In this document: piece by piece, positions 1-64,000 of the stretch | How positions within the stretch are numbered: position 1 is the first letter of the stretch | Layout of the letters: each line of letters begins with the position of its first letter | Assembly: GCA_963809195.1 (NCBI GenBank) | Contig: CAWEIQ010000007.1 | Span: 19,209-83,208 of the forward strand | Length of the DNA stretch: 64,000 bases | Source of the DNA: an uncultured Actinomycetota bacterium | Lineage (GTDB): Bacteria > Actinomycetota > Actinomycetes > Streptosporangiales > Streptosporangiaceae | Reading direction: 5' to 3' | The notes under the pieces: model-generated | What the model was told of the DNA's origin: nothing | What the model saw: the letters and a program-made list of their open reading frames with translations, nothing else | Database searches by the model: none | Position numbers and translations under genes: made by a program

Positions 1-615
1 TGCACTGGCAATGTGCTGCTGGCAGCATGGCGGATGCGGTGGCGCCGATCGCATTCGCAATCAAGGGCGGGCCGCACGCGAGGCTGCTGTGGCAGTACAA
101 GTCGACTCGGCCTGCAGTCGCGGATGCCGGGCATGCGATGACGATCCGCGCCATGCTCCTGGTCTTCCTGCGCGATCACGGTCGTTGCCTGTGGCGCGCC
201 GCCGGCTCGGCCCGCCCGACGCACGTCGCCGTCGTCCCGACAGCCAGGGGGCGGCCAGGCACGCATCCGCTGCGCTCGCTGGTGCAGGGCTACCTGACGA
301 TCCCGTGGGCCGATCTGGTAGCAAGGCCGGGCGGAGAACAGGTGAGGGATCTGGACCCTGAGCGATTCAGAGCCAGGGCCGCTGCCAGGAGCTCATGTGT
401 TGCTGATCGATGACACCTGGACGACAGGGTCGAGCGCCCAGTCGGCTGCCATCGCGCTGCGCGCGGCCGGAGCCACCTCGGTCGTCACGGTTGTGATCGG
501 CCGGCACGTCGGCCGGCCCGCAGCGGAGCAGGCCGGTCTCGGACCGGCTGCCATGCCGTTCCGCATGGACAGCTGTGCGGTTCATCAGGACCATGCGGTC
601 GGCTCGCAACCATAG
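1..615 (+). pseudogene. Phosphoribosyltransferase (ComF-like) family protein; 5' end outside the window, one frameshift
   Basis: The frame of ORF 27..413 stays open to the window edge. The PRTase signature VLLIDDTWTTGSSA lies in ORF 397..615, one frame over. The junction near 370-400 reads ...FRA/GPLPGAHVLLIDD after a +1 shift. Confidence 0.6.
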
Positions 616-628
616 GCTTGACCCTGTG

Positions 629-1388
629 ATGACCGCCCCGCCAGCCACGCAGAAGCCCGCGCCACAGGTCCGCCGCAAGGCGGCCAAGGGGGAGCCGTCC
701 AGGACCGCGTTGGTCCGCCGGGCCCGGCGTATCAACAAGGAGCTCGCCGAGCTGTATCCGGACGCGCACACCGAGCTGGACTTCACCACTCCGCTCGAGC
801 TGCTGGTCGCGACGATCCTGTCGGCACAGACAACAGACAAGCGGCGTCAATTTGGTCACGCCGGTCCTCTTCGCCAGGTACCGGACCGCCGCCGACCTGG
901 CTGGGGCGGACCGCGACGAGGTCGAGAAGATCATCGTGACGACCGGCTTCTTCCGTGCCAAGACCACCAGCATCATCGGTCTCGGGCAGGCGCTGTGCGA
1001 GCGGTTCGGCGGCGAGGTGCCGCGCAAGCTCAAGGACCTGGTCACCCTGCCTGGTGTGGGCAGGAAGACGGCCAACGTGGTGCTCGGCAACGCGTTCGGG
1101 ATTCCCGGCATCACCGTCGATACGCACTTCGGGCGGCTCGCCAGGAGGTTCGGCTGGACCACGTCTGACGACCCCGTCAAGGTCGAGCAGGAGGTCGGGG
1201 CGCTGTTCCCGAAGTCGGAGTGGACGATGCTCTCCCACCGGCTGATCTGGCACGGCCGCCGGGTCTGTCACGCGCGCCGGCCGGCCTGCGGAGCGTGCGG
1301 TATCGCGGCGCTCTGCCCGTCCTACGGCGAGGGCCCGACCGACCCGGCCGTGGCGGCCAAGCTGGTCAAGCCAGGGCCATTCTCGTGA
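629..1388 (+). pseudogene. nth: Endonuclease III (Nth), one frameshift
   Basis: The N-terminal part ([17 protein letters not shown]) is in the frame of ORF 575..1168. The rest (VTPVLF..., [12 protein letters not shown] helix-hairpin-helix, Fe-S cluster [17 protein letters not shown]) is in ORF 852..1388. One extra base sits near 846-850. Confidence 0.8.
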
Positions 1389-2095
1389 CGGCCGCCGGAT
1401 ACGACCGCGAGCCAGAACCCGCCCCTGCCGAACGCGGCCAGGTGCCAGTCTGGCTGCGTGACCTGGCCAGGTCGGCTGCGGCGATGACCGTGCCGCCCGG
1501 GTTGCGCCCGCCCGCCAACGGCGGCCGGCACTCGGCGATCCTGATCCTCTTCGGTGACGGCCAGGCCGGTCCTGACGTCCTGCTCGTGCAGCGCAGCCAG
1601 TCGCTCCGACGGCACGCAGGCCAGCCCGCGTTCCCAGGCGGCGTGATCGACGCCGGTGACGACGGGCCGGTCGGAGCGGCCTTGCGCGAGGCGGCCGAGG
1701 AGGCCGGGGTCGACCCGGCCGGCGTGGACGTCGTCGGCGTGCTGCCCGACCTGTACATCTCGCGCACCGGCTACCGCGTGTCCCCGGTGCTCGCCTGGTG
1801 GCGCAAGCCGGTGCCCGTGGCCCCCGGCGACCCGGCGGAGGTCACCGCCGTCGCACGCGTCCCGGTTGCCGACCTCGCCGATCCTCGCCGACGGCTCATG
1901 ATCAGGTATCCGGGCGGTCATGCGGGACCCGCGTTCCGCGCCGGCGAGATGCTTGTCTGGGGGTTCACCGCGTTCGTCGTCGACCGATTGCTGGCGATGG
2001 GGGGCTGGGAGCGACCGTGGGACGGCGACACCGTTGCCGACCTGCCGCCGGGCATGCGGCTGACGGGAATCGAGAACCCGGGCCCGGTTAATTGA
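1385..2095 (+). CDS. NUDIX hydrolase (CoA-pyrophosphatase-like)
   Basis: Nudix box [25 protein letters not shown] in ORF 1220..2095. The likely GTG start at 1385 overlaps the nth stop (GTGA). Its position after nth matches mycobacterial synteny. Confidence 0.8.
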
Positions 2096-2205
2096 GCGGA
2101 GTGAGCGATTGAGCGGAGAATTGAGCGGCCGGACCTGGCGAGACGCGAGCCGGGGATCAGCGTCTGTCGTTCCATCCTGCCCGGATCAAAAGATAGCGTT
2201 AAGCC

Positions 2206-3399
2206 GTGTCCGGTGACCTGCTCGACCTGGTGCTGATCGCGCTCGCGGCCGCCTTCGCCGTGGCAGGGTACCGGCAGGGTTTCATCATCGGCGTGCTCAG
2301 CTTCGTTGGCTTCACCGGCGGCGCGCTGGCCGGTATCTACCTCGCCCCCGGCCTGGCCATGGCATTGACCAGCCGCCAGAATCTGCAGGCAGTCCTGGCC
2401 ATTATCGCGGTCTTCGCCACCGCCGTGGCCGGCATGCTCGTCGCGTCAGCGTTCGGCGTCCTGCTCCGCTCGCACGTGACGGGCCGCCCGTCGACGCTGA
2501 TCGACTCCATTGGAGGCGCGGCCGTAAACGTGGTCGCGATCCTCGTCCTCGCCTGGCTGATCGGCAACCTCGTCGCGTACGCGCCGCCGTTTCCTGCCAT
2601 TTCCCGGCAGGTCAATGACTCGCTGCTGCTGCGCGGAGTTGACCGGCTGATACCGCAGAGCGCGAGGCCGGAGTTCACCGCGCTGCGCAAGCTGCTGAGT
2701 ACCCAGCCATATGTGCAGGTCTTCGGAGCGCTCGGAGCTGAGACGGCGCTGAACGTACCGAGCCTCGACCGGTCCGTGCTGCACGCGGCCGGCCTGCGCA
2801 AGGACCGGAACAGCGTGGTGAAGATCGAGGGACTCGCGCCGACCTGCTCGCGCACCATCGAAGGCAGCGGCTTCGTGATCAGCAAGGATCACGTCATCAC
2901 GAACGCTCACGTAGTCGCAGGCATCGACAAGCCTGAGGTCTACACGAGGTTCGCCTCCGGCGAGCACCCGGCGCGCGTCGTGCTCTTCGACCCGGAGAGC
3001 GACATCGCCGTGCTGTACGTGCCGGGCCTCGATCTGGCAGCCCTGCACTTCGCGGATGCGGCGCCCTTCGGCGCGAGCGCGGTTGTGGCAGGCTACCCGC
3101 TCGACGCCGCGTTCACCGCCAGGCCCGCCCGGGTCGGCAGGTCTGAATTCGCCAGCGGCCCGGACATCTATGACACCAAGCGGGTGGTCCGCGACATCTA
3201 CCCGATCCGGGCCGTGGTGAAGCCCGGCAACTCGGGCGGCCCGCTGATCGCGCCGAATGGCCAGGTCTACGGCATGGTGTTCGCCGCCGCCGTCTCGGTG
3301 CCGCAGACCGGCTACGCGCTCACCGCCAGCCAGCTGGCCGATGACATCAGGGCTGGTGCCAACAGGACCGCGGCAACAGAAACGGGAGCCTGCCAGTAG
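2206..3399 (+). CDS. marP: MarP-type membrane-anchored trypsin-like serine protease (CvpA-like N-terminus)
   Basis: Four N-terminal TM helices plus a chymotrypsin-fold C-terminus (ITNAHVV, DIAVL, GNSGGP). It follows nth and Nudix, as Rv3671c does in M. tuberculosis. Intact 397-aa ORF. Confidence 0.8.
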   Translation: MSGDLLDLVLIALAAAFAVAGYRQGFIIGVLSFVGFTGGALAGIYLAPGLAMALTSRQNLQAVLAIIAVFATAVAGMLVASAFGVLLRSHVTGRPSTLIDSIGGAAVNVVAILVLAWLIGNLVAYAPPFPAISRQVNDSLLLRGVDRLIPQSARPEFTALRKLLSTQPYVQVFGALGAETALNVPSLDRSVLHAAGLRKDRNSVVKIEGLAPTCSRTIEGSGFVISKDHVITNAHVVAGIDKPEVYTRFASGEHPARVVLFDPESDIAVLYVPGLDLAALHFADAAPFGASAVVAGYPLDAAFTARPARVGRSEFASGPDIYDTKRVVRDIYPIRAVVKPGNSGGPLIAPNGQVYGMVFAAAVSVPQTGYALTASQLADDIRAGANRTAATETGACQ

Positions 3400-3429
3400 C
3401 GGGGTCCGCGAGGCTCGCCGGTTCCTTGG

Positions 3430-3966
3430 CTAGCCGCTCAGCGGCACCCTGAGGTCGCCAGGAGGGACCGCGTCGAGGCCGCGCGCTGCGATCACGTCGG
3501 CCAGTTCAGTGGTGGATGCCACGATGGCGTGCAGGTCGAGCCCGGGCGGCATGGTCGTCTGCGGTCCTGAAGGACCGGTCCCGGCGCCCGCGCCGCCTAT
3601 GGAGCCATCCACCGCTGCCGCGCCGCGCCTGAGCAGGCTGACGGCGCCCCTGCTGTTTCCACGCCTCGCGTGGGTCAGGCCCACCGCGATCTGTGCGAGC
3701 CCCTTCCAGAGTGCGCGCTGGTCCGCGGGCGAGGACTTCCAGGTCGCCTCGAGCACCTCGTGAGCGTGGAACGGCCGGCCGTCGTCAATGAGACGCTGCG
3801 CGAGCCGGACCGCCTCGGCAGGAGTCAGCTGCAGGTCCTCGGGCATGACGGCCTCGCCTGCGGCACCATGCGGCAGCGGCCTGCCGAGTCCGTCCCGTGG
3901 CCTGGCGTTCTTCGGCCGGCCCGCTGGGTCACGATCTCGCTCGGGGGCAGACCCCGGCAGCGTCAC
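3430..3966 (-). CDS. DUF309 domain protein
   Basis: RPFHAHEVLEATWK...LWKGLAQIAVGLTHARRGN is typical of DUF309. The GTG start overlaps the stop of the upstream hydrolase (GTGA at 3963-3966). Confidence 0.7.
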   Translation of the reverse strand: MTLPGSAPERDRDPAGRPKNARPRDGLGRPLPHGAAGEAVMPEDLQLTPAEAVRLAQRLIDDGRPFHAHEVLEATWKSSPADQRALWKGLAQIAVGLTHARRGNSRGAVSLLRRGAAAVDGSIGGAGAGTGPSGPQTTMPPGLDLHAIVASTTELADVIAARGLDAVPPGDLRVPLSG

Positions 3967-4883
3967 CGCTCCGGCTCGGGATCGAGCAGCCAGGAACGCA
4001 GCTCAAGGTCAAACCGGTCCGGCATCTCCTCGTGCGGGAAGTGCCCTGCCCCGTCGATCAGCCGCCACCGGTACGGCGCATCCACGTACGTGCCCGACCC
4101 GCGGGCGGCCCGCGGTCGGACACAGCTGTCGAGCGCTCCGTGAATCTGCAACGTCGGTGCCTGGACGGAGTTCCGCATCGCCTTGGCGTATCGCATTCCG
4201 TCGGGCCGTAGTCGCGACCTGAGCAGCCAGCGGTGGTATTCAAGCGCGGAGTGGGCCACGGACGGCAGGCTCATCGCGGCCCGGTAGATGCGCTCGGTGT
4301 CGGGATCGGGCCAGCCAGGGCCGGCCCAGGAGGAAAGCAGCATTCCGACGCGCTCGGCGTGATTGCGCAGCAGTTGCCGCTCGGGCAGCATCGGCATCTG
4401 GAAACCAAGCGCATAGCCGCTGCTGCGGCCCTGGCCGAGCGGATCGGCGAGCACGGCCGCGCGCAGCCGGAGCGGGTGCGCTGCCGAGACGATCGCGAGC
4501 CTGCGGATGACCTTCGGGAAGTAAGAGGCCATGGTCCACGCGATCATGCCGCCCCAGTCGTGCCCCACGACGACGGCGTTGGCCTCACCGAGCGAGCGGA
4601 CCATCCCGGCAGCGTCCGAGGCGGCCGTCACCAGGTCGTAGCCGCGCGGCGGCTTGTCGCTGCCGCCGTAGCCGCGCAGGTCAACGGCGACGGCGCGAAA
4701 GCCGGCGTCGCTGAGCGTGCTGAGCTGATGCCGCCATGTCCACCAGAACTCAGGGAAACCGTGCAGCAGCAAGACAAGCGGCCCGTCGCCGCTCTCTGCG
4801 ATGTGGAAGCGCGTGCCGTTGGCACTCACCGAGCGGTGGGACCACGGGCCGTCGAGATAGACCGACGCTTCGCCCCTGGTCAT
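3963..4883 (-). CDS. Alpha/beta hydrolase, epoxide-hydrolase-like
   Basis: LLLHGFPEFWWTWRHQ and the nucleophile elbow GHDWGG. Intact 306-aa ORF. Its position is equivalent to ephE next to marP in mycobacteria. Confidence 0.8.
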   Translation of the reverse strand: MTRGEASVYLDGPWSHRSVSANGTRFHIAESGDGPLVLLLHGFPEFWWTWRHQLSTLSDAGFRAVAVDLRGYGGSDKPPRGYDLVTAASDAAGMVRSLGEANAVVVGHDWGGMIAWTMASYFPKVIRRLAIVSAAHPLRLRAAVLADPLGQGRSSGYALGFQMPMLPERQLLRNHAERVGMLLSSWAGPGWPDPDTERIYRAAMSLPSVAHSALEYHRWLLRSRLRPDGMRYAKAMRNSVQAPTLQIHGALDSCVRPRAARGSGTYVDAPYRWRLIDGAGHFPHEEMPDRFDLELRSWLLDPEPER

Positions 4884-4886
4884 TGG

Positions 4887-5330
4887 CTACCTGGCTCGCG
4901 CCGGCGCAGACGCCGTGTCGGAGTCGTCGCGCTTGATCAGGGCCAGGTCGTCCGAGACTGTGGTCCTGGTCTTGCGCAGTCCGGTCAGTCGCTTGAACCG
5001 CGTGATGCCGATCAGCACGGCAAGGGCGGCGAGCACGACGTAGGTGCCCGCGACGATCAGGAAGGCCGCCCAGAGCCAGATCCCAGCGGTGTGCAGCCCG
5101 TAGGCGTACGCAAAGCTCAGCACCATGAGCACGAGGCAGCCGACGAACGCGGCCATGCCGAACAGCACTGCCCCGATCCCGAGCCGGCGGGCATCGGTCT
5201 TGAGTTCCAGCTTGGCCAGGTCGACCTCGTACCTGACGAGCTGTGAGATGTCGCTGACGGCCAGTGCGACAAGGTCGCCAAGAGTCTCCTTGGCGGTCGG
5301 CTCCTGACCTGTGAACGTGGGTCCGGCCAT
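4887..5330 (-). CDS. Small membrane protein of the actinobacterial holin-X / DUF1469 type
   Basis: Two TM helices after LVRYEVDLAKLELKTDARRLG. The start is taken at MAGPTF (5330) inside ORF 4887..5486. Confidence 0.6.
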   Translation of the reverse strand: MAGPTFTGQEPTAKETLGDLVALAVSDISQLVRYEVDLAKLELKTDARRLGIGAVLFGMAAFVGCLVLMVLSFAYAYGLHTAGIWLWAAFLIVAGTYVVLAALAVLIGITRFKRLTGLRKTRTTVSDDLALIKRDDSDTASAPARAR

Positions 5331-5517
5331 ACTCCCTCCTTTCCTCGCTGTGGAGTCCAGTCTCCCGCATGTGCTCATGTGATATTCGCTTGGCGTCCCA
5401 TTCGGCAGTAACGGGATTTCCCCAGCTGGACAACTGCCGCCAGGCCGGTCACGCTGACTCACCCCGCGAAACCGACATGGGCGCAACTGCCTGGCGAAAG
5501 GCCGGTAGAGACGAAGC

Positions 5518-5546
5518 AGGCGGCGCCCCGGTTCGGGGCGCCGCCT
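5518..5546 (-). terminator. GC-rich hairpin, probable intrinsic terminator
   Basis: Perfect 13-bp stem aggcggcgccccg / cggggcgccgcct with a 3-nt loop, 9 nt downstream of the stop of the small minus-strand ORF. On the minus strand it is followed by GCUUCGUCUCU. Confidence 0.5.
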
Positions 5547-5554
5547 GAAACACG

Positions 5555-5716
5555 TCAGGCGCGGGTTACCAAGCGTGCACCCTTACTGCCGGGCAGGGCA
5601 CCCTGACCGATCGCCTGGGGGCGCTCGGTCCACTTGATGCTCCTGCCTCGGCCGCCTCCCGCGGCTGGTCGCGCGTGGGTACCCGGCTGCCGTGTCAGGA
5701 CCAGTAGTCCGTGACT
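5555..5716 (-). CDS. Hypothetical small Arg/Gly-rich protein (53 aa); could instead be a non-coding transcript
   Basis: ATG at 5716 (MSHGLLVLTRQPG...) inside ORF 5555..5794. A strong hairpin lies directly 3'. I recognise no homologue and the ribosome-binding site is weak. Confidence 0.25.
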   Translation of the reverse strand, partial: SHGLLVLTRQPGTHARPAAGGGRGRSIKWTERPQAIGQGALPGSKGARLVTRA

Positions 5717-5853
5717 CATTTCTACGACGGATCCCCTGGCTTGGGAAGACCTCATCGTGATCGATTCGTGATCTTTATCGAAGCTGCTGTTCACATGTAC
5801 GAGAGGCTCGCTGCCGCACTGCCCTGCGGCCAGCCGCTGTGATACAGGTCTGG

Positions 5854-6540
5854 TCAGGCGAAGTCGAGTACCGGCCAGCCGCGCGCCAGCGCAGCCCTCC
5901 GCAGCTGGCGGTCAGGGTTCACGGCGTGCGGATGACCGACGGATTCGAGCATCGGGAGGTCGGTGGCGGAGTCGCTGTAGGCGAAGCAGTCAGCGAGCGC
6001 ATACCCGCGCTCGACGGCGAGTTGCCGAATCCGCGCTGCCTTCCCTTCGCCGTAGGCGTAGAAATCCATCTCGCCGGTGTAGCGGCCATCGGCGTGCCGC
6101 ATCTGCGTGGCGATGATGCCGGACGCGCCGAGCATCGCCCCGATCGGGCCGACCATCTCCTGGCCCGATGTTGAGACGATGAACACGTCGCGGCCGGCCG
6201 CCTTGTGCGCGTCGAGCAGCCTGCGAGCGTCGGCGTAGATGAGCGGCGCAATGGTCACGGCCAGGTTCGCCGTGACAATCTCGGTAACACGTTCCACTGG
6301 CCAGCCCTGACAGAGCCGGCTGACTTGCTCCCTGATCCGCTGCATCTGCTCGTGATCGGCGCCGCCGACGCGGAACACAAGGTGCGCGAAGGCACCGCGA
6401 GCCGCCTGTACGCGGTTAATCAGACCGTGACGATAAAATGACGGAACGAATGCAAGCGTGCTGGACCGCGAAATTATGGTTTTATCCAGGTCAAAGAACG
6501 CGGCAGCGGCCGCTGGCCGGCAGCCGGCCGGAGTATCCAT
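5854..6540 (-). CDS. HAD-IB family hydrolase (SerB-like)
   Basis: Motif I FFDLDKTII and a late SDSATDLPML motif. The start is chosen at MDTPAG (6540) within ORF 5854..6609. Confidence 0.75.
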   Translation of the reverse strand: MDTPAGCRPAAAAAFFDLDKTIISRSSTLAFVPSFYRHGLINRVQAARGAFAHLVFRVGGADHEQMQRIREQVSRLCQGWPVERVTEIVTANLAVTIAPLIYADARRLLDAHKAAGRDVFIVSTSGQEMVGPIGAMLGASGIIATQMRHADGRYTGEMDFYAYGEGKAARIRQLAVERGYALADCFAYSDSATDLPMLESVGHPHAVNPDRQLRRAALARGWPVLDFA

Positions 6541-6627
6541 GGCGCGCAGCATAGGCAACCAAGGTGAAATCCAATCTTCGTTGCGGCTGACTGACTGGTA
6601 ACTTTGCACCGCTGCGCGTAGGATTTC

Positions 6628-6712
6628 CTGAGTTACGGAACCGCTCTGTCCCCCCGGAGCCGGGCCGTACGGCGACCCCCGCTCTCCCCCCCGGCGGGGG
6701 TCGCCCCTTTTT
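6628..6712 (+). ncRNA. 6C small RNA (approximate 5' end)
   Basis: Two hairpins have C-run loops (CCCCCC at 6650-6655; CCCCCCC at 6686-6692). The second is a perfect 12-bp stem (6671-6682 / 6694-6705) followed by TTTTT (6708-6712). A TAnnnT -10-like hexamer TAGGAT lies at 6619-6624. It is divergent from a HAD gene, the neighbourhood I recall for 6C/B11 next to Rv3661. Confidence 0.6.
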
Positions 6713-6749
6713 ACCTGGCGTTATGCCTGTCCGCCCGTCAGGCCGGGGA

Positions 6750-9178
6750 TCACCTTGGTGCACCGGAGAGCAGCCGGTCGAGCAGCGCGAGTGCGCCTGC
6801 TTTCGACAGCGGCTCGTTGCCGCTGCCACATTTAGGCGACTGAATGCACGACGGACAGCCGGCCGCACATTCGCAGTCCGTAATCGCGAGCGCGGTTGCT
6901 CGCAACCAGGGACCGGCGGCGGCGAATCCGCGTTCCGCGAATCCCGCTCCGCCGTCGTGGCCGTCATATACGAAGACGGTCAGCCGGCCCGTCTGATGGT
7001 GCAGATCGGTCGAGACTCCGCCGACGTCCCAGCGGTCGCACGCCGCTACAAGCGGCAGCAGGCCGATGGACGCGTGCTCAGCCGCGTGCGCGGCGCCCGG
7101 CAGGTCAATTCCGGCTTCGGCGAGCGCGTCTCGCTGCGCTGGCGAGATCGTCCACCACACCGCCCTGGTCCGCAGCGTCCTGGACGGAAGGTCGAGGGCG
7201 AAATCACCGATCCGCTGGCCGGTCTCCGGATTTCTGCGGGTGAAGGACATCACCTGCCTGGTGACCAGGACGTCGCCGAAGTGCATGACCGCATCGCCCC
7301 AGTCGCTGCGCTGGTGCTCGGCCGCGATCTGGATATCAGTCAGCTGGTGGGCTGAGGTGACGAATCCTGGGTCGCCTGGCTGGACCAGCGCGACACCGTC
7401 GGCGAGGTCCAGGCTCGTCACGAGAAAGAGGTCGCCCTGATGGGAGTAGACGGCACCTGCGTGCAGCAAAGAGTGGCTGGACGGCTCGTCCATTGTGCCG
7501 ATCAGCCGTCCTGTGGCCTGCTCAACCACCCGGATCGGTCGGCCGCCGGTGCCGCGCAGGCTCGCCAGCGGCGCCTTTCGCCCGGTTAGGTGCCAGCGCC
7601 CGCCACGGTCCCTGAAGATCCCCTGCCGGGCGAGGTCGGCGATCAAGCCGGGTGCTGCAGGCCCGAACAGCCGGACGTCGTCACTGGTCAGCGGGATCTC
7701 GGCGGCAGCAGCACATAGATGCGGGGCAAGGATGTAAGGGTTGGCCGGGTCGAGCACTGTCGCCTCGACGGGCTGGTGCAGCAGTGCCTCAGGGTGGTGC
7801 ACCAGGTAGGTGTCGAGGGGGTCGTCCCTGGCGATCAGGATGGCCACGGCTTCGTCAGCCTCGCGGCCATCGCCGCTGCCGCGGCCAGCACGGCCGGCGC
7901 GGCCGGCCTCCTGCCAGAGCGCAGCCCTCGTGCCTGGCCAGCCGGCGATGATCACGGCGTCCAGGCCAGCGATGTTGATGCCGAGCTCGAGCGCTGGCGT
8001 GGCTGCCAGTGCCGTGATCGCGCCGCTGCGCAGCCCTTCTTCGAGGTCGCGCCGCTCCTGCGGCAGATAGCCGGACCGGTAGGCCGCGACACGGTGGGCA
8101 AGGTCGGCCGCCCCGGTCTCGGTCAGGCGGCTCCGGGCCGCGGCCGCCGCCGCCTCGGCCCCCCGCCGTGACCTTATGAACGCCAGCGCAGGAACGCCGT
8201 CCCTGACCAGTTCGGCCAGCATGCCGGCGGTCTCGGCGACCACGGAGCGACGGAGCGGCGCGTCGGCCTCTCCGCGCATGGTGCTCATCGGCGGCTCCCA
8301 CATCGCGAACGTCACGGCTCCGTGCGGCGCTGCGTCCTCGGTGACAGCGTCGGCGGGGAGCCCGGTCAGGAGCTCGGCCGCCGAGGCCGGCTCACTGATC
8401 GTCGCCGACGCCAGCATGAAGACCAGCTCGGGCGCATCAGCCTCACGGTGATGCGCAGCGACGCGGCGGAGCCGCCTGCAGCACATGCGCGACGTGCGAC
8501 CCGAACACGCCGCGGTAGCCGTGACACTCGTCCACGATGACGTAGCGCAGCCTGCGCAGGAACCCGCTCCAGCGCTGATGTTGCGGTAGCAGGCCGTAGT
8601 GCAGCATGTCCGGCGTGGTGAGCATGTACGTCGCGTACTTGCGAGCCCAGGCGCGCTGGTGATGCGGCGTGTCAGAGTCGACGACGGCAGGCCTGAGCCC
8701 CAGCCCGCGCCCTGCCTGTGCCGACCTGGAGGCACGACCCCCCATGACCCCCCCGCCGTGGCCGCCGAGGCAGTGGAGCAGGTTCAGCTGGTCCGCAGCC
8801 AGCGCCTTGGTTGGCGCCAGGTAGAGCGCAGTGGCGCCCTCGCCGATGGCGGTCAGCGCGGGAGTGAGATAGCCGACCGACTTCCCGGACGCCGTGCCTG
8901 TGGCAAGAATCACATTCCGGCCGGCCCTGGCCAGGTCGGCCGCCGCGGCCTGATGCTCCCACGGCGCAGCGATCCCCGCCCGGGCGAACGCGGCGATGAG
9001 CTCAGCGGGAACCCAGGCCAGGCCACGAGGCGGCCCGGCCTGGGAGCGCGGGCATCCGCTCGACGTGGGTCAGACGGCCAGAGGCTGCTCCGCGCCGCAA
9101 GATGGCTTGTGCGCCGGCGGCTCCGGCTGGCCAGCTGGCGATCGCCGTCCGCCGGCGGCAGCGGTGCTGATCAGGCAT
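6750..9178 (-). pseudogene. DEAD/DEAH-box helicase with C-terminal DUF1998/MrfA zinc domain; at least 2 frameshifts
   Basis: It is read in three frames. ~9178-9005 gives LTHVERMPALPGR. ORF 8443..8913 gives Walker A ATGTASGKS and DECH box VIVDECHGYRG. ORF 6750..8735 gives the helicase C domain and CECAAGCPSCIQSPKCGSGN. The junctions lie near 9005 and 8460. Confidence 0.8.
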
Positions 9179-9329
9179 GGTGTAACGAAGTTTGTCATCG
9201 GCGGGCCGGGTAACTCGAACTGTGATCTGGTATAGACATGTGCTCGGGCATGGTTGAATGCGCGGCGGGAGCATCTCGTCCGGCGCGCCGGACGAGATCT
9301 GCTCGGCCGACGGCTGGGATAATGGACGC

Positions 9330-9698
9330 ATGGCGCAGGAGGAATCTGTGGATCTGAAGCTAGATCACCACAACAAGGACGGCATCGAGATCGTCGACGT
9401 GGAAGGCGAGATCGATGTCTATACCGCGCCGCGTCTCCGTGAACTCCTTATTGACCTGGTGAACAACGGTCATTACCAGCTCGTCGTGAACATGGAAAAG
9501 GTGGAGTTCCTCGATTCCACCGGTCTGGGTGTCCTGGTCGGCGGGCTCAAGCGGGTCCGGGCCCATGACGGATCGCTTGACCTGGTCTGCACGCAGGAGC
9601 GGATCTTGAAGATCTTCCGCATCACAGGGCTGACGAAGGTCTTCGGCATCCATGACACGGTCGATGAGGCGATCGAGCACCGTAAGTCAGAGAAGTAG
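9330..9698 (+). CDS. bldG: Anti-sigma-factor antagonist (STAS domain), BldG-like
   Basis: [16 protein letters not shown]...[24 protein letters not shown]...[16 protein letters not shown]. The order helicase, STAS, anti-sigma kinase, hppA is as I recall it around bldG in Streptomyces. Confidence 0.8.
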
Positions 9699-9727
9699 CC
9701 ACCCAGGGTTGCGTGGGGTGGCACGAG

Positions 9728-10177
9728 ATGGCAACAGTTGAGGTCACCTTCACGCCGCTGGCTGCCCATGTGCGAACGGCAAGGCTCGTCGCAACCGCCG
9801 TGGCACGGCGCAGCGGGGTGGCTGAGTCCCTGATGGACGAGGTTCGCCTAGCGGTGGGCGAGGCGTGCTCACGCGCGGTCGAGACGCACGCGAGCCAGTG
9901 CCCTGACGAGCCGGTCAGGGTGGCACTGTCCAGTGAGGCCGGGCGCTTCGAGATCGAGGTCATGAACGCCGGCAGGCCAGGCGGTCTCGGCGCGGGAACC
10001 GCCAGCGGCGGATTCGTGCCGAAGGCGGGTGATGGCAACATCATGCCGCCGGGCTTCTCGCTCGCCGTCATCGCCGGGCTGGCGGACGACGTTCAGATCA
10101 GCGAGACGGAGGCGGGCACGAGTGTCAAGATGAGCTGGCCGCTGTCCGGCTCCCTGGCCGCTGGTTCACCCGCCTGA
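9728..10177 (+). CDS. Anti-sigma factor / serine kinase (RsbW-like HATPase)
   Basis: Directly downstream of the STAS gene. N-terminal RTARLVATAVARRSGV...VRLAVGEACSRAV is typical of RsbW/SpoIIAB-type kinases. Confidence 0.7.
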   Translation: MATVEVTFTPLAAHVRTARLVATAVARRSGVAESLMDEVRLAVGEACSRAVETHASQCPDEPVRVALSSEAGRFEIEVMNAGRPGGLGAGTASGGFVPKAGDGNIMPPGFSLAVIAGLADDVQISETEAGTSVKMSWPLSGSLAAGSPA

Positions 10178-10449
10178 GTCAGCGGCCGGCTCCTCAGCCC
10201 GAGGCAGGCGTATGCGACACTCTCGTCAGTTACCGTTTGATCACGAACGGGTCGCAGCGCCGTGACATCCGGACCCGACGCCCCGCAGAGGGCCCCGGAT
10301 GCGTAGACTCCCGGCACGCCGTGTCCACGTGATGAAACGTGCGGACTCGCTACATGTGCGACCTGACGACATTGCGGAGTGTTTGCGTGACATACCTAGC
10401 CGGTTCGTGTTCCGCTGCGCGCGGACCGGCCCGGCTAGGCTAGCGTTCC

Positions 10450-10546
10450 CTGCCGAGCGCCCGCGCGGCGAAATCGCCGACGCGCGCGCTCGATAGGCGC
10501 TGAGGGGCCGCGCGGCGGGGTTTCCGACGCGCGCGCTCGATAAGTA
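10450..10546. repeat. Two tandem ~47-50-bp GC-rich repeat units, same family as the senX3-regX3 spacer repeat
   Basis: Both units share the core CCGCGCGGCG-N4-6-CCGACGCGCGCGCTCGATA (10461-10495 and 10508-10542). They end in cTGAGGAGG, which serves as the hppA Shine-Dalgarno. Confidence 0.6.
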
Positions 10547-10559
10547 CTGAGGAGGATGG

Positions 10560-12890
10560 ATGACAAGGCTCGGTTCCGCTCTGGCTGACGGAGCGGCCAC
10601 CGTGACTGGCTCCAATGTGACCTGGGTTGCAGTTGTGGCCGTCATCGCCGTGCTGGCGCTGGCGATGGCGGGCTGGCTGGTCAGGCAGGTCCTGGCAGCG
10701 GGTCAGGGCACCGCGAAGATGCAGGAGATCGCGCTCGCGGTCCAGGAGGGAGCGGCAGCGTACCTGCGCCGGCAGTTCCGTACCCTCGCCGTGTTCGTGG
10801 TCCTGATCTTCTTCGTGCTGCTCGTGCTGCCGGCGGACAGCACTGCGGTCAGGTGGGGCCGGTCCATCTTCTTCCTGGCCGGCGCTCTGTTCTCCGCGCT
10901 GACTGGGTTCACCGGCATGTCGCTTGCCGTGCGCGGCAACGTCCGGGTAGCCGCGGCGGCCCGCGAGTCCGGCGAGCGGGAGGCCACCAGGATCGCGTTC
11001 CGCACCGGCGGGGTCGCCGGGATGTTCACGGTCGGCCTCGGCCTGCTCGGGGCGGCTGCTGTCGTGCTGATCTACAAGTCGAACGCTGCCAGCGTCCTCG
11101 AGGGCTTCGGCTTTGGCGCCGCGCTGCTCGCCATGTTCATGCGAGTAGGCGGCGGCATCTTCACCAAGGCCGCCGACGTGGGGGCCGACCTGGTCGGCAA
11201 GGTCGAGAAGGGCATTCCAGAAGACGACCCGCGTAACGCGGCGACCATCGCCGACAACGTCGGCGACAACGTCGGTGACTGCGCCGGCATGGCTGCAGAC
11301 CTGTTCGAGTCGTACGCGGTGACCCTGGTGGCCGCCTTGATCCTGGGCAAGGCGGCGTTCGGCTCGCAGGGCCTTGTCTTCCCGCTGATCGTCCCCGCGA
11401 TCGGCGTGCTCACCGCGATGGCCGGGATATTCTTCGTCGCCCCGCGCAAGAACGACCGCAGCGGGATGACGGCCATCAATCGCGGTTTCTTCCTCTCGGC
11501 GATCTTCTCCCTCATCCTGGTCGTCATCGCCGCCTTCGTGTACCTGCCGTCTTCGTTCAGCAAGCTGAATGGCGTCACCGATCAGGCGATCTTGCACCAC
11601 TCGGGCGATCCGCGGGTCCTCGCCATCGGCGCGGTGGTGATCGGCCTGGTGCTGGCCAGCGCGATCCAGCTGCTCACCGGCTACTTCACCGAGACCACCC
11701 GGCGGCCGGTCAGGGAGATCGCTGAATCCTCGCGCACTGGGCCTGCCACGGTGATCTTGTCCGGGATCTCCGTGGGCCTGGAGTCTGCCGTGTACTCGGC
11801 GCTGCTGATTGGCGCGGCGGTGTACGGGGCGTTCCTGCTGGGCACTGGCAACGCCACGATCGCGCTGTTCGCGGTCGCACTGGCAGGCACCGGCCTGCTG
11901 ACCACGGTCGGCGTGATCGTCTCGATGGACACCTTCGGCCCGGTCTCGGACAACGCCCAGGGCATCGCGGAGATGAGCGGCGACGTCGAAGGCGATGCCG
12001 CGACGGTGCTGACCAGGCTGGACGCGGTCGGCAACACCACGAAGGCGATCACCAAGGGCATCGCGATCGCGACCGCGGTGCTGGCGGCGACTGCGCTCTT
12101 CGGCGCGTTCCGCACCACCGTGGAGACCGCGCTCGGGAGTGCCGCGAACACCTTCAGCCTGTCGATCGACAAGCCGAACGCGCTGGTCGGCCTCATCGTC
12201 GGGGCGTCCGTCGTGTTCTTTTTCTCCGGCCTGGCGATCATGGCCGTCGGCCGTGCGGCTGGCCGGGTGGTCTTCGAGGTGCGCGAGCAGTTCAGGACGC
12301 ACCCGGGGATCATGGACTTCACCGAGAAGCCGGAATACGGCCGCGTCGTCGACATCTGCACGAAGGACTCGCTGCGCGAGCTTGCCACACCAGGCCTGCT
12401 CGCCGTGCTGATGCCGATCGTTATCGGCTTCGGCTTCGGCTACGTGCCGCTCGGCTCCTTCCTGGCCGGTGCGATCGCCGCTGGCGTGCTGATGGCCGTC
12501 TTCCTGGCCAACTCCGGCGGTGCCTGGGACAACGCGAAGAAGCTGGTCGAGGACGGACACTTCGGCGGGAAGGGATCAGAGGCACACGCGGCCACGGTGA
12601 TCGGCGACACCGTCGGCGACCCGTTCAAGGACACCGCAGGACCGGCGATCAACCCGCTGATCAAGGTCATGAACCTGGTCTCGCTGCTGATCGCGACCAG
12701 CGTCGTCAAGTACGCCGACAATACCGGCCTGCGGGTCGGAGTGGCAGTCGGTGCGCTGGCGATCGTGGTTGCCTCGGTCGTGATCTCCAAGCGGCGCCAG
12801 ACCGGCATCGCGCCATCGGACTCCGACGACGTCGACGGTCCTGCGGCTCCGGCCGACGACGAGCAGCCAACCGCGAAGGCGACGGCCTGA
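10560..12890 (+). CDS. hppA: Membrane-bound proton-translocating pyrophosphatase
   Basis: Intact 776-aa multi-TM ORF with the hallmark motifs GGIFTKAADVGADLVGKVE, DNVGDNVGDCAGMAADLFESY and GDTVGDPFKDTAGP. Confidence 0.95.
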   Translation: MTRLGSALADGAATVTGSNVTWVAVVAVIAVLALAMAGWLVRQVLAAGQGTAKMQEIALAVQEGAAAYLRRQFRTLAVFVVLIFFVLLVLPADSTAVRWGRSIFFLAGALFSALTGFTGMSLAVRGNVRVAAAARESGEREATRIAFRTGGVAGMFTVGLGLLGAAAVVLIYKSNAASVLEGFGFGAALLAMFMRVGGGIFTKAADVGADLVGKVEKGIPEDDPRNAATIADNVGDNVGDCAGMAADLFESYAVTLVAALILGKAAFGSQGLVFPLIVPAIGVLTAMAGIFFVAPRKNDRSGMTAINRGFFLSAIFSLILVVIAAFVYLPSSFSKLNGVTDQAILHHSGDPRVLAIGAVVIGLVLASAIQLLTGYFTETTRRPVREIAESSRTGPATVILSGISVGLESAVYSALLIGAAVYGAFLLGTGNATIALFAVALAGTGLLTTVGVIVSMDTFGPVSDNAQGIAEMSGDVEGDAATVLTRLDAVGNTTKAITKGIAIATAVLAATALFGAFRTTVETALGSAANTFSLSIDKPNALVGLIVGASVVFFFSGLAIMAVGRAAGRVVFEVREQFRTHPGIMDFTEKPEYGRVVDICTKDSLRELATPGLLAVLMPIVIGFGFGYVPLGSFLAGAIAAGVLMAVFLANSGGAWDNAKKLVEDGHFGGKGSEAHAATVIGDTVGDPFKDTAGPAINPLIKVMNLVSLLIATSVVKYADNTGLRVGVAVGALAIVVASVVISKRRQTGIAPSDSDDVDGPAAPADDEQPTAKATA

Positions 12891-12950
12891 GCAAGCTCTG
12901 TCGCCGCAGTTCCGTATGCCCTTTGCCCGCCGCCGTGCCGGCCTGCGAGC

Positions 12951-13487
12951 ATGGACGCCATGACAGCGCACCGGCAGCTCATCGTCATGCGGCACGCCAA
13001 GGCCGGAGAGCTGCCCGGCGGTCCCGACGTGGAGCGAGCCCTGCGTCCGCGTGGACGCAGGAACGCGTCCGCGGCCGGGCAGTGGCTGGCCGGCCGGGAG
13101 CTCGTGCCCGACCTCGTGCTCTGCTCGAAGGCTAGGCGGGCCAGGCAGACCTGGCAGTACGTCGGCGCCGAGCTGACCGGCGAGCCCGAGGTCGTCAACG
13201 ACCCGCGGCTGTACCAGGCCGACGCCGAAGACCTGCTCGGCATCTTCGCCGAGACCAGGCCGCAAGTCCGCAGCCTCATGTATGTCGGGCACAATCCAGC
13301 GGCGGCCGACGTCACGGAGATTCTGATCGGCGAGCCTGTCGACTTCCCCACCTCAGCGATCGCGATTGTCGGCCTCGATGCCGACTGGCCGAGCCTGTCC
13401 GGGGACCCGTCAGGGACCGGCAAGCTCGTCGCGTCCTGGCGGCCCGAACTGGCCAGGGGGGACGACCCCCAGGTACCCCGCGCCTGA
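12951..13487 (+). CDS. Histidine phosphatase family protein (SixA-like)
   Basis: LIVMRHAKA (RHG-type motif) and a later GHNP motif. 178-aa ORF. Confidence 0.7.
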   Translation: MDAMTAHRQLIVMRHAKAGELPGGPDVERALRPRGRRNASAAGQWLAGRELVPDLVLCSKARRARQTWQYVGAELTGEPEVVNDPRLYQADAEDLLGIFAETRPQVRSLMYVGHNPAAADVTEILIGEPVDFPTSAIAIVGLDADWPSLSGDPSGTGKLVASWRPELARGDDPQVPRA

Positions 13488-13558
13488 GCCAGAATCGTGA
13501 CCCTGGGTGCATAGCCACGCCATCGCGGTGGCCCGATCGACGTTGCGGGAGGAGGCAG

Positions 13559-14394
13559 ATGCCGGCTGAGGTGCTGTACTTGCGCGGCGTTGGAGTCTGC
13601 CGCGATCAGTCGATGCTGCTCAGGGACGTCGACTGGACCGTCCGTGACGACGAGAGCTGGGTCATCGTCGGCCCGAATGGCGCGGGCAAGACCACGTTGC
13701 TCCAGGTCGCGGCCGGCCTGATCCGGCCGACCGAGGGCCTCGCCGTGGTACTCGGCGAGGCGGTACAGGACGCCGACCTGCAAGATCTGCGCAGCCGGGT
13801 CGGGCATCTCCAGCGCCGCCGTCGCCGAGCAGGTGCCGCGCGGCTGAGAAGGTCATCGACCTGGTGATGACTGCCGGCTATGGCGTGCTTGGCCGCGCCG
13901 GCGAGGAGTACGACTCGTTCGACGTCGCCCGCGCGGTCGAACTGCTTGACGCTGTTGGCTGCGCGCACCTGATCAGGAGGCGGTTCGGCACGCTCTCCGA
14001 GGGCGAGCGCAAGCGAGTTCAGATCGCGCGGTCTCTGATGGCCGATCCCGAGCTGCTGTTGCTCGACGAGCCAGCGGCCGGACTCGATCTCGGCGGCCGG
14101 GAGGACGTGCTGAGGCGGATCGCTGCGCTGGTCGCAAGGCCGGGATCGCCGGTCATGGTGCTGGTGACCCACCACGTCGAAGAGGTGCCCGCTGGCTTTA
14201 CCCACGCGATGCTCATGCGCAGGGGCACGGTACTCGCGGCCGGCCCGGTGGAGCGCGTGTTCACCGCCAGGAACCTGTCGCGGTGTTTCGGCGTCCCGCT
14301 GATCGTCGAGCGCCGGGCTGCGCGCTGGATGGCCCATGCCGTCGTGCCGGCCAGTGGAGGCAACCCGCGGCAACCCCCTGCACCCGCGCTCTGA
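13559..14394 (+). pseudogene. ABC transporter ATP-binding protein, 2 frameshifts
   Basis: Walker A GPNGAGKTT is in ORF 13559..13867. Signature LSEGERKRV and Walker B LLLLDEPAAGLD are in ORF 13864..14394. A short middle piece (ISSAAVAEQVPR) sits in the third frame, with extra bases near 13808 and 13845. Confidence 0.8.
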
Positions 14395-14406
14395 TCGGGG
14401 GCGCTG

Positions 14407-15165
14407 GTGGGTGGGTGGGAGATCGTGGCGATACTCGCTGCGGCGATCGCGGCCGGCGCGATCAATGCCGTCGTGGGCTCGGGCTCGCTGATCACCTTCC
14501 CCACGCTGCTCGCGTTCGGGTTCGCGCCCGTCGTCGCGAACGTCTCCAACAACGTGGGGCTCGTCCCAGGCAACGTCAGCGGAGCGTTCGGCTACCGGGA
14601 CGAGCTGTCAGGCCAGCGCGGCCGGCTGATACGGCTCGGCATCGCCTCAGGGACCGGATCGATAGCGGGTGCCTGCGCGCTGCTGGCCCTGCCGCCCGGG
14701 GTCTTCGCAGTGGTCGTTCCCGCCCTCATCATCGTGGCCTGCGTGCTCGTCGTGCTGCAGCCGCGGCTGTCGGCATGGGTTGCCTCCCGCGGCAAGGAGC
14801 GTGCCGAGCATGGCGGCCCTCTGCTGTTCGCCGGGGTCTTCCTCGCCGGCGTCTACGGCGGTTACTTCGGCGCTGCGCAGGGCGTCCTGCTGATCGGGCT
14901 GCTCGGGATCTTCCTGACTGAGAGCCTGCAGCGTGTTAACGCAGGCAAGAACGTGCTCGTCACGATCGTCAACGGCGCCGCGGCCGCCGTCTTCCTCATC
15001 TTTGCCCACCTGGACTGGTTGGTCGTGCTTCTGATCGCCGCGGGATCGAGCGCCGGCGGCCTCATCGGAGCCAAGGTAGGACGCCGCTTGCCGCCGCTGG
15101 TGCTGCGCATCATCATCGTCGTGATCGGCGTCACCGCCGCCGTCAAGCTGATCTTCTTCCCGTGA
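14407..15165 (+). CDS. TauE/SafE family sulfite/anion exporter
   Basis: 252-aa, roughly 8-TM protein with GAINAVVGSGSLITFPTLL and a repeated half. Intact. Confidence 0.8.
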   Translation: MGGWEIVAILAAAIAAGAINAVVGSGSLITFPTLLAFGFAPVVANVSNNVGLVPGNVSGAFGYRDELSGQRGRLIRLGIASGTGSIAGACALLALPPGVFAVVVPALIIVACVLVVLQPRLSAWVASRGKERAEHGGPLLFAGVFLAGVYGGYFGAAQGVLLIGLLGIFLTESLQRVNAGKNVLVTIVNGAAAAVFLIFAHLDWLVVLLIAAGSSAGGLIGAKVGRRLPPLVLRIIIVVIGVTAAVKLIFFP

Positions 15166-15207
15166 CCGGCCAGGCAATGTCGTTTCGATCGGCACTCTGG
15201 ACGTGCG

Positions 15208-15821
15208 CTAGGCGGGTCCGCTCGGTGCGGGCAGGAGAATGCCAGCCTCGACGGCCTGACCGACCATGTCTCTGGCCAGCGCACCGAGCGATGGCGACCC
15301 GTCCTCGATCAGCGCGACCTTGGCGAGCACCCTATCGGCGGTGATGCCATGCCGCTGCCACGTGCCGCCGCCCGCTATCAGGTTCTCGTTGCATCGGCTG
15401 CAGCCTGTCGATCGCCCGGGCGAACTTCGCGTCCGTGGTCTGCCGTGCGGTGAACTCATCCCATAGCAGCCGCAGCTCCGCCGCCTGGTCGCGAGGGAGG
15501 ATAGCGAAGATCCGGTCGGCGGCTGCACGCTCGGCGGCGTTCTGCCTGGCCTGCGCGTCCGCATCCGCATAGAGGAACAGGTCGCCCGCGTCGATCTCGA
15601 CGAGATCGTGGATAAGCACCATGGCAGTGACCCTCGACAGATCGGTGCCAGCGCGGCGCGTGCTCGGCGAGCACCAGCACCATCATCGCCAGATGCCAGG
15701 AATGCTCGGCCGAATTCTCCCGCCGGTTCAGCCCTTCGCCGGCGAGGAAGGTCTCCCTGAGCACGCCCTTGAGCTTGCCGATCTCCGCCACGAACCGCAT
15801 CTGCTGATCGAGCCGCTGCAT
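15208..15821 (-). pseudogene. HD-domain phosphohydrolase (YfbR-like), 2 frameshifts
   Basis: [15 protein letters not shown] is in ORF 15456..15821. [12 protein letters not shown] is in ORF 15332..15622. The C-terminus is in ORF 15208..15570. These are three consecutive frames. Confidence 0.75.
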
Positions 15822-15865
15822 CAGACCTTCCTGATCATGGACATCACCGGCTGTCTGACAGCCCT

Positions 15866-16264
15866 TTACTGCGGACCGAGTCCGAGCACGTGCATCAGCA
15901 CCAGGAGCGCGACGAACCCGACGAGGATGGCGGTGCCCTTGGCTAGGGAGCGCAGCCGCCGACGGCGGTCCCCAGGCGCCGCGGGCCGGGCGGGACCAGG
16001 CCGGCCGCGGCCGGGGGACCCCGGTGGTCGCCGCGATACGGCCGGCTTTGGCGATCCCGGCGGTACCGGCTTGCGCAGTCTCCTCGCCCGGCGTGACAAC
16101 TGCCAGTGCAGCGACTTGCGGCGACGCCGGGCCGCGCGCCTGGACCGCTCGGCCGCCGATGGCTCACGGAACTTCGCAGCCCCGGCACTTCCTGAATACA
16201 AGTCGCGCAGCTGCCGGTCGAATTCGTCGGGGCTAGCTGTGCCGTCGCTGTGCTCGGTGGACAT
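15866..16264 (-). CDS. Hypothetical protein with Arg/Pro-rich middle and C-terminal TM anchor
   Basis: MSTEHSD... ends in the hydrophobic stretch [19 protein letters not shown] recognise no family. Confidence 0.4.
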
Positions 16265-16380
16265 GCACGCAAGTATGCCTGGCGGGCGGCCCGCGCAGGT
16301 CGGCACGCGGCTGAACGCCGGCTGACCAGCCGGGAGGCTCTGTCGCGGCCGCGCCGAGTGACGCTACGATCGGCGCTGTT

Positions 16381-17059
16381 ATGGCTACGATCAGGGTCGC
16401 GCTGGCAGAGGATCATGTCCTGCTGCGGGAGGGCATCTCTCGGCTGGTGTCGGCAAACGAGGACTTCGAGCTCGTCGGCGTGGCCTCTGACCTGCCACAG
16501 TTGCTTGCCGTCGTGGCCGAACAACATCCGGATGTCGTGGTCACCGACATCCGGATGCCGCCGACCGGGACGGACGAGGGCATCAAGGCGGCAAGCTGGA
16601 TTTACCAGAACCACCCGCGGACGGGAGTCGTGGTCCTCAGCCAGTACGTGGCGCCCGCATACGCGGTCGCGCTGCTCGAGCACGGCTCGGCCGGCCGGGC
16701 GTACCTGCTGAAGGAGCGGGTCAGCAGCGTCGACGAGCTGGCCAGGGCGATCAGGACGGTCGCGCAAGGCGGATCGGTGATCGACCCGCGGGTGGTCGAC
16801 GAACTGGTACGCTCGCGCTCGGGCGACGCGCCAGCCGGGACTGTCCGCGCTCACGCCAAGGGAGTCGGAGATCCTCGGCGAGATGGCGCAGGGCAAGAGC
16901 AACTCGGCCATCGCCGCCGCGCTGTTCGTGACCGAGCGGGCCGTGGAGAAGCACACGAACTCGATCTTCGCCAAGCTCGGACTGTCCGAGGAGAAGGACG
17001 TCAACCGCCGGGTCAAGGCCGTGCTCGTCTACCTCAGTCAGCAAGAGCCCGTCAGCTAG
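16381..17059 (+). pseudogene. NarL/LuxR-family response regulator, one frameshift
   Basis: The REC domain (VVVTDIRMPP) is in ORF 16381.... The GerE HTH (LTPRESEILGEMAQGKSNSAIAAALFVTERAVEKHTNSIFAKLG) reads in the +1 frame from about 16825 and stops at TAG 17057-17059. Confidence 0.8.
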
Positions 17060-19208
17060 GCGAGCGGGATCGAACCGAGCACCTGGCTGCCCTTGCCAGG
17101 CTCGGATTCCCATCGGACGGTTCCGCCGATCGACCCGAGCCGGTCGGCCATGTTGACGAAGCCGTGCCCGCTGCGCGCCTGCTCCTGGCTCGAACCCCGG
17201 ACCGTCGTCGCTGACCGAGAAGAGCAAGCCACCTGCCTCTTCCCAGATCCGCAGCTCGACCTGTGATCCACGGAGCGTGCTTGGCGGCGTTCTGGAGTGC
17301 CTCCAGGCAGCAGAAATAGATCGCGGCCTCCGTCTCAGGGCCGTACCTGCCGATCCCGGCTGCGCGCACCGCAACCTCGCAGCGGGCTCCGGTTCGCCGC
17401 CGCCTGCAGCGCCTCGCCGAGGCCGCGGTCGGCCAGCAGCGGCGGGTAGATGCCGTGCGCGAGCTCGCGCAGCTCGGTGATGGTGTCCTTGATTTCGCTG
17501 GCGAGCTGGTCGAGCATCTCGGTCGCGGCCGGCGGGTCGTCGGCGAGGATGTCCCGCGCCAGGCGCAGGTTGACGGCCATCGCGACCAGATGCTGCTGAG
17601 CTCCGTCGTGCAGGTTCCGCTCGAGCCTGCGACGCTCGGCGTCCCCGCTCGCGACGATCCGCGCCCTGGACTCGCGCAGCTCGTCCGCCTGCTTGCGCAG
17701 TTCGTCGAGGGTCGTCTGCAACGCGGTGTCGAGCCTTGCGTTGTGCACGGCGAGGCCCACCTGCCTGGCCAGCTCGGTGAGCACCCGGTCGTGCTCGGCG
17801 GAGAAAGCGTCGCCGGTGGCCGGCCGCTGCGCGACGATGAGGCCAAGCAGCTCCCCCGCATGGCTGGCGGGCATGACGCGCAGCTGGCAATCGCCGCGTC
17901 CTTCGAGCAGGGCGGGCAGCCAGACCGACACCCATGCGTTGCCCGAGATTCCTGCCCTGGTCACGACCGGCCTCTCGCGCGCGGTGATAACCAGCGAGGC
18001 GGGCCCCGCGTCGGGCACGGATGCCACGCGCTCCAGCACGTCGCCCATCCCGGTGAAGACCTCTGCACTGGTCAGGTTCATCGTCTTGCGCAGCGACTCG
18101 GCGAGCTGCAGGAGCAGCTCGTCCATGCTGATCGGCACGGGTCATCCGGCTGCCGAAGGTGCGCAGCACCTCATCTGGCGCCTGCCTGGCACCGAACACC
18201 GATTTGGTCGCCCAGCCGATCAGGCGGTCCCTGACAGGCAGGTAGCCGATCGCGCCTACGGCGGCGGCCAGCATGGACAGGCCGAGCAATTCGTGGTCGG
18301 CGTTGTCCTGGGGCGGATTGCCCAGGCCGAGGATGACGATGATGTAGACCACCGCGACCGCGACCGTGTAGCCGGCCACCGCGAGTACGTGCACGAGCAG
18401 CCGGCCGCCGAACTTGCCGAGCTGGGGCACGTCGCCAGCCATCAGGCCGAGCGGCACCAGCACCGTCGCGGCAGCGGCCACGGGGGCGAGCGGAGTCGGC
18501 CAGGCCACCAGCAGGTTGAGCACAGTCGCGGCAATCGCCACGGTCGCGGCCAGCACGGCACCGATCCCGGTCCATTGCAGCCGCTCTCGGTCGCGGCTCT
18601 CCGCCGCGGCGTAACGGATCCTGATTGCTGGCAGGGCCAGCACGGTGGCCGCCGGCAGGCAGATCGCGAAGACAGCGGCAGACAGCCGGCCGCCGCCAGC
18701 AGCCAGGTAGACGCCGGCGCCGCCCGCCGCCAGAACGTACACGGACGCCACCGCCGCCCGCCTGGGCCGCGAGCCGAGACGGCCGTCGGGGACGGCGAGC
18801 AGCAGGTGGATCCACAGGACGATGACCAGGACGCCGGCCAGCGTCGCAGCGGCGAGCAGCATGTCATGACTGCCCTGCGGAAGCACCGTCCGCGGCCCTG
18901 GTGGCGCTCAGCGCGATCACCGCGGCAAGCGCGCCGCAGCTTACCTGCCACTGCGGGGTACGCTCCCTCGCTCGCGCCGTCAGCACCGCCGAGAGCGCCC
19001 ACACGACGGCCACGGCGTACCCGGTTCCTTGCAGGGCAGTGACAGAGGCCGGCGCGGCCAGCCCCGCGCCGGTCACTGCGAGCGCGGCGGCGGGAAGCAC
19101 GAGGCCCGCGGTGATCAGGCGGGCTCGCGGTGCTGGCCCGGGTGGACGACCCCCCGAATCCTCCCGCGGTGCCACTGGCGCGTCCACCGGCAGCGAGCTT
19201 GTGGTCAC
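17056..19208 (-). pseudogene. Membrane sensor histidine kinase (multi-TM sensor, GAF, HisKA_3, HATPase), about 5 frameshifts
   Basis: The pieces are ORF 18864..19208 and the N-terminus of 16751..18886 (TM region), ORF 17335..18138 (GAF-like plus H-box ERRRLERNLHDGAQQHLVAM), the frame of 17052..17861 (IYFCCLEALQNAAKHA), and ORF 17056..17271 (GHGFVNMADRLGSIGG). The frames step 2,1,0,2,1,0. Confidence 0.8.
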
Positions 19209-19250
19209 CGGACCTCGACCTTGACCGCCGGGTCAGGCTCCGGGCTGACC

Positions 19251-19941
19251 TCATCCTGCGGCGACGATCCGGCCGTCTCGGATCCGCACCAGCCGCTGCG
19301 CGGCCGCGGCCACGTCGGCGTCGTGAGTGACCAGGATGACCGTCTGGCCGCCAGCATGCAGCCGCCTGAGCAATTCGATCACCTCGGCGCCGCCCTCGGA
19401 GTCCAGCGCCCCAGTCGGCTCGTCGGCCAGCAGGAGCGTGGGCTCGTTGGCCAGTGCCCTGGCTATCGCGAGCCGCTGCCGCTGCCCGCCGGACAGCACG
19501 CCGGGAAGCGAGCTTTCCTTGTCGCCGATGCCCAGCAGGTCGAGCAGGTCGCGGGCCCTGGTCTCGGCCATCCGCCGCTTCCGGCCCGCGATCAGCGCGG
19601 GCAGCGCGACGTTCTCCAGCACCGTCATCCCCTCGAGCAGGTTGAAGAACTGGAAGACGATGCCGATGTGGCGCCGGCGCATCCTGGCCAGGTCGTCTTC
19701 GCTGCGGCCCGTGACCTGTTCGCCGGCCACCGTGATCGTGCCCTCGTCAGGCACGTCCAGCCCGGCGACCAGGTTCAGCAAGGTGGACTTGCCGCAGCCC
19801 GACGGCCCCATCAGCGCGACAAACTCGCCCCGGCTGCACGGTCAGGTCCACGCCGCGGAGCGCCCGCACGGGGGCGTTCTCGGCCTCAAAGGTCCTGCGC
19901 ACCCCGCGGGTGACGAGCGCGGCCGCCTCGGTGTTCATTGC
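19251..19941 (-). pseudogene. MacB/LolD-type ABC transporter ATP-binding protein, one frameshift
   Basis: The N-terminus MNTEAAALVTRGVRRTFE is in ORF 19747..20031. Walker A GPSGCGKST, LSGGQRQR and LLLADEPTGALD are in ORF 19251..19811. The junction is near 19815. Confidence 0.85.
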
Positions 19942-19957
19942 GCCCCCATCGTGGTCG

Positions 19958-21331
19958 TCATCGGGCCCTGCGAGTGGTCGCGGCTGGCGAACGGTGCGCC
20001 GGGTACGCGGACCCGCGAAGCTTGTAGGCAATTATGGGCGTGTCACGTCCCTTGACCAGCTGTTCTGGCAGAGCCGCTAGCTCGGCCGGCATCGACAACG
20101 CACGTTTTGTTGCCTCAGAAATGACGGTCTCGCCTGCGGAGCCGAGTTGCTGCAGCCGCTGGCTCAGGTTCACCGTGTCGCCCACGAGCGTGTACTCGAG
20201 CCGCTCTTCGGAACCGAGCAGCGCGGCGGCAGCCTCGCCGGTGGAGACGCCGATGCCGAGTCCGAACGGCGGCAGTCCATCGGCCGTCCAGCCCGTGTTG
20301 ATCTCGTTCTGCAGCTCATGCATGGCCAGCGCCGCGGCGACCGCACGGTCGGCGTGGTCCGGCTGCGGGAACGGCGCGCCGAACACGGCCATCACCGCGT
20401 CGCCGACGAACTGCATGACGGTGCCGCCCTGGCCGAGAATCGCGCGGTTCATCGCCGCCCTGTGGCTGCCCAGCTGGCCCGCCAGCTGAGCGGGGTCGGC
20501 ATGCTCGGCGATCGTCGAATACGACCTGATGTCGCTCATCAGCACCGTGACCTGCAGGCGCTCGGTCTCGCCGATGCGCTGGCCGTGGTCCCTGATCTTC
20601 TCGGCGAGGCCGCCAGGCAGGAGCCGGGACAGGGTCTCGCCCTGCTCCTCCCGGTCGACGATGGCCTGGTGCAGCAGCCTGAGCCGGTTGAGCGCGCCCT
20701 GCTCGCCGGTGGAGACTCCGGCGGCCAGCTTGACGAACACGGTCTCGACGGCCGCATCGATGGCCGCCGGCGGTACGCGCTTGGCCGCGGCGATCACCTT
20801 GATGGTCTTACCCTCGGCGATCATGCTCAGCAGCTCTTCCTCGGCGGGCAGCAGGCCGCCAGGGGAGATGACCGGCCGGACCAGCGCCTCGACGATGGAC
20901 GGGTCCAGCGCCGTGCCGCCGGTCGCCACCTTGCGGATCGCGTCGGCGAGCTGGCTGCCCTCGGCGACCCGGTCCTTCAGCAGGTAGCCGTAGCCGGCCG
21001 AGCCCTCGGCCAGCAGGGTGACCGCATACTCCGGGTCGTCGTACTGGGACAGCACGACCACTCCTGTGCCTGGATGGCGCTTGCGGACTTCCTTGGCCGC
21101 GTCGATGCCCTCCCGGTGAAACGAAGGCGGCATCCGTACGTCGGTGACCAGCACCTGGGGCTCGGTCGCCCTGCAGCCGGTGACGACCTCGTCGTAGTCG
21201 GCCGCGAGCCCGACGACGCGCAGGTCAGGGTTGCGCTCGATGAGCGCGCGCACACCCTCGCGGACGATCAGGTTGTCGTCGGCGAGGAACACGCTGATCG
21301 TGCGCCTGTCCGGCGCGGCTGTCTGTTCCAT
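19958..21331 (-). CDS. Response-regulator receiver, GerE-like HTH and class III adenylate/guanylate cyclase fusion
   Basis: Intact 457-aa ORF. REC domain (VLVTDVRMPP), LuxR-like HTH (LLPAEEELLSMIAEGKTIKVIAAAKRV) and cyclase core (VTVLMSDIRSYS, FVGDAVMAVFGAP, YTLVGDTVNLSQRL). Confidence 0.85.
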   Translation of the reverse strand: MEQTAAPDRRTISVFLADDNLIVREGVRALIERNPDLRVVGLAADYDEVVTGCRATEPQVLVTDVRMPPSFHREGIDAAKEVRKRHPGTGVVVLSQYDDPEYAVTLLAEGSAGYGYLLKDRVAEGSQLADAIRKVATGGTALDPSIVEALVRPVISPGGLLPAEEELLSMIAEGKTIKVIAAAKRVPPAAIDAAVETVFVKLAAGVSTGEQGALNRLRLLHQAIVDREEQGETLSRLLPGGLAEKIRDHGQRIGETERLQVTVLMSDIRSYSTIAEHADPAQLAGQLGSHRAAMNRAILGQGGTVMQFVGDAVMAVFGAPFPQPDHADRAVAAALAMHELQNEINTGWTADGLPPFGLGIGVSTGEAAAALLGSEERLEYTLVGDTVNLSQRLQQLGSAGETVISEATKRALSMPAELAALPEQLVKGRDTPIIAYKLRGSAYPAHRSPAATTRRAR

Positions 21332-21397
21332 CCAGCTAGTTTTCGCACGCCGGCCATGGTCGGCGCCAGGGAGTGAGCCTCCGCAATTGACGTGGTG

Positions 21398-23765
21398 CTA
21401 ACACACCTCGGTTGGCCTGCCACCCACGTGCCGCGCGCGGCGGGGTCGATAACGATGGCGAGAGCGGCCGACGGTGATGGCCGCCGACTGCCAGAGCACC
21501 GTCGCTATGACCTGACGAACCGCTGAGGCCGAGCGTCTTGAGGACCGCGAGGTCGCGGCGTCGTCGGCGGGCGCCTGCTGACGAGGACGTGGCTCAGCGA
21601 CGCGATCGCCAGGAATGCCAGGACGAGCCCGAGGACGAGCGGTGGGCATCGCGCGCCAGCGACAGTTCCTGATGTCGCCGGGCCGCTGATCAGCGGTGAT
21701 GAGGCAGAGGCCACGCGGGCACCCGGCTCTGGCGACGGCCGCGGCGAGGCCGGCCATGGCCGAGCGTCCATGCTGGCGCCAGGCTTGAAGCGGATCGAGA
21801 ACGAAGTTGTAGCAGGTCAGGCCGCCTGTGCAGATGCGGAGGATCTGGCTTGCGAGAGCACGGAGGCGGCAACCGCGGCGCCGGTGCCAAGATCTGTCGC
21901 CGCAGACGTTGCCTGACTGAACAGCGGGAACACGGCTCACGCCGACGATGCGCATCCGGCCGTGACCGGCGGCCGATCGTGACCGGCACGCGCTGGCCGC
22001 GGCGAAGCCGCAGTGAGCGCATGGTTCGCTCGCCGAGGACGATCTGACCCGGTCCGGTCGGCGCGTGTCCGGCGAGCAAGGTGAGAAAACGGCCGCCGGC
22101 GAGCGGGTCGAACGCCGATCGCGGGGATCGCCGAGCCCGCGATCTCGACCTGCGCCGTAGTTGCCGCGCCGCGTAGCCGTGCACATCGGGCGAGCTAGAC
22201 ATCACCGCGCGCACGGCGGCGGCCGGAATGGCGTTGAACTGCAGGTTCAGCTCGGCGGACCAGTTCTGCCCGTACCGGTGCGGCGCGCTTATCAGAGCCG
22301 AGCAAACCCGATCGGCGAATACGAAGGCGGCGGTCATCGCCGTCGCAGCCACCGCGATCGCGCCGATGGTGCTCCGCACCGGCACCGCCGTTCGCCCGGC
22401 ACCGGGCTCGAAGGCGAGCCTGACGCCCAGCGCGGCGGTGAGCGATCCGGTCGCGGCTCAGCCAGCCTGCTACCAGCGACGGACGCGGCCGCGACGGCCC
22501 AGCCTACGCGTGTCTCCCCGGGCGTGACCAGCACGGCGATCCAGGCGACGGGGATCATGAGGGCAAGCGGCAGCGTCGCGGTGAGGAGCGAGCCCGACCC
22601 CGAGGATCGCGAGATTGACCTCGAAGCCGGGGGCTGGGCTCAGCCAGCCTGGCGGGTCCGATCGGCATCAGCGGCGACGCCGCGATCGCCACTGCCGGCG
22701 GCGAGAACAGCGCCAGGGCACGGTCACGGTGGCCAGCCGGGCGATGGACACAGCGGCCAGTCTGCGGCTCTGGACAGGCCGAGCGCGTGCAGAGACGGCG
22801 AGGTCCGTCGGCGTCGGCGGACAGCTCGCGGCTCAGCAACTGGGCGGCGACAGCGAGGACGATGAGGAAGGCCAGGACGGCGAAGCGCGAGTAGCGTCGA
22901 TGGCCTCAGGGCGGATCGCTCGCTCGGTGGCCGCGACCTGACCGGCCTTCCTGATCAGGCTGAGCGTCCCGGCGTGGTGCCGCCCGGCCACCCGGTCGGC
23001 CGCGCGGGCGAAGGCCGCGAAGCTGACGCCGCGTCCGCAGGCGGACGCCAGCGTAGTCGCCTGGTCCGAACGCGCCGGCCAGCGTCCTGACCGCCAGAAC
23101 GCGGGCGTCAGCAGCACCCGCGGCGCGCCTGCTCAGCCCAGGACCCGGGACGACGAGGTCGTCGAAGGTCACGATCGCCGACACGTGAGAACGTGAGCGG
23201 CGCCGGTGCGCGCCGTGGCGCCTGCGGCGCGCCGATCGCCGCGCGGTGCCGGCAGGCCTTGGCGAGTGCTGGGGATACCGCTCAGCCGCAGCGTGCTGCC
23301 AGGCCGGAGGTGCTCGCGGGCCAGCGAGTTGCTCGTCGACCATGACCGCGTGCCGGGTTCGCCGGGTCGAACGAGCCGCCCCGCCATCGACCTTGACCCG
23401 GTCGGTGGCGAAGCCGAGCTTGCCGTCCGGACTGGCCACGACGTCCACCTGGGGCGGCGCGGGCGCCGGCGGCCCGGCGGCAGCGCCATCTCGTAGACCA
23501 CGCCAGTCCACATCGACGCAACCTGCGGCAGCCGGCCGAGCGCTTGGTAAAAGCCGCCAAAGCCAACGCAGCCGGGCAGCACCAGCACGTCGCTGGCGCG
23601 GCTCCAGCGCAGCAGCCTGCCGGATACGCGGTCGTCGGTGCGGCGCGCGCCGGCGGCGGCGGTCAGCGCCACGCCAGCGACGAGCCCGAAGATCACTGCG
23701 AGGGCGAGCACGGTCCGCCAGCGCAACCGCAGGTGCGAGCGGACCGCGAGCGCAACAGGCGTCAT
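21398..23765 (-). pseudogene. FtsX-family (MacB-type, double FtsX) ABC permease, copy B; many frameshifts and 3' truncated
   Basis: The N-terminus MTPVALAVRSHLRLRWRTVLALAV starts at 23765. Paralogous blocks (HRYGQNWSAELNLQ, GGRFLTLLAGHAPTGPGQIVLGERT, CYNF) are scattered over at least 6 frames. The final ~50 codons present in copy A have no counterpart before the cyclase gene. Confidence 0.7.
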
Positions 23766-23776
23766 GAGAATGGCCC

Positions 23777-26218
23777 TCACTCCGCACGGAAGACTGCCGC
23801 GGGCCTGATGCGCGCAGCGGTCCAGCCGGGCATGGCGGCCAGCAGATTGGCGACGAGCAGGGCGGCGGGAACCACCGTGAGCACGATGAGCACAGGGATG
23901 CTCGCGCCTGTGGCGATCCCGACCGACCTTGCGAACAATGCCCACAGCCATCGGCCTGCCACGGTGCCGAGCGGGACTCCGATGATGACACCGGCCACGG
24001 CGAGGGCACTGGCCTGCCAGGCCACAACCCCCATCAGCTGAGTCCGGCGCATGCCGAGCGTCTTGAGCACCGCGAGGTCGCGCCGCCGTCGGGAGACCGC
24101 AGTGAACAGGACGTGGCTGAGCGTTCCGATGGCGAGCAGGCTGAGGACGAGGCCGAGCACGAACGGCGTATCCCGAACGCCGCTGTAGTTCTGAATGTCC
24201 GCGGGCTGCTGGAACCGCGTCACCAGGCACAGGCCTGGCGGGCAGTGGGCGCGCGTGACGGCCCGTTCGAGCTGCGCGCGCGCCTGCGCGAGGTCGGTCC
24301 CGGGCCTGAATCGGAGCAGGAAGAAGTTGTAGCACGTCGCGGCGGCTCGCGCAGAACGGCGGATTCGGCCTGGACAGCGCCGTCGCAACGACCGCGGCGC
24401 CGCTACCCAGGTCGGTGGCTGACCCGCCGCCACGCTGAACGAGGCGAAGACGGCCGACCCGACGATCTTGAGCCGTGATCGGCCGACCCTCACGGTCTGG
24501 CCGATCTGCTTGTGCAGGAGGGCCAGCGTGCGCGCACCGAGGACGATCTGGCCGGGCGCCGCGGGCGGGTGACCGGCGAGCATGGTGAGAAACCCCCTGC
24601 CATGCACCTGGTCAAGGCCGATCGCGGCCACCCGCTGGCCGTCGATCGTGAGCTGGCCGTAGTTGCCGGCGGCGTAACCGGTCAGACCGTGCGCGGCCCC
24701 CAGTACCGGTGCGGCCGCCTGCATCGGCACGCCGCTGACCTGCAAGTCGAGCTCGAGTGTCCAGTTCTGCCCGTATTCGTGCGGACTCTCGACCAGGCCG
24801 AGCAGGTTCGCGCCGAAGACGAACGCCGCTACCACCGAAGCGACAGCCACGATGGTCCCGACCAGCGCGCTGCGCACCGGGACTGCCGTGCGGCCCCGGC
24901 CTGGCTCAAGTGCCATCGGCACGCCGATGCTCCCGGTGACCGAGCCGACCGCCCGCAGCGCCAGCCCGATCCTGGCGGGACGCTCCGTGGCCGGCAGGTC
25001 GGCGACGCCCAGCAAGCCCGCGGACCTGGACGCGGCGTGCCACGCGGCGGGCCCGGCCAGCAGGAGCGGCAGCAGCGCGATCGCGGCAAAGCCCGCGCCC
25101 AGAATGGCCGTGTTGACCTCGACGCCGGGAGCCGGCTCGGCGATCCGGGCGGGCCCGATCGGCATCAGCGGCGACGCGGCGACCGCAAACGCAGTGGCGA
25201 CAGTGCCCGCGGTGATGGTCACGAGTCCAGCCCTGGCCAGCGAGGCGATCGCCAGCTTTGACCTGCTCATGCCCAGCGCCCGCAGGATGGGGAACTCCAA
25301 GCCGTCGAGGGCAATCTGGCGGCCGAGCAACTGCGCGACGACTGCGAGCCCGATAAGGCCGGCCAGGGCCGCGAAGATCGCGAGCGCGATCGCCTGTGGC
25401 CGGATCGCGCGCTGAGTGGCCGCGTACTGGGTGGCCAGGTTGACGATTCCGACGCCGCCCACTTTGAAGCGCGTCCCGAGCGCGGTCGCCGCTTCGGTGA
25501 AAGCTGCCTGACTCGCGCCACGACGCAGCAGCACGCTCGCCGCACCGCCGGCAGGGTTGTAGCTCTGAGCGGCGGCGAGTGCGTGCGAATGCGGGACTCA
25601 GCAGCGCGGTCGGCTCGGCGAGCTCGTGCGTGGCAGAGACGACCTGGTCAGCGAAGATCACGACCGCGGACACGGTGAAGGCCAGCGGGACCGCGCCGTG
25701 CGTTGCTCCGCTGATCGGTTGGCGTCTGCCGGTAGGCGACGAGCCTGAGCGTGCTGCCAGGACGCAGGTGGTACCGGCGGGCCAGCAGCTCGTCGATCAT
25801 CACCTCGCTGCGGATCCCGGGCACTGAACGGGCGGCCCGAGATGATCCTGGACCCGGTCGACGGAGACTCCGGCGGCGCCGTCCGGACTGCCCTCGAAAA
25901 CGACGCTCCTGACGAGCGGATGACCGGGTACCTGAATTGCCATGTCGTAGAACGCGGTCGTTGCCATCCGCCGTACCTCAGGCAGGCGCTCGCAGCGCAC
26001 GGAAGAAGCCGTCAAACCCGCCGACGGTCGGAGAAACCAGGAGCTGCGATGCGTGGCTCGACCTGAGCAGCCGCGGATAGGCGGTGTCTGTGCGCCGCGC
26101 CCCGGCCGCGGCGGTCAGCGCGATGTCCGCCCATCAGCCCGGCTAGCAGCGCGAGGCCCAGCAGCCCACGCCAGCGCAGCCTGGTGGCCGACCGGAGGTA
26201 CAGCCACATCGCGCCCAT
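23777..26218 (-). pseudogene. FtsX-family (MacB-type, double FtsX) ABC permease, copy A; frameshifts in the N-terminal third
   Basis: ORF 23777..25534 gives 585 contiguous aa that include both FtsX TM bundles. The N-terminus (MGAMWLYLRSATRLRWRGLLGLALLAG) is in ORF 26012..26350, and the connecting segment switches frames several times. Confidence 0.75.
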
Positions 26219-26403
26219 GGTGGCTAATTTCAGCGACGAGCTGACCAACCCGTCAAGCAGGCAAGCACCCCCGTCAATTGTGGTGCTGCCATCCACGATC
26301 GACGCCGCCGCGGCGGCGGAAACCGATGTGGTGCTAGGCACACCACGCACCCACTAGTCACCACGCTGGCCTGCTCTGGCACGGCAGGGTGCATGGTCGT
26401 GGT

Positions 26404-27405
26404 ATGCGATACGAGAGCAGCGTGACCTCACTGTCCTGGATCCCGTCGGAGGCCGTCACCGGAAGCACCCGTATGGCCTTCGACTCGGGGATCACCCACT
26501 ACGACGACCCGCCGCCCGCCCAGATAGACGATCTGGAGGCGCTGCGGGCCGCGGACAAGTTCCGGTTCGCGAACGTGCTGCGGGCCTGGATCGAAGTCGA
26601 CGACGGCCAGATCACCGGCTCTGGCTACAGCGGCGGCGGCTACATCGGCGACACCAACGTCAGGCTGGGCGCGCTGCGGCACGTGTTCCAGAACGCGCTC
26701 CTGCCTGATCTGCGCCGCGAGCCCGAGCACGGCGACGGGTCGGTGAAATTCACCCAGACGGTCGGCGGCCGGACGAGCGTGCCGGCGCCGCGCAAGGTCT
26801 CTCACCCTCCGTATGTGCAGTGGCAGGCACCGCTGGTGTGGACGACGATGACGCTGACCTTGCGCGCCGACGGGACCGCGGAGAGCTCGATGAGCGGAGC
26901 GAGCCGGTTCCCGAGGCACTGGATCTACGACGACAAAGGTGCGCTCACCCATAAGTCAGGGCTGACCGACTACACCGACTGGATGGCCAAGTCGTTCGGG
27001 CGCCACACGCCATGGGGCGACGAGGACTCCGAGGCCCTCGTGACGGCGGTGGAGACCGCCCTGGAGCACTCGCTGTCCGTGCAGCTGATGCACGGCGCGG
27101 CCAAGCCCGCGATCACCAAGCTGCCGGCCGGTGCCGCGCTGGTCAGCCAGGGCGAGCCGGGCAACGACATCTACCTGGTGCTCGACGGCGTCATCCGGGT
27201 CGAGCGGGACGGCGAATGGCTGGCCGAGTACGGGCCAGGTGCCCTGCTCGGCGAGCGCGCGCACCTCGAGGGCGGCGTGCGGACGTCGACCCTTACCGCC
27301 GTGACCGCGTGCCGGGTCGCGGCCGTTCCAGCTGCGCAATTCGAGCGTGCAGCGCTCGAGGAACTGGCCGGCGGGCACCGCCGCGAAACCTTCGGGCAGG
27401 CTTGA
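26404..27405 (+). CDS. Cyclic-nucleotide-binding domain protein with an uncharacterised ~220-aa N-terminal domain
   Basis: C-terminal cNMP fold (LVSQGEPGNDIYLVLDGVIRVER...GPGALLGERAHL...RTSTLTAVT). I do not recognise the N-terminal domain. Intact. Confidence 0.8.
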   Translation: MRYESSVTSLSWIPSEAVTGSTRMAFDSGITHYDDPPPAQIDDLEALRAADKFRFANVLRAWIEVDDGQITGSGYSGGGYIGDTNVRLGALRHVFQNALLPDLRREPEHGDGSVKFTQTVGGRTSVPAPRKVSHPPYVQWQAPLVWTTMTLTLRADGTAESSMSGASRFPRHWIYDDKGALTHKSGLTDYTDWMAKSFGRHTPWGDEDSEALVTAVETALEHSLSVQLMHGAAKPAITKLPAGAALVSQGEPGNDIYLVLDGVIRVERDGEWLAEYGPGALLGERAHLEGGVRTSTLTAVTACRVAAVPAAQFERAALEELAGGHRRETFGQA

Positions 27406-27409
27406 CCTC

Positions 27410-28252
27410 ATGCGCCTACAGCTGTGCGGCGTCCGAGGTTCTACACCGGCCCCCGGTCCAGAGTTCGTTAGATACGGCGGCAACACGTCGTGTGTCGCTG
27501 TGAGCGGCGACGAGGACCTGATTCCCACGCTGATCCTGGACGCCGGCACAGGACTGCGACAGGTGACGCCGCTGCTCAACGGTGAGCCGTTTCGCGGCAC
27601 GATCGTGCTGTCGCACCTGCACTGGGACCACGTACAGGGGCTGCCGTTCTTTCAGGGCGGCGACACAGAAGACGCGCAGGTCACGCTGCTGATTCCGGAG
27701 CAGCCCGGCGGGGCGTCTGCCGAGGACGTGCTCGCGCTCAGCATGTCCCCGCCGCACTTCCCGATCACGCCGAGCCAGCTTCGCGGGCAGTGGACGTTCG
27801 GCACGCTTCCGCCAGGCGAACTGCGTATCGGCCCGTTCACGGTCCTGGCGCGCGAGATCCCGCACAAGGGCGGAACGACATACGGGTACCGGATCAGCGA
27901 CGGCAGATCGGCTGTGGCGTACATGCCTGACCACTGCCCGACGAACCTGGGCCCCGGTCCCGAGGGGCTCGGCGAGTACCACGACGCTGCGCTTGACCTC
28001 GCGGCGGGAGCCGACGCCCTGATCCACGATGCTTCGCTGCTGCCGCAGGAGGTGCCAGCCCAGGCCAGCTTCGGCCACGCCGCCGCCGACTACGCGGTCG
28101 GGCTTGGCGTCCGCGCGGGCGCTCGCCGGGTCGTGCTGTTCCACCACGGGCCGGATCGCACGGACACCGAGCTTGACAAGCTGGCTGGCAGGCTTGCCGA
28201 CGCTCCCGTACCGGTTATCGTCGCCGCAGAGCGTGAGGTGCTGAGCCTGTGA
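27410..28252 (+). CDS. MBL-fold metallo-hydrolase (possible cyclic-nucleotide phosphodiesterase)
   Basis: HxHxDH motif LSHLHWDHVQG. It starts 5 nt after the cNMP-binding gene stop. Intact. Confidence 0.8.
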   Translation: MRLQLCGVRGSTPAPGPEFVRYGGNTSCVAVSGDEDLIPTLILDAGTGLRQVTPLLNGEPFRGTIVLSHLHWDHVQGLPFFQGGDTEDAQVTLLIPEQPGGASAEDVLALSMSPPHFPITPSQLRGQWTFGTLPPGELRIGPFTVLAREIPHKGGTTYGYRISDGRSAVAYMPDHCPTNLGPGPEGLGEYHDAALDLAAGADALIHDASLLPQEVPAQASFGHAAADYAVGLGVRAGARRVVLFHHGPDRTDTELDKLAGRLADAPVPVIVAAEREVLSL

Positions 28253-29688
28253 GCCGCACACCCGACGCGGTTGTGGTCGGCGCTGGCCCGAACGGGCTCG
28301 CCGCCGCGATCACGCTGGCCAGGGCGGGCCTCGCCGTTGACGTCTTCGAGGGCGCTGATGAGCCAGGCGGCGGGTGCCGCAGCGCGGAGCTCACGCTGCC
28401 GGGGTTCACCCACGACATCTGCTCGGCCGTGCATCCCCTGGCCGCCGGGTCGCCGTTCTTCCAAGGCACAGACCTCGCGGGGCGCGGTGTGAGGCTGCTG
28501 TACCCGAAGGTCGCGTTCGCCCACCCGCTCGATGGCGGCCGCGCGGCGGCCGTGGTCGGCTCGGTCGAGGAGACGGCGGCCTTGCTCGACGCCGATGGTG
28601 CGCGTTACCGGCGCCTGATGGGGCCGCTTGTGCGCGACGCCGACGACATCGTGCCCGAGGTTCTCGCGCCGCTTCGGTCGCTGCCCGCGCACCCGGTTCC
28701 GATGGCCAGGTTCGGCCTGCCCGGGCTGCTCCCGGTCGCCGCGATCGCTCGCCGGTTCAGGACCGACGAGGGCAAGGCAATCCTGGCCGGGGCGGCGGCG
28801 CACGCGATGCTTCCGCTGAGCACGCCGCTGACCGCCGGATTCGGGCTGCTGTTCACCCTGCTCGCCCACGCGCTCGGCTGGCCCGTCGCGGAGGGCGGCA
28901 GCGCGGCGATCACCGCCGCGCTGGTCAGCGAGATCGAGGAACTGGGCGGCACCGTCACGACCGGTTGCACGATCAAGTCGCTGGACGAGCTTTCGCAGGC
29001 CAGAACCGTCCTGCTGGACGTTTCGCCGCGGCAGTTCGCCAGGATCGCGGGGGACCGCCTGCCGCGGCGCTACGCACGCTCGCTTGAGCGGTTCAGGTAC
29101 GGGCCAGGCGTGTGCAAGGTGGACTGGGCCCTCGACGGCCCGGTGCCCTGGCAGGCCGAAGTCTGCCAGCAGGCTGGCACCGTTCACGTGGCTGGGACAC
29201 TGGCCGAGGTGGCCAGTAGCGAAGCCGACGTCGCTGCGGGCCGGCACCCGGAGCGGCCTTACTGCCTGCTCGCGCAGCCTGGCGTCATCGACCCGACCAG
29301 GGCGCCCGCCGGCAAGCAGACCTTGTGGGCCTACTGCCACGTGCCGTCGGGGTCGGACGTGAACATGGCCGACCGGATCGAGGCGCAGATCGAGCGCTTC
29401 GCGCCCGGCTTCCGCGATCTGATCCTGGCCAGGTCCGTCAGGACCGCGGTGGACATGGAGCGGCACAACCCGAACTACGTGGGCGGCGACATCAACTGCG
29501 GAGCGGGGACCCTGCGCCAGACGATCTTCAGGCCGTCAGTCCGCTGGAACGAGTACCGGACGGCGCTGCCGGGGGTGTACCTGTGCTCAGCGGCGACACC
29601 GCCGGGCGGCGGCGTGCACGGCATGTGCGGCGCGGGCGCCGCACATGCCGCCCTCGCAGACCTTGGTCGTGCGAGGCGCGAGCGCTAG
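28249..29688 (+). CDS. Phytoene-desaturase-family NAD(P)/FAD-dependent oxidoreductase
   Basis: N-terminal dinucleotide fold VVVGAGPNGLAAAITLARAGLAVDVFE. 479 aa. The GTG start overlaps the MBL stop (GTGA). Confidence 0.8.
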   Translation: MSRTPDAVVVGAGPNGLAAAITLARAGLAVDVFEGADEPGGGCRSAELTLPGFTHDICSAVHPLAAGSPFFQGTDLAGRGVRLLYPKVAFAHPLDGGRAAAVVGSVEETAALLDADGARYRRLMGPLVRDADDIVPEVLAPLRSLPAHPVPMARFGLPGLLPVAAIARRFRTDEGKAILAGAAAHAMLPLSTPLTAGFGLLFTLLAHALGWPVAEGGSAAITAALVSEIEELGGTVTTGCTIKSLDELSQARTVLLDVSPRQFARIAGDRLPRRYARSLERFRYGPGVCKVDWALDGPVPWQAEVCQQAGTVHVAGTLAEVASSEADVAAGRHPERPYCLLAQPGVIDPTRAPAGKQTLWAYCHVPSGSDVNMADRIEAQIERFAPGFRDLILARSVRTAVDMERHNPNYVGGDINCGAGTLRQTIFRPSVRWNEYRTALPGVYLCSAATPPGGGVHGMCGAGAAHAALADLGRARRER

Positions 29689-29722
29689 CGCTGGGGCTCG
29701 CGCTGCTGGGCCGCGTTCGCCG

Positions 29723-30661
29723 CTACCTGTGCTGGGCGTGCTGAGCGCGCTCGGCAGGATCAGGCGGTGCCGCCGCCGGGACCGCTCCCATGATCATCGA
29801 GTCGCCCCGGAACAGCGGGTTGTCCCTGACCTGCCGTTCGATCGACGCTGCCGACATCGTGTAGCCGATGAACAGGAGCAGCGAAATGGCCTCCATCACG
29901 ATCCACAGCCAGTGCGACGCGAGCTGGGTGCTCCAGTCGTTCAGGCCGTGCAGCAGCGCGGGCAGCGTGATGCCGAACAGGATCAGCGGAATCCGGCGCC
30001 TGCGGTAGTTCACGCCCATCCCGATGAAGAACGCCGCGATGCCGGCCCAGACGGCATGCTGGAACCCGTCGACGAACACCCGCTGCGCGAAGGTCAGGAT
30101 CAGCGGAACCGCCAGCCCCGCCTTGTGGTTGCCCTGCGTCAGGTAGCTGGCCGTGTAAAAGACCGACTCCCTGACTCCGAACGCGAGCCCTGCGATGGTC
30201 CCGAGGAACATCCAGACGCGCACGTCGAGGGTGATTTTCCAGACCCAGCGGAGCAACAGGGCTCCGACGAGAATCGGGAGCGCCTTCGTGACCTCCTCGG
30301 CGAACCCGACACCGTAGATCCACGGCAGCAGGTTGTGATTGGCCGCGGTCTGGTCGAGCGCATTCTCCCAGGGCAGCGTCACGGTGGGGAGCAGCACCAT
30401 GACGCCGGCCACGATCGCGATGGCCAGCCAGCCGATCAGCTTGGTGATGTGGCCTGGCCTGATCAGCAGCCAGAAGGCGACCGCCCAGAGCGGCGCGATC
30501 GCGAGGCTGTAGGCCCAGCCAGGCGCGCTGAGGTCGCGTGTCGCTGAGAAGAGCACGACGAACAGGGACGGCAGCAGTCCGTAGGCGATCACGAGCAGCC
30601 GGGAACCCTGTTTCCAGCCAGGGTCCTTCAGCCAGCTTCTGACCGGCACGAGGATGTGCAC
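29723..30661 (-). CDS. PrsW-family intramembrane protease domain; probably the C-terminal part of a split FHA-PrsW gene
   Basis: Multi-TM protein with FAEEVTKALP and HAVWAGIAAFF motifs. Its frame stays open upstream of the annotated GTG all the way into the FHA ORF. Confidence 0.75.
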   Translation of the reverse strand: MHILVPVRSWLKDPGWKQGSRLLVIAYGLLPSLFVVLFSATRDLSAPGWAYSLAIAPLWAVAFWLLIRPGHITKLIGWLAIAIVAGVMVLLPTVTLPWENALDQTAANHNLLPWIYGVGFAEEVTKALPILVGALLLRWVWKITLDVRVWMFLGTIAGLAFGVRESVFYTASYLTQGNHKAGLAVPLILTFAQRVFVDGFQHAVWAGIAAFFIGMGVNYRRRRIPLILFGITLPALLHGLNDWSTQLASHWLWIVMEAISLLLFIGYTMSAASIERQVRDNPLFRGDSMIMGAVPAAAPPDPAERAQHAQHR

Positions 30662-30906
30662 GGCGGTAGCGAAGTCGCCGCCCGGCGAGTCGAGCCTGGC
30701 ATGGTGCGCGGGCAGGTGCTGGTAGATCGGGCTTGAATGGCTGCCTGAGATGTCGCCGCGCCACAGCTCCTCGCGGTGGACGGCGCTGGGGTGCCTGGTT
30801 GTGCCCGTGGCTGAGGCATCGGCGCCCGCGGGCGCGGCCTTGCTGCCGGCCTCAGGCCGGTCGGTGGCGTACGTGCGGGGACTGGTGTCGGCCTGGTCCT
30901 GGCTGG

Positions 30907-31251
30907 CTAGCTCCTCGTCAGCAGCTCCTCGTCGGCCAGCTCGACGCGCAACTCAGGACCGCGCGGATTGGCCAGGTGCACATCGAGGGCTTGCTGGACG
31001 GCGACCGACGCGATCGGCAGCCCGCCCACGAACGTGCGTCCCTTGCCCAGATCGTCGAGCACCCAGCCGTCGGAACGCCAGGTGATGCGCGCATGATCGC
31101 GCGAGACGATCGGATCGGACACGATCACCGAGTTGTCCGGACTACGGCCGATCCGGACGGTCTGGCCCGGCTCGAACATGAACGTCTGGCCAGCGAACGT
31201 GATCCTGAGGTCGCTCACTCGCCCGCCTTCCTTCGCGCCTGCCTTCGACAC
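30907..31251 (-). CDS. FHA-domain protein; probably the N-terminal part of a split FHA-PrsW gene
   Basis: Core FHA signature VRIGRSPDNSVIVSDPIVSRDHARI...WVLDDLGKGRTFVGG. The stop codon lies inside a 14-bp tandem duplication. Confidence 0.8.
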   Translation of the reverse strand: MSKAGAKEGGRVSDLRITFAGQTFMFEPGQTVRIGRSPDNSVIVSDPIVSRDHARITWRSDGWVLDDLGKGRTFVGGLPIASVAVQQALDVHLANPRGPELRVELADEELLTRS

Positions 31252-31352
31252 CTAGCGCGCGCTCCGGGAGACATTGTGCACAGGCGGCGCTGGCTCAGGT
31301 TACCGACACCAAGGCGATGGTCGATCACGATCCGTGAACGGACGCGTACAGC

Positions 31353-32459
31353 TCAGGCGGTGCTCGCTTCGGTGATTGCCTCGTCTACCTCGGCCTTCCT
31401 GGCTGCGAGCTCGACCGCGTATTTCTCCTCGTCGATCCGTTCGGCCAGGTCCTCGTCGGCCTTCATGAGCTGCTCGAGGTCGCTGTCCGCCGCGGCGAGG
31501 ACGCCGAGATCGGCGAATGCGTGCCTGACCTTCGGTCCCCACAGGCCGATGTCCCTGACGCACGGGACGATCCTGGTGAACAACAAAGAGCGGAACGCCT
31601 GCTGCACCGGCGACTTGTCGGTGAAGTCCATGCACTCCTCGACATCGAAGTCGAGCCGCTCCCATACCTCCTGGGCGCGGAACCTGTTGTTCATCAGGTA
31701 ACAGCCCTCGATCAGGAACTCCTCGCGTTCGTCGCGTTCGGCCTGCGTCAGCTCGGCGTAGTAGTCGCGCAGCGCGAGCCGGCCGAATGCGACGTGCCGC
31801 GCCTCGTCCTGCATGACGTAGGCGAGCAGCTGGGTGACGAGCTTGTTGTTGGACATGTCGCGGTGCACGCCGAACGCGGCCAGCGCCAGGCCCTCGATCA
31901 GCACCTGCATGCCGAGGTAGGGGTAGTCCCAGCGCCCGTCGGCCAGCGCCTCGCCGAGCAGGGTGGCGAGGTCATCGTTGATCGGGTAGTAGATGCCGAT
32001 CTTGTCCTTGATGAACCGCTGGTACAGCTCGACGTGCCTGGCCTCGTCCATCACCTGGGTGGCGGCGTAGAACTTGGAGTCCATGTCGGGCACCGACTCG
32101 ACGATCCTGGCCGCGACCGTCAGCGCGCCCTGCTCGCCGTGCAGGAACTGGCTGAACAGCCAGGATGACAGGTGCAGGCCGAGCTCGTCGCGCTCGGCCT
32201 GGTTCAGCTTCTCCCACTGGCGCGAGCCGTAGATCGGGCTGAGCTCCTCGGTTTGCTCCATCACGTTCGTGGGGTCGACGGGGATGTCCCAGTCGATGCG
32301 CTTGGTGGCGTCCCACTGCTTGTCCTTGCCGCGCTGGTACAGATCGAGCAGGCGGGCGCGCCCGTTGTCGTATTCCCAGTTGAACCTGGCCGCGCCGGTG
32401 GCCGGTACATCCCAGGTGCCGGGCTCGACGGTGCTGACGTAGTGGTCGTACGTGCTCAT
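31353..32459 (-). CDS. Ferritin-like diiron oxygenase (AurF-like family)
   Basis: Two E...(D/E)ExxH pairs (MDEARHVELY, QDEARHVAFG). ATG at 32459 follows GGAGGGG. Intact. Confidence 0.7.
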   Translation of the reverse strand: MSTYDHYVSTVEPGTWDVPATGAARFNWEYDNGRARLLDLYQRGKDKQWDATKRIDWDIPVDPTNVMEQTEELSPIYGSRQWEKLNQAERDELGLHLSSWLFSQFLHGEQGALTVAARIVESVPDMDSKFYAATQVMDEARHVELYQRFIKDKIGIYYPINDDLATLLGEALADGRWDYPYLGMQVLIEGLALAAFGVHRDMSNNKLVTQLLAYVMQDEARHVAFGRLALRDYYAELTQAERDEREEFLIEGCYLMNNRFRAQEVWERLDFDVEECMDFTDKSPVQQAFRSLLFTRIVPCVRDIGLWGPKVRHAFADLGVLAAADSDLEQLMKADEDLAERIDEEKYAVELAARKAEVDEAITEASTA

Positions 32460-32557
32460 GGCGGCCCCTCCGGGAATTGCGTACTCCGATATTACTTGCC
32501 AGTACGCTGCTGTTAAAGATGCCATATTGGCTGGTGCTCGGCGGTGGTGCCAGCACC

Positions 32558-32989
32558 ATGGGAGCCGGGCCAGGCTGGTGGGAAGATCGGACTGTGAACG
32601 ACGGTCCGCACTCGGTCCTGGTTGTCGACGACCAGGCGCCCTTCCGTGCCGCCGCCAAGGCCGTGCTGCGCAGGCTGGACTGCTTCGAGCTGGCCGCGGA
32701 GGCGGCGAGCGGACCTGAGGCTATCGAGCTGGTCGAGTCGATCAGGCCAGAGCTCGTGCTGATGGACATCAACATGCCGCAGATGAGCGGCATCACCGCG
32801 ACCCGTGAGATCGTCCTGGCGCATCCGGACACCATTGTCTTCTTGTGCTCGACCTACGATGCGAGCGATCTGCCCGCCGACGCCGCCGCGAGCGGCGCCC
32901 GCGCGTACCTGAACAAGGAGCGGTTCAGCGCCGACGCCCTGCGCCAGCTCTGGCAGAAGCGCGACTCCGGCGTCTTCGTCTCGCTCTAG
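32558..32989 (+). CDS. Stand-alone response-regulator receiver domain
   Basis: VLVVDDQ..., LVLMDINMPQMSG, and no output domain. The start is uncertain (ATG 32558 or GTG 32594). Confidence 0.75.
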   Translation: MGAGPGWWEDRTVNDGPHSVLVVDDQAPFRAAAKAVLRRLDCFELAAEAASGPEAIELVESIRPELVLMDINMPQMSGITATREIVLAHPDTIVFLCSTYDASDLPADAAASGARAYLNKERFSADALRQLWQKRDSGVFVSL

Positions 32990-33020
32990 CGCGCGCCAGC
33001 GGGTTCCCGCGCAGGCAATT

Positions 33021-33075
33021 GAACACCTACGGCCCATCGGGGTTCAAAGAAAACACCCGATGGCCATAGGCGTTC
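33021..33075. repeat. Imperfect 55-bp palindromic element (family GAACCCCGATGGC.ATCGGGGTTC)
   Basis: gaacacctacggcccatcggggttc-aaa-gaaaacacccgatggccataggcgttc. A related copy lies at 55999-56060. Confidence 0.5.
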
Positions 33076-33334
33076 ATCGCTGCCCGGTGCTAGCGGCGTA
33101 TCACGGCAATTTCGGGTCGGCAGCGGTGGTGGCAGGCACACCCGGCCTGGCCAGCCAGCACCCTCGCGGTAGACAGGCGCCGCGCAAGGCTGTCTGTGAC
33201 GGCTGGTGACCCCCGAGGAGCTGGCAATGCGGATCCTGGCGGCAAGGCGCGACGGCTGCTGCGCCAAGTATTTCGTCCGATGTCCTCCTTTCAGGAATGT
33301 CTGTCGTTAATAATCGCAGGTCAGGAGGTGTCAG

Positions 33335-35470
33335 ATGCAGCCCGAGCAGGACCAGTGCACCCGGCCGCGGGTCGCGGCGCGTTCTGGGCAGCCTGGTCGC
33401 TGTGGGCGCTCACGATCGGGGCAAGCGCGATAGCGATGGGCTACGTGGCCGGGCGGCCGCTGCCGGCCGGCTCCGGGCAGGGCAGCGCCGCCAACAACGT
33501 CATCGGGGTCGCGTTCATCCTGACGTTCGCGACCGTCGGGGCGCTCCTGGCGTGGAAGCGCTCGTCGAACCCGATCGGCTGGCTGCTATCCGCGACCGCG
33601 ATCTGCTACACGGCCGGTGGATTTGGCTTGTTCCTCCAGCACTTCAGGGCGACGCTGACGGCCGCCCAGTGGTCAGGGTGGATCTGGCTGGTCGGGCCCG
33701 CGCTCACGGTCTTCGTGCTGCTGCTGTTCCCGACCGGCTCGCTGCCCTCGCGCCGCTGGCGGATCGTCGCGTGGACGGCGGCGGCCGGTATCGCCTGCTG
33801 GATCACCGGCAACGCGTTCGCCCCCATGATCCTCACGTCGGGACCGCCAGAGGTGCCCAACCCGATCGGGCTGAGCGGCCCCGCTGGCAGGGCCGTCGGC
33901 CTGCTAGCGGGTCTCGGCGCCGGCGTCGTCGTGCTGTCGCGGTGGCCAGCGGTCGGGTCGCTGGCCGTCCGCTACCGGCGGTCCGGGTTCGTCCAGCGCG
34001 AGCAGCTGAAGTGGCTGCTCTACGCGGCTGCGCTGATCGTGATCGGGCTGCTTGCCAATCTCGTCGTCGGGCTTCCTGGTCAGCGACCCGCAAGCCGCGA
34101 ACAACCTGGACAACGCGATGATCAGCTTCGGCGTCGCCGCCGTGCCCGTCGCGATCGGGATCGCGGTCTTCAGGTACCGGCTGTACGACATCGACATCGT
34201 CATCAACAAGACGCTGGTCTACGGCTCCCTCGCGTTCTTCATCACCGGCGTCTACGTCGCGATCGTGGTCGGCATCGGGTCCTTCGCGCAGCATCTGGCC
34301 AGCCCGAATCTGCTGCTGTCGATCGTCGCGACCGCGGTCGTCGCCGTCGCGTTCCACCCGGTCAGGGAGCGCGTGCAGCGGCTTGCCAACTGGCTGGTGT
34401 TCGGCAAGCGGGCGACGCCCTACGAGGTGCTGACGGAGCTGTCCGGGCGGATGACCGGCACCATCGCCGACCATGATCTGCTGAACAGGATGGCGCAGCT
34501 GCTCGCCGAGGGAACGGGCGGGGTTCGCGCCGACGTCTGGCTGCGGTCAGGTGACGTCCTCGAGGACAGCGCCGTCTGGCCGCCGACCGCCGAGCGCATG
34601 CCGGCCGTTCGCCTGCCCGCGAATGAGCGATGTCCAGGTTCCGGCCGCCCACCAGCAGAGGCTCGTCAGGCATCAGGGCGAGGTGCTAGGAGCCCTGTCG
34701 TTGCGCAAGCGCCCGGGGGAGCGGCTGACGCCCGACCGAAGACCGGATGCTCGGCGACCTCGCCGCTCAGGCCGGCCTGGTGCTCCGCAACCTTGGCCTC
34801 ACCGAGCAGCTCCTCGATCGGCTCGAGGAGGTCACGGCCTCACGACAGCGGCTGGTTGCCGCCCAGGACGAGGAGCGCCGCAAGATCGAGCGCAACATCC
34901 ACGACGGCGCGCAGCAGCAGCTCGTCGCGCTGGCGATCAAGCTCACGCTGACGGAGTCGCTGATCGGCGTCGACGAGGAAGGCGAGCGCGAGCTGCTGGC
35001 CGAGCTTTCGGCCGACGCCGCTGAGGCCGTCGAGAACCTCCGCGACCTGGCCAGGGGAATCTACCCGCCGCTGCTCGCCGAGCGCGGCCTCGTCGCCGCC
35101 CTGCGAGCGCAGGCGTCGAAGTCTCCTGTGCCGTCGAGATCGAGGCGCACGGGGTCGGCAGGATCGAGGTCGAGACCGAGGCAGGGCTGTACTTCTGCAT
35201 CATGGAGTGCCTGCAGAACGCGGTGAAGTACGCCGGTGCAGACCGGGTCACGATCGCGCTGAAACTGTCGCGTGGCGCAGGTCAGTTTCGAAGTTCGCGA
35301 CGACGGCGCAGGTTTCGACGTGGCGGCCACGGTGCGCGGGAACCGGCTTGCAAGGGCATCGGCGACCGGCTGGCGGCTCTCGGCGGCACGCTCGACGTGC
35401 GCTCGCGCCAGGAGCCGGTACGACGGTGGCCGGCTCGGTCCCGCTTCGCGTCGCCGAGCTTGCCGGATGA
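33335..35470 (+). pseudogene. Membrane sensor histidine kinase, paralogue 2 (multi-TM, GAF-like, HisKA_3, HATPase); at least 8 frame changes
   Basis: ATG 33335 lies 6 nt after AGGAGG. The TM region is in ORF 33196..34476, YRLYDIDIVINKTLVYG in ORF 34052..34951, the H-box ERRKIERNIHDGAQQQLVAL in ORF 34747..35226, and the HATPase pieces (LYFCIMECLQNAVKYA, FEVRDDGAGFD, IGDRLAALGGTL) in three frames. Confidence 0.75.
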
Positions 35471-37716
35471 TCCGGTTCACGCCGGCTCGGCTGGCTGCCG
35501 GGTTGCTCCTGCTTACGGTTGCGGCGCTGGTCGCGGCGGCCGCCTACGGCGTGGCCGCGCACGACCTGGCCGACGCGTTCACGTTCACTCCCGTGCTGCT
35601 GGCATTCGCGGTCGTCGGGGCGTTTGTCGCAGCGCGGCGCCCGCGGAACCCGATCGGCTGGCTCTTTCTCGCCGAGGGCCTCGCGTTCGCCGCCGGGGTG
35701 GCGACGAGTGCCTATGCCACGGATGCGACGCGGCTCGCTGCCTCGTCGGCGGCGGACTGGGCGGAATGGGTAGGCGCGATTCCCGGCGAACTCGGCTTCC
35801 TGTTCGCCCTCGCCATCTTGCTGTTCCCGGACGGCAGGTTGCCCTCCCGTCGCTGGCGGCCGCTCGCGTGGCTGCTGGTGCTCGCCGAGTCCCTGATGCT
35901 GGCCGCTGCGGTGACATCGGGCGCCGCGATGCACGCCCAGGGTTCGAGGCTGCCGTCGCCCGTGACGTTGATCCCCGAGAGCGTCACCGGGCCGGTCCTC
36001 GACAAGGTGCAGACCGCGCTGATACCGCTGGCACTCGCGGCTGCCGTCGGGTGCGTGCTGCGATACCGCCGCTCGACGGCTGACGGACGGCACCAGATCA
36101 AGTGGTTCGCGTTCGCAGGGTCGGTGACAGCGATCGGGATGGTGACGCTCGGCCTGACCACCGGCAACCCGCTCGGCGCGTTCCTGGTACTCGGTCCGCT
36201 GCTGCCCGTCGCGGCGGGCATCGGCATCATGAAGTACCGCCTGTACGACATCGACGTCGTGATCAGCAAGACGCTGGTCTACGGCGCGCTGGCGTTGTTC
36301 ATCACCGGCGTTTACGTGCTCGTCGTGGTGGTGATCGGGTCGGCCGGGGCAGGGCTCGCCGCGACCGGGTCCCGGCCAGGTCTGGCGCTGTCGATCCTGG
36401 CGACCGCGATCGTCGCGATCGCGTTCCAGCCGGTGCGTGAGCGGCTCGAGCACCTGGCCAACCGTCTGGTGTACGGACAGCGGGCGACGCCGTACGAGAT
36501 GCTCAGCGCGTTCTCCGCCCGGATGGGCGAGGCCTACGCCACCGAGGACCTGCTGCCGCGCCTGGCCAGGATGCTGGCCGAGGGAACGGCGGCAGCGCGG
36601 GCGCACGTCTGGCTGCTGCCATGGCGATGAGCTGCGCCCTGCCGCATCGTGGCCGCCGACGCGGCGCCGCCTGCCCCGGTTGGGTCAACAGCGCCGACCT
36701 GCCGGCCTCGCGATGGCAGCGGCGGAGCTATCCAGCGCTCGTTCGCCAGGCGCCGCCGGGCGAGCGAGACGGCGCTGGTGAGGCACCAGGGAGAACTGCT
36801 CGGGGCGCTGTCTGTCGTCAGGCGGCGAGATGAGCCATGCTACGCCCGCCCAGGACAAGCTGCTCGGCGAACTGGCGGCCCAGGCCGGGCTGGTGCTGCG
36901 GAACGTGCGCCTCACCGCCGAGCTGGTCGCCAGGCTCCACGAGCTCAGCGCGTCCCGGCAGCGGATCGTGACGGCGCAGGACCAGGAGCGGCTGCGAATC
37001 CAGCGCGACATCGCCGGCGGCGCTCAGCGCCAGCTCACCGAGCTAGCTGCGAGATTCAGCGGCGCCGAGGCGACGGCCGGTTCGCGATCCGCAGGCGCAA
37101 CTGACGACTGATCGCCAGCCTGAAGGCCGACGTGGCCGGCGATCGTAGAGTCGCTCAGGGAACTGGCGCGCGGCATCTACCCGCCCTTGCTCGCCGACCA
37201 GGGACTGGCCGCGGCGGTCAGGGCCAGGCCACGAAGGCCAGCGGCCCTGTCGTGGTCAGTCGCGGACGGGATCGGCCGGTACAGCAAGGACATCGAGGCC
37301 GCGCTGTACTTCTGCTGCCTCGAGGCGCTGCGCAATGTCGGCAAGTACGCCGCCGCCGCGTCCACCCGCATCGAGCTGTCCAGGACCGACGGCGCGATCG
37401 GCTTCGCAGGTGTCGCGACGACGGACCGGGCTTCGACCTGAAGCTGCTCGGCCATGGCTCGGGCCTGCAGCACATGACCGACCGGCTCGCGGCGCTGGGC
37501 GGGACGATCGCGATCGACTCCCGTCCAGGCGCCGGCACGACCGTGGCAGGACGGATCCCGCTGCCGCTGAGACGGCAGAGTTCTTTCCCGCCAACGGCCG
37601 CGGCTGACTCCGCGGGCGCCCGCGGTCACGCGGAGAGCGTGACGGGAATCGCGCGGCCAGCGGGTAGTCCGGCGCCCGGCTACGCGGTCAGCGTGACCGG
37701 GATCGCTGGACGTTGA
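35467..37716 (+). pseudogene. Membrane sensor histidine kinase, paralogue 3; N-terminal ~390 aa intact, C-terminal half frameshifted
   Basis: The ATG overlaps the stop of paralogue 2 (ATGA at 35467-35470). ORF 35272..36630 carries the TM sensor. The GAF-like, H-box (ERLRIQRDIAGGAQRQL) and HATPase (LYFCCLEALRNVGKYA, GLQHMTDRLAALGGT) pieces are in ORFs 36437.., 36649.., 36830.., 37187.. and 37132..37716. Confidence 0.75.
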
Positions 37717-38614
37717 TCGGCTGGCCGTCCTTCGCCGAGCTCTCGAAGACCTCGATCACGCCACGCTGGGTCCGCGGAACCGAGTAGGTGACCGCGACCG
37801 AATAGTCGCCGCGGCACCCGGTTCCGCACGTCGCGGTCGTGAACGTCCTGGCGATCTCGTGTCCGGCCGAGTCCAGCACCCGGATGCTGACCGTCGCCTC
37901 GAATACGTTGGCCGTTCCGGCAACTGTTACCGCGTTGCTGACCTGCTCGCCAATCGTCGGGCTCTGCACAGTGATCGCCGGCAGGTAGCCGCTATCCATC
38001 GACGCGGGTCTGCGGGCTTTGCACGGGCACCCCGCCGAGCACCGTGACGCCCTGGCCGTTGATCGCGAACCTGACGCTCCGCACGGTCGGAAACTGCGTC
38101 ACCGTGTAGACAATCTGCGCGATACGAAGCGGCATCGACGCCGCGCTTGGCCGACGACTCGAACGACGAGCTGAGATCGACGGTCGCGACACCGGCTGAG
38201 ATGCGCACGCCGAGGAGCGCAGTGCCGGCCGGGATCTGCGAGCGCAAACCCGCCGCTTGCTCGGCGGCCGACGGTCCAGCCAGCACGGTTCCGATCGCCG
38301 CCTTGGCGACACCGGTCGTCGCTGGGACTGCCCGCTCGGTCACGAACAGCTTGCCGGCCCTGGTGAACCACGCCTGCAGGCTCGATGCTGGCGGTCGGGC
38401 TTGGCGTGGGCGATGCGGGCGCGGATGGCGGGCTGGCAGGTGGCGGCGTGGCGCTCGCGGGACTGCTAGCGGGCGGCGAGACCTGGCTCGGCGACGTACT
38501 GCCGCCGGCCGGGACGCCGCCTAGCGATCCGGCCGGAGCGGTGCCGCATCCGACGGTGAGCAGTCCGGCTGTAAGCAATCCGGCGCTAGCAAGCACAATG
38601 GGCGGGAGCTTCAT
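37688..38614 (-). pseudogene. Secreted lipoprotein with GerMN-like and Gmad2 Ig-like domains, about 3 frameshifts
   Basis: ATG 38614 follows GAGGAGG. The lipobox is LLTVGCGT. The GerMN-like segment is split between ORFs 37927..38343 and 37992..38312. The Ig-like C-terminus (TVAGTANVFEATVSIRVLD) is in ORF 37688..37999. Confidence 0.65.
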
Positions 38615-38686
38615 GTTTGGCCTCCTCGACATCAACACGACGCCCCCAGAGTGCTGTGCGCGGCCAACCGGAAGCTCACCGCTTCA

Positions 38687-40144
38687 TCACCGTTCGCTCA
38701 CAGAGCTCTCAGCGCCCAGCGGCACGGTCAGCCGGAACACCGACCCGCGCCCGCACGTCGCTGGCCACGCTGATCGTGCCGCCGAGCAGCCTGGCGTTCT
38801 CCAGTGCGATCGCCAGGCCGAGGCCGCTGCCAGGGCTGGTGCGCGCGGAGTCCGCCTTGTAGAAGCGCTCGAAGACGTGCGGCAGGTGCTCGGCCGGGAT
38901 GCCAGGGCCGCCATCTGCCACCTCGACCCAGCCGCTCTCGCCATCGGCGCCGATCCGCACGCCGATGTCGCTGGCCGCTGTGCTCGATCGCGTTGCCGAT
39001 CAGGTTGGCCAGGATCCGCTCCACCCGGCGCGGATCGGTCGCCAGCGTCAGCGGACCGCCGCTCACCGCGACCCTGGCCTGCCAGCCCCGCGCGCCGATC
39101 AGCGCGGTCGCGATCGACCCAACATCGACCACCCGCCGCTGGACGGGCTCGGACCCGGCATCGAGCATGGAGATCTCCATCAGCTCGTCGACCAGCGTCC
39201 TGAGCCTGCGTACGTCGGCGATCAGCAGCTCGACCGGACGGCGGGCCGGGTCGGGGAGCTGGCTTGCCTGTTCGCTCAGCACCGAGGCCTCGGCGACCAG
39301 CGCGGCCAACGGCGTCCGCAGCTCGTGCGCGACGTTCGCGGTGAACCGGCGCTCGCGGTCCTGCGCGGCAACCAGTTCCGCGATCTTCGCCTCGAGCGCG
39401 TCGGCCATCTCGTTGAACGCTGCTGCCCAGGCGCCGAACTCATCCGGCGGGCCAGCGGGCAGCCTGGTCTCAAGCCGGCCCTGGCCATGAGCCTGGCGGC
39501 CTCGCTGGCCCTGGCGACCGGTTCCAGCGTCCGCCGCGCGAGCGTATGCCCGATCAGCGCCGCGAGCAGCACGACGCCGAGCCAGGCAATGGCGAGGGTG
39601 TTGCGCAGCTGGTTCAGGTTGCGCTGGACGGCAGCCTCATCGAAGAGCAGGTAGAGCTGTGCGGCCGATCCTGGCACCTTGCCGCCGACGACCAGGTAGG
39701 GCGTTCCTGCGACCTCGAACCGCTCGTAACCCAGCTTTCCCTGGCGGACGACGTCGCGCAGGCTCGCCGGGATGGCGGGATTCACGCTGGGGGTTCGAAG
39801 GGACGGCCGGCCTACGCGGGAAGACCAGCAGGGCGTGGGTGTCGCGCCGCTCGTAGGCACGTACGAAATCGCCGGCCTCTGGATACCTGATAGACGCGGC
39901 TAGCCGCAGGTCCTGCCTGGCCTCCGCGGCGCGTAGCATTCAGCGGGCCCTGCAGCCTGGCCTGGCGCACGAGCAGGAACGATGCGATCGCGAGTGCGCC
40001 CGCCGAGATGGCCGCGACGAGGACGAAGGCGATGACGAGGCGGCGTCGCAGCCCGCCGGCGCCGATCCACTTGCGACGCCCGGTGAACCGCGCAGCCGTT
40101 TGTCCGCGTGGCCGGGCGCCGGGCTTGATCGTCGGCCGGGTCAT
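38687..40144 (-). pseudogene. Two-component sensor histidine kinase (TM, HAMP, HisKA, HATPase), at least 5 frameshifts
   Basis: The N-terminal TM segment is in ORF 39812..40144. The H-box FTANVAHELRTPLAAL and NLIGNAIEH are in ORF 38728..39408. DGGPGIP and GSGLGLAIA are in ORF 38709..38960. The C-terminus [10 protein letters not shown] is in ORF 38687..38944. Confidence 0.8.
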
Positions 40145-40148
40145 GTCG

Positions 40149-40830
40149 TTAGGCCCGGTCCAGCCGGTAGCCGACCCCTCGGATGGTCTTGATCAGCGCC
40201 GGGTGCGACGGGTCGTCCTCGACCTTGGCCCTGAGCCGGCCGATGGCGACGTCCACCAGGTGCGAGTCGCCGAGGTACTCGTAGTCCCAGACCCGCTGCA
40301 GCAGCAGCTCTCTGGTGAACACCTGGCCGGGCCGCCTGGCCAGCTCAAGCAGCAGCCGGAACTCGGTCGCTGTGAGGGCGACCTCTTCGCCGTCCTTCCG
40401 AACGGTGAATCCGGCGGGATCGATCTCCAGCCCGCCGGCCAGGATCAGCGCGGCGTCCGGCAGGGGCCGATGTACGCCGCAGCACGGCACGCAGCCGCGC
40501 GACCAGTTCGGGCAGCTCGAATGGCTTCTTGACGTAGTCGTCCGCGCCGGACTCCAGCCCGACGACCACGTCAACGAGGTCCGCCCGCGCCGTCAGCATC
40601 ACGACGGGGACCCGGCTGAGCTTCCTGATCTCCCTGCAGACCTCGAATCCGTCCATCGACGGCAGCATCACGTCCAGGATGACCGCGTCAAAGCCTCCGG
40701 CTCGTGCCCTCGCAAGGCCGTCCCTGCCATCGGTCGCAGTCACCAGCCTGAAACCGGCCGTGGTCAGCCCGATGGACACGATCTCGCGAATCGAGGCGTC
40801 ATCTTCGACCAGCAGCAGCCGTTCATCCAC
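40149..40830 (-). pseudogene. OmpR-family response regulator, one frameshift
   Basis: The REC domain (LLLVEDD, AVILDVMLPSMDG, YVKKPF) is in ORF 40345..41025. The winged helix (LTATEFRLLLELARRPGQVFTRELL...IKTIRGVGYRL) is in ORF 40149..40574. The GTG start is at 40830. Confidence 0.8.
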
Positions 40831-41417
40831 CCGCTGCCGCCCCGCCCTGTTCTGCGCCCGCCCGGTTCTGCCCCGCCCGGTTCTGGTCCGCCCTGTTCTG
40901 CGCCGGCCTGAGGCGCCTCGCGCAGCCTCGTGATGTGCTCGCGCAGCGCCTGCTCGAGCTGCCCAGAGAAATCCACGATCAGCCTCAGCTCTTCGTCGCT
41001 GTAGTTCTCTGCCAGCCGCTGCCACGTCCTGACCATCGGCAGGAACACAGATGCGACGTCGCGAAGCGCGCGTTCGGTGACCAGGCGGACGACAACCCGC
41101 CGGCGGTCCGCGGCATCACGCTCGCGCCGGACGAAGCCCGCCTCCTCGAGCCGGTCAATGACGCCGGTGATCGACGCCGTGCTCAGCCCGGTGGCCTTCG
41201 CGAGCTGGCCGGCTGTCATCTGGCCGCTGAAGCTCAGCAGGTTCAGGCAGTTCAGGTCGGTGGCGTTGATCCCGATCCGGTCAGCCGCCGCCTGGCCCAT
41301 CAACTGCATGAGCGAGCCGGTACGACGCAGCGACGCCGCGAACGCCGCAAAGAGCCGCGCCCGCTCCGGCTGGCCAGCATCGGCCAGATCGGACGCGATC
41401 GGCTCTGCCCACGGCAC
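40764..41417 (-). CDS. MarR-family transcriptional regulator with a repeat-containing C-terminal tail
   Basis: Winged HTH MTAGQLAKATGLSTASITGVIDRLEEAGFVRRERDAADRRRVVV. The reading frame runs 67 nt into the downstream regulator gene. GTG 41417 is taken as the start. Confidence 0.65.
   Translation of the reverse strand: MPWAEPIASDLADAGQPERARLFAAFAASLRRTGSLMQLMGQAAADRIGINATDLNCLNLLSFSGQMTAGQLAKATGLSTASITGVIDRLEEAGFVRRERDAADRRRVVVRLVTERALRDVASVFLPMVRTWQRLAENYSDEELRLIVDFSGQLEQALREHITRLREAPQAGAEQGGPEPGGAEPGGRRTGRGGSGWMNGCCWSKMTPRFARSCPSG
40843..40902. repeat. 4 x 15-bp tandem repeat (CCGCCC(T/G)GTTCTG..)
   Basis: Units at 40843, 40858, 40873 and 40888. On the minus strand they encode pentapeptide repeats (AEQGG/PEPGG/AEPGG) in the MarR C-terminal tail. 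Confidence 0.6.
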
Positions 41418-41577
41418 GATCCCAGCCCTTAGACACGCTCTCCTCCTCCCATGCAACACGCCATGCTTCGGAAAACAATTAACTAGTTTGCCTAGACAAT
41501 CGCTATCCAAGATGTTAGCTTCCCAAGCGTACCTGCAAAGTGATGTGTGACAGCACCTCCCGAAGTCGGAGACCGAC

Positions 41578-42350
41578 ATGACATCTGATGCAAAGATCCT
41601 GGCATCTTCGGCGTCCGCTCGCGAGAACGCGGGCGCAGAGGGGTCGTCCTCCCGGCAAGCACGGCGGAGGATCTCCCCCCAGGCAAGCACCGATCCGCGG
41701 CGCTGGCTCACCCTGCTGATCTTGCTGCTGGCCGCGTTCATGAACCTGCTCGATGTCTCGATCGTCAACATCGCGATCCCGTCGATTCAGCGGAACCTCG
41801 GCGCCAGCCACGCCGACGTCCAGTGGGCGCTTGCCGGGTTCACGCTCGCTTACCGCGCTGGTCCTGATCGACACGGCGGCCGGCTCGGCGACACGTACGG
41901 GCGCAAGCGGCTGTTCCTGATCGGCGTCGCCGGCTTCACAGTGATGTCCGCGCTGTGCGGAGCCGCACGAAAGCCCAGGTCAGCTGATCGCCTTCCGCGT
42001 GGTGCAAGGCAGCCACGTGGGCGGGGCACCATGATCCCGCAGGTGCTCGCGGTCATCCAGGTGCGTTCCGCACCTGCCTGCACGACCGCCTGGTCGCCAC
42101 CGACCCGACGGCCACGCCTGCATCGTGCCGGCCGCGTGCCTGGGGTCGCGCTACCGGGCGTCAGGCGGCGTCCACCGCGCTGCCGGCGGCGGCCAAGCAC
42201 GCGATCGCAGGAATCGGAAAGAAGGCCACGGGATTGATTTCGCGGCTGCGCTGGAGCGGACGCTGTTCTTTCAGGTCGGCGTCTTCGTGTTCAGCTTCCT
42301 GCTGATGCTCGCGCTGCCGAGGATGAGGCGCGCCGAGCCGGCCACTACTG
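41578..42350 (+). pseudogene. DHA2/EmrB-type MFS transporter remnant (internal deletion plus frameshifts)
   Basis: TM1-TM4 are recognisable (LLILLLAAFMNLLDVSIVNIAIPSIQ, GGRLGDTYGRKRLFLIGVAGF), as is a last-TM fragment (LFFQVGVFVFSFLLMLALP in ORF 42125..). Only about 770 nt lie between the start and the convergent CDF gene, against an expected ~1.5 kb. Confidence 0.7.
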
Positions 42351-43329
42351 ATGCATGGGACGCTCATGATCAGCGTGACCGGCCAGCTCGAGCTGGAACG
42401 TCGAGTGGCCGACGTCGAAGTGCCCGCGCAGGCAGTCCTGGAGCGCGTCGAGCATGACCGCGCTGCGGCCGTCGGCGAGCACGTCGGGGTCCACCACGAC
42501 GTGCACCGACAGGACCGGCAGCCCCGAGGTGATCGTCCACGCGTGCAGATCGTGCACGTCGCGGACACCGGTCAGGCCGATCAGGTGCGCTCTGACCTCG
42601 CTCAGGTCGATGCCGCGCGGGCTCGCCTCGAGCAGTACGTTGATCGCGTCGGCGAGCAGCCGCCAGGTGCGCGGCAGGATCAGCGCCCCGACCAGCAGTG
42701 AGGCGATCGGGTCGACACGGTGGAGCCCGGTGGTCGCGATCACGATGCCCGTCACGATGACGGCGACGCGCGCCCAGGGCGTCGGACGCGACTTCGAGGA
42801 ACGCGCCCCTGATGTTGAGGCTCTCGGCCTGGCCGCGGCGCAGCACGAGCAGGCTCACGCCGTTGGCCGCCAGCGCGATCACGCCGAAGATCACCAGCAA
42901 TGGCGACTCGATCGACGGAGGCGCGAGCAGCCTCCTGATGGCCTCGACAATGATGAAAGCCGACAGCGCGAACAGGACCACGGCGTTCACCATCGCCGCA
43001 AGGATCTCTGCCCTGGCGTAACCGAACGTCCGCCGCAGGGTGGCCGGCCTCGTCGCGAAGAGCACGGCCAGCAGGGAGAGGCCGACGCCGCCGGCGTCGG
43101 CCGCCATGTGCGCGGCGTCTGCGAGCAGGACCAGCGCGCCGCTGACCCACGCGCCCACGGCCTCGGCAATGGCGACGCTGATCGTAATCAGCATGACGAT
43201 CAGCAGCGACTTGCTGTGCTCGCCGGTCAGCGTCAGCCGGGAGCCATGTGCATGCGCGTGCACGCCTGCCGTCCCGTGTGAGATGGCTGGCTGCCTGGCG
43301 CGTTCTTCCCGCCCCCTGCTCGCCATCAA
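42345..43329 (-). pseudogene. Cation diffusion facilitator (CzcD-like) transporter, one frameshift
   Basis: TM1-4 with LLADAAHMAADAGG are in ORF 42370..43329. TM5-6 and the cytoplasmic domain (VRDVHDLHAWTITSG) are in ORF 42345..42755. The junction is near 42775. Confidence 0.8.
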
Positions 43330-43422
43330 CAGGCGCGGATTGGGTTGAAGGCGCCGTGTGCTCGGGTCGCCGGCCCTGGCCTAGCTGGTCACAGCTGGGT
43401 TCTCGGTCGTGGCCTGGACCGC

Positions 43423-43806
43423 TCATGACAGTGGCGAGTCGTCCTCTCCTGGGGCGAGCAGTTCGTAGGCGGGGTTGATCATGACGGCAACGTTCCCGCG
43501 CATGCCGACCTGCCCAGTGAACCTGACCTTCGCGCCAGGGTCGAGCCCGGGGATGTGTGACCGCCCGTAGAACAGGGCGGTCAGCTGGCCTGTCGCGTCA
43601 ACGATCTCGCAGGCCAGGACGGTGTTGCGCTCGACCGGCCTGATTTCGACGGCATGCACGCGGCCTTCGACCCTGGCCCTGCCGCGCCTTGGCACCTGCG
43701 CTATCGGCGTCGCTGACTTGGACGGGACCGGCCGGTTGTACCGCGATATGTCCGTGGCCTCCTCGGGCGGAGGAGCGGGCGGCTCAGGCGGCGTCGGCGC
43801 GCCCAA
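43423..43806 (-). CDS. OB-fold nucleic-acid-binding domain protein
   Basis: VEGRVHAVEIRPVERNTVLACEIVDATGQLTALFYGR. It is a small conserved actinobacterial gene. Intact. Confidence 0.65.
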   Translation of the reverse strand: MGAPTPPEPPAPPPEEATDISRYNRPVPSKSATPIAQVPRRGRARVEGRVHAVEIRPVERNTVLACEIVDATGQLTALFYGRSHIPGLDPGAKVRFTGQVGMRGNVAVMINPAYELLAPGEDDSPLS

Positions 43807-43956
43807 GGCGGGCTCGCGATCGCTCGAATCCCGGCGTGCATCCGGACCTTCAGCGTCGGCGGTCAGGTCGACTCCGGATTGCGCACGATCGGCCCCGCCG
43901 GCATCGGCAGGCTCTGGCGCTCCCTCGGCCGGCTCGGCCTGCTGGGCCCTTCGGGC

Positions 43957-46183
43957 TCATCGCGCCGTGTACCTGCGGCCTCTCTCGGCTGCGCCCCTGC
44001 CGGCTGGCCCTGGCCCAGTCGGCGCTGTCCCGGCCCGCGCGGGCTCCGTCGGCTCGTGTCCGGCCTCGGCTCGGCCAGCCTCGGCTCGCTCGTCGGCTTC
44101 GCGTTCGGCTGCGGCCGCCTTGGCGCGCTCGCGGGCCGCCACGCTCTCGACCCTGCGCCGGACGTCGAACGGCACGATCGTCGCGGCCGCGTGCGGGATC
44201 TGGCTCACGACGCTGGCGATCCGGTCCGCGGTGCGGTCGTGCAACAGCCGTCCGAGCAGCGGGGCGTAGCTGCGCCTGGGCAGGACGGCCGTCACGCCGA
44301 CCCCCGGCAACTGCGCCTCAGCCTGGACCATCTCGGCGGCGGCCTTGGCGAGCCGCCGGTCGGGGCAGTCGATCAGATCGAGCACCACGCCGGTGTCGGC
44401 GCGTACCCAGTCCTCGCGCAGCCGGGCGGCCTGAGCGCTGTCGATGACGAAATGCACGGCGCGCAGGCTGGTCGGCCGGAGGCTCCGCGCGTACCTGAGC
44501 GCGGCCAGCGTCGCCAGGTCGAACTCGTCGACGAAGACGTAGACGGTCCTGCGCGAGTAGGACGGCGGCGAGGTGGGCCTGCTCGGCTTGCGGTCACCTG
44601 TGCTGATGTGCTCGAGCACCTCGGCTTCCATCTGGTACTGCCGGTTCAGCCTGATCAGCAGCGGCACGCCGATGGCGAAGACGATCAGGACCAGCCACGC
44701 GCCCTCGGTGAACTTCACGACCGCGAAGATCAGGACGACGATCAGCGACGTCAGCCCGGCCGCGAAGTTGATTGCGCGCTTGTGCCGCCAGCCGCGTTCC
44801 TTGTGCACGTGGTGGTACTTGGACATGCCGAACCCGGCGAGCGTGAACGCGGTGAACACGCCGAGCGCGTAGAACGGCACCAGCCGGTTGACGTTTGATC
44901 CCGCGACGGCGAGCAGGATGCAGCGACAGCACCGCGAGCACGATGATGCCGTTGGAGAACACGAGCCGGTGCCCGCGTTTGGTCAGCCAGCGCGGCAAGA
45001 ACGCGTCTTCGGCCACGAAGCTCGCGAGGAACGGGAAGCCGTTGAAGCTGGTATTGCCGCCCGTGTACAGGATCAGGGCGGTCGCCGCCTGCACGACGAT
45101 GAACATCACGTGCCCGAACGTCGACGTGCCGAAGACGAGCTTGGCCTCCTGCGATATCACCGTCGGCACGCCGGAGACATATGGCGTGGCGTGCGTGACG
45201 TGAGCCAGCCACGAGACCCCCGCCACCAGGGTGCCCAGGATCACGCCCTCGGTGACCAGCACGCGCCGCGCGTTGATGCCCTCGGGCGGCCGGAACGCGC
45301 TGACAGCGTTGGACACCGCTTCGATGCCTGTCAGCGACGAGCCGCCGTTCGCGAACGCTCGCAAGAGAATGAAGACCAGCCCGAAGGTGATGAGCGAGTT
45401 GTGGTTGGGCGTTACACCGGCGCCGTAGACGTGGGCACCGGGCGCCACGTGCCACCTGGGCAGGTTGCCGAATATCTCGCGGACCAGGCCGACCACGATC
45501 ACCAGCATCATTACGCCGGTGAACAGGTAGGTCGGGACCGCGAAGGTGCGGCCCGCCTCGCGGATCCCGCGCAGGTTGCCGTAGAGCATCAGCAGCACCA
45601 CGCAGATCGAGATGATCGTCAGCAGGTTGGGGTTACGAAGGGCCGGGATCGCGGACGCCACGGCCGCGGTGCCCGCCGCTACCTGCACGGCTACCGTGAC
45701 CACATAGTCGATCAGCAGGGCCACGGCCGCGACCTGAGCGACCCTGGGGCCGAAATTCTCGCGCGCCACCACGTAGGAGCCGCCCGCCCTGGTGTAGATC
45801 GTGACGACTTCGCGATAGGACAGCACGACCAGCACCATCACGAACAGCACGACGCCGGTGAGCGGCAGGATCAGCGCGAACGCGGCGATCCCCAGGCCGC
45901 CCTTGAGCAGCTCGATCAGGATTTCCTCGGTGCCGTAAGCAGATGATGAGATGCCGTCGGGCGCGAGCACGCCGAGCGCAAGGGGCTTCGACAGCCGCTC
46001 CTCGCGGAGCTGCTCGGTGACCAAGGGCGGCCCGAGGAGCCGCCGCTTGATGGCATAACCAAGGCTCTCGCCCAGGTCCTCCTGGCTGTCGGCTGCGCTC
46101 GCAGCCCTGACCGTTGCCACTCCTGTCGTTCCTCCGCTCACCCCGGGCTGCACACTGCCGGCAACTCCGAACGTGGCCTTCAT
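43957..46183 (-). pseudogene. APC-family permease with a C-terminal cytosolic domain, one frameshift
   Basis: The 12-TM core is in ORF 44594..46183 and the C-terminal part in ORF 43957..44880. The junction reads LAVLSL/ILLAVAGSNVNRLVPFY, with one extra base near 44925. Confidence 0.8.
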
Positions 46184-46402
46184 ACCATCTGGGCACCTCC
46201 GCTTCGTACGGAGATGGCAGAGTGAGGCAGCGGAGGTGCGCTGGCGCTGAGAGTCTTCCCAGCGCCTGTGTTGTTCCCAGGGAGCAGAGCGTGCTACCCG
46301 GAATGCCGTGACCAGATGCCACTTCGCACCTGCAACGGCGTTTCCTGGGTAGAAGAACGGCAGCGTCAGAGTCAGGCGCCAGTGCAGAAAGGCTGCGTGG
46401 AC

Positions 46403-47711
46403 ATGACCTCATCACCGGCGGCTGCGGCGCCGGAAGCGGGCAACGGGCGCGTACTGCACCTATCGGACCTGAATGGCCGGCCAATTACAGACAAGCGGGG
46501 AGAGTCGATCGGCAAGCTCGCCGATGTGATCGTGCGGCTGCGCGGCGCCGAGAACCCGCTGGTCACAGGGGTTGTCGCCGCAGTCGGCAGCCGGGAGGTC
46601 TTCGTTCCCCTTGAGCAAGTCAGTTCGTTCGACGGGGAGGTGCTCAAGCTGACGAGCGCGCGCCTGGACTTGCGCCAGTTCGAGCGCCGCCATGGCGAGG
46701 TACTGCTCCGCGCCGATGTGCTCGGGCACCGCCTCATCGACGTGCCGGCCGCGCACCTCGATCAAGGCGGTCGACCTCGAACTGCGGCAGCAGGGGTCCG
46801 AGTGGGTGCTGGCCGGCGTCGACACCCACCGCCGCCCGCGAGGGTTGCTGCGGCTGCTCGCTCCCGACGCGAGAGCGCGCCAGTTCGAGGAGTGGGTGAA
46901 CTACGAGCCGCTGATCGGGCATGCGAGCAGCGCGCTGCTGCGCGGCCCGTTCGGGCGCATCCGACGGCTCAAGCCCGCGCAGATCGCCGACCTGCTCGAG
47001 GAGGCGTCCAAGGCGGAGGAGACCGAGATCCTCGGTCAGGTACACGTCGACCCCGAACTCGAGGCCGATGTGTTCGAGGAGCTCGACGAGGACCTGGCTA
47101 CCCGCCTGCTGGGCGCCAGGACCGACGCGGAGATCGCCGAAGTGCTCAACCGGATGCGGGCAGACGACGCCGCAGACGCGATCTCCGAGCTGCCGCAACG
47201 CCGTCGGCAGCCGGTGATCGACCTGCTGCCACCTGGTCAGCGCGCGAAAGTGCTGACGCTCATGGGGTTCAACCCGACCAGCGCCGGCGGCCTGATGGGC
47301 ATGGACTTCGTCGCCGTTCCTGAGCACAGCCTGGTCGCCGGCGCTGTCGCCGCGGTGAGCGGCGCGAACAACCTGCAGCCTGAGGCTTTGACCAGCGTGC
47401 ACGCGCTCGATCCCGACGGCAGGCTGTGCGGCGTCGTCAAGCTGGTGACACTGCTCCAGGCCGATCAGGCGGGCAGGATCAGCGACATATTCGACGACGA
47501 TCCCGTGCGGATCGGGGCCGACACCGACGTGGTCGACGTCGCCGTTCTGATGAGCGACTACAACTTGATCACCATTCCGGTGGTCGACGAGGAACGGACG
47601 ATGATCGGCCTGATCACCGTCGACGACGTGCTCGAAGTCACGCTGCCCGAGGACTGGCGGCGTCGTGAGGCCGCCGAGCCGCCTGACTCCAGGCGAGGCA
47701 AGAGGCAATGA
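46403..47711 (+). pseudogene. Soluble PRC-barrel, MgtE_N and CBS-pair protein (MgtE cytosolic module without a pore domain), one frameshift
   Basis: The PRC-barrel-like N-terminus is in ORF 46268..47323. The MgtE_N (LKPAQIADLLEE...AEVLNRMRADDAADAISELP) and CBS pair are in ORF 46692..47711. One extra base lies near 46759. There are no TM helices. Confidence 0.8.
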
Positions 47712-47729
47712 CCGAGCCGGGCGGGCGGG

Positions 47730-49640
47730 ATGCTCCAGGGGAGCGCCCCGTCCCGCCAGAGCGTCCGGCTCCAGCCCAGCCAGAGCGTCCGGCCAGCCAG
47801 CCGTCCCAGCCAGCCGCAGCCGGACCAAGCCGCCCGGCCTGACTCGGCTCCACCGAGCGGGCCTGGGCGCGGCGCCGCTCGTTCCGCGAGCGCCGGCGGC
47901 GCTGGGCGCTCGCAGGGCGGGACGAATCAGCCGCAGGATGGGACGAATCAGCCGCAGGATGGGACGAGTCAGTCGCAGGGCCGGGCGTCGTCCGCGGCGG
48001 CGCTCGCGCCGCCGCGGCCTCACGCAAACGACTCGGACACGGGGGAGATCGAGGGGGCACTCGGCCGGATCAGGGCGGGCGACGAGCAGCATTCTGGCTG
48101 GCGCCGCCAGCTCGTGACGTTCCTGGCGATCGTCGGGCCTGGATTGATCGTCATGGTCGGCGACAACGATGCGGGCGGGGTCGCGACTTACGCGCAAGCT
48201 GGTCAGAACTACGGATACAGCCTGTTGTGGGTCCTGTTGCTCCTCATCCCTGTACTCATCGTCAACCAGGAGATGGTGGTCAGGCTCGGCGCCGTGACCG
48301 GGGTCGGCCACGCGAAGCTGATCTACGAGCGGTTCGGTAGGTTCTGGGGCCTGTTCAGCGTCGTCGACCTGTTCGTGCTGAACTTCCTGACCATCGTCAC
48401 GGAGTTCATCGGCATCTCGCTGGCCATGAGCTACTTCGGGGTCAGCCCTTACATCTCGGTGCCGATCGCCGCGGCCCTGTTGATAGGAATCACAGCGAGC
48501 GGGAGTTTCCGGCGCTGGGAACGCGCCATGTTCCTTTTCATCGCCGCCAGCATCGTCCTTTTTGTGCCGCTGGTGATCTTCTCCCATCCCCGCGTCGGGT
48601 CGGTTGCCTCTCACTTCTTCGTGCCAGGCGTGCATGGCGGGGTCAGCTCGAACGCGGTGCTGCTGATCATCGCGATCGTGGGGACGACCGTGGCGCCGTG
48701 GCAGCTGTTCTTCCAGCAGTCCAACGTGATCGATAAGAGGATCACGCCGCGGTTCATCAGGTATGAGCGAGCCGACACCGTCCTAGGCTCACTGGTCGTC
48801 GTCGTCAGCGCGGCCGTCATCCTCGTCGCGACCGTGTACGCGGTCATGGGGACGTCGCGCGCCGGGCACTTCACCGATGCCCTCGGGGTCGCTGACGCAT
48901 TCCGCAGCAAGAGCAGCTTCCTGGGCGCGGTCTTCGCCCTTGTGCTGCTCTTCGCGAGCATCATCGGGGCCGCGGCGGTCACCCTGTCGACCAGCTATGC
49001 GTTCGGTGATGTGTTCAACCTCAGACACTCGCTGCACCGCAAGTTCCGCGACGCGAAGGAGTTCTACGCGAGCTACACGGTGGTCGTCGTGCTTGCCGCG
49101 GGGATCGTGCTGGTCCCTGGCGCGCCGCTCGGCCTGCTCACCACCGCGGTCCAGGCGCTGGCAGGGGTTCTGCTGCCCAGCGCGAGCGTCTTCCTGCTGC
49201 TGCTCTGCAACGACCCTGAGGTTCTGGGCCCGTGGACGAACCCGCGCTGGCTCAATGCGATCGCCGCGATCATCATCGGGCTCTTGCTGACGCTCTCCGG
49301 CACGCTGGTGGTGACCACGCTGTTCCCCGGCCTGAGCGCGCCGGACGTCGTCGTCTGGATCGCGGCCACCCTCGCGGTCGGTTCCACGCTTGCCTACGGA
49401 TGGCTTCGGTTCACGGCGGCGCACCGAGTGACAACCGCAAGACGGGCGGTGGCATCGCGGTCGACTCTGGCTGACCTGACGCCCGCTGAGCGCGCGAACT
49501 GGCGGATGCCGCCGCTGGCGCTGCTCAAGCCCGTCATCTGGTCCCCTGTGATGAAACTCACGATCGCGGTGATGTGGGTCTATCTCGTGATCTCGGTCCT
49601 GCTTCTGATCGTCAAGGCCGTCCAGCTCGCCGCCGGTTAA
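47730..49640 (+). CDS. Nramp-related transporter with a Mg-type site (NRMT-like), copy 1; start uncertain
   Basis: Nramp fold with GDNDAGG in place of DPGN and GTTVAPW in place of the (A)xxMPH motif. It has a long low-complexity N-terminus. An alternative ATG at 47708 overlaps the upstream stop but is in another frame. Confidence 0.8.
   Translation: MLQGSAPSRQSVRLQPSQSVRPASRPSQPQPDQAARPDSAPPSGPGRGAARSASAGGAGRSQGGTNQPQDGTNQPQDGTSQSQGRASSAAALAPPRPHANDSDTGEIEGALGRIRAGDEQHSGWRRQLVTFLAIVGPGLIVMVGDNDAGGVATYAQAGQNYGYSLLWVLLLLIPVLIVNQEMVVRLGAVTGVGHAKLIYERFGRFWGLFSVVDLFVLNFLTIVTEFIGISLAMSYFGVSPYISVPIAAALLIGITASGSFRRWERAMFLFIAASIVLFVPLVIFSHPRVGSVASHFFVPGVHGGVSSNAVLLIIAIVGTTVAPWQLFFQQSNVIDKRITPRFIRYERADTVLGSLVVVVSAAVILVATVYAVMGTSRAGHFTDALGVADAFRSKSSFLGAVFALVLLFASIIGAAAVTLSTSYAFGDVFNLRHSLHRKFRDAKEFYASYTVVVVLAAGIVLVPGAPLGLLTTAVQALAGVLLPSASVFLLLLCNDPEVLGPWTNPRWLNAIAAIIIGLLLTLSGTLVVTTLFPGLSAPDVVVWIAATLAVGSTLAYGWLRFTAAHRVTTARRAVASRSTLADLTPAERANWRMPPLALLKPVIWSPVMKLTIAVMWVYLVISVLLLIVKAVQLAAG
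47919..47981 (+). repeat. 3 x 21-bp in-frame tandem repeat
   Basis: gggacgaatcagccgcaggat occurs twice, then gggacgagtcagtcgcagggc. They encode GTNQPQD GTNQPQD GTSQSQG in the N-terminal tail of the transporter. Confidence 0.85.
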
Positions 49641-49758
49641 ACGCGCTCAACCCAGGAATAGCCGCGGCGCTACAGCCGTTGGCCTTGGTGGATGTGACCT
49701 GCGCCGAATTGACAGTTCTGCGCGGGATCGGGCATCCTCGATCTTGATCGATGAAGGA

Positions 49759-49961
49759 CACCTCGTTCGGTGAGGCGTCTTCACGGACACAGGCCACTGA
49801 TCCCAACCGTCGAGAGACGCTCCGGATCAGGACACCTCTCCCCGGCCTAAGGGGTGAGGCCAAGTGGCTGCGCAGGCGGACGGTGTTCCGCGGGCCGCGA
49901 GGCTCGCAGATCACAGTGCCGCGCTACGCCGTGGAGTGCCAAAGCTCTAACGAGAGAGGTG
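49759..49961 (+). promoter_or_regulatory. M-box (ykoK-type) Mg2+ riboswitch aptamer
   Basis: The conserved cores are present in order: CGTTCGGTGAGGC (49764-49776), GCCACTGATCCC, GTCGAGAGACGCT (49809-49821), TAAGGGGTGAG, AGTGCCAAAGCTCTAACGAGAG (49935-49956). P1 closes it, CACCTC (49759-64) with GAGGTG (49956-61). Confidence 0.75.
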
Positions 49962-50287
49962 CCTGCCCCAGGGGTTGCCTGGGGTGCGCCGCCTCCCGAC
50001 GGGTGACAGTGTTGCCGCGCTGTCCGCGTGTTGCCATGGACGCGGCCAGACGGCACCAGGCTGGAGGGAGGCGAGTCGTGGAACACGATAGACCGGGCCG
50101 GACTCGGCCCCATTCGCCGCTCTCTTTGCCCGTTTCGGGCACGCGCCGGCGCCGTCCAGCCCCTTGCTTCCCGGTCGTTATCAGCCAGAACTGACCGCAG
50201 CGGCAAGAACCGCAATTCGCATCTGGCGGCAAGCCCCGCGTGCCCCCCGATCCCGCCTGCTCTTCGGCGGTGAAAGGGGTGTTCGCC

Positions 50288-51985
50288 ATGACCACCAGCC
50301 CGAGCCTGGCTGCTCCCGGCCGTGCCGCGGCCGTCGACACCAACCGCGTCGTGGACATCAAGGGTGCCTTCGGCTCCATCTCTGCCGAGGACACCGGCGC
50401 CCGGCGGTCGGTGCCAGCCAAGCTGAAGACGCTGCTTGCGATCGTCGGTCCCGGCGTGATCGTGATGGTTGGCGACAACGATGCCGGGGCGTTCTCGACT
50501 TACGGGCAGGCAGGTCACACCTACGGGACCAAGCTGCTGTGGACGTTCTTGCTGCTGGTTCCCGTGCTTTACGTGAATCAGGAGATGGTGCTCAGGCTGG
50601 GCGCCGTCACCGGCGTTGGTTACGCCAAGCTGATCCTCGAGCGGTTCGGCCGGTTCTGGGGCGCGTTCAGCGTGCTGAACTTGTTCATCTTGAATGCGCT
50701 GACGATCGTGACGGAGTTCATCGGCATCGCGCTCGCCGCAAGCTATCTCGGCGTGCCGAAGATCGTCGCGGTCATCCTGGCCAGCCTTGTGATCGTGGTA
50801 GCCGCCTCGACAGGCAGCCTGCGGCGGTTCGAGCGGATGGCGATGGCGTTGTGCGCTGGATCGCTGCTGCTCGTGCCGCTGTACGTGCTGGCGCACCCGC
50901 CGGCAGGCCAGGTGGCGACCGGCTTCGTGATCCCGTCGATCCCCGGCGGCGGCGGGCAGCTGGGCACCGTGATGCTGCTGATCATCGCGATCGTCGGCAC
51001 AACGGTCGCGCCCTGGCAGCTGTTCTTCCAGCAGTCCTACATCATCGACAAGCGGATCACGCCGCGCTTCATGCGGTACGAGAAGGCCGACCTGTGGATC
51101 GGCATCGTCGTCGTGGTCATCGGCGGCGGCGCGCTGATGGGCGCGACCGCTGCGGCGTTCGCTGGCGCCAGGCACGGCCAGTTCACCGATGCCGCCGGCC
51201 TGGCCACAGGGCTAGCCGCCTACGCCGGCCACGCGGCCGGCGCGCTGTTCGCGGTCGCCCTGCTCGACGCCTCGATGATCGGCGCGTTCGCCGTCTCGCT
51301 CTCCACCGCCTACGCGGTCGGTGACGTGCTCGGGCTGAAGCACTCGCTGCACAGGGGCGTGAAGCAGGCCAAGGGCTTTTACGCGATGTACGCGGCACTG
51401 ATCGCGCTGGCGGCGACGATCGTGCTGATTCCCGGCTCGCCGCTCGGCCTGATCACGGTGGGCGTCCAGGTGCTGGCCGGCGTCCTGCTGCCAAGCGCGA
51501 CCGTCTTCCTGCTGCTGCTCTGCAACGACAAGGAAGTGCTCGGCCCCTGGGTGAACAACCTGCGGCACAACGTCGCGGCCGGCATCGTGGTCGGCGTGCT
51601 CGTGATGCTCTCGGCGATCCTGATGATCTCGGTCGTGTTCGGCAAGGTCTCCGCCGGTGAGGTTATTGGCATCCTGGCTAGCTGCGCGATCGCTGCCGCA
51701 GCGACCGGCGGATTCCTGGCCGTCCGCGCCTGGCGGCGTCGCACCTCACCGCGCCTTGCGGCTCTCGCACCACGAGCGGTCGTGCGAGGAGGAGCGGTGC
51801 CAGCGGCCCGGCGGTCCGAGGAGCGCGAGAAGCGTGAGAACTGGCGGATGCCGCCGCTCGCGATGCTCAAGCCCGCGCCGATGTCTCTCGCGCGCACGGT
51901 CGGCATGTCGGCCATGTACGTGTACCTCGCCGTGGCGATCATCCTGGTGATCGTGCGGGTCGCGGAGATCGCCCTCGGCCACTAG
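50288..51985 (+). CDS. Nramp-related transporter with a Mg-type site (NRMT-like), copy 2
   Basis: ATG 50288 follows GAAAGGGG. GDNDAGA and GTTVAPW occupy the two metal-site positions. Intact, and downstream of the M-box. Confidence 0.85.
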   Translation: MTTSPSLAAPGRAAAVDTNRVVDIKGAFGSISAEDTGARRSVPAKLKTLLAIVGPGVIVMVGDNDAGAFSTYGQAGHTYGTKLLWTFLLLVPVLYVNQEMVLRLGAVTGVGYAKLILERFGRFWGAFSVLNLFILNALTIVTEFIGIALAASYLGVPKIVAVILASLVIVVAASTGSLRRFERMAMALCAGSLLLVPLYVLAHPPAGQVATGFVIPSIPGGGGQLGTVMLLIIAIVGTTVAPWQLFFQQSYIIDKRITPRFMRYEKADLWIGIVVVVIGGGALMGATAAAFAGARHGQFTDAAGLATGLAAYAGHAAGALFAVALLDASMIGAFAVSLSTAYAVGDVLGLKHSLHRGVKQAKGFYAMYAALIALAATIVLIPGSPLGLITVGVQVLAGVLLPSATVFLLLLCNDKEVLGPWVNNLRHNVAAGIVVGVLVMLSAILMISVVFGKVSAGEVIGILASCAIAAAATGGFLAVRAWRRRTSPRLAALAPRAVVRGGAVPAARRSEEREKRENWRMPPLAMLKPAPMSLARTVGMSAMYVYLAVAIILVIVRVAEIALGH

Positions 51986-52612
51986 GTCAGCGGCTGCCGG
52001 CGGAGCGGCCTTGTGCGCGGGCCGCCCGCCTGGCGGGCCGCCCGCCGCTCCCGCCGGTTGCGCCAGAACCGGCGGATCCGCGACGCCAGGAAGATGACCG
52101 CGATCAGGCCGAACACGAGCAACGCCCCGGCGATCAGCGCCGCGGGCACCGGGTGCATCAGCGCGAAGACCACCAGCCCGGCCACCGTGGCATTCTCGAG
52201 CAGGCTGACGATGATGTTGCTGAATGGCTCGGGGCTGGTGTTCACGCCCATTCGCACGCCGCTCTTGATCAGGTGAGTCACCAGAGCGGTTCCGCCTCCC
52301 ACGGCGGCGGCGGCCGCCTGCGGCAGCGTGTGCGCGTGCCCGGCTAGCAATGCGCCGATCGCGCGCGCCGGCGATCGGGCGAACCACGGTGTGCACGATG
52401 TCGGAGGCGGAGTCCAGGTACGGGATCTTGTCCACGACGAACTGGATGCAGAACAGCACGCCGGCCGCGATCAGCACATCGGTACGCTCGAGCGTCGGCG
52501 GAACGGCGCCCATGTGCGCGTACCTGCCGAGGAGCCCCATCAGGAGCACGACCGCGTAGGCGTCGATCCCGCTGGCCCAGCCGCTGGTGAAGATAAGAGG
52601 TATCTCTGACAC
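51982..52612 (-). pseudogene. DUF4126-family membrane protein, one frameshift
   Basis: The N-terminus (GIDAYAVVLLMGLLGR...VDKIPYLDSASD) is in ORF 51746..52612 and the C-terminal TM segments in ORF 51982..52350. The junction is near 52355. Confidence 0.65.
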
Positions 52613-52766
52613 CCGATGGCCCCCTCGCGCCGAGCCGCCGTCGGCTTTACTTGGCTGCGGCGGGCTTTACTAAATGACCGGATCGGACGCTAGACACGCC
52701 GATCGTATGCGAGCTATGGGCACTACTTCTATGGTTCGTGTACTCCCTTCTAAGACCGAGGTCACG

Positions 52767-53183
52767 ATGCTGAATCTGGACAATCCCAAGCACGCAGCAG
52801 CCGATGCGCGGCTGAGGCAGGAAACGATCATCTGGCTGACGACCGTCGATGCCGAAGGCCAGCCGCAGTCCTCGCCGGTCTGGTTCCTCTGGGACGGCGC
52901 AGAGTTCCTTATCTACGGGTCGGCGGACGGCAAGAAGACCCGCAACATCCAGGCCAATCCGATGGTGGGCCTGAACCTGGACGGGGACGGCCAGGGCGGC
53001 GGCGTCGTCGTCGTCGAGGGAACGGCCAGGATCGACCCGCAGGGCCCGGCCGCCGACGCCGTCGCGGATTTCGTCGCGAAGTACGGACAGCGGATCGAGT
53101 CCTACGGCTGGACGCTCGAAGGCTTCGCCAGGGACTACCCGCACGTCATCCGCGTGACGCCAACCCGCGCGAGGATCTGGTAG
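52767..53183 (+). CDS. PPOX-class (probably F420-dependent) split-barrel oxidoreductase
   Basis: IIWLTTVDAEGQPQSSPVWFLWDG...NIQANPMVGLNLDGD. The start is taken at MLNLDN. Confidence 0.7.
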   Translation: MLNLDNPKHAAADARLRQETIIWLTTVDAEGQPQSSPVWFLWDGAEFLIYGSADGKKTRNIQANPMVGLNLDGDGQGGGVVVVEGTARIDPQGPAADAVADFVAKYGQRIESYGWTLEGFARDYPHVIRVTPTRARIW

Positions 53184-53230
53184 CGCTCGCGCCTGGCCGC
53201 GGTCGCGGCTGGCCGGTCAGCGCTGGCCGG

Positions 53231-54561
53231 TCAGGCCCGAACCGCGCCGGTCACCAGCCAGCGCGAGCCGTGCGCCCGCCAGGTGAGCGTGACGAACCTG
53301 GCCGCCAGCCAGGCCGAAAGCGCGAGCCACAGGCCGAGCAGCCCGGCGCCGGTCAGCACCGACGATCGTGGCGGCGATCCCGAAGACGGCCGTGGACAGC
53401 AGCCCGGCCACGGCCAGGTAGTCCTGGTCACCGGCGCCGATCAGCACGCCGTCCAGGACGAAGACCACTCCGGCTACCGGCTGCCCCACGGCGACCACGA
53501 CGCAGCACCACGAGCAGCAGGTGCGCCACGGGCGGCGCCGCCGCGAAGAGCCCGGGCAGCAACGGGCGCGCCGCCAGCGTCAGGACGCCGAACACCACGC
53601 CGCACCAGAGGCCCCACCAGATCATCCGGTTGGTCGCCGACCGCGCTCCGGCCACATCTCCCGCTCCGAGGTACTTGCCGGTGATCGCCTGGCCGGCGAT
53701 CGCGATCGCGTCGAGCGCGAAGGCGAGCAGCGACCAGATCCGGAAGGCGACCTGGTGCGCGGCGATGGCCGCGTTCCCCTGCCGCGCCGCGATCGCCGTC
53801 GCGGCGATGAGGACCACCTGTAGCGCCAGCGTCCTCAGCACCAGGGCAGCGCCCGTCCTGGCCGCGGTCTTCAGCCCAGGCAGGTCGATGCCCAGCCGGA
53901 CGCCTGCCCGCTTGGCGCCGGTCGCCACCATGGCCAGATAGGCCCCCGCGGCGCCGTACTGGGCGATCACGGTTCCCCATGCCGAGCCCGCGATGCCCCA
54001 GTGCAGGCCGAGCACGAATGTCGCGTTGAGCACGACGTTCACGACGTTGGCGAGCACGGAAACGACAAGCGGGGTTCTCGTGTTCTGCAGCCCGCGCAGG
54101 ACGCCGGTACCGGCCAGAACGGTCAGCATGGCCGGCGCCGCGAGCAAGCTGATGCGCAGGTAGGTGACCGCGCCAGCGGTGACGCCCGCCGAGGCGCCGA
54201 ACGCGCGGACGATCGGGGTCGCGAGCGGCAGTCCGACGGCGAGCACCGCCACGCCTATCGCCCCGGCAAGCCACAGCCCGTCGATGCCCTGCCTGATCGC
54301 TGCCTGGCGGTCACCAGCGCCGAGTTGCCGGGCGACCGCGGCGGTCGTTCCGTAAGCGAGGAAGATCGAGAGATTGACCAGCGCCGTCAGCGCCTGTGCG
54401 GCGACTCCGAGGCTGCCGAGCGGCGCGGTGCCGAGCCTGCCGACGATGGCCGCGTCCGCGAGCAGGAACAGCGGCTCGGAGATGAGCGCACCGAATGCTG
54501 GTATCGCCAGCCGCAGGATCTCGGCGTCCGGGCGGTCGACCCTGGTAGAACGGTTGGCCAT
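53231..54561 (-). pseudogene. MATE-family efflux transporter (DinF-like), 2 frameshifts near the 3' end
   Basis: ORF 53428..54588 covers about 10 TM segments. The last TMs are in ORF 53217..53498 and then ORF 53231..53431. Confidence 0.8.
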
Positions 54562-54701
54562 GCCCGGCACCCTCCGGCTCGCAGTCACGTAACTGACTAT
54601 TGCTGATTAGACAGTCACACCATAAGAGCCCTTTAGTCACTGGTCAAGTCGTTTTCAGCAGTTACGTTCACTGTGCCGCCGCCGAACGCGTCAGCCCATC
54701 G

Positions 54702-55840
54702 TCAGGCGACGACGCCGCTGCCACGCAGTCCGGAGATCTCGGCCTCGCCAAGCCCGAGTTCGCCAAGCACCGCGTCGGTGTCGGCGCCCGCCCTGACAGG
54801 CGGCTTCTGGCCTGTCCGCGGCGGTACGTGCGAACCTGGGCGCCGGCTGTGGCTGAGACACGCCGCCGACCTCGGCGAATACGGCCCGGGCCGCGTTGTG
54901 CGGATGCCCGGAAACCTCGGCAGCCGACAGCACAGGAGCTACGCAGGCGTCGGTGCCGGCGAACACGTCGGCCCACTCGTCCCTGGTGCGCTGCGCGAAG
55001 ACCTCGGTGAATCGCTCGCGCAGGACCGGCCAGCCGGAGAATGTCCATCTGCGCGGGCAGGCCGGCGTCGGTGAGCCCGAGGCCGGCCAGCAGCGCCGCG
55101 TAGAACTGGGGCTCAAGCGCCCCGACTGCGACGAACTTGCCGTCCGCGGTGGCGTAGGTGTCGTAGAACGGCGCGCCGCCGTCGAGCAGGTTCACGCCGC
55201 GCTCGTCCCGCCACGCGCCGCGCGCCCGCAGCCCGTAGATGAACGACGACAGCAGGGCCGAGCCGTCCACCATGGCGGCGTCGACCACCTGGCCGAGACC
55301 CGATCGCTGCCGCTCGACCAGCGCTGCCAGCACCCCGACCGCGAGCAGCATCCCGCCGCCGCCGAAGTCGCCGACCAGGTTGAGCGGCGGAACCGGCCGC
55401 TCGCCTGCCCGCCCGATGGGGTGCAGCGCGCCGGAGATGGCGATGTAGTCGATATCGTGCCCGGCCGTCGGCGCGAGCGGCCCCTCCTGGCCCCAGCCGG
55501 TCATCCTGGCGTAGATCAGCGCCGGGTTGCGCTGCGCGCAGACCTCGGGCCCGAACCCGAGCCGCTCGGTCACGCCCGGCCGGAAGCCTTCGACCAGCAC
55601 GTCGGCGCCGTCGATGAGCCGCAGCAGCAGGTCAAGACCGGCGGGGTCCTTCAGGTTCAGCCCGACCGAACGACGGCCCCTGGTCAGCGGATCGACAGGG
55701 GCTGGCAGCCCAGGGCGGCAGCTCTCTGGCCGCTCGACCCGCAGCACGTCGGCGCCGAGATCGGACAGGACCATGCAGCCGAACGGCGCGGGCGCCAGGC
55801 TCGCGATCTCCACGACCCGTACTCCGTTGAGCGGTCCCAT
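54702..55840 (-). pseudogene. Family III CoA-transferase (CaiB/BaiF; alpha-methylacyl-CoA-racemase-like), 2 frameshifts
   Basis: [28 protein letters not shown] and GHDIDYIA are in ORF 54668..55840. The middle piece is in ORF 54691..55116. The C-terminus (...[23 protein letters not shown]) is in the third frame and stops at 54702. Confidence 0.8.
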
Positions 55841-55998
55841 CGGCTACCTCCCGCAGAGCCTCATGACCGGTTCGGTAACCGGACGCACGCGCACTGTCCG
55901 CCGCCAGCCCGGTCTAGCGCATCGTAATCGCCCATACCGCCCACCAGTAGCCAGCCCGGCTTCAGATCAGCGGGCAGCTGGCCGCCGGCCACCTCGCG

Positions 55999-56060
55999 GA
56001 AGAACACCGATGTGCCATCGGGTGTTTTCTTAGAACCCCGATGGCACATCGGGGTTCTTC
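55999..56060. repeat. 62-bp palindromic element, two inverted ~29-bp arms
   Basis: gaagaacaccgatgtgccatcgggtgttttc-tta-gaaccccgatggcacatcggggttcttc. Each arm is itself a small hairpin. It belongs to the same family as 33021-33075. Confidence 0.5.
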
Positions 56061-56146
56061 GCCGCGAGCGGCGGCGCGCACGCGAGGAGATACGAGAGCA
56101 ACAGTTCCGTCGCGCGTCCTGTTCGAGCCGCGACGGCACGCAGCTG

Positions 56147-57065
56147 TCATGGCGGAGCGGCTGGCCAGCCAGGAGTTGTCTGGATCGTGCCATCACGGCG
56201 GACCAGCCTGGCTGGCAGGCCGCTGGCGGCGAGCCATGCGGGCGCCGCGGCGCTCCTGATGATGGCGGCGGTGCTCGCGATGTTGGCGTCGGCGCAGGTC
56301 GCTGCCGCGACGCTGACGGTTCGCCAGACCGAGTCGGCAGGCGCACCGGTCCGCGGGTCGATGATGTGGTGCATCGCGCGACGTCCGACCGTCCACGTCC
56401 TGACCGTGGTGCTCGAGGTGGCCAGGCCGCCTGAGCTGATCGCGACCGTCTGACCCGGCGCGTCGGACGGGGCAGCGTGATCGTCGGTGACGCGGACTCG
56501 CCAGCCGTCGCCGGGCGGCAGCCCGGCGACGGCCACGTCCCCGCCAAGACTGACCAGCACGCCGCATCCCAGCCGGTCGGCGATCTGACCGGCGCAGTAG
56601 TCGGCTGCCCAGGCCTTGGCGGTTGCGCCGAGATCGAGCTGTGCCCCTTTGGCGAGCCGGACGGCGGGCCTGACCGGGTCGAGTTCCACGCTGCGCCAGC
56701 CGGGGACCGGGCCCGCCGCCGCGGTCGGCGCGGCAGATCCACCCAGGAGTTCGCCGAAGTCTCGGTCGTAGCCGGCCGCGACCAGCGCCTGCCCGCATGT
56801 GGGGTCGACGTCTCCACCGGTCAGCTCGGCGGCCCGGAGCGCCTCGGCGACCAGCGCCGCGAACAGCTCGCTCACGGCAGGTGAGTTCCCCGTGGGCCCG
56901 GTTAAGCCTGGAGAGCTCTGAGTCCGTGCGGAACCTGCTGCACGCCAGGTCGACGGCCGCGAGCGCCGCGTCGGCGATCGCGCGGGCCCGGCCGAGCGCG
57001 CCGGGGTCGGTGACCACGAGGACGGCGGTCGTGCCGAAGACCTGGAAGGAGTCCGTGGCGATCAT
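56147..57065 (-). pseudogene. FAD:protein FMN transferase (ApbE), one frameshift
   Basis: The N-terminus (FGTTAVLVV...SRFRTDSELSRLN) is in ORF 56193..57065. The rest, with LDLGATAKAWAAD and IIDPRTG, is in ORF 56147..56875. Confidence 0.8.
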
Positions 57066-57075
57066 GCCGAGCAGG

Positions 57076-57712
57076 TCATCGTTGGGCCGTCATCCGTGGG
57101 CAGGTCATCGCTCGGCGGGTCAGCGCTGGGCAGGCCTGGCTGGGCGGCGGCAGTGCTGGGCCGGCAGGCCGGTCGCCCGGCGCCTCGGGCTCGGTGAGCC
57201 TGGCGAACGCGCGCAGGTTGGCCAGGCTCTCGCCGCGCTTGACGCGCCAGGCGTACTCCCGGCGGATCGACGAGGCGAAGCCGAGCATCAGCGCCTGGTC
57301 GAAGTTGTCGTCGGAGTAGCTGAGCACGCAGCCGAGCAGCCGGTCGATCTCATCGGTCGTGATCGTCGCGAGCGGCAGCCTGCCGACCAGGTGAACGTCG
57401 CCCACCGGGTCGAGCGCGAAGTGAATGCCGAACATCCGGCTGCCGCGCTCGAGCAGGAACCGGTAGAACTCGGCGTGATTCTCGTCCGGCTGGCGGCAGA
57501 AGAACGCCTCGACGTGCAGGCTGTGCGTGTCGGCGATCAGCCAGGTCATCGTGACGAGCTTGTGCTGGCCCTCGAGCCGGACCAGGAATGCCCCCGGCTG
57601 CGGCGAGGTGAAGCTGACCTCAAGGTCGGTGAGGATGTCGCCGAAGCTTCGCGGCTGCCTCCGCGGGGTACTCCCGCTCGGCTGGAACCTGGCCCGCCGG
57701 ATCCGCGCTCAC
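57076..57712 (-). pseudogene. YbjN-domain protein (Rv0487-like), one frameshift near the 5' end
   Basis: The core is in ORF 57076..57549. That frame runs upstream without any start codon back to the mshA stop. A GTG at 57712 overlaps that stop (GTGA) in the neighbouring frame, and the two frames join near 57630. Confidence 0.65.
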
Positions 57713-58983
57713 GCGTCGACCGTGGCGGCGACCTCACTCATAGCGTCACCGTACACGGCAAGCAGGTTGTCGACGGTCGAAGCCCAGCCGAACCCGGAGG
57801 CGTGCTTCCTGGCGCCGCGGGCCAGCCTGGCCAGCCAGCTCGAGCTGCCGATCAGCTCGGCGATGGCGCTCGCGTAGTGCGCCGGGTCGTGGCCGTCGAT
57901 CAGCACCCCGGACACGCCGTTCTGGACGGCGGTGCGCAGGCCGCCTGCCGCGGCGGCCACCACCGGCGTCCCGCAGGCCTGCGCCTCCACGGCAACCAGG
58001 CCGAAGGACTCGGAGTACGACGGCACGACCACGAGCGTTGCTGCTCGGTACCAGTCGGCGAGGTCCCGCTGCGGGCACGGCGGCTCGAGCCTGATGTTCC
58101 GCGAGATGCCGAGCGCGGAAGCCAGCTCGGTCAGGCTGTCCGGGTCGTTGCGGCCGGTCCCGCTCGGCCCGCCCACGAACGCCACGACCAGCCGGTCGGC
58201 GAGCTTCGGCTGGTCCCGCACGAGCTGAGCTGCAGCGCGCAGCAGCACGTCGGGCGCCTTGAGCGGCTGCACCCGGCCGGCGAACATCAGCACGATCGCG
58301 TTCGGCGCGATCCCGAGGCGCCGCCTGGCCAGCCGCTGCGAGCCGGGCCGGAACAGCGCGAGGTCGACGCCCGGGCTGACCGAGGCGACCCGGCCTGGCG
58401 AGGCGTCGTAGAGCTTGATCAGCTCCCGCGCCTCGGCGTCGGTGTTCGCGACGATCCGGTCAGCGCTGGCGATGACCTCGGCTTCGCCGCGGATCCTGAT
58501 GTCGGGCTCGGCCGCGTCACCGGCGGCGAGAGCGGCGTTCTTGACCCGGCCGAGCGTGTGCATGGACTGCACGAGCGGCACGCCCCAGCGCTCCTTGGCA
58601 ACGGCACCGACCTGGCCTGACAGCCAGTAGTGGCCGTGCACGAGGTCGTACCTGCCCGGCGCGTGGGTGGCCTCCTCGCGCAGGACCTCGAAGGTGAACT
58701 GGCAGAGCTGGCCGGGGAGATCGGACTTGTCCAGATCCTCGAAGGGGCCGGCCTCTATGTGCCTGACCAGGACGCCAGGTACGAGCTCGACGACGGGCGG
58801 CTGGTCACGCGACACGGCGCGCGTGAAGATGTCCACTTCGACGCCCTTGGCCGCCAGGAGCTTGGCGACCTCGACGACATAGACGTTAAGACCGCCGGCA
58901 TCACCTGTCCCTGGCTGCTCCAGCGGAGACGTGTGAACGCTGATGGTCGCGACTCGCTGCGGGTAGCGACGCGGCACTGGCAT
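57709..58983 (-). CDS. mshA: D-inositol-3-phosphate glycosyltransferase (mycothiol biosynthesis)
   Basis: GT4 fold with VATISVHTSPLEQPGTGDAGGLNVYV. The mshA, ybjN, gpm, senX3, regX3 order matches Rv0486-Rv0491. The start is chosen at ATG 58983 within ORF 57709..59253. Confidence 0.9.
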   Translation of the reverse strand: MPVPRRYPQRVATISVHTSPLEQPGTGDAGGLNVYVVEVAKLLAAKGVEVDIFTRAVSRDQPPVVELVPGVLVRHIEAGPFEDLDKSDLPGQLCQFTFEVLREEATHAPGRYDLVHGHYWLSGQVGAVAKERWGVPLVQSMHTLGRVKNAALAAGDAAEPDIRIRGEAEVIASADRIVANTDAEARELIKLYDASPGRVASVSPGVDLALFRPGSQRLARRRLGIAPNAIVLMFAGRVQPLKAPDVLLRAAAQLVRDQPKLADRLVVAFVGGPSGTGRNDPDSLTELASALGISRNIRLEPPCPQRDLADWYRAATLVVVPSYSESFGLVAVEAQACGTPVVAAAAGGLRTAVQNGVSGVLIDGHDPAHYASAIAELIGSSSWLARLARGARKHASGFGWASTVDNLLAVYGDAMSEVAATVDA

Positions 58984-59139
58984 ACACCTCCGAGACGGAT
59001 GAACCCGAAAGTTCGCCGTCATGTTCCCGGCCAGGTTATTTCGGGCGAGGCAGTCCTCGGTCCCGTCCGTGGCCAGCTGGGCCGGCGCCTGCTCGCGGGC
59101 TTGCTGAGGCGGCCCGAATAGGCGCGATACGCTCAGCCC

Positions 59140-59883
59140 ATGGCCACCCTGGTGCTGCTCCGCCATGGCGAGAGCGTGTGGAACGCGGAGGGACTCTTTA
59201 CCGGCTGGGTGGACGTCGGCCTGTCCAAGCAGGGCCTGGCAGAGGCCGAGCACGCCGGCGAACTGCTCGCCGCGAGCGGGCTACGGCCGCGGATCGTGCA
59301 CACGTCAGTCCTTACCCGCGCGATTCAGACGGCCAATGCCACGCTCGACACCGCGGACCTGGCTTGGCTGCCGGTCCGCCGGTCGTGGCGGCTGAATGAG
59401 CGGCACTATGGCGCCCTGCAGGGCAAGAACAAGGCCCAGACCAGGGCTGAATACGGCGATGATCAGTTCATGGCCTGGCGCAGGTCCTACGACGTCCCGC
59501 CGCCGCCGATCGCCGACGACGACCCGCTATCGCAGGCCAGCGACCCGCGTTACGGGCTGCTCACCGATGACGTGCTGCCGCGGACCGAGTGCCTGCGCGA
59601 CGTCGTGTGGCGGATGCTGCCTTACTGGCACGACGCGATCGTGCCCGACCTTGCGACTGGCCAGACGGTGCTGGTCGTCGCGCACGGGAACTCGCTCCGC
59701 GCGCTGGTCAAGCACCTGGACGGGATCGGCGACGCAGAGATCGCCGGGCTGAACATCCCCACCGGGATCCCGCTGGTCTACGAGCTCGACGACGAGTTCA
59801 GGCCGCTGACGCCGGGCGGCGCCTATCTCGATCCCGAGGCGGCCAGGGTCGCGGCGGAGGCCGTCGCCAACCAGGGCCGATGA
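59140..59883 (+). CDS. gpmA: 2,3-bisphosphoglycerate-dependent phosphoglycerate mutase
   Basis: [23 protein letters not shown]..., [21 protein letters not shown]. Intact 247 aa. Confidence 0.95.
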
Positions 59884-60250
59884 TCGCAGACCGACGATCA
59901 AGTGACGAGAAGGCGGACCGTGGCCGGGCAGCTTGCGTCGCACGCGCCGACCAGCGCTATCCCGCTACATGAACGCCGGAGAGAGGCCTCATGAACTCTC
60001 CGCGAATTGATGTCGGCCAGCAAGCTGCGCAGATGCGTCGCGAGAAGGCTCTACGCATACCATCAAAGCGTGGATGTGGGGGTGATTGCGGTCAGACGTG
60101 CCTGCTTGGCCGTGTGGCCCGCCGAGGCCGGCGGATGAGCGCTCGGGCCTCGGCGCACCTGAACGGCGCCGCACCGGGGTCCGCCAAGTCCGCGGGCGCA
60201 GCGCCGGAATCTGCTCACATCCGATCAGGCCCCCGACGTAGCCGATTCCC

Positions 60251-61309
60251 ATGCCGAGCGTCCCGACGGCTGGGTCGGTCCGGTTGCCGGTCGGGATTTC
60301 TGCCGTGCTCGGCGTCCTCTCGTCGTCGGCCGTGGTCATCAGCAGCGACGACCGGGTGCTGCAGGCCAGCGAGGCGGCGCGCTCCTTCGGCCTGGTCGAA
60401 GGGGAAGACCTCGTCGTAGGAGAACTACTCGCACTCGCCCGTCAGGTCCGCAGGGACGGTGAGATCCGCGAGGGTGAGATCGACGTCACGACCGGGGCGC
60501 TGAACGAAAGGACGACGAGCTACGCGGTCAGGGTGGCGCCGCTCGGGCCCGACGTCGGCGGTGGCGGGCTGGTACTGCTGCTGGTCGAGGACCAAACCGA
60601 GCGCCGGCGGGTCGAGGAAGTCCGCAGGGACTTCGTGGCCAACACCAGCCACGAGCTGAAGACACCGGTCGGCGCGCTGGCGCTGCTCGCGGAGACGGTC
60701 GAGGATGCGGCCGATGATCCCGAGGCGGTCAGGCGGTTCGCTGGCCGGATGCGGCAGGAAGCGAACAGGCTGACCAATCTGGTTCAGGACATGATCACGT
60801 TGTCGCGGATCCAGGCGGCCGAGCCGATTCCCGATCCGTTGTCCGTTGATCTTGACGCGGTCGTCGCCGAGGCGCTCGATCGCGGCCGGATGAAGGCGAC
60901 ATCCCGCGGCATCGAGCTCGCCTCAACCGGCACCAGGCGGCTGTCGGTGCTGGGTGATGAGGAACTGCTGATCACGGCGCTGCGCAATCTGCTCGACAAC
61001 GCGGTCGCCTACAGCCCTGAGAAGACCAAGGTCGTCGTGTCGACCCGGCTGGACGGCAAGTACATCGTCGAGCTGAGCGTCAGCGATCAGGGAATTGGCA
61101 TTCCGGAGCGGGACCTCGAGCGGATCTTCGAGCGCTTCTACCGCGTCGACCCGGCCAGGTCCCGGGTGACCGGAGGCACTGGCCTCGGGCTTGCGATCGT
61201 GAAGCACGTGACTGCCGCTCATGGCGGAAAAGTAACCGTAACAAGCAAGGAAGGTGCCGGATCAACCTTTACATTGCGACTGCCGGTAAGGCCTGGAGCG
61301 CGATCATGA
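60251..61309 (+). CDS. senX3: SenX3-type sensor histidine kinase; N-terminal membrane anchor not found in frame
   Basis: PAS-like region, H-box FVANTSHELKTPVGAL, and HATPase (NLLDNAVAYSP, DQGIGIP, GGTGLGLAIVKH). An in-frame TAG sits directly upstream of the ATG. Confidence 0.8.
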   Translation: MPSVPTAGSVRLPVGISAVLGVLSSSAVVISSDDRVLQASEAARSFGLVEGEDLVVGELLALARQVRRDGEIREGEIDVTTGALNERTTSYAVRVAPLGPDVGGGGLVLLLVEDQTERRRVEEVRRDFVANTSHELKTPVGALALLAETVEDAADDPEAVRRFAGRMRQEANRLTNLVQDMITLSRIQAAEPIPDPLSVDLDAVVAEALDRGRMKATSRGIELASTGTRRLSVLGDEELLITALRNLLDNAVAYSPEKTKVVVSTRLDGKYIVELSVSDQGIGIPERDLERIFERFYRVDPARSRVTGGTGLGLAIVKHVTAAHGGKVTVTSKEGAGSTFTLRLPVRPGARS

Positions 61310-61463
61310 CCTGCGGCCCGGCGATGGCCTGGTCCTGCACAGACGGACGTGAGCGGCCGCGCGGCGGTTTGCCCGACGCGCGCGATCTGGAGAACCGTGA
61401 GCGGCCGCGCGGCGGGTTGGCCGACGCGCGCGATCTGGAGAGTATGGCCAAGGAGGCAGTCAA

Positions 61464-61467
<4 letters not shown>
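61306..61467 (+). CDS. Repeat-encoded mini-ORF (53 aa), stop/start coupled to senX3 and regX3
   Basis: ATG 61306 overlaps the senX3 TGA (ATGA). TGA 61465-61467 overlaps the regX3 GTG (GTGA). I read no internal stop. The peptide contains RERPRGGL(P/A)DARDLE(N/S) twice. Confidence 0.3.
61349..61444 (+). repeat. 2 x 48-bp tandem repeat in the senX3-regX3 spacer (MIRU-like)
   Basis: gtgagcggccgcgcggcggtttgcccgacgcgcgcgatctggagaacc followed by gtgagcggccgcgcggcgggttggccgacgcgcgcgatctggagagta. The period is a multiple of 3. Confidence 0.85.
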
Positions 61468-62146
<679 letters not shown>

Positions 62147-62150
<4 letters not shown>

Positions 62151-62781
62151 GTTGGCCCTGCCGGTTTCGTCAGGGCGAACCGGACGGTGACGGTGACGGC
62201 GTGAGCGATCCGTGGCTTGCCCGTCGCCGACGGGCTGGGGCTTGGCGAGATCGTCGGCGGCGGCGAGAAGGTCGCGTAGTTCGAGACCATCGGCATCACC
62301 GGCACAGACAGCCCGATCGTCCCGGCTCTGGCGAAGACCAGGTACAGCTTGACCACCGAGCCGCCGGCGAAGCGGCCTGAGCAGATGCTGGAGCACGATC
62401 GTCGGAGCCGGGCCGGTCAGCAGGACCCTGGACTGGTAGCGCAGCGGGATTCCGCGACCGGGCAGCACGCACCTTTTGCGCGATGCCGGGCGCCTTGACC
62501 GCGAGTAGCCGGTCCGGGGTGCCGATGTTCACCAGGCCGAGGAAGAACCCTGCGCTCTGGCCCCGCCTGAGCACGTGGCCGATCGGCGGGCCGAGCACGA
62601 ACGCGTTGCTGATCGTGAGGTTCTTGCCGACCAGCTGGTGGGTCCCGTCGGTGGGCTGATGCCACTGCAGGACGGGCGCGTTGGTACCGGCCTCACAGCC
62701 GGCGATGATCGGGCCCAGCGCGACCGCGGCCACGATCAGAATGCTGCGCGGCACGATCCCGCGGCGGCTGCTGCGGATCAC
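62147..62781 (-). pseudogene. Putative secreted lipoprotein, 2 frameshifts
   Basis: Signal/lipobox ILIVAAVALGPIIAGCEAG is in ORF 62296..62781. The protein continues in the frames of ORF 61269..62468 and ORF 62147..62356. I do not recognise the family with confidence. Confidence 0.5.
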
Positions 62782-63045
62782 CGAGCCTCCTCGTCAACTC
62801 CCCGGTGCGCGCTGGCTGGCAGGCGGGCATGCCGGTTAGTCGTGTCTACGAAATGGCTGGCGGCTACGCCAGACCTCGCACAGCGTAACGGCGCGGACCC
62901 AGCGGGCCGCAGCCGGCCCGCGGAAATCGGGCACGCGCGATCTGATGCCGAGAAGGTCAGTGAGCTTGGCTGCAGCGCCTTCAGGGTCCCCGCGAGATGG
63001 AAGTCGGGGGCTAGCGCGCGGGCGGGCCTGACGTTGCGCTGCCAG

Positions 63046-63740
63046 TCAACGAGGACGACGGTCAGGTGCCTTGGAAGCGTAGGCGCTGAGCACGTTGTCC
63101 GCGTCGATCGCGACGTGGGCTTTCTGAGCGCCAGCGGCGAGCCGCTTGAGCTCGTTCTTGCTGCCGCGCTCGCCGACCAGGTAGACGGTGACGCCGGCGG
63201 CCGCGGCCTGAGTGACCAGCCGTCGGATCGTGCGCGCGCAGCCGCAGTTGGCCGGGATGATCGCCAGCGCCGCGGTGGTGACTTTGCTCAGGTCGAAGCC
63301 CTTGCCAGTCGACGTTGATCGTGGCCTCCTGGCAGGTGCGCGGCGCCGTGGCGCTTGGACCGCCCGAGGAGTTCCTGCTGGCCGACGGAGCGGCCGGCGA
63401 AGCGCTCGCGCTGTTGCCTCCGGCCTGGCCGGTGTTCGGCACTCGTGGTCCATCTTGCTTGATCGGAAAGTCCGGAGAAGTGCGGGTTCGCGCTGAACAT
63501 GGTCAGCACCATCCCGGCGACCATGGCGAGCACGAGGCACCCCGCGATCAGCGGCACGATCATGCCGCTGCGGCGCAGTGGTGCGCGCCACCGAAGGCTG
63601 CGCTCGTGGCGACGCAGGGCGCGCAGCTCGCGATGATAGGCCTGGACGTCGCGGTCTAGCTCGCGAGCGTCATCGGGGATCTGGATGTCAACTCGTGGCA
63701 GGCCGTAATCGTCGTGTGCCGGTTCACCGCCTTGGTTCAC
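63046..63740 (-). pseudogene. Hypothetical single-pass membrane protein with an extracytoplasmic Cys-containing domain, 2 frameshifts
   Basis: The N-terminus and TM (MIVPLIAGCLVLAMVAGMVL) are in ORF 63288..63740, a low-complexity linker in ORF 63062..63442, and the C-terminal domain (AIIPANCGCARTIRRL...VTVYLVGERG) in ORF 63046..63591. Confidence 0.45.
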
Positions 63741-64000
63741 GCGTCGCTCCGGGAATCGCTCACAGGCTTCTTCCTTCAGTATGAGCCTGGCGACCGGCCG
63801 GCGTAACCACGGACCGGCAGTTGCTTCTCAGCTCGATCGGGTGGAGGCGATATGCAGGGGCTGCGGGGCGAGGCCTGGTCGCTTATGGCGGTCAGAGTGT
63901 GGCTAGGCGGTAAACTGGGTGCTACCCGCGAGGCGGCATTCATGGCGCTTGAGCGCGCGCAGACGTGGCCCGAGATTCCCGGTTAGCCGGGCCGAGGGTC

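Follow-up and report, generated by a model that had tools for sequence, protein, structure and literature searches.

The systems closest to the locus analyzed here are the operons named 'mgtE-nramp operons' by Shin et al. (2014; PLoS Genet 10:e1004429; PMC4072509), who reported that most NrmT genes lie directly downstream of a gene encoding a homologue of the MgtE cytoplasmic domain. In the available text of that paper, cytoplasmic feedback regulation was proposed for these operons, with a 'metal chaperone activity' as an alternative, and one pair assayed was Acp2976/Acp2977 from Acidobacterium capsulatum. Co-expression of the fragment left the Mg2+ rescue by this pair unchanged, and the sensor-paired NrmT, which is not preceded by a riboswitch, behaved mainly as a Mn2+ importer, giving full rescue of a Mn2+-transport mutant and only a weak Mg2+ rescue (PMC4072509). 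According to the same text, the NrmTs of Clostridium acetobutylicum transported Mg2+ without the fragment, and thus the fragment is not required for transport. Association with an M-box served there as an indicator of Mg2+ specificity for nrmT.

The NRMT carriers have been distinguished from other Nramps by a DxxG signature replacing DxxN in helix 1 and by TxxA/T replacing A/CxxM in helix 6, and EleNRMT from Eggerthella lenta (PDB 7QIA; Ramanadane et al. 2022, eLife 11:e74589) carries Mn2+ besides Mg2+ (PMC8806188). For the MgtE channel (Thermus thermophilus, TtMgtE; PDB 2YVX, 2YVY, 2ZY9), mutation of the Mg4, Mg5, and Mg7 site residues abolishes Mg2+-dependent gating (PMC10200709), and the ATP site located in the CBS pair is formed by Y170, R187, D188, N203, and F227 (PMC5529423).

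The window, i.e., the whole stretch of 64,000 nucleotides analyzed here, belongs to an uncultured soil actinomycete whose nearest relatives are MAGs labelled as Streptosporangiaceae, and all the features given below with coordinates are on its forward strand. As in Acp2976/Acp2977 and in the Ca_c0685 operon of C. acetobutylicum, a gene for the same soluble MgtE domain is found directly upstream of an NRMT gene (NRMT-1), in the same orientation, and, as in the A. capsulatum pair, there is no riboswitch in front of the operon. The differences from the 2014 operons are the actinomycete host, a carrier that begins with a long disordered stretch and ends with two additional membrane helices, and an NRMT paralogue behind an M-box (NRMT-2) located directly downstream. 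On balance, we consider it likely that the locus is an actinobacterial case of the known 'mgtE-like fragment + nrmT' operon, translationally coupled, working by a feedback-gate mechanism and carrying frameshifts that are assembly errors. The operon is real and widely conserved, yet it has been described since 2014 and is not new; the pairing with an Nramp-type carrier, for which a previous sequence-only reading of this DNA knew of no description, was already reported by Shin et al. (2014), as the available text of that paper makes clear.

The upstream gene (46403-47711) encodes a protein of 435 aa once an extra base at position 46760 is removed. Its N-terminal part matches the PRC family (Pfam PF05239) within 46403-46750 (E 1e-6; aa 18-80 scoring 29-30 bits, cut-off 21.2), defining a first PRC barrel (aa 17-83; 46451-46651) that shows beta strands in an AlphaFold2 (AF2) model. 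A second, divergent PRC-like barrel (aa 99-169; 46697-46910) lies across the frameshift. Pfam itself gave no match for this second region, which is supported by profile-profile comparison (hhalign of family columns 14-92 against 96-172, probability 92.8%, E 4e-7) and by beta strands modelled at high confidence. In the frame 46752-47708, Pfam detects a MgtE_N domain (E 1.8e-21) and CBS domains (E 1.2e-10). The helical MgtE_N domain (aa 185-287; 46956-47264) is also delimited by PDB profile alignment and family residue frequencies, and the CBS pair (aa 294-413; 47283-47642) by PDB profile alignment and structure superposition.

No match to the MgtE pore domain (PF01769) and no hydrophobic segment were found in this protein. 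The NCBIfam mgtE model (TIGR00400) aligns only over model positions 28-252 of 450, its 109 bits staying below the cut-off of 232.75, and a Kyte-Doolittle scan for membrane helices found none, the top 19-residue mean (1.61) falling on a CBS strand that contains Asp. The description of a soluble PRC, MgtE_N, and CBS protein lacking both pore and membrane helix, made from the sequence alone, is thus borne out. The family profile matches the MgtE structure 2yvy with an E of 1e-65, and the AF2 model of the homologue P0001, which is 95% identical to the window sensor (pLDDT 90, pTM 0.85), superposes on the Mg2+-bound MgtE cytosolic domain with a TM score of 0.85 and an rmsd of 2.0 A. Both the sequence comparisons and the model support the proposal that the upstream gene encodes a soluble protein homologous to the entire cytosolic Mg2+-sensing domain of MgtE.

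The acidic regulatory set of MgtE is present in the window sensor (D222, D254, D255, D258, E327, D407, D408, and E411). The conserved D222, D254, D255, and D258 of the MgtE_N domain correspond to E59, D91, D92, and D95 of TtMgtE, and D407/D408/E411 of the CBS pair to the retained D246/D247/D250. The positions equivalent to E59, D91, D95, D246, D247, and D250 are acidic in at least 39 of the 45 family sequences, and these family-wide acidic positions are the counterparts of the residues given for sites Mg4, Mg5, and Mg7. Other MgtE features have changed: the Mg2+ ligand D226 is replaced by N387, an Asn family-wide, the family has lost Mg2 and Mg3, the acidic sites of the plug helix, and the ATP site is not retained, its equivalents being S331, V348, T349, D364, and L388, with Leu in place of the ATP-stacking Phe227 in 41 of 45 members. 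The sensor thus differs from MgtE in lacking the five-helix transmembrane pore, in its two added N-terminal PRC barrels, and in a family-specific basic tail (LPEDWRRR, consensus LPxxWRRR; 47643-47666) that occupies the place of the acidic plug helix (E253-D259). This tail forms a short C-terminal helix in the model and is well conserved in the alignment of 45 sequences (P in 41, W in 35, R/K in 40). The available text of Shin et al. (2014) makes no mention of tandem PRC barrels or of an LPxxWRRR tail; as both are family-wide in our alignment, they are probably present in the proteins of that study too. The sequence-only reading had overlooked the second barrel and the basic tail, as well as the M-box and the tandem NRMT-2 gene described below.

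The frameshift that had been placed at about 46759 could be traced to a single extra G at 46760, by comparing CACCTCGATCAAG in the window with CACCTT-ATTAAG in the syntenic relative L001; the gene, split by this one base in the window, is intact in the relatives. When the G is removed, the 435-aa product aligns without gaps and end to end with the intact 435-aa homologues, reaches 95% identity to P0001, and regains the invariant motif LIDVPxAHLIKAVDLEL. A broken reading frame could be the sign of a true pseudogene, which would make the pair non-functional in this organism. However, about 20 comparable frame breaks were found over 18 kb, affecting most of the genes compared, i.e., about one indel per kb, as expected from an indel-prone assembly, and breaks of the same kind occur in other long-read MAG loci. 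In addition, the protein is still 94% identical past the shift, and the dN/dS values before (0.037) and after it (0.068) denote purifying selection on both sides. Since indels are so frequent across the window genes and dN/dS stays at 0.04-0.07 on both sides, the extra G most likely arose during assembly or sequencing and does not reflect gene decay; we have rejected the frameshift as a sign of a pseudogene, a reading that we find highly improbable.

The junction between the two genes is affected in a similar way. The sensor stop (47709-47711) lies just before the carrier gene, as had been noticed, with 18 nt intervening before the first in-frame Nramp start, ATG 47730, which is the sole start codon in the main NRMT-1 frame. 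Another ATG, at 47708, overlaps the stop codon as ATGA (47708-47711) in a different frame that closes at 47840-47842, also as described from the sequence alone. The annotated transporter of L001 begins at this overlapping ATG, and a 4-nt [AG]TGA overlap is found at the junction in all 39 related loci examined. Given that this overlap is in frame with the NRMT gene in about 30 relatives and out of frame in the window, a second indel in the transporter N-terminus, which had been suspected, is likely; it would be a probable 1-nt assembly error between 47708 and 47842. The overlap itself indicates, as judged from the sequences, that sensor and NRMT-1 are translationally coupled. The region that follows (47708-48029) encodes a hypervariable N-terminal extension rich in Pro, Ala, Gly, and Arg, which includes a 21-nt repeat of 3.3 copies (47911-47979) encoding GTNQPQD repeats.

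The NRMT-1 gene (47730-49640), as it stands, encodes 636 aa, comprising an Nramp core (aa 151-505) and, C-terminal to it, two additional membrane helices detected by hydropathy. The LeuT-type core matches Pfam Nramp (PF01566) with an E of 1.3e-77 (3.9e-75 for NRMT-2). The top PDB match of NRMT-1 is EleNRMT (7qia, E 9e-57), compared with 1e-19 for the aluminium transporter NRAT and about 1e-14 for MntH, and NRMT-1 scores only 115 bits against the NCBIfam MntH model, whose cut-off is 430. The two motifs that had been pointed out as NRMT-type substitutions were confirmed as such: GDNDAGG in helix 1 (48159-48179) carries the DxxG signature as D-A-G-G, its NDAGG part being identical in EleNRMT, and the helix-6 motif GTTVAPWQLFFQQSN (48681-48725) carries the TxxA signature as T-T-V-A within GTTVAPW (48681-48701). 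At the helix-6b positions of the proton-pathway histidines, NRMT-1 (APWQLFFQQSN) has Trp at the first and Gln at the second, compared with Trp and Asn in EleNRMT. A conserved NWRMPPLALLKP motif ahead of the last membrane helix (49497-49532), common to NRMT-2, is specific to this actinobacterial clade and missing from the partner NRMTs of the distant loci, which are about 410-450 aa long. These comparisons support the assignment of NRMT-1 as a putative NRMT-type carrier, nearer to the characterized NRMT than to the Mn2+/Fe2+ Nramps. The two proteins are clearly diverged over the approximately 400 residues aligned, and NRMT-1 has N- and C-terminal extensions. Nevertheless, NRMT-1 shares with EleNRMT the residues of the binding site and of helix 6b (NDAGG and GTT(I/V)APW...QSN) and the Gln of helix 10, and therefore H+-uncoupled Mg2+/Mn2+ transport is expected. 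Thus, NRMT-1 is probably an H+-uncoupled importer, with Mg2+ as its predicted substrate and possibly Mn2+ as well.

Downstream of NRMT-1 there is an M-box Mg2+ riboswitch aptamer (49755-49965; Rfam RF00380) that covers the full model (1-169), scores 131.9 bits (gathering score 44; E 2e-29), and recurs in the same place in 30 related loci. It forms the leader of NRMT-2 (50285-51985), a tandem paralogue that is 52% identical to NRMT-1, has no sensor gene of its own, and carries the motifs GDNDAGA (D-A-G-A) and GTTVAPW. Like Ca_c3329, an M-box-controlled nrmT gene without its own MgtE-like gene in the available text of Shin et al. (2014), NRMT-2 stands behind a full-length aptamer. It differs in being placed in tandem directly after a sensor-NRMT operon and in the approximately 320-nt spacer between the M-box and its start codon, where a scan (49965-50285) found no terminator-like site or canonical intrinsic terminator and whose fold has a z-score of only -2.2. 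An alignment of 20 related upstream regions showed that the 5' leader with the promoter of the sensor-NRMT operon (46216-46402) is conserved in the blocks GGCAGAGTGAG, GTGTTCCCAGCG, GCTACCCG, CTGGGTAGGAGAACGGCAGC, and AGAAAGGCTGCGT, the last being the ribosome-binding site ahead of the ATG. Rfam in E-value mode gave zero matches in this leader, neither an M-box nor a Mn2+ riboswitch, and RNAalifold predicted nothing beyond a short hairpin (GCAGC/GCUGC) around the ribosome-binding site, without covariation.

The M-box indicator of 2014 is thus present for NRMT-2 and absent for the sensor/NRMT-1 operon, raising the question of whether the pair could handle Mn2+ or another transition metal, with NRMT-1 as mainly a Mn2+ importer, a Mn2+-sensing partner, and NRMT-2 alone as the Mg2+ carrier. 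The full rescue of the Mn2+-transport mutant by the sensor-paired NrmT of A. capsulatum, as given in the available text (PMC4072509), the Mn2+ transport by EleNRMT, and a CDF-type cation-efflux gene located two genes upstream of the operon would fit this proposal. We nonetheless regard it as unlikely: NRMT-1 agrees in its binding-site residues with EleNRMT and with NRMT-2, which stands behind an M-box, the sensor retains the acidic cluster that gives MgtE its hard oxygen ligands, Rfam detects no Mn2+ riboswitch in the leader, and in some lineages the M-box precedes the sensor-NRMT operon itself, being immediately upstream of the sensor gene in three of 40 distant loci. Mg2+ as the predicted substrate is the reading that we keep.

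The neighborhood survey proposed from the sequence alone found the adjacency to be conserved. The sensor-NRMT order is present in 39 of 43 related genome loci, and among distant metagenomic homologues (about 30% identity; 73 loci with enough flank) the carrier is downstream in 66 and upstream in one. A protein look-up added six more lineages with the pairing, in either gene order, and annotated pairs are located on plasmids of Mycobacterium, Mycolicibacterium, Rhodococcus, Arthrobacter, and Alicyclobacillus; in Mycolicibacterium, an MgtC gene is found two genes downstream of the pair, which, like the M-boxes, points to a link with Mg2+. The partner carriers recovered by motif scan have NDAGG and GTT[IV][AT]P[WY]. 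The adjacency is far above chance. The remaining six of the 73 distant loci have other neighbors (e.g., histidine kinase, OpgC, ScpA), and four related genomes have kept the sensor gene after the loss of NRMT-1, so that the target of the sensor is not NRMT-1 alone. These cases could be taken to mean that the two genes stand together by chance or merely for co-regulation, the soluble protein regulating something unrelated to the carrier, but we find this hardly credible with more than 90% adjacency down to about 30% identity, both gene orders, stop codons that overlap the next start, and a paralogous clade tied to another membrane protein.

This clade shares 28-31% identity with the window sensor and is coupled equally tightly to a DUF1003 membrane protein, as in Tsukamurella tyrosinosolvens (WP_068524600/WP_068524599), where, as in locus L143, the two genes overlap by 4 nt. 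These proteins have the same soluble architecture (PRC, MgtE_N, CBS, and an LPxxW tail, acidic after LPxxWR), their partner is a small DUF1003 protein instead of an NRMT, and no DUF1003 pair is found in the window. The DUF1003 partner in Mycobacteriales, named in the sequence-only reading, is correct for this clade. Presumably, Mycobacterium tuberculosis has the same PRC-MgtE_N-CBS/DUF1003 pairing.

For the sensor-NRMT operon we propose a feedback mechanism in which the soluble protein would bind the NRMT from the cytoplasmic side, with its PRC barrels and basic tail as plausible contacts. At high cytosolic Mg2+, the N and CBS domains would be clamped together by Mg2+, as in MgtE, and the complex would shut uptake. 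Points counted against this mechanism are the null co-expression of the fragment from A. capsulatum and the Mn2+ rescue by its NrmT, the Mg2+ transport by C. acetobutylicum NrmTs without the fragment, the D226N replacement, the lost Mg2 and Mg3 sites, the four genomes that keep the sensor without NRMT-1, and the lack of an M-box on the window operon. The soluble protein might instead act positively, either by accepting the ion where it leaves the carrier on the cytoplasmic side, in the manner of a metal chaperone or buffer, or by helping the carrier to assemble or to remain stable. Its net charge of -21 and the matched amounts suggested by translational coupling would allow such a role, and Shin et al. 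(2014) raised chaperone activity themselves. This seems rather improbable to us, because, in the available text of that study (PMC4072509), NrmTs work without the fragment in heterologous hosts and co-expression brings no gain; with free cytosolic Mg2+ in the millimolar range, a chaperone would be of little obvious use, and conservation falls on the residues of the MgtE regulatory interface and not on a carrier-type site.

Through the feedback mechanism, the NRMT would gain in trans the gate that CorA and MgtE hold in cis. NRMT-2 would be controlled at the RNA level by its M-box riboswitch instead, and may also be gated by the same soluble protein. The coupling of the paralogous clade to DUF1003 proteins argues that the general role of this family may be to partner membrane proteins.

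The sensor gene (46403-47711, plus strand; stop codon 47709-47711) appears in the window as two consecutive reading frames with Pfam matches, the first encoding a PRC barrel (E 1e-6) and the second an MgtE_N domain (E 1.8e-21) and a CBS domain (E 1.2e-10). A comparison with L001, the syntenic locus of a relative, located one extra G at position 46760 that separates the two frames, confirming that the gene carries one frameshift as proposed in the sequence-only reading. Once the extra G is taken out, the sensor is a protein of 435 aa that aligns without gaps to intact 435-aa homologues, shares 95% identity with one of them (P0001, from a MAG labelled Streptosporangiaceae) and recovers the invariant LIDVPxAHLIKAVDLEL. 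The protein has a net charge of -21, and its hydropathy profile did not reveal any hydrophobic segment of membrane-helix quality. The NCBIfam mgtE model covers it over the cytosolic half alone (positions 28-252 of 450), with a score below the cut-off.

The frameshift has many counterparts in the surrounding DNA. The translations of the 14 L001 gene calls were compared with the window between 37458 and 55942. Most of these genes are split across frames in the window, with about 20 breaks in 18 kb, i.e., those encoding a Germane domain protein, a histidine kinase, a response regulator, an MFS transporter, a CDF efflux protein, the APC permease, the sensor, a DUF4126 protein, a MatE transporter, and a CoA-transferase. 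Protein identity to L001 is 90-97% on both sides of the breaks, and the dN/dS of the sensor, computed against L001, amounts to 0.037 in the part preceding the shift and to 0.068 in the part following it. Similar breaks occur in several related loci from long-read MAGs. The window has the appearance of an assembly that is prone to indels and was probably made from long reads, and its ORF calls are to be taken with caution. The sensor frameshift fits an assembly artefact and not a decaying gene, the pseudogene reading being ruled out by the density of breaks and by the low dN/dS on both sides. Among the relatives, locus L032 shows 96% protein identity and a frameshift of its own, but its DNA is 89.5% identical to that of the window and it therefore belongs to a different genome. 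Other irregularities are an extra C at 44924 in the permease gene, two frame breaks in the CDF gene, and an MFS transporter gene (41578-42355; 614 aa in L001) that matches the window at its ends only (aa 1-164 and 497-597), suggesting either a misassembly or the loss of about 330 internal codons.

The sensor is a homologue of the MgtE regulatory unit. An AlphaFold2 model built from an alignment of the 45-sequence family (pLDDT 90, pTM 0.85) comprises two beta domains (aa 17-83 and 99-169), a helical domain (aa 185-287), a CBS pair (aa 294-413), and a short C-terminal helix. The last 250 residues of the model can be superposed on the cytosolic domain of MgtE in its Mg2+-bound form (2yvy) with a TM-score of 0.85 and an rmsd of 2.0 A, and the family profile matches 2yvy with an E-value of 1e-65. 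According to a profile-profile comparison, the second beta domain is a diverged copy of the first one (92.8% probability, E 4e-7), and therefore the N-terminus is a tandem PRC barrel; a single-sequence AlphaFold2 model of the N-terminal 184 aa (pLDDT 48) was too poor for a domain-level fold search. Our literature search found no paper naming the PRC barrel together with MgtE.

When the 45 sequences were mapped onto the numbering of MgtE from T. thermophilus (TtMgtE), the acidic residues of the N-CBS interface (E59, D91, D95, D246, D247, and D250) were found to be acidic in 39 to 45 of the 45 soluble proteins. They correspond to the residues listed for the Mg4, Mg5, and Mg7 sites, which are conserved among MgtE structures and needed for Mg2+-dependent gating (PMC10200709). 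The Mg2+ ligand D226 is Asn in 38/45 sequences. In contrast with MgtE, the soluble family lacks the ATP site and the plug helix: F227, which stacks on the ATP adenine, is Leu in 41/45, the ATP contacts R187/D188 (PMC5529423) are V/T in the window sensor, and the acidic plug helix E253-D259 is replaced by L-P-x-x-W-R/K-R/K-R. Its tandem PRC barrels and its conserved basic tail could plausibly serve for docking.

The gene directly downstream encodes NRMT-1 (ATG at 47730, ending at 49640, plus strand; Pfam Nramp, E 1.3e-77), which carries the NRMT signature, GDNDAGG (48159-48179) and GTTVAPW (48681-48701). Ramanadane et al. (2022; PMC8806188) defined this signature as DxxG and TxxA/T and showed that EleNRMT, a carrier of this kind, moves Mg2+ as well as Mn2+ in a manner uncoupled from protons. 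The best solved-structure match of NRMT-1 is EleNRMT (7qia, E 9e-57), with MntH transporters at about 1e-14. Pfam matches, motifs, and structure match thus agree with the sequence-only reading on a sensor followed by an Nramp homologue. A second Nramp-related gene, NRMT-2 (50285-51985, plus strand), encodes a protein 52% identical to NRMT-1 with the same binding-site motifs, and it is preceded by a full-length M-box Mg2+ riboswitch (49755-49965; RF00380, 131.9 bits against a gathering score of 44). An Rfam search of 45900-50400 in E-value mode returned this aptamer as its sole match, ruling out an M-box control of the sensor operon in the window, and a terminator scan did not find an intrinsic terminator for the NRMT-2 M-box. 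The order of the locus is thus an APC-family permease on the minus strand, the sensor followed by NRMT-1, and the M-box followed by NRMT-2; L001 is annotated with the same layout, and the M-box is found at the same place in 30 related loci.

NRMT-1 and NRMT-2 each end in an extension of about 100 aa that is specific to their clade (49380-49640 and 51700-51985) and comprises two additional membrane helices and the conserved motif NWRMPPLA(L/M)LKP; an N-terminal GDI(E/K)GA(L/F)G is also common to both. The WRMPPLA extension and the GDIEGALG motif are missing in EleNRMT and in the distant partner NRMTs of 410-450 aa. A comparison of NRMT-1 with NRMT-2 in search of a docking surface yielded 29 group-specific positions without a clear cytosolic patch; these changes are mostly conservative and spread over the whole protein, and they were discarded as docking marks. 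Upstream of the sensor operon and divergent from it, the minus strand (42348-46183) encodes a CDF cation-efflux protein (Cation_efflux and ZT_dimer domains in L001) and the permease (887 aa), and the whole may form a small metal-homeostasis neighbourhood. Elsewhere in the window there is a 6C RNA (6634-6709; RF01066, 53.2 bits against a gathering score of 47), a member of an actinobacterial family, which fits the 69% G+C content and the closest relatives being labelled Streptosporangiaceae.

The stop codon of the sensor overlaps an ATG or GTG as [AG]TGA in 39/39 related loci examined, and in about 30 of them this start is in frame with the transporter, which indicates that sensor and carrier are translationally coupled. 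The window has the same ATGA and begins with the same residues (MTEPGGRDAPGERP, against MSEPGGRDAPGERP in L001), but this frame closes at 47840-47842. A second indel in the transporter N-terminus, already suspected from the sequence, is therefore probable. The N-terminal extension of NRMT-1 is disordered, hypervariable and of low complexity, and its length is very different between relatives. In the window it contains a 21-nt tandem repeat (47911-47979; 3.3 copies, 91% matches) encoding GTNQPQD repeats, and two weaker repeats lie at 47756-47815.

About 20 related genomes share conserved blocks in the region of about 190 nt located 5' of the sensor (46216-46402), namely GGCAGAGTGAG, GTGTTCCCAGCG, GCTACCCG, CTGGGTAGGAGAACGGCAGC, and AGAAAGGCTGCGT. 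A variable stretch is bordered by the complementary sequences GCTACCC and GGGTAG. The conservation of the blocks is genuine; no covarying structure was detected with RNAalifold, the single-sequence folds are only in partial agreement, and the candidate structured leader RNA was not retained. Since there was no Rfam match either, the region may represent a promoter that includes operator sites, or else a leader RNA of an undescribed type.

The adjacency is conserved in relatives. Among the 43 close loci with usable flank (L001 and 42 of the 45 from a genome scan with the sensor), all from soil MAGs labelled Streptosporangiaceae, Actinomycetota, or Actinomycetes, a carrier of the NRMT-1 type lies directly downstream of the sensor in 39. 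The other four (L009, L016, L018, and L019) retain an intact sensor after the loss of NRMT-1: in three, the M-box and NRMT-2 come directly after the sensor, and L009 keeps NRMT-2 with an unrelated ORF of about 400 codons (7300-8550) between sensor and M-box. Five loci (L029, L030, L035, L038, and L039; about 2700-5440, minus strand) contain a second, divergent sensor-Nramp pair (sensor 31-36% and Nramp 32-35% identical to those of the window); it is oriented away from the main pair, and the pair has thus been duplicated or acquired twice as a unit.

The full-length sensor family is broad, with 301 matches at E < 1e-30 and identities down to about 28% among 1.8 billion representative proteins. 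A metagenome scan with a distant subgroup of 14 sequences, about 30% identical to the window sensor, returned 80 loci, 73 of them with at least 400 nt of downstream flank. In these 73, an Nramp gene is found directly downstream on the same strand in 66, directly upstream in one, and unrelated neighbours in six. A protein look-up found Nramp adjoining the sensor, in either order, in six intermediate lineages. The partner carriers retrieved by a motif scan have NDAGG and GTT[IV][AT]P[WY]. In 3/40 distant loci the sensor gene is directly preceded by an M-box, which is exactly the arrangement described by Shin et al. (2014). The pair is also annotated on plasmids of Mycobacterium sp., Mycolicibacterium aubagnense, Rhodococcus, Arthrobacter, and Alicyclobacillus, as a 'CBS domain-containing protein' beside an 'Nramp family divalent metal transporter'; in Mycolicibacterium an MgtC gene lies two genes downstream. 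Some of these plasmid pairs adjoin transposase genes (L137, Mycobacterium sp.; L141, Alicyclobacillus) or mercury-resistance genes (L139, Rhodococcus), and therefore the cassette appears to move horizontally; one is carried by a mycobacterial plasmid (23 kb, mobilizable) that came from a human sample. Across phyla, NRMT genes have the accessory protein as a nearly obligate neighbour, and its co-encoding with them is tight, ancient, and translationally coupled.

Unlike CorA and MgtE, NRMTs have no cytosolic Mg2+ gate of their own. The question at stake is how bacteria prevent an H+-uncoupled Mg2+ importer of the Nramp type from causing an overload, and the obvious candidate for the gate is the MgtE-like accessory protein that was noticed in 2014. 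In the sequence-only reading the pairing was not known to have been described, but an mgtE-like fragment with a carrier then named NrmT was published that year (Shin et al., 2014; PMC4072509), and the pair in the window is of this kind. In Acidobacterium capsulatum, a pair without riboswitch, Acp2976 (fragment) and Acp2977 (NrmT), was tested: co-expression of Acp2976 gave no better Mg2+ rescue, Acp2977 rescued a Mn2+-transport mutant, and the fragment was speculated to act in cytoplasmic feedback regulation or as a metal chaperone (PMC4072509). We found no later paper on the fragment. The lack of gain on co-expression is compatible with an inhibitor, and is no demonstration of one. That Mn2+ is the main substrate of the riboswitch-less paralogue NRMT-1 is a serious alternative. 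M-boxes provide a direct link, at the genetic level, to Mg2+, both in this locus and in distant operons.

The mechanistic reading as a Mg2+ sensor acting on the carrier is reasonable. The soluble protein, probably a dimer like the MgtE cytosolic domain, would dock on the carrier, with the PRC barrels and the basic tail as candidate contacts, and at high cytosolic Mg2+ it would lock an otherwise ungated, H+-uncoupled carrier. NRMT-2 would have an extra layer of transcriptional control through the M-box, and the sensor probably acts on it too, because it outlives the loss of NRMT-1 in four genomes.

The same soluble architecture can indeed be followed by a DUF1003 membrane protein, in line with the sequence-only reading. 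A paralogous clade, 28-31% identical to the window sensor and with the same PRC, MgtE_N, and CBS domains, precedes a DUF1003 gene (PF06210, E 4e-35) in four cases, i.e., Tsukamurella tyrosinosolvens, Nocardia farcinica, Nonomuraea gerenzanensis, and the metagenome contig L143 (loci L140 2983-4796, L143 1-4715, L144, and L145). The two genes overlap by 4 nt in Tsukamurella and in L143, and the latter has both systems side by side, in the order sensor-NRMT, TatA, and paralogous sensor-DUF1003. No DUF1003 gene is found in the window. The literature search returned just two papers naming DUF1003, and none that names it together with MgtE. This link, a finding from outside the window based on four loci, is the most novel thread.

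The window alone leaves the 2014 picture unchanged, and it is the surrounding survey that adds to it: the adjacency, the coupling, the acidic cluster, the PRC barrels and tail, and the DUF1003 clade provide constructs and mutants for testing regulation in trans. We propose, rather tentatively, that the PRC-PRC-MgtE_N-CBS proteins might be separable gating subunits that sense Mg2+ and attach to unrelated membrane proteins. If this were true, one clade would gate LeuT-fold NRMT carriers in trans, its paralogous counterpart would act as the gate of the DUF1003 proteins, which are small, uncharacterised membrane proteins, and DUF1003 would be a new family of divalent-cation channels or transporters.

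Follow-up and report, generated by a model that had tools for sequence, protein, structure and literature searches.

The senX3 and regX3 genes of the organism under study are joined by a short reading frame that opens on the stop codon of the kinase gene, closes on the start codon of the regulator gene and contains two units of a 48-bp tandem repeat. As judged from the sequences of the congeners, the conserved feature of this junction is the mini-ORF, not the repeat; the reading frame is older than the repeat and has been kept in phase rather than in sequence. The junction is probably a translational relay, in which the 48-bp repeat would be a separate, tolerated passenger. The junction lies in a window of 64,000 nucleotides, by which we mean the whole stretch of DNA that was analysed.

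The senX3-regX3 junction

The features of the junction, all on the + strand, are the following.

60251-61309, +: senX3 histidine-kinase ORF as read in the assembly, with its TGA stop at 61307-61309 (ORF list)
61306-61467, +: putative relay mini-ORF of 53 codons (ORF list; the bridge recurs in congeners)
61350-61397, +: repeat unit 1, 48 bp or 16 codons (Tandem Repeats Finder, nhmmer, covariance model at 60.7 bits, hairpin pair counts)
61398-61445, +: repeat unit 2, 48 bp (Tandem Repeats Finder, nhmmer, covariance model)
61450-61456, +: regX3 Shine-Dalgarno sequence AAGGAGG, inside the mini-ORF and 7 nt upstream of the regX3 GTG
61464-62150, +: regX3 response regulator gene with a GTG start (ORF list; homologues named RegX3)

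The ATG of the mini-ORF (61306-61308) overlaps the senX3 TGA, giving ATGA at 61306-61309, and its own TGA (61465-61467) overlaps the regX3 GTG (61464-61466), giving GTGA at 61464-61467. This doubly overlapping frame of 53 codons, and the location of the regX3 Shine-Dalgarno sequence inside it, had been proposed in an earlier reading made without database searches (the sequence-only reading); the frame is present in the ORF list, and the position of the AAGGAGG motif agrees. The mini-ORF start reads ATGACCTGCG, and a Shine-Dalgarno-like GGAG is found at 61295-61298, 7 nt upstream of its ATG. The two 48-bp units of that reading were recovered by Tandem Repeats Finder (array at 61348-61441, period 48, 2.0 copies, 95% matches, 0 indels) as the top-scoring tandem array of the 64-kb window. 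Their register had to be moved one base to the right: in the family model each unit opens with TGAGCGG, not with GTGA. Unit 2 is 87.5% identical to unit 1, and the two form imperfect hairpins at about 61351-61387 (unit 1) and 61399-61435 (unit 2). In the frame of the mini-ORF, unit 1 reads ..ERPRGGLPDARDLENR. Both units carry the locus-specific tail GATCTGGAGA, which points to local duplication.

SenX3 contains the Pfam domains HisKA and HATPase_c. RegX3 is 93-96% identical to proteins named RegX3 by their sources, and its homologues carry Response_reg and Trans_reg_C. The nearest named RegX3 proteins among the best 120 homologues come from Streptosporangiaceae MAGs (93-95% identity); the organism is therefore not a mycobacterium, as had been suspected from the neighbouring proteins. 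No mycobacterial RegX3 was found among these 120. The assembly is 72% complete, consists of 8 contigs and looks frameshift-prone, and ORFs called in this single genome have to be treated with caution; despite this, the key features of the junction recur in other genomes. The chance of a stop-free frame of 53 codons is about 0.34 in a window of 69% G+C. The open frame is thus not unusual in itself, and its significance rests on the comparison with other genomes. An Rfam scan of 61000-61800 (E up to 10) gave two matches, both at chance level, so the repeat does not correspond to any RNA family described to date, and a promoter and terminator consensus scan of 60900-61700 gave no promoter-like or terminator-like site.

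Bridging of the junction was assessed in 36 congeners. A start on the senX3 stop (ATGA, GTGA or TTGA), followed by a frame that ends on the TGA of the regX3 GTGA or TTGA, was present in 30 of them, with bridge lengths of 8-53 codons. Two others had a start shifted by 1 nt or 3 nt (TGAcATG, TAAATG), with the end still at GTGA, and senX3 itself extended to the GTGA in another two. Two congeners were without a bridge, indicating that it is not indispensable. Spacer lengths ranged from 19 to 154 nt, and 17 of the 21 distinct lengths were 1 mod 3 (p = 1e-5, which is approximate since the congeners are related); distinct lengths were counted instead of genomes to limit the effect of kinship. The in-frame lengths include 19, 25, 31, 34, 49, 52, 55, 58, 61, 88 and 100 nt. 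Conservation of the mini-ORF peptide is limited to MTCG and (P)AKEA(V/A)K, stretches whose nucleotides have other roles as well; the second of them is the Shine-Dalgarno sequence read as codons. Of 32 bridging genomes, 21 carry a GGAG, GAGG or AGGA motif 5-14 nt upstream of the mini-ORF start, the background being 13%. This Shine-Dalgarno-like motif falls in conserved SenX3 coding sequence, a possible reason for its conservation.

Most bridged congeners have the mini-ORF without any repeat in the spacer, and two have unrelated tandem repeats at this position, with units of 21 bp and 15 bp, both in frame. The sequence-only reading had regarded the repeat as a possible copy-number-variable coupler of kinase and regulator. 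The variability was borne out, in that the number of units differs between species, but the repeat is not the coupler, as the mini-ORF exists without it. A direct 4-nt overlap of senX3 and regX3 (NTGA) was observed in 5 outgroup genomes and in 11 of the 15 named actinomycetes among the matches listed (e.g. Thermomonospora, Nocardiopsis, Nonomuraea, Streptomyces and Frankia). Direct coupling thus appears to be the common state, and the relay would be a derived way to keep the coupling.

We infer from sequence that the mini-ORF is translated and couples kinase and regulator; the repeat would be a passenger with no regulatory role. In this genus the senX3 gene stops sooner, at ATGA, and a short ORF of variable sequence opens on that overlap, spans the spacer and the regX3 Shine-Dalgarno sequence, and closes on the TGA of the regX3 GTGA. 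Ribosomes ending senX3 would restart on the mini-ORF, translate across the spacer, and at regX3 terminate once more and begin anew, which would tie the synthesis of the regulator to that of the kinase. Experiments in M. tuberculosis have demonstrated termination-reinitiation at the AUGA overlap of uPPE2-PPE2 (PMC11260477), and coupling of this kind at overlaps is widespread in prokaryotes (Huber et al. 2019, PMC6728339). The regX3 gene has a strong Shine-Dalgarno sequence of its own, and its independent translation is conceivable.

The dispersed repeat family

The repeat is not unique to the spacer, nor is the spacer of constant length: further copies lie elsewhere in the genome, and spacer lengths differ between species. 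The window contains 4 occurrences of its core, GGCCGCGCGGCGG-N5-CCGACGCGCGCG, to which the sequence-only reading had drawn attention; the expectation from shuffles is 0.01. In the genome and its relatives the repeat belongs to a dispersed family, and the 6.0-Mb genome holds 41 units at 27 loci according to an nhmmer profile search and 39 units according to a covariance model. The arrays consist of 1-4 units, all head-to-tail, with periods or unit lengths of 44-49 bp (mode 48). The consensus of the unit is TGAGCGGCCGCGCGGCGG-cttgt-CCGACGCGCGCGCTCC-ggcaaGCAC. The window contains one further array of the family.

10454-10547, +: second array of the family, two units (period 47 bp) in the H+-pyrophosphatase leader

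The H+-pyrophosphatase gene (Pfam H_PPase) starts with an ATG at 10560, and no bridging ORF was found at the array 10454-10547. Other loci of the family are rpoA-rplQ, ctaD-ctaF, a ketoacyl synthase (KAS)-carboxylase-like gene pair, the aconitase leader and the gene of a BMC-domain protein, besides senX3-regX3; in a congener, a locus lies between a UMP-kinase-type (pyrH-type) gene and frr. The possibility that the repeat is the operator of a one-pathway regulon was rejected, because the flanking genes belong to functionally unrelated housekeeping operons. Of 28 arrays, 16 open with a stop triplet (TGA, TAA or TAG), and at several loci the leading TGA or TAA, in a frame other than that used at the bridges, also terminates the upstream gene. 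A TGA follows the array in 8 of 28 cases; one case in the congener G004 reads TGAG...TGAG and has the same look as a cut-off next unit. In the gene of the BMC-domain protein, three units in frame form the C-terminal tail, which ends with TGATG on the next start.

Units are more alike within arrays (89.7% identity) than between arrays (78.8%; p ~1e-8), from which we conclude that arrays grow by local duplication. Between co-directional genes the sense strand was used in 16 of 21 placements (p = 0.027), six loci lie in divergent leaders and none between convergent genes, all of this with crude gene calls. A six-frame search of this 72%-complete genome gave no match to the RAYT/Y1 transposase family PF01797; the same search, used as a control, gave matches in 6 of 14 control genomes. 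No match to the repeat was obtained in plasmid and phage collections. Transposition machinery or a clear target-site duplication was not identified for the family, and we therefore infer its mobility solely from filled versus empty sites.

Among the genomes of the genus in the collection, the family is present in 19 of 39, with 1-39 units each: five genomes have 39, 35, 32, 23 and 21 units, fourteen have 1-9 and twenty have none. The repeat-rich genomes group in one subclade of the senX3+regX3 tree. Outside the genus, the repeat family is missing from all 140 genomes of the order that were searched, 133 of which represent 37 further genera of the same taxonomic family. At orthologous loci other than senX3-regX3, the number of units was 2 versus 3 and 2 versus 1 between species. 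We propose that the family is a young, genus-restricted interspersed repeat that spreads to new intergenic sites and grows or shrinks by tandem duplication.

The consensus folds as an imperfect 14-bp hairpin of -22 kcal/mol. Counted over 57 distinct units drawn from four genomes, standard pairs make up 95% of the pair cells, compared with 21-58% when the partner is slid. Compensatory double changes are present at three pairs, and the observed count was reached by none of 500 shuffles. An RNA-level role of the repeat, beyond mere tolerance, might lie behind both the conserved hairpin and the preference for the sense strand.

The repeat could in principle be a functional cis element, its sense hairpin acting as mRNA stabiliser, processing site, translation throttle or protein-binding site, with the copy number tuning the kinase-to-regulator ratio. 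The conservation of the hairpin with compensatory changes is consistent with such a role, and so are the sense orientation of most copies and their absence between convergent genes, and the fact that units sit directly upstream of Shine-Dalgarno sequences at many loci. Furthermore, congeners without the repeat have a small hairpin, CTGCC-AAGGA-GGCAG, whose loop and 3' arm consist of the regX3 Shine-Dalgarno sequence (spacer alignments and fold); this hairpin is weakened by the insertion at senX3-regX3. We nevertheless consider a cis element unlikely. Twenty of the 39 congeners do without any copy, only about five genomes have an insertion or a trace of one at senX3-regX3, and the operons flanking the repeats have unrelated functions. 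The near-invariant stems are the expectation for a young family, not a mark of long-term purifying selection, and the folding energy of the unit is unremarkable for its G+C content (z = -0.84), while the whole senX3-regX3 spacer folds no better than shuffles (z = +1.73). The bias towards the sense strand is also explicable by counter-selection of harmful orientations.

Repeat copies in the bridging frame and the ctaD-ctaF junction

Alignments of the congeners revealed clear empty sites at senX3-regX3 and at ctaD-ctaF. In the senX3-regX3 spacer, the genome under study (G000) has two 48-bp units, G008 has one and G010 has one that is degenerate; G047 has at least two, its contig ending within the array, and G051 retains a possible 13-nt remnant of the tail of a unit. 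The insertions have a common right junction before CCAAGGAGG and are all in the ERPRGG frame. G000, G008 and G010 form a clade in the senX3+regX3 tree (support 100/99), which would fit one insertion followed by a change in copy number; G047 is placed elsewhere in the tree and would thus require a second insertion or several losses. The two units would persist in the relay because 48 bp correspond to 16 codons and contain no stop in the frame used, so that the relay stays open.

The ctaD-ctaF junction shows the same arrangement independently. A start on the ctaD stop (TGATG, TTGA or GTGA), together with a TGA on the ctaF ATGA, was found in 19 of 22 congeners. The spacers are 22-133 nt long and come in 15 distinct lengths, 12 of them 1 mod 3 (p = 3e-4, an approximate value as the congeners are related). 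Two full 48-bp units are present at this junction in G000 only, in the ERPRGG frame as at senX3-regX3, and half a unit is left in G008. In this genome the four bridged arrays have periods of 48 bp, versus 44-47 bp in the five unbridged ones. A 48-bp period may accordingly mark translated arrays and a period of 44-47 bp untranslated ones; this rule is just suggestive, because 48 bp is the modal unit length and because G011 has 48-bp arrays without a clear bridging ORF.

The comparison of the two junctions bears on the alternative that the mini-ORF is untranslated, its regular frame being a by-product of tandem-repeat indels of 3n or of shared ancestry. Several of the length differences are indeed whole 3n units (48, 21 and 15 bp), a stop-free frame of this length is readily obtained by chance (the value of about 0.34 given above), and the congeners are related. 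Against this, no single repeat unit yields all the in-frame lengths as its multiples, conservation extends to the start codon at the senX3 stop and to the Shine-Dalgarno-like motif, the pattern recurs at the unrelated ctaD-ctaF junction, and arrays of the same family without a bridging ORF have periods of 44-47 bp in this genome. We regard an untranslated mini-ORF as very improbable.

A relay at senX3-regX3 may be part of a wider pattern. Relay mini-ORFs, kept in frame and free in sequence, might constitute a general operon device of the genus, exemplified by senX3-regX3 and ctaD-ctaF, that filters the repeats inserted into it. If so, translational coupling in the host would have given rise convergently to the architecture of mycobacterial interspersed repetitive units (MIRUs), which would not be peculiar to any single element family, and the number of in-frame hairpin units could be a heritable dial of the kinase-to-regulator ratio. 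We put this extension forward tentatively and hold it to be somewhat doubtful.

MIRUs are used worldwide for the typing of tuberculosis, and the reasons for their form are reportedly still largely inferred from one study of 1997. The present data place an unrelated repeat family of another actinomycete order at the same two-component junction and in the same type of frame, overlapping the flanking stop and start, so that the coupling hypothesis becomes testable in a non-pathogenic soil lineage. They also suggest a general rule, namely that spacers relaying ribosomes accept only in-frame, stop-free insertions, which would turn them into hot spots of 3n tandem repeats. For annotation, the lesson is that gene callers miss bridges of 8-53 codons and that contigs break at repeat arrays.

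Comparison with known systems

The junction resembles known termination-reinitiation pairs (PMC6728339, PMC11260477) in the 4-nt overlap at both ends of the mini-ORF, in the Shine-Dalgarno-like motif before each restart codon and in the short ORF that appears to hand ribosomes to the downstream gene. It differs from them in that two overlaps are chained via an intercistronic ORF between full-length genes, and in that the arrangement was recognised here by the comparison of genomes.

With REP/BIME elements and MITEs the units share a small size, a high G+C content, the ability to form hairpins, an intergenic location and a copy number in the tens; in-frame fusion to genes is also known for some such families (PMC3184786). 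Unlike REP/RAYT systems, the genome (72% complete) contains no Y1/RAYT transposase and the arrays are strictly direct, with no inverted doublets of the REPIN/BIME type. In contrast to REP/BIME elements and MITEs, no copies occur between convergent genes, and the units have one internal hairpin and no terminal inverted repeats.

The closest resemblance in form is that to MIRUs, which are 40-100 bp long, number about 40-50 per genome and occupy operon spacers, with filled and empty sites (Supply et al. 1997, summarised in PMC3184786). They have GC-rich internal inverted repeats, and their ORFs overlap the adjoining genes at both ends (PMC3184786; a further summary is given in PMC12548453). The senX3-regX3 spacer of M. 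tuberculosis contains MIRUs of 77 bp and 53 bp in a strain-dependent number and also shows promoter activity (PMC4213456). The sequence-only reading had recognised the MIRU architecture at the present junction, and this was upheld: about 40 units are dispersed over the genome in head-to-tail arrays, the unit size falls within 40-100 bp, and the copies lie between the genes of operons, mostly in the direction of transcription (16 of 21 sense, with crude gene calls). The likeness extends to the internal GC-rich inverted repeat, to the filled and empty sites and to the varying copy number, here between species. At some loci there is likewise an ORF through the repeat that overlaps the flanking stop and start, and one of the loci is the senX3-regX3 junction itself. 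An ORF with its ends on the flanking stop and start is found at senX3-regX3 and ctaD-ctaF, not at every locus, and these ends lie in host sequence.

True homology with the mycobacterial MIRUs, by way of an ancestral actinobacterial family or horizontal transfer, would agree with the identical operon junction and the alike overall architecture, and the unit in the M. tuberculosis spacer presumably begins similarly to the mini-ORF start ATGACCTGCG. Such homology is scarcely credible: the 48-bp consensus, when aligned locally to the MIRU motifs A and B printed in PMC6286618, scored within 1000 shuffles, the motifs have 0 matches in the genome with up to 4 mismatches allowed, the repeat family is missing from the 140 genomes searched elsewhere in the order, 37 further genera of the host's own family among them, and from the plasmid and phage collections, and MIRU units have their own start and stop, of which these units have neither. 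The alignment to MIRU sequences that the sequence-only reading had envisaged thus revealed no similarity beyond that of shuffles. The host belongs to a Streptosporangiaceae-type genus, not to Mycobacterium, and the units, lacking a start or stop in the frame used, would be 16-codon modules of an older host mini-ORF. An independent or ancestral MIRU-like family had been considered in that reading; the data favour the independent origin and lend no support to the ancestral one, given the dissimilar motifs and a distribution of 19 of 39 congeners against 0 of 140 other genomes. Overall, the sequence comparisons indicate that the family is an independent, convergent, MIRU-like one, which shares the architecture of MIRUs and not their sequence.

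The regX3 Shine-Dalgarno hairpin and a putative ctaD-ctaF relay

In congeners that lack the repeat, the Shine-Dalgarno sequence of regX3 lies within a small conserved hairpin, CTGCC-AAGGA-GGCAG, with a folding energy of about -8 kcal/mol when the flanks are included. In the source genome (G000), the repeat insertion has cut this hairpin down to a 3-bp stem (window 61440-61463). Ribosomes translating the mini-ORF that bridges senX3 and regX3 would melt the CTGCC-AAGGA-GGCAG hairpin. The junction of ctaD and ctaF has a relay mini-ORF of its own (TGATG...ATGA), the phase of which is kept in 19 of the 22 congeners, and in G000 it contains two units of the 48-bp family; in the congener G008 a 3' half-unit of the repeat is left.

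Repeat units at gene junctions
G000 C1:1378856-1378951 (L124/L130): two 48-bp units inside the ctaD-ctaF relay mini-ORF
Window 10454-10547: second array of the 48-bp family in the window, 2 units, period 47 bp
G000 C1:297915, C1:624467, C1:796123 and C3:228662; L116, L117, L119 and L123: loci where the stop leading the unit ends the upstream ORF

Stop triplets at unit boundaries

At the loci in the last entry above, the first TGA or TAA of a unit doubles as the stop codon that ends a long ORF lying upstream, such as rpoA or a UMP-kinase-type gene. Another TGA follows many arrays of the family. A stop triplet may be a preferred target, or it may be duplicated. The second array in the window has an anti-sigma-factor-like gene as its upstream neighbour, and its 3' end, TAC-TGAGGAGG, lies shortly ahead of the ATG (10560) of an H+-pyrophosphatase gene. 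Since this array carries stops in all three frames, it has no bridging ORF.

Spacer repeats and gene calls

The senX3-regX3 spacers L017 (G018) and L020 (G014) contain in-frame tandem repeats that are unrelated to the 48-bp family; one has 21-bp units, which are duplications of the Shine-Dalgarno region (peptide ..QPAKDAAQSAKDAAQPAKEAAQPAKEAAK), and the other 15-bp units (SGPYQSGPYQSDPYQ). This spacer looks like a hot spot for repeats of 3n length. Several database 'RegX3' proteins (P0011, P0017, P0044 and P0050; 310–399 aa) have a HATPase_c domain N-terminal to the receiver domain. These long entries are gene calls running from the 3' end of senX3 through the spacer into regX3, and have probably been either miscalled or fused across spacers of this kind. 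The G000 assembly is 72% complete despite its 8 contigs, which fits a long-read assembly carrying indel errors; such errors may also affect the N-terminus of senX3 (around 60000-60251).

A possible resemblance to the mycobacterial unit

The mini-ORF opens with ATGACCTGCGGCC (window 61306-61318) in many congeners. As a lead only, this opening is very similar to ATGACCTGCG, with which the MIRU (mycobacterial interspersed repetitive unit) between senX3 and regX3 of M. tuberculosis begins.
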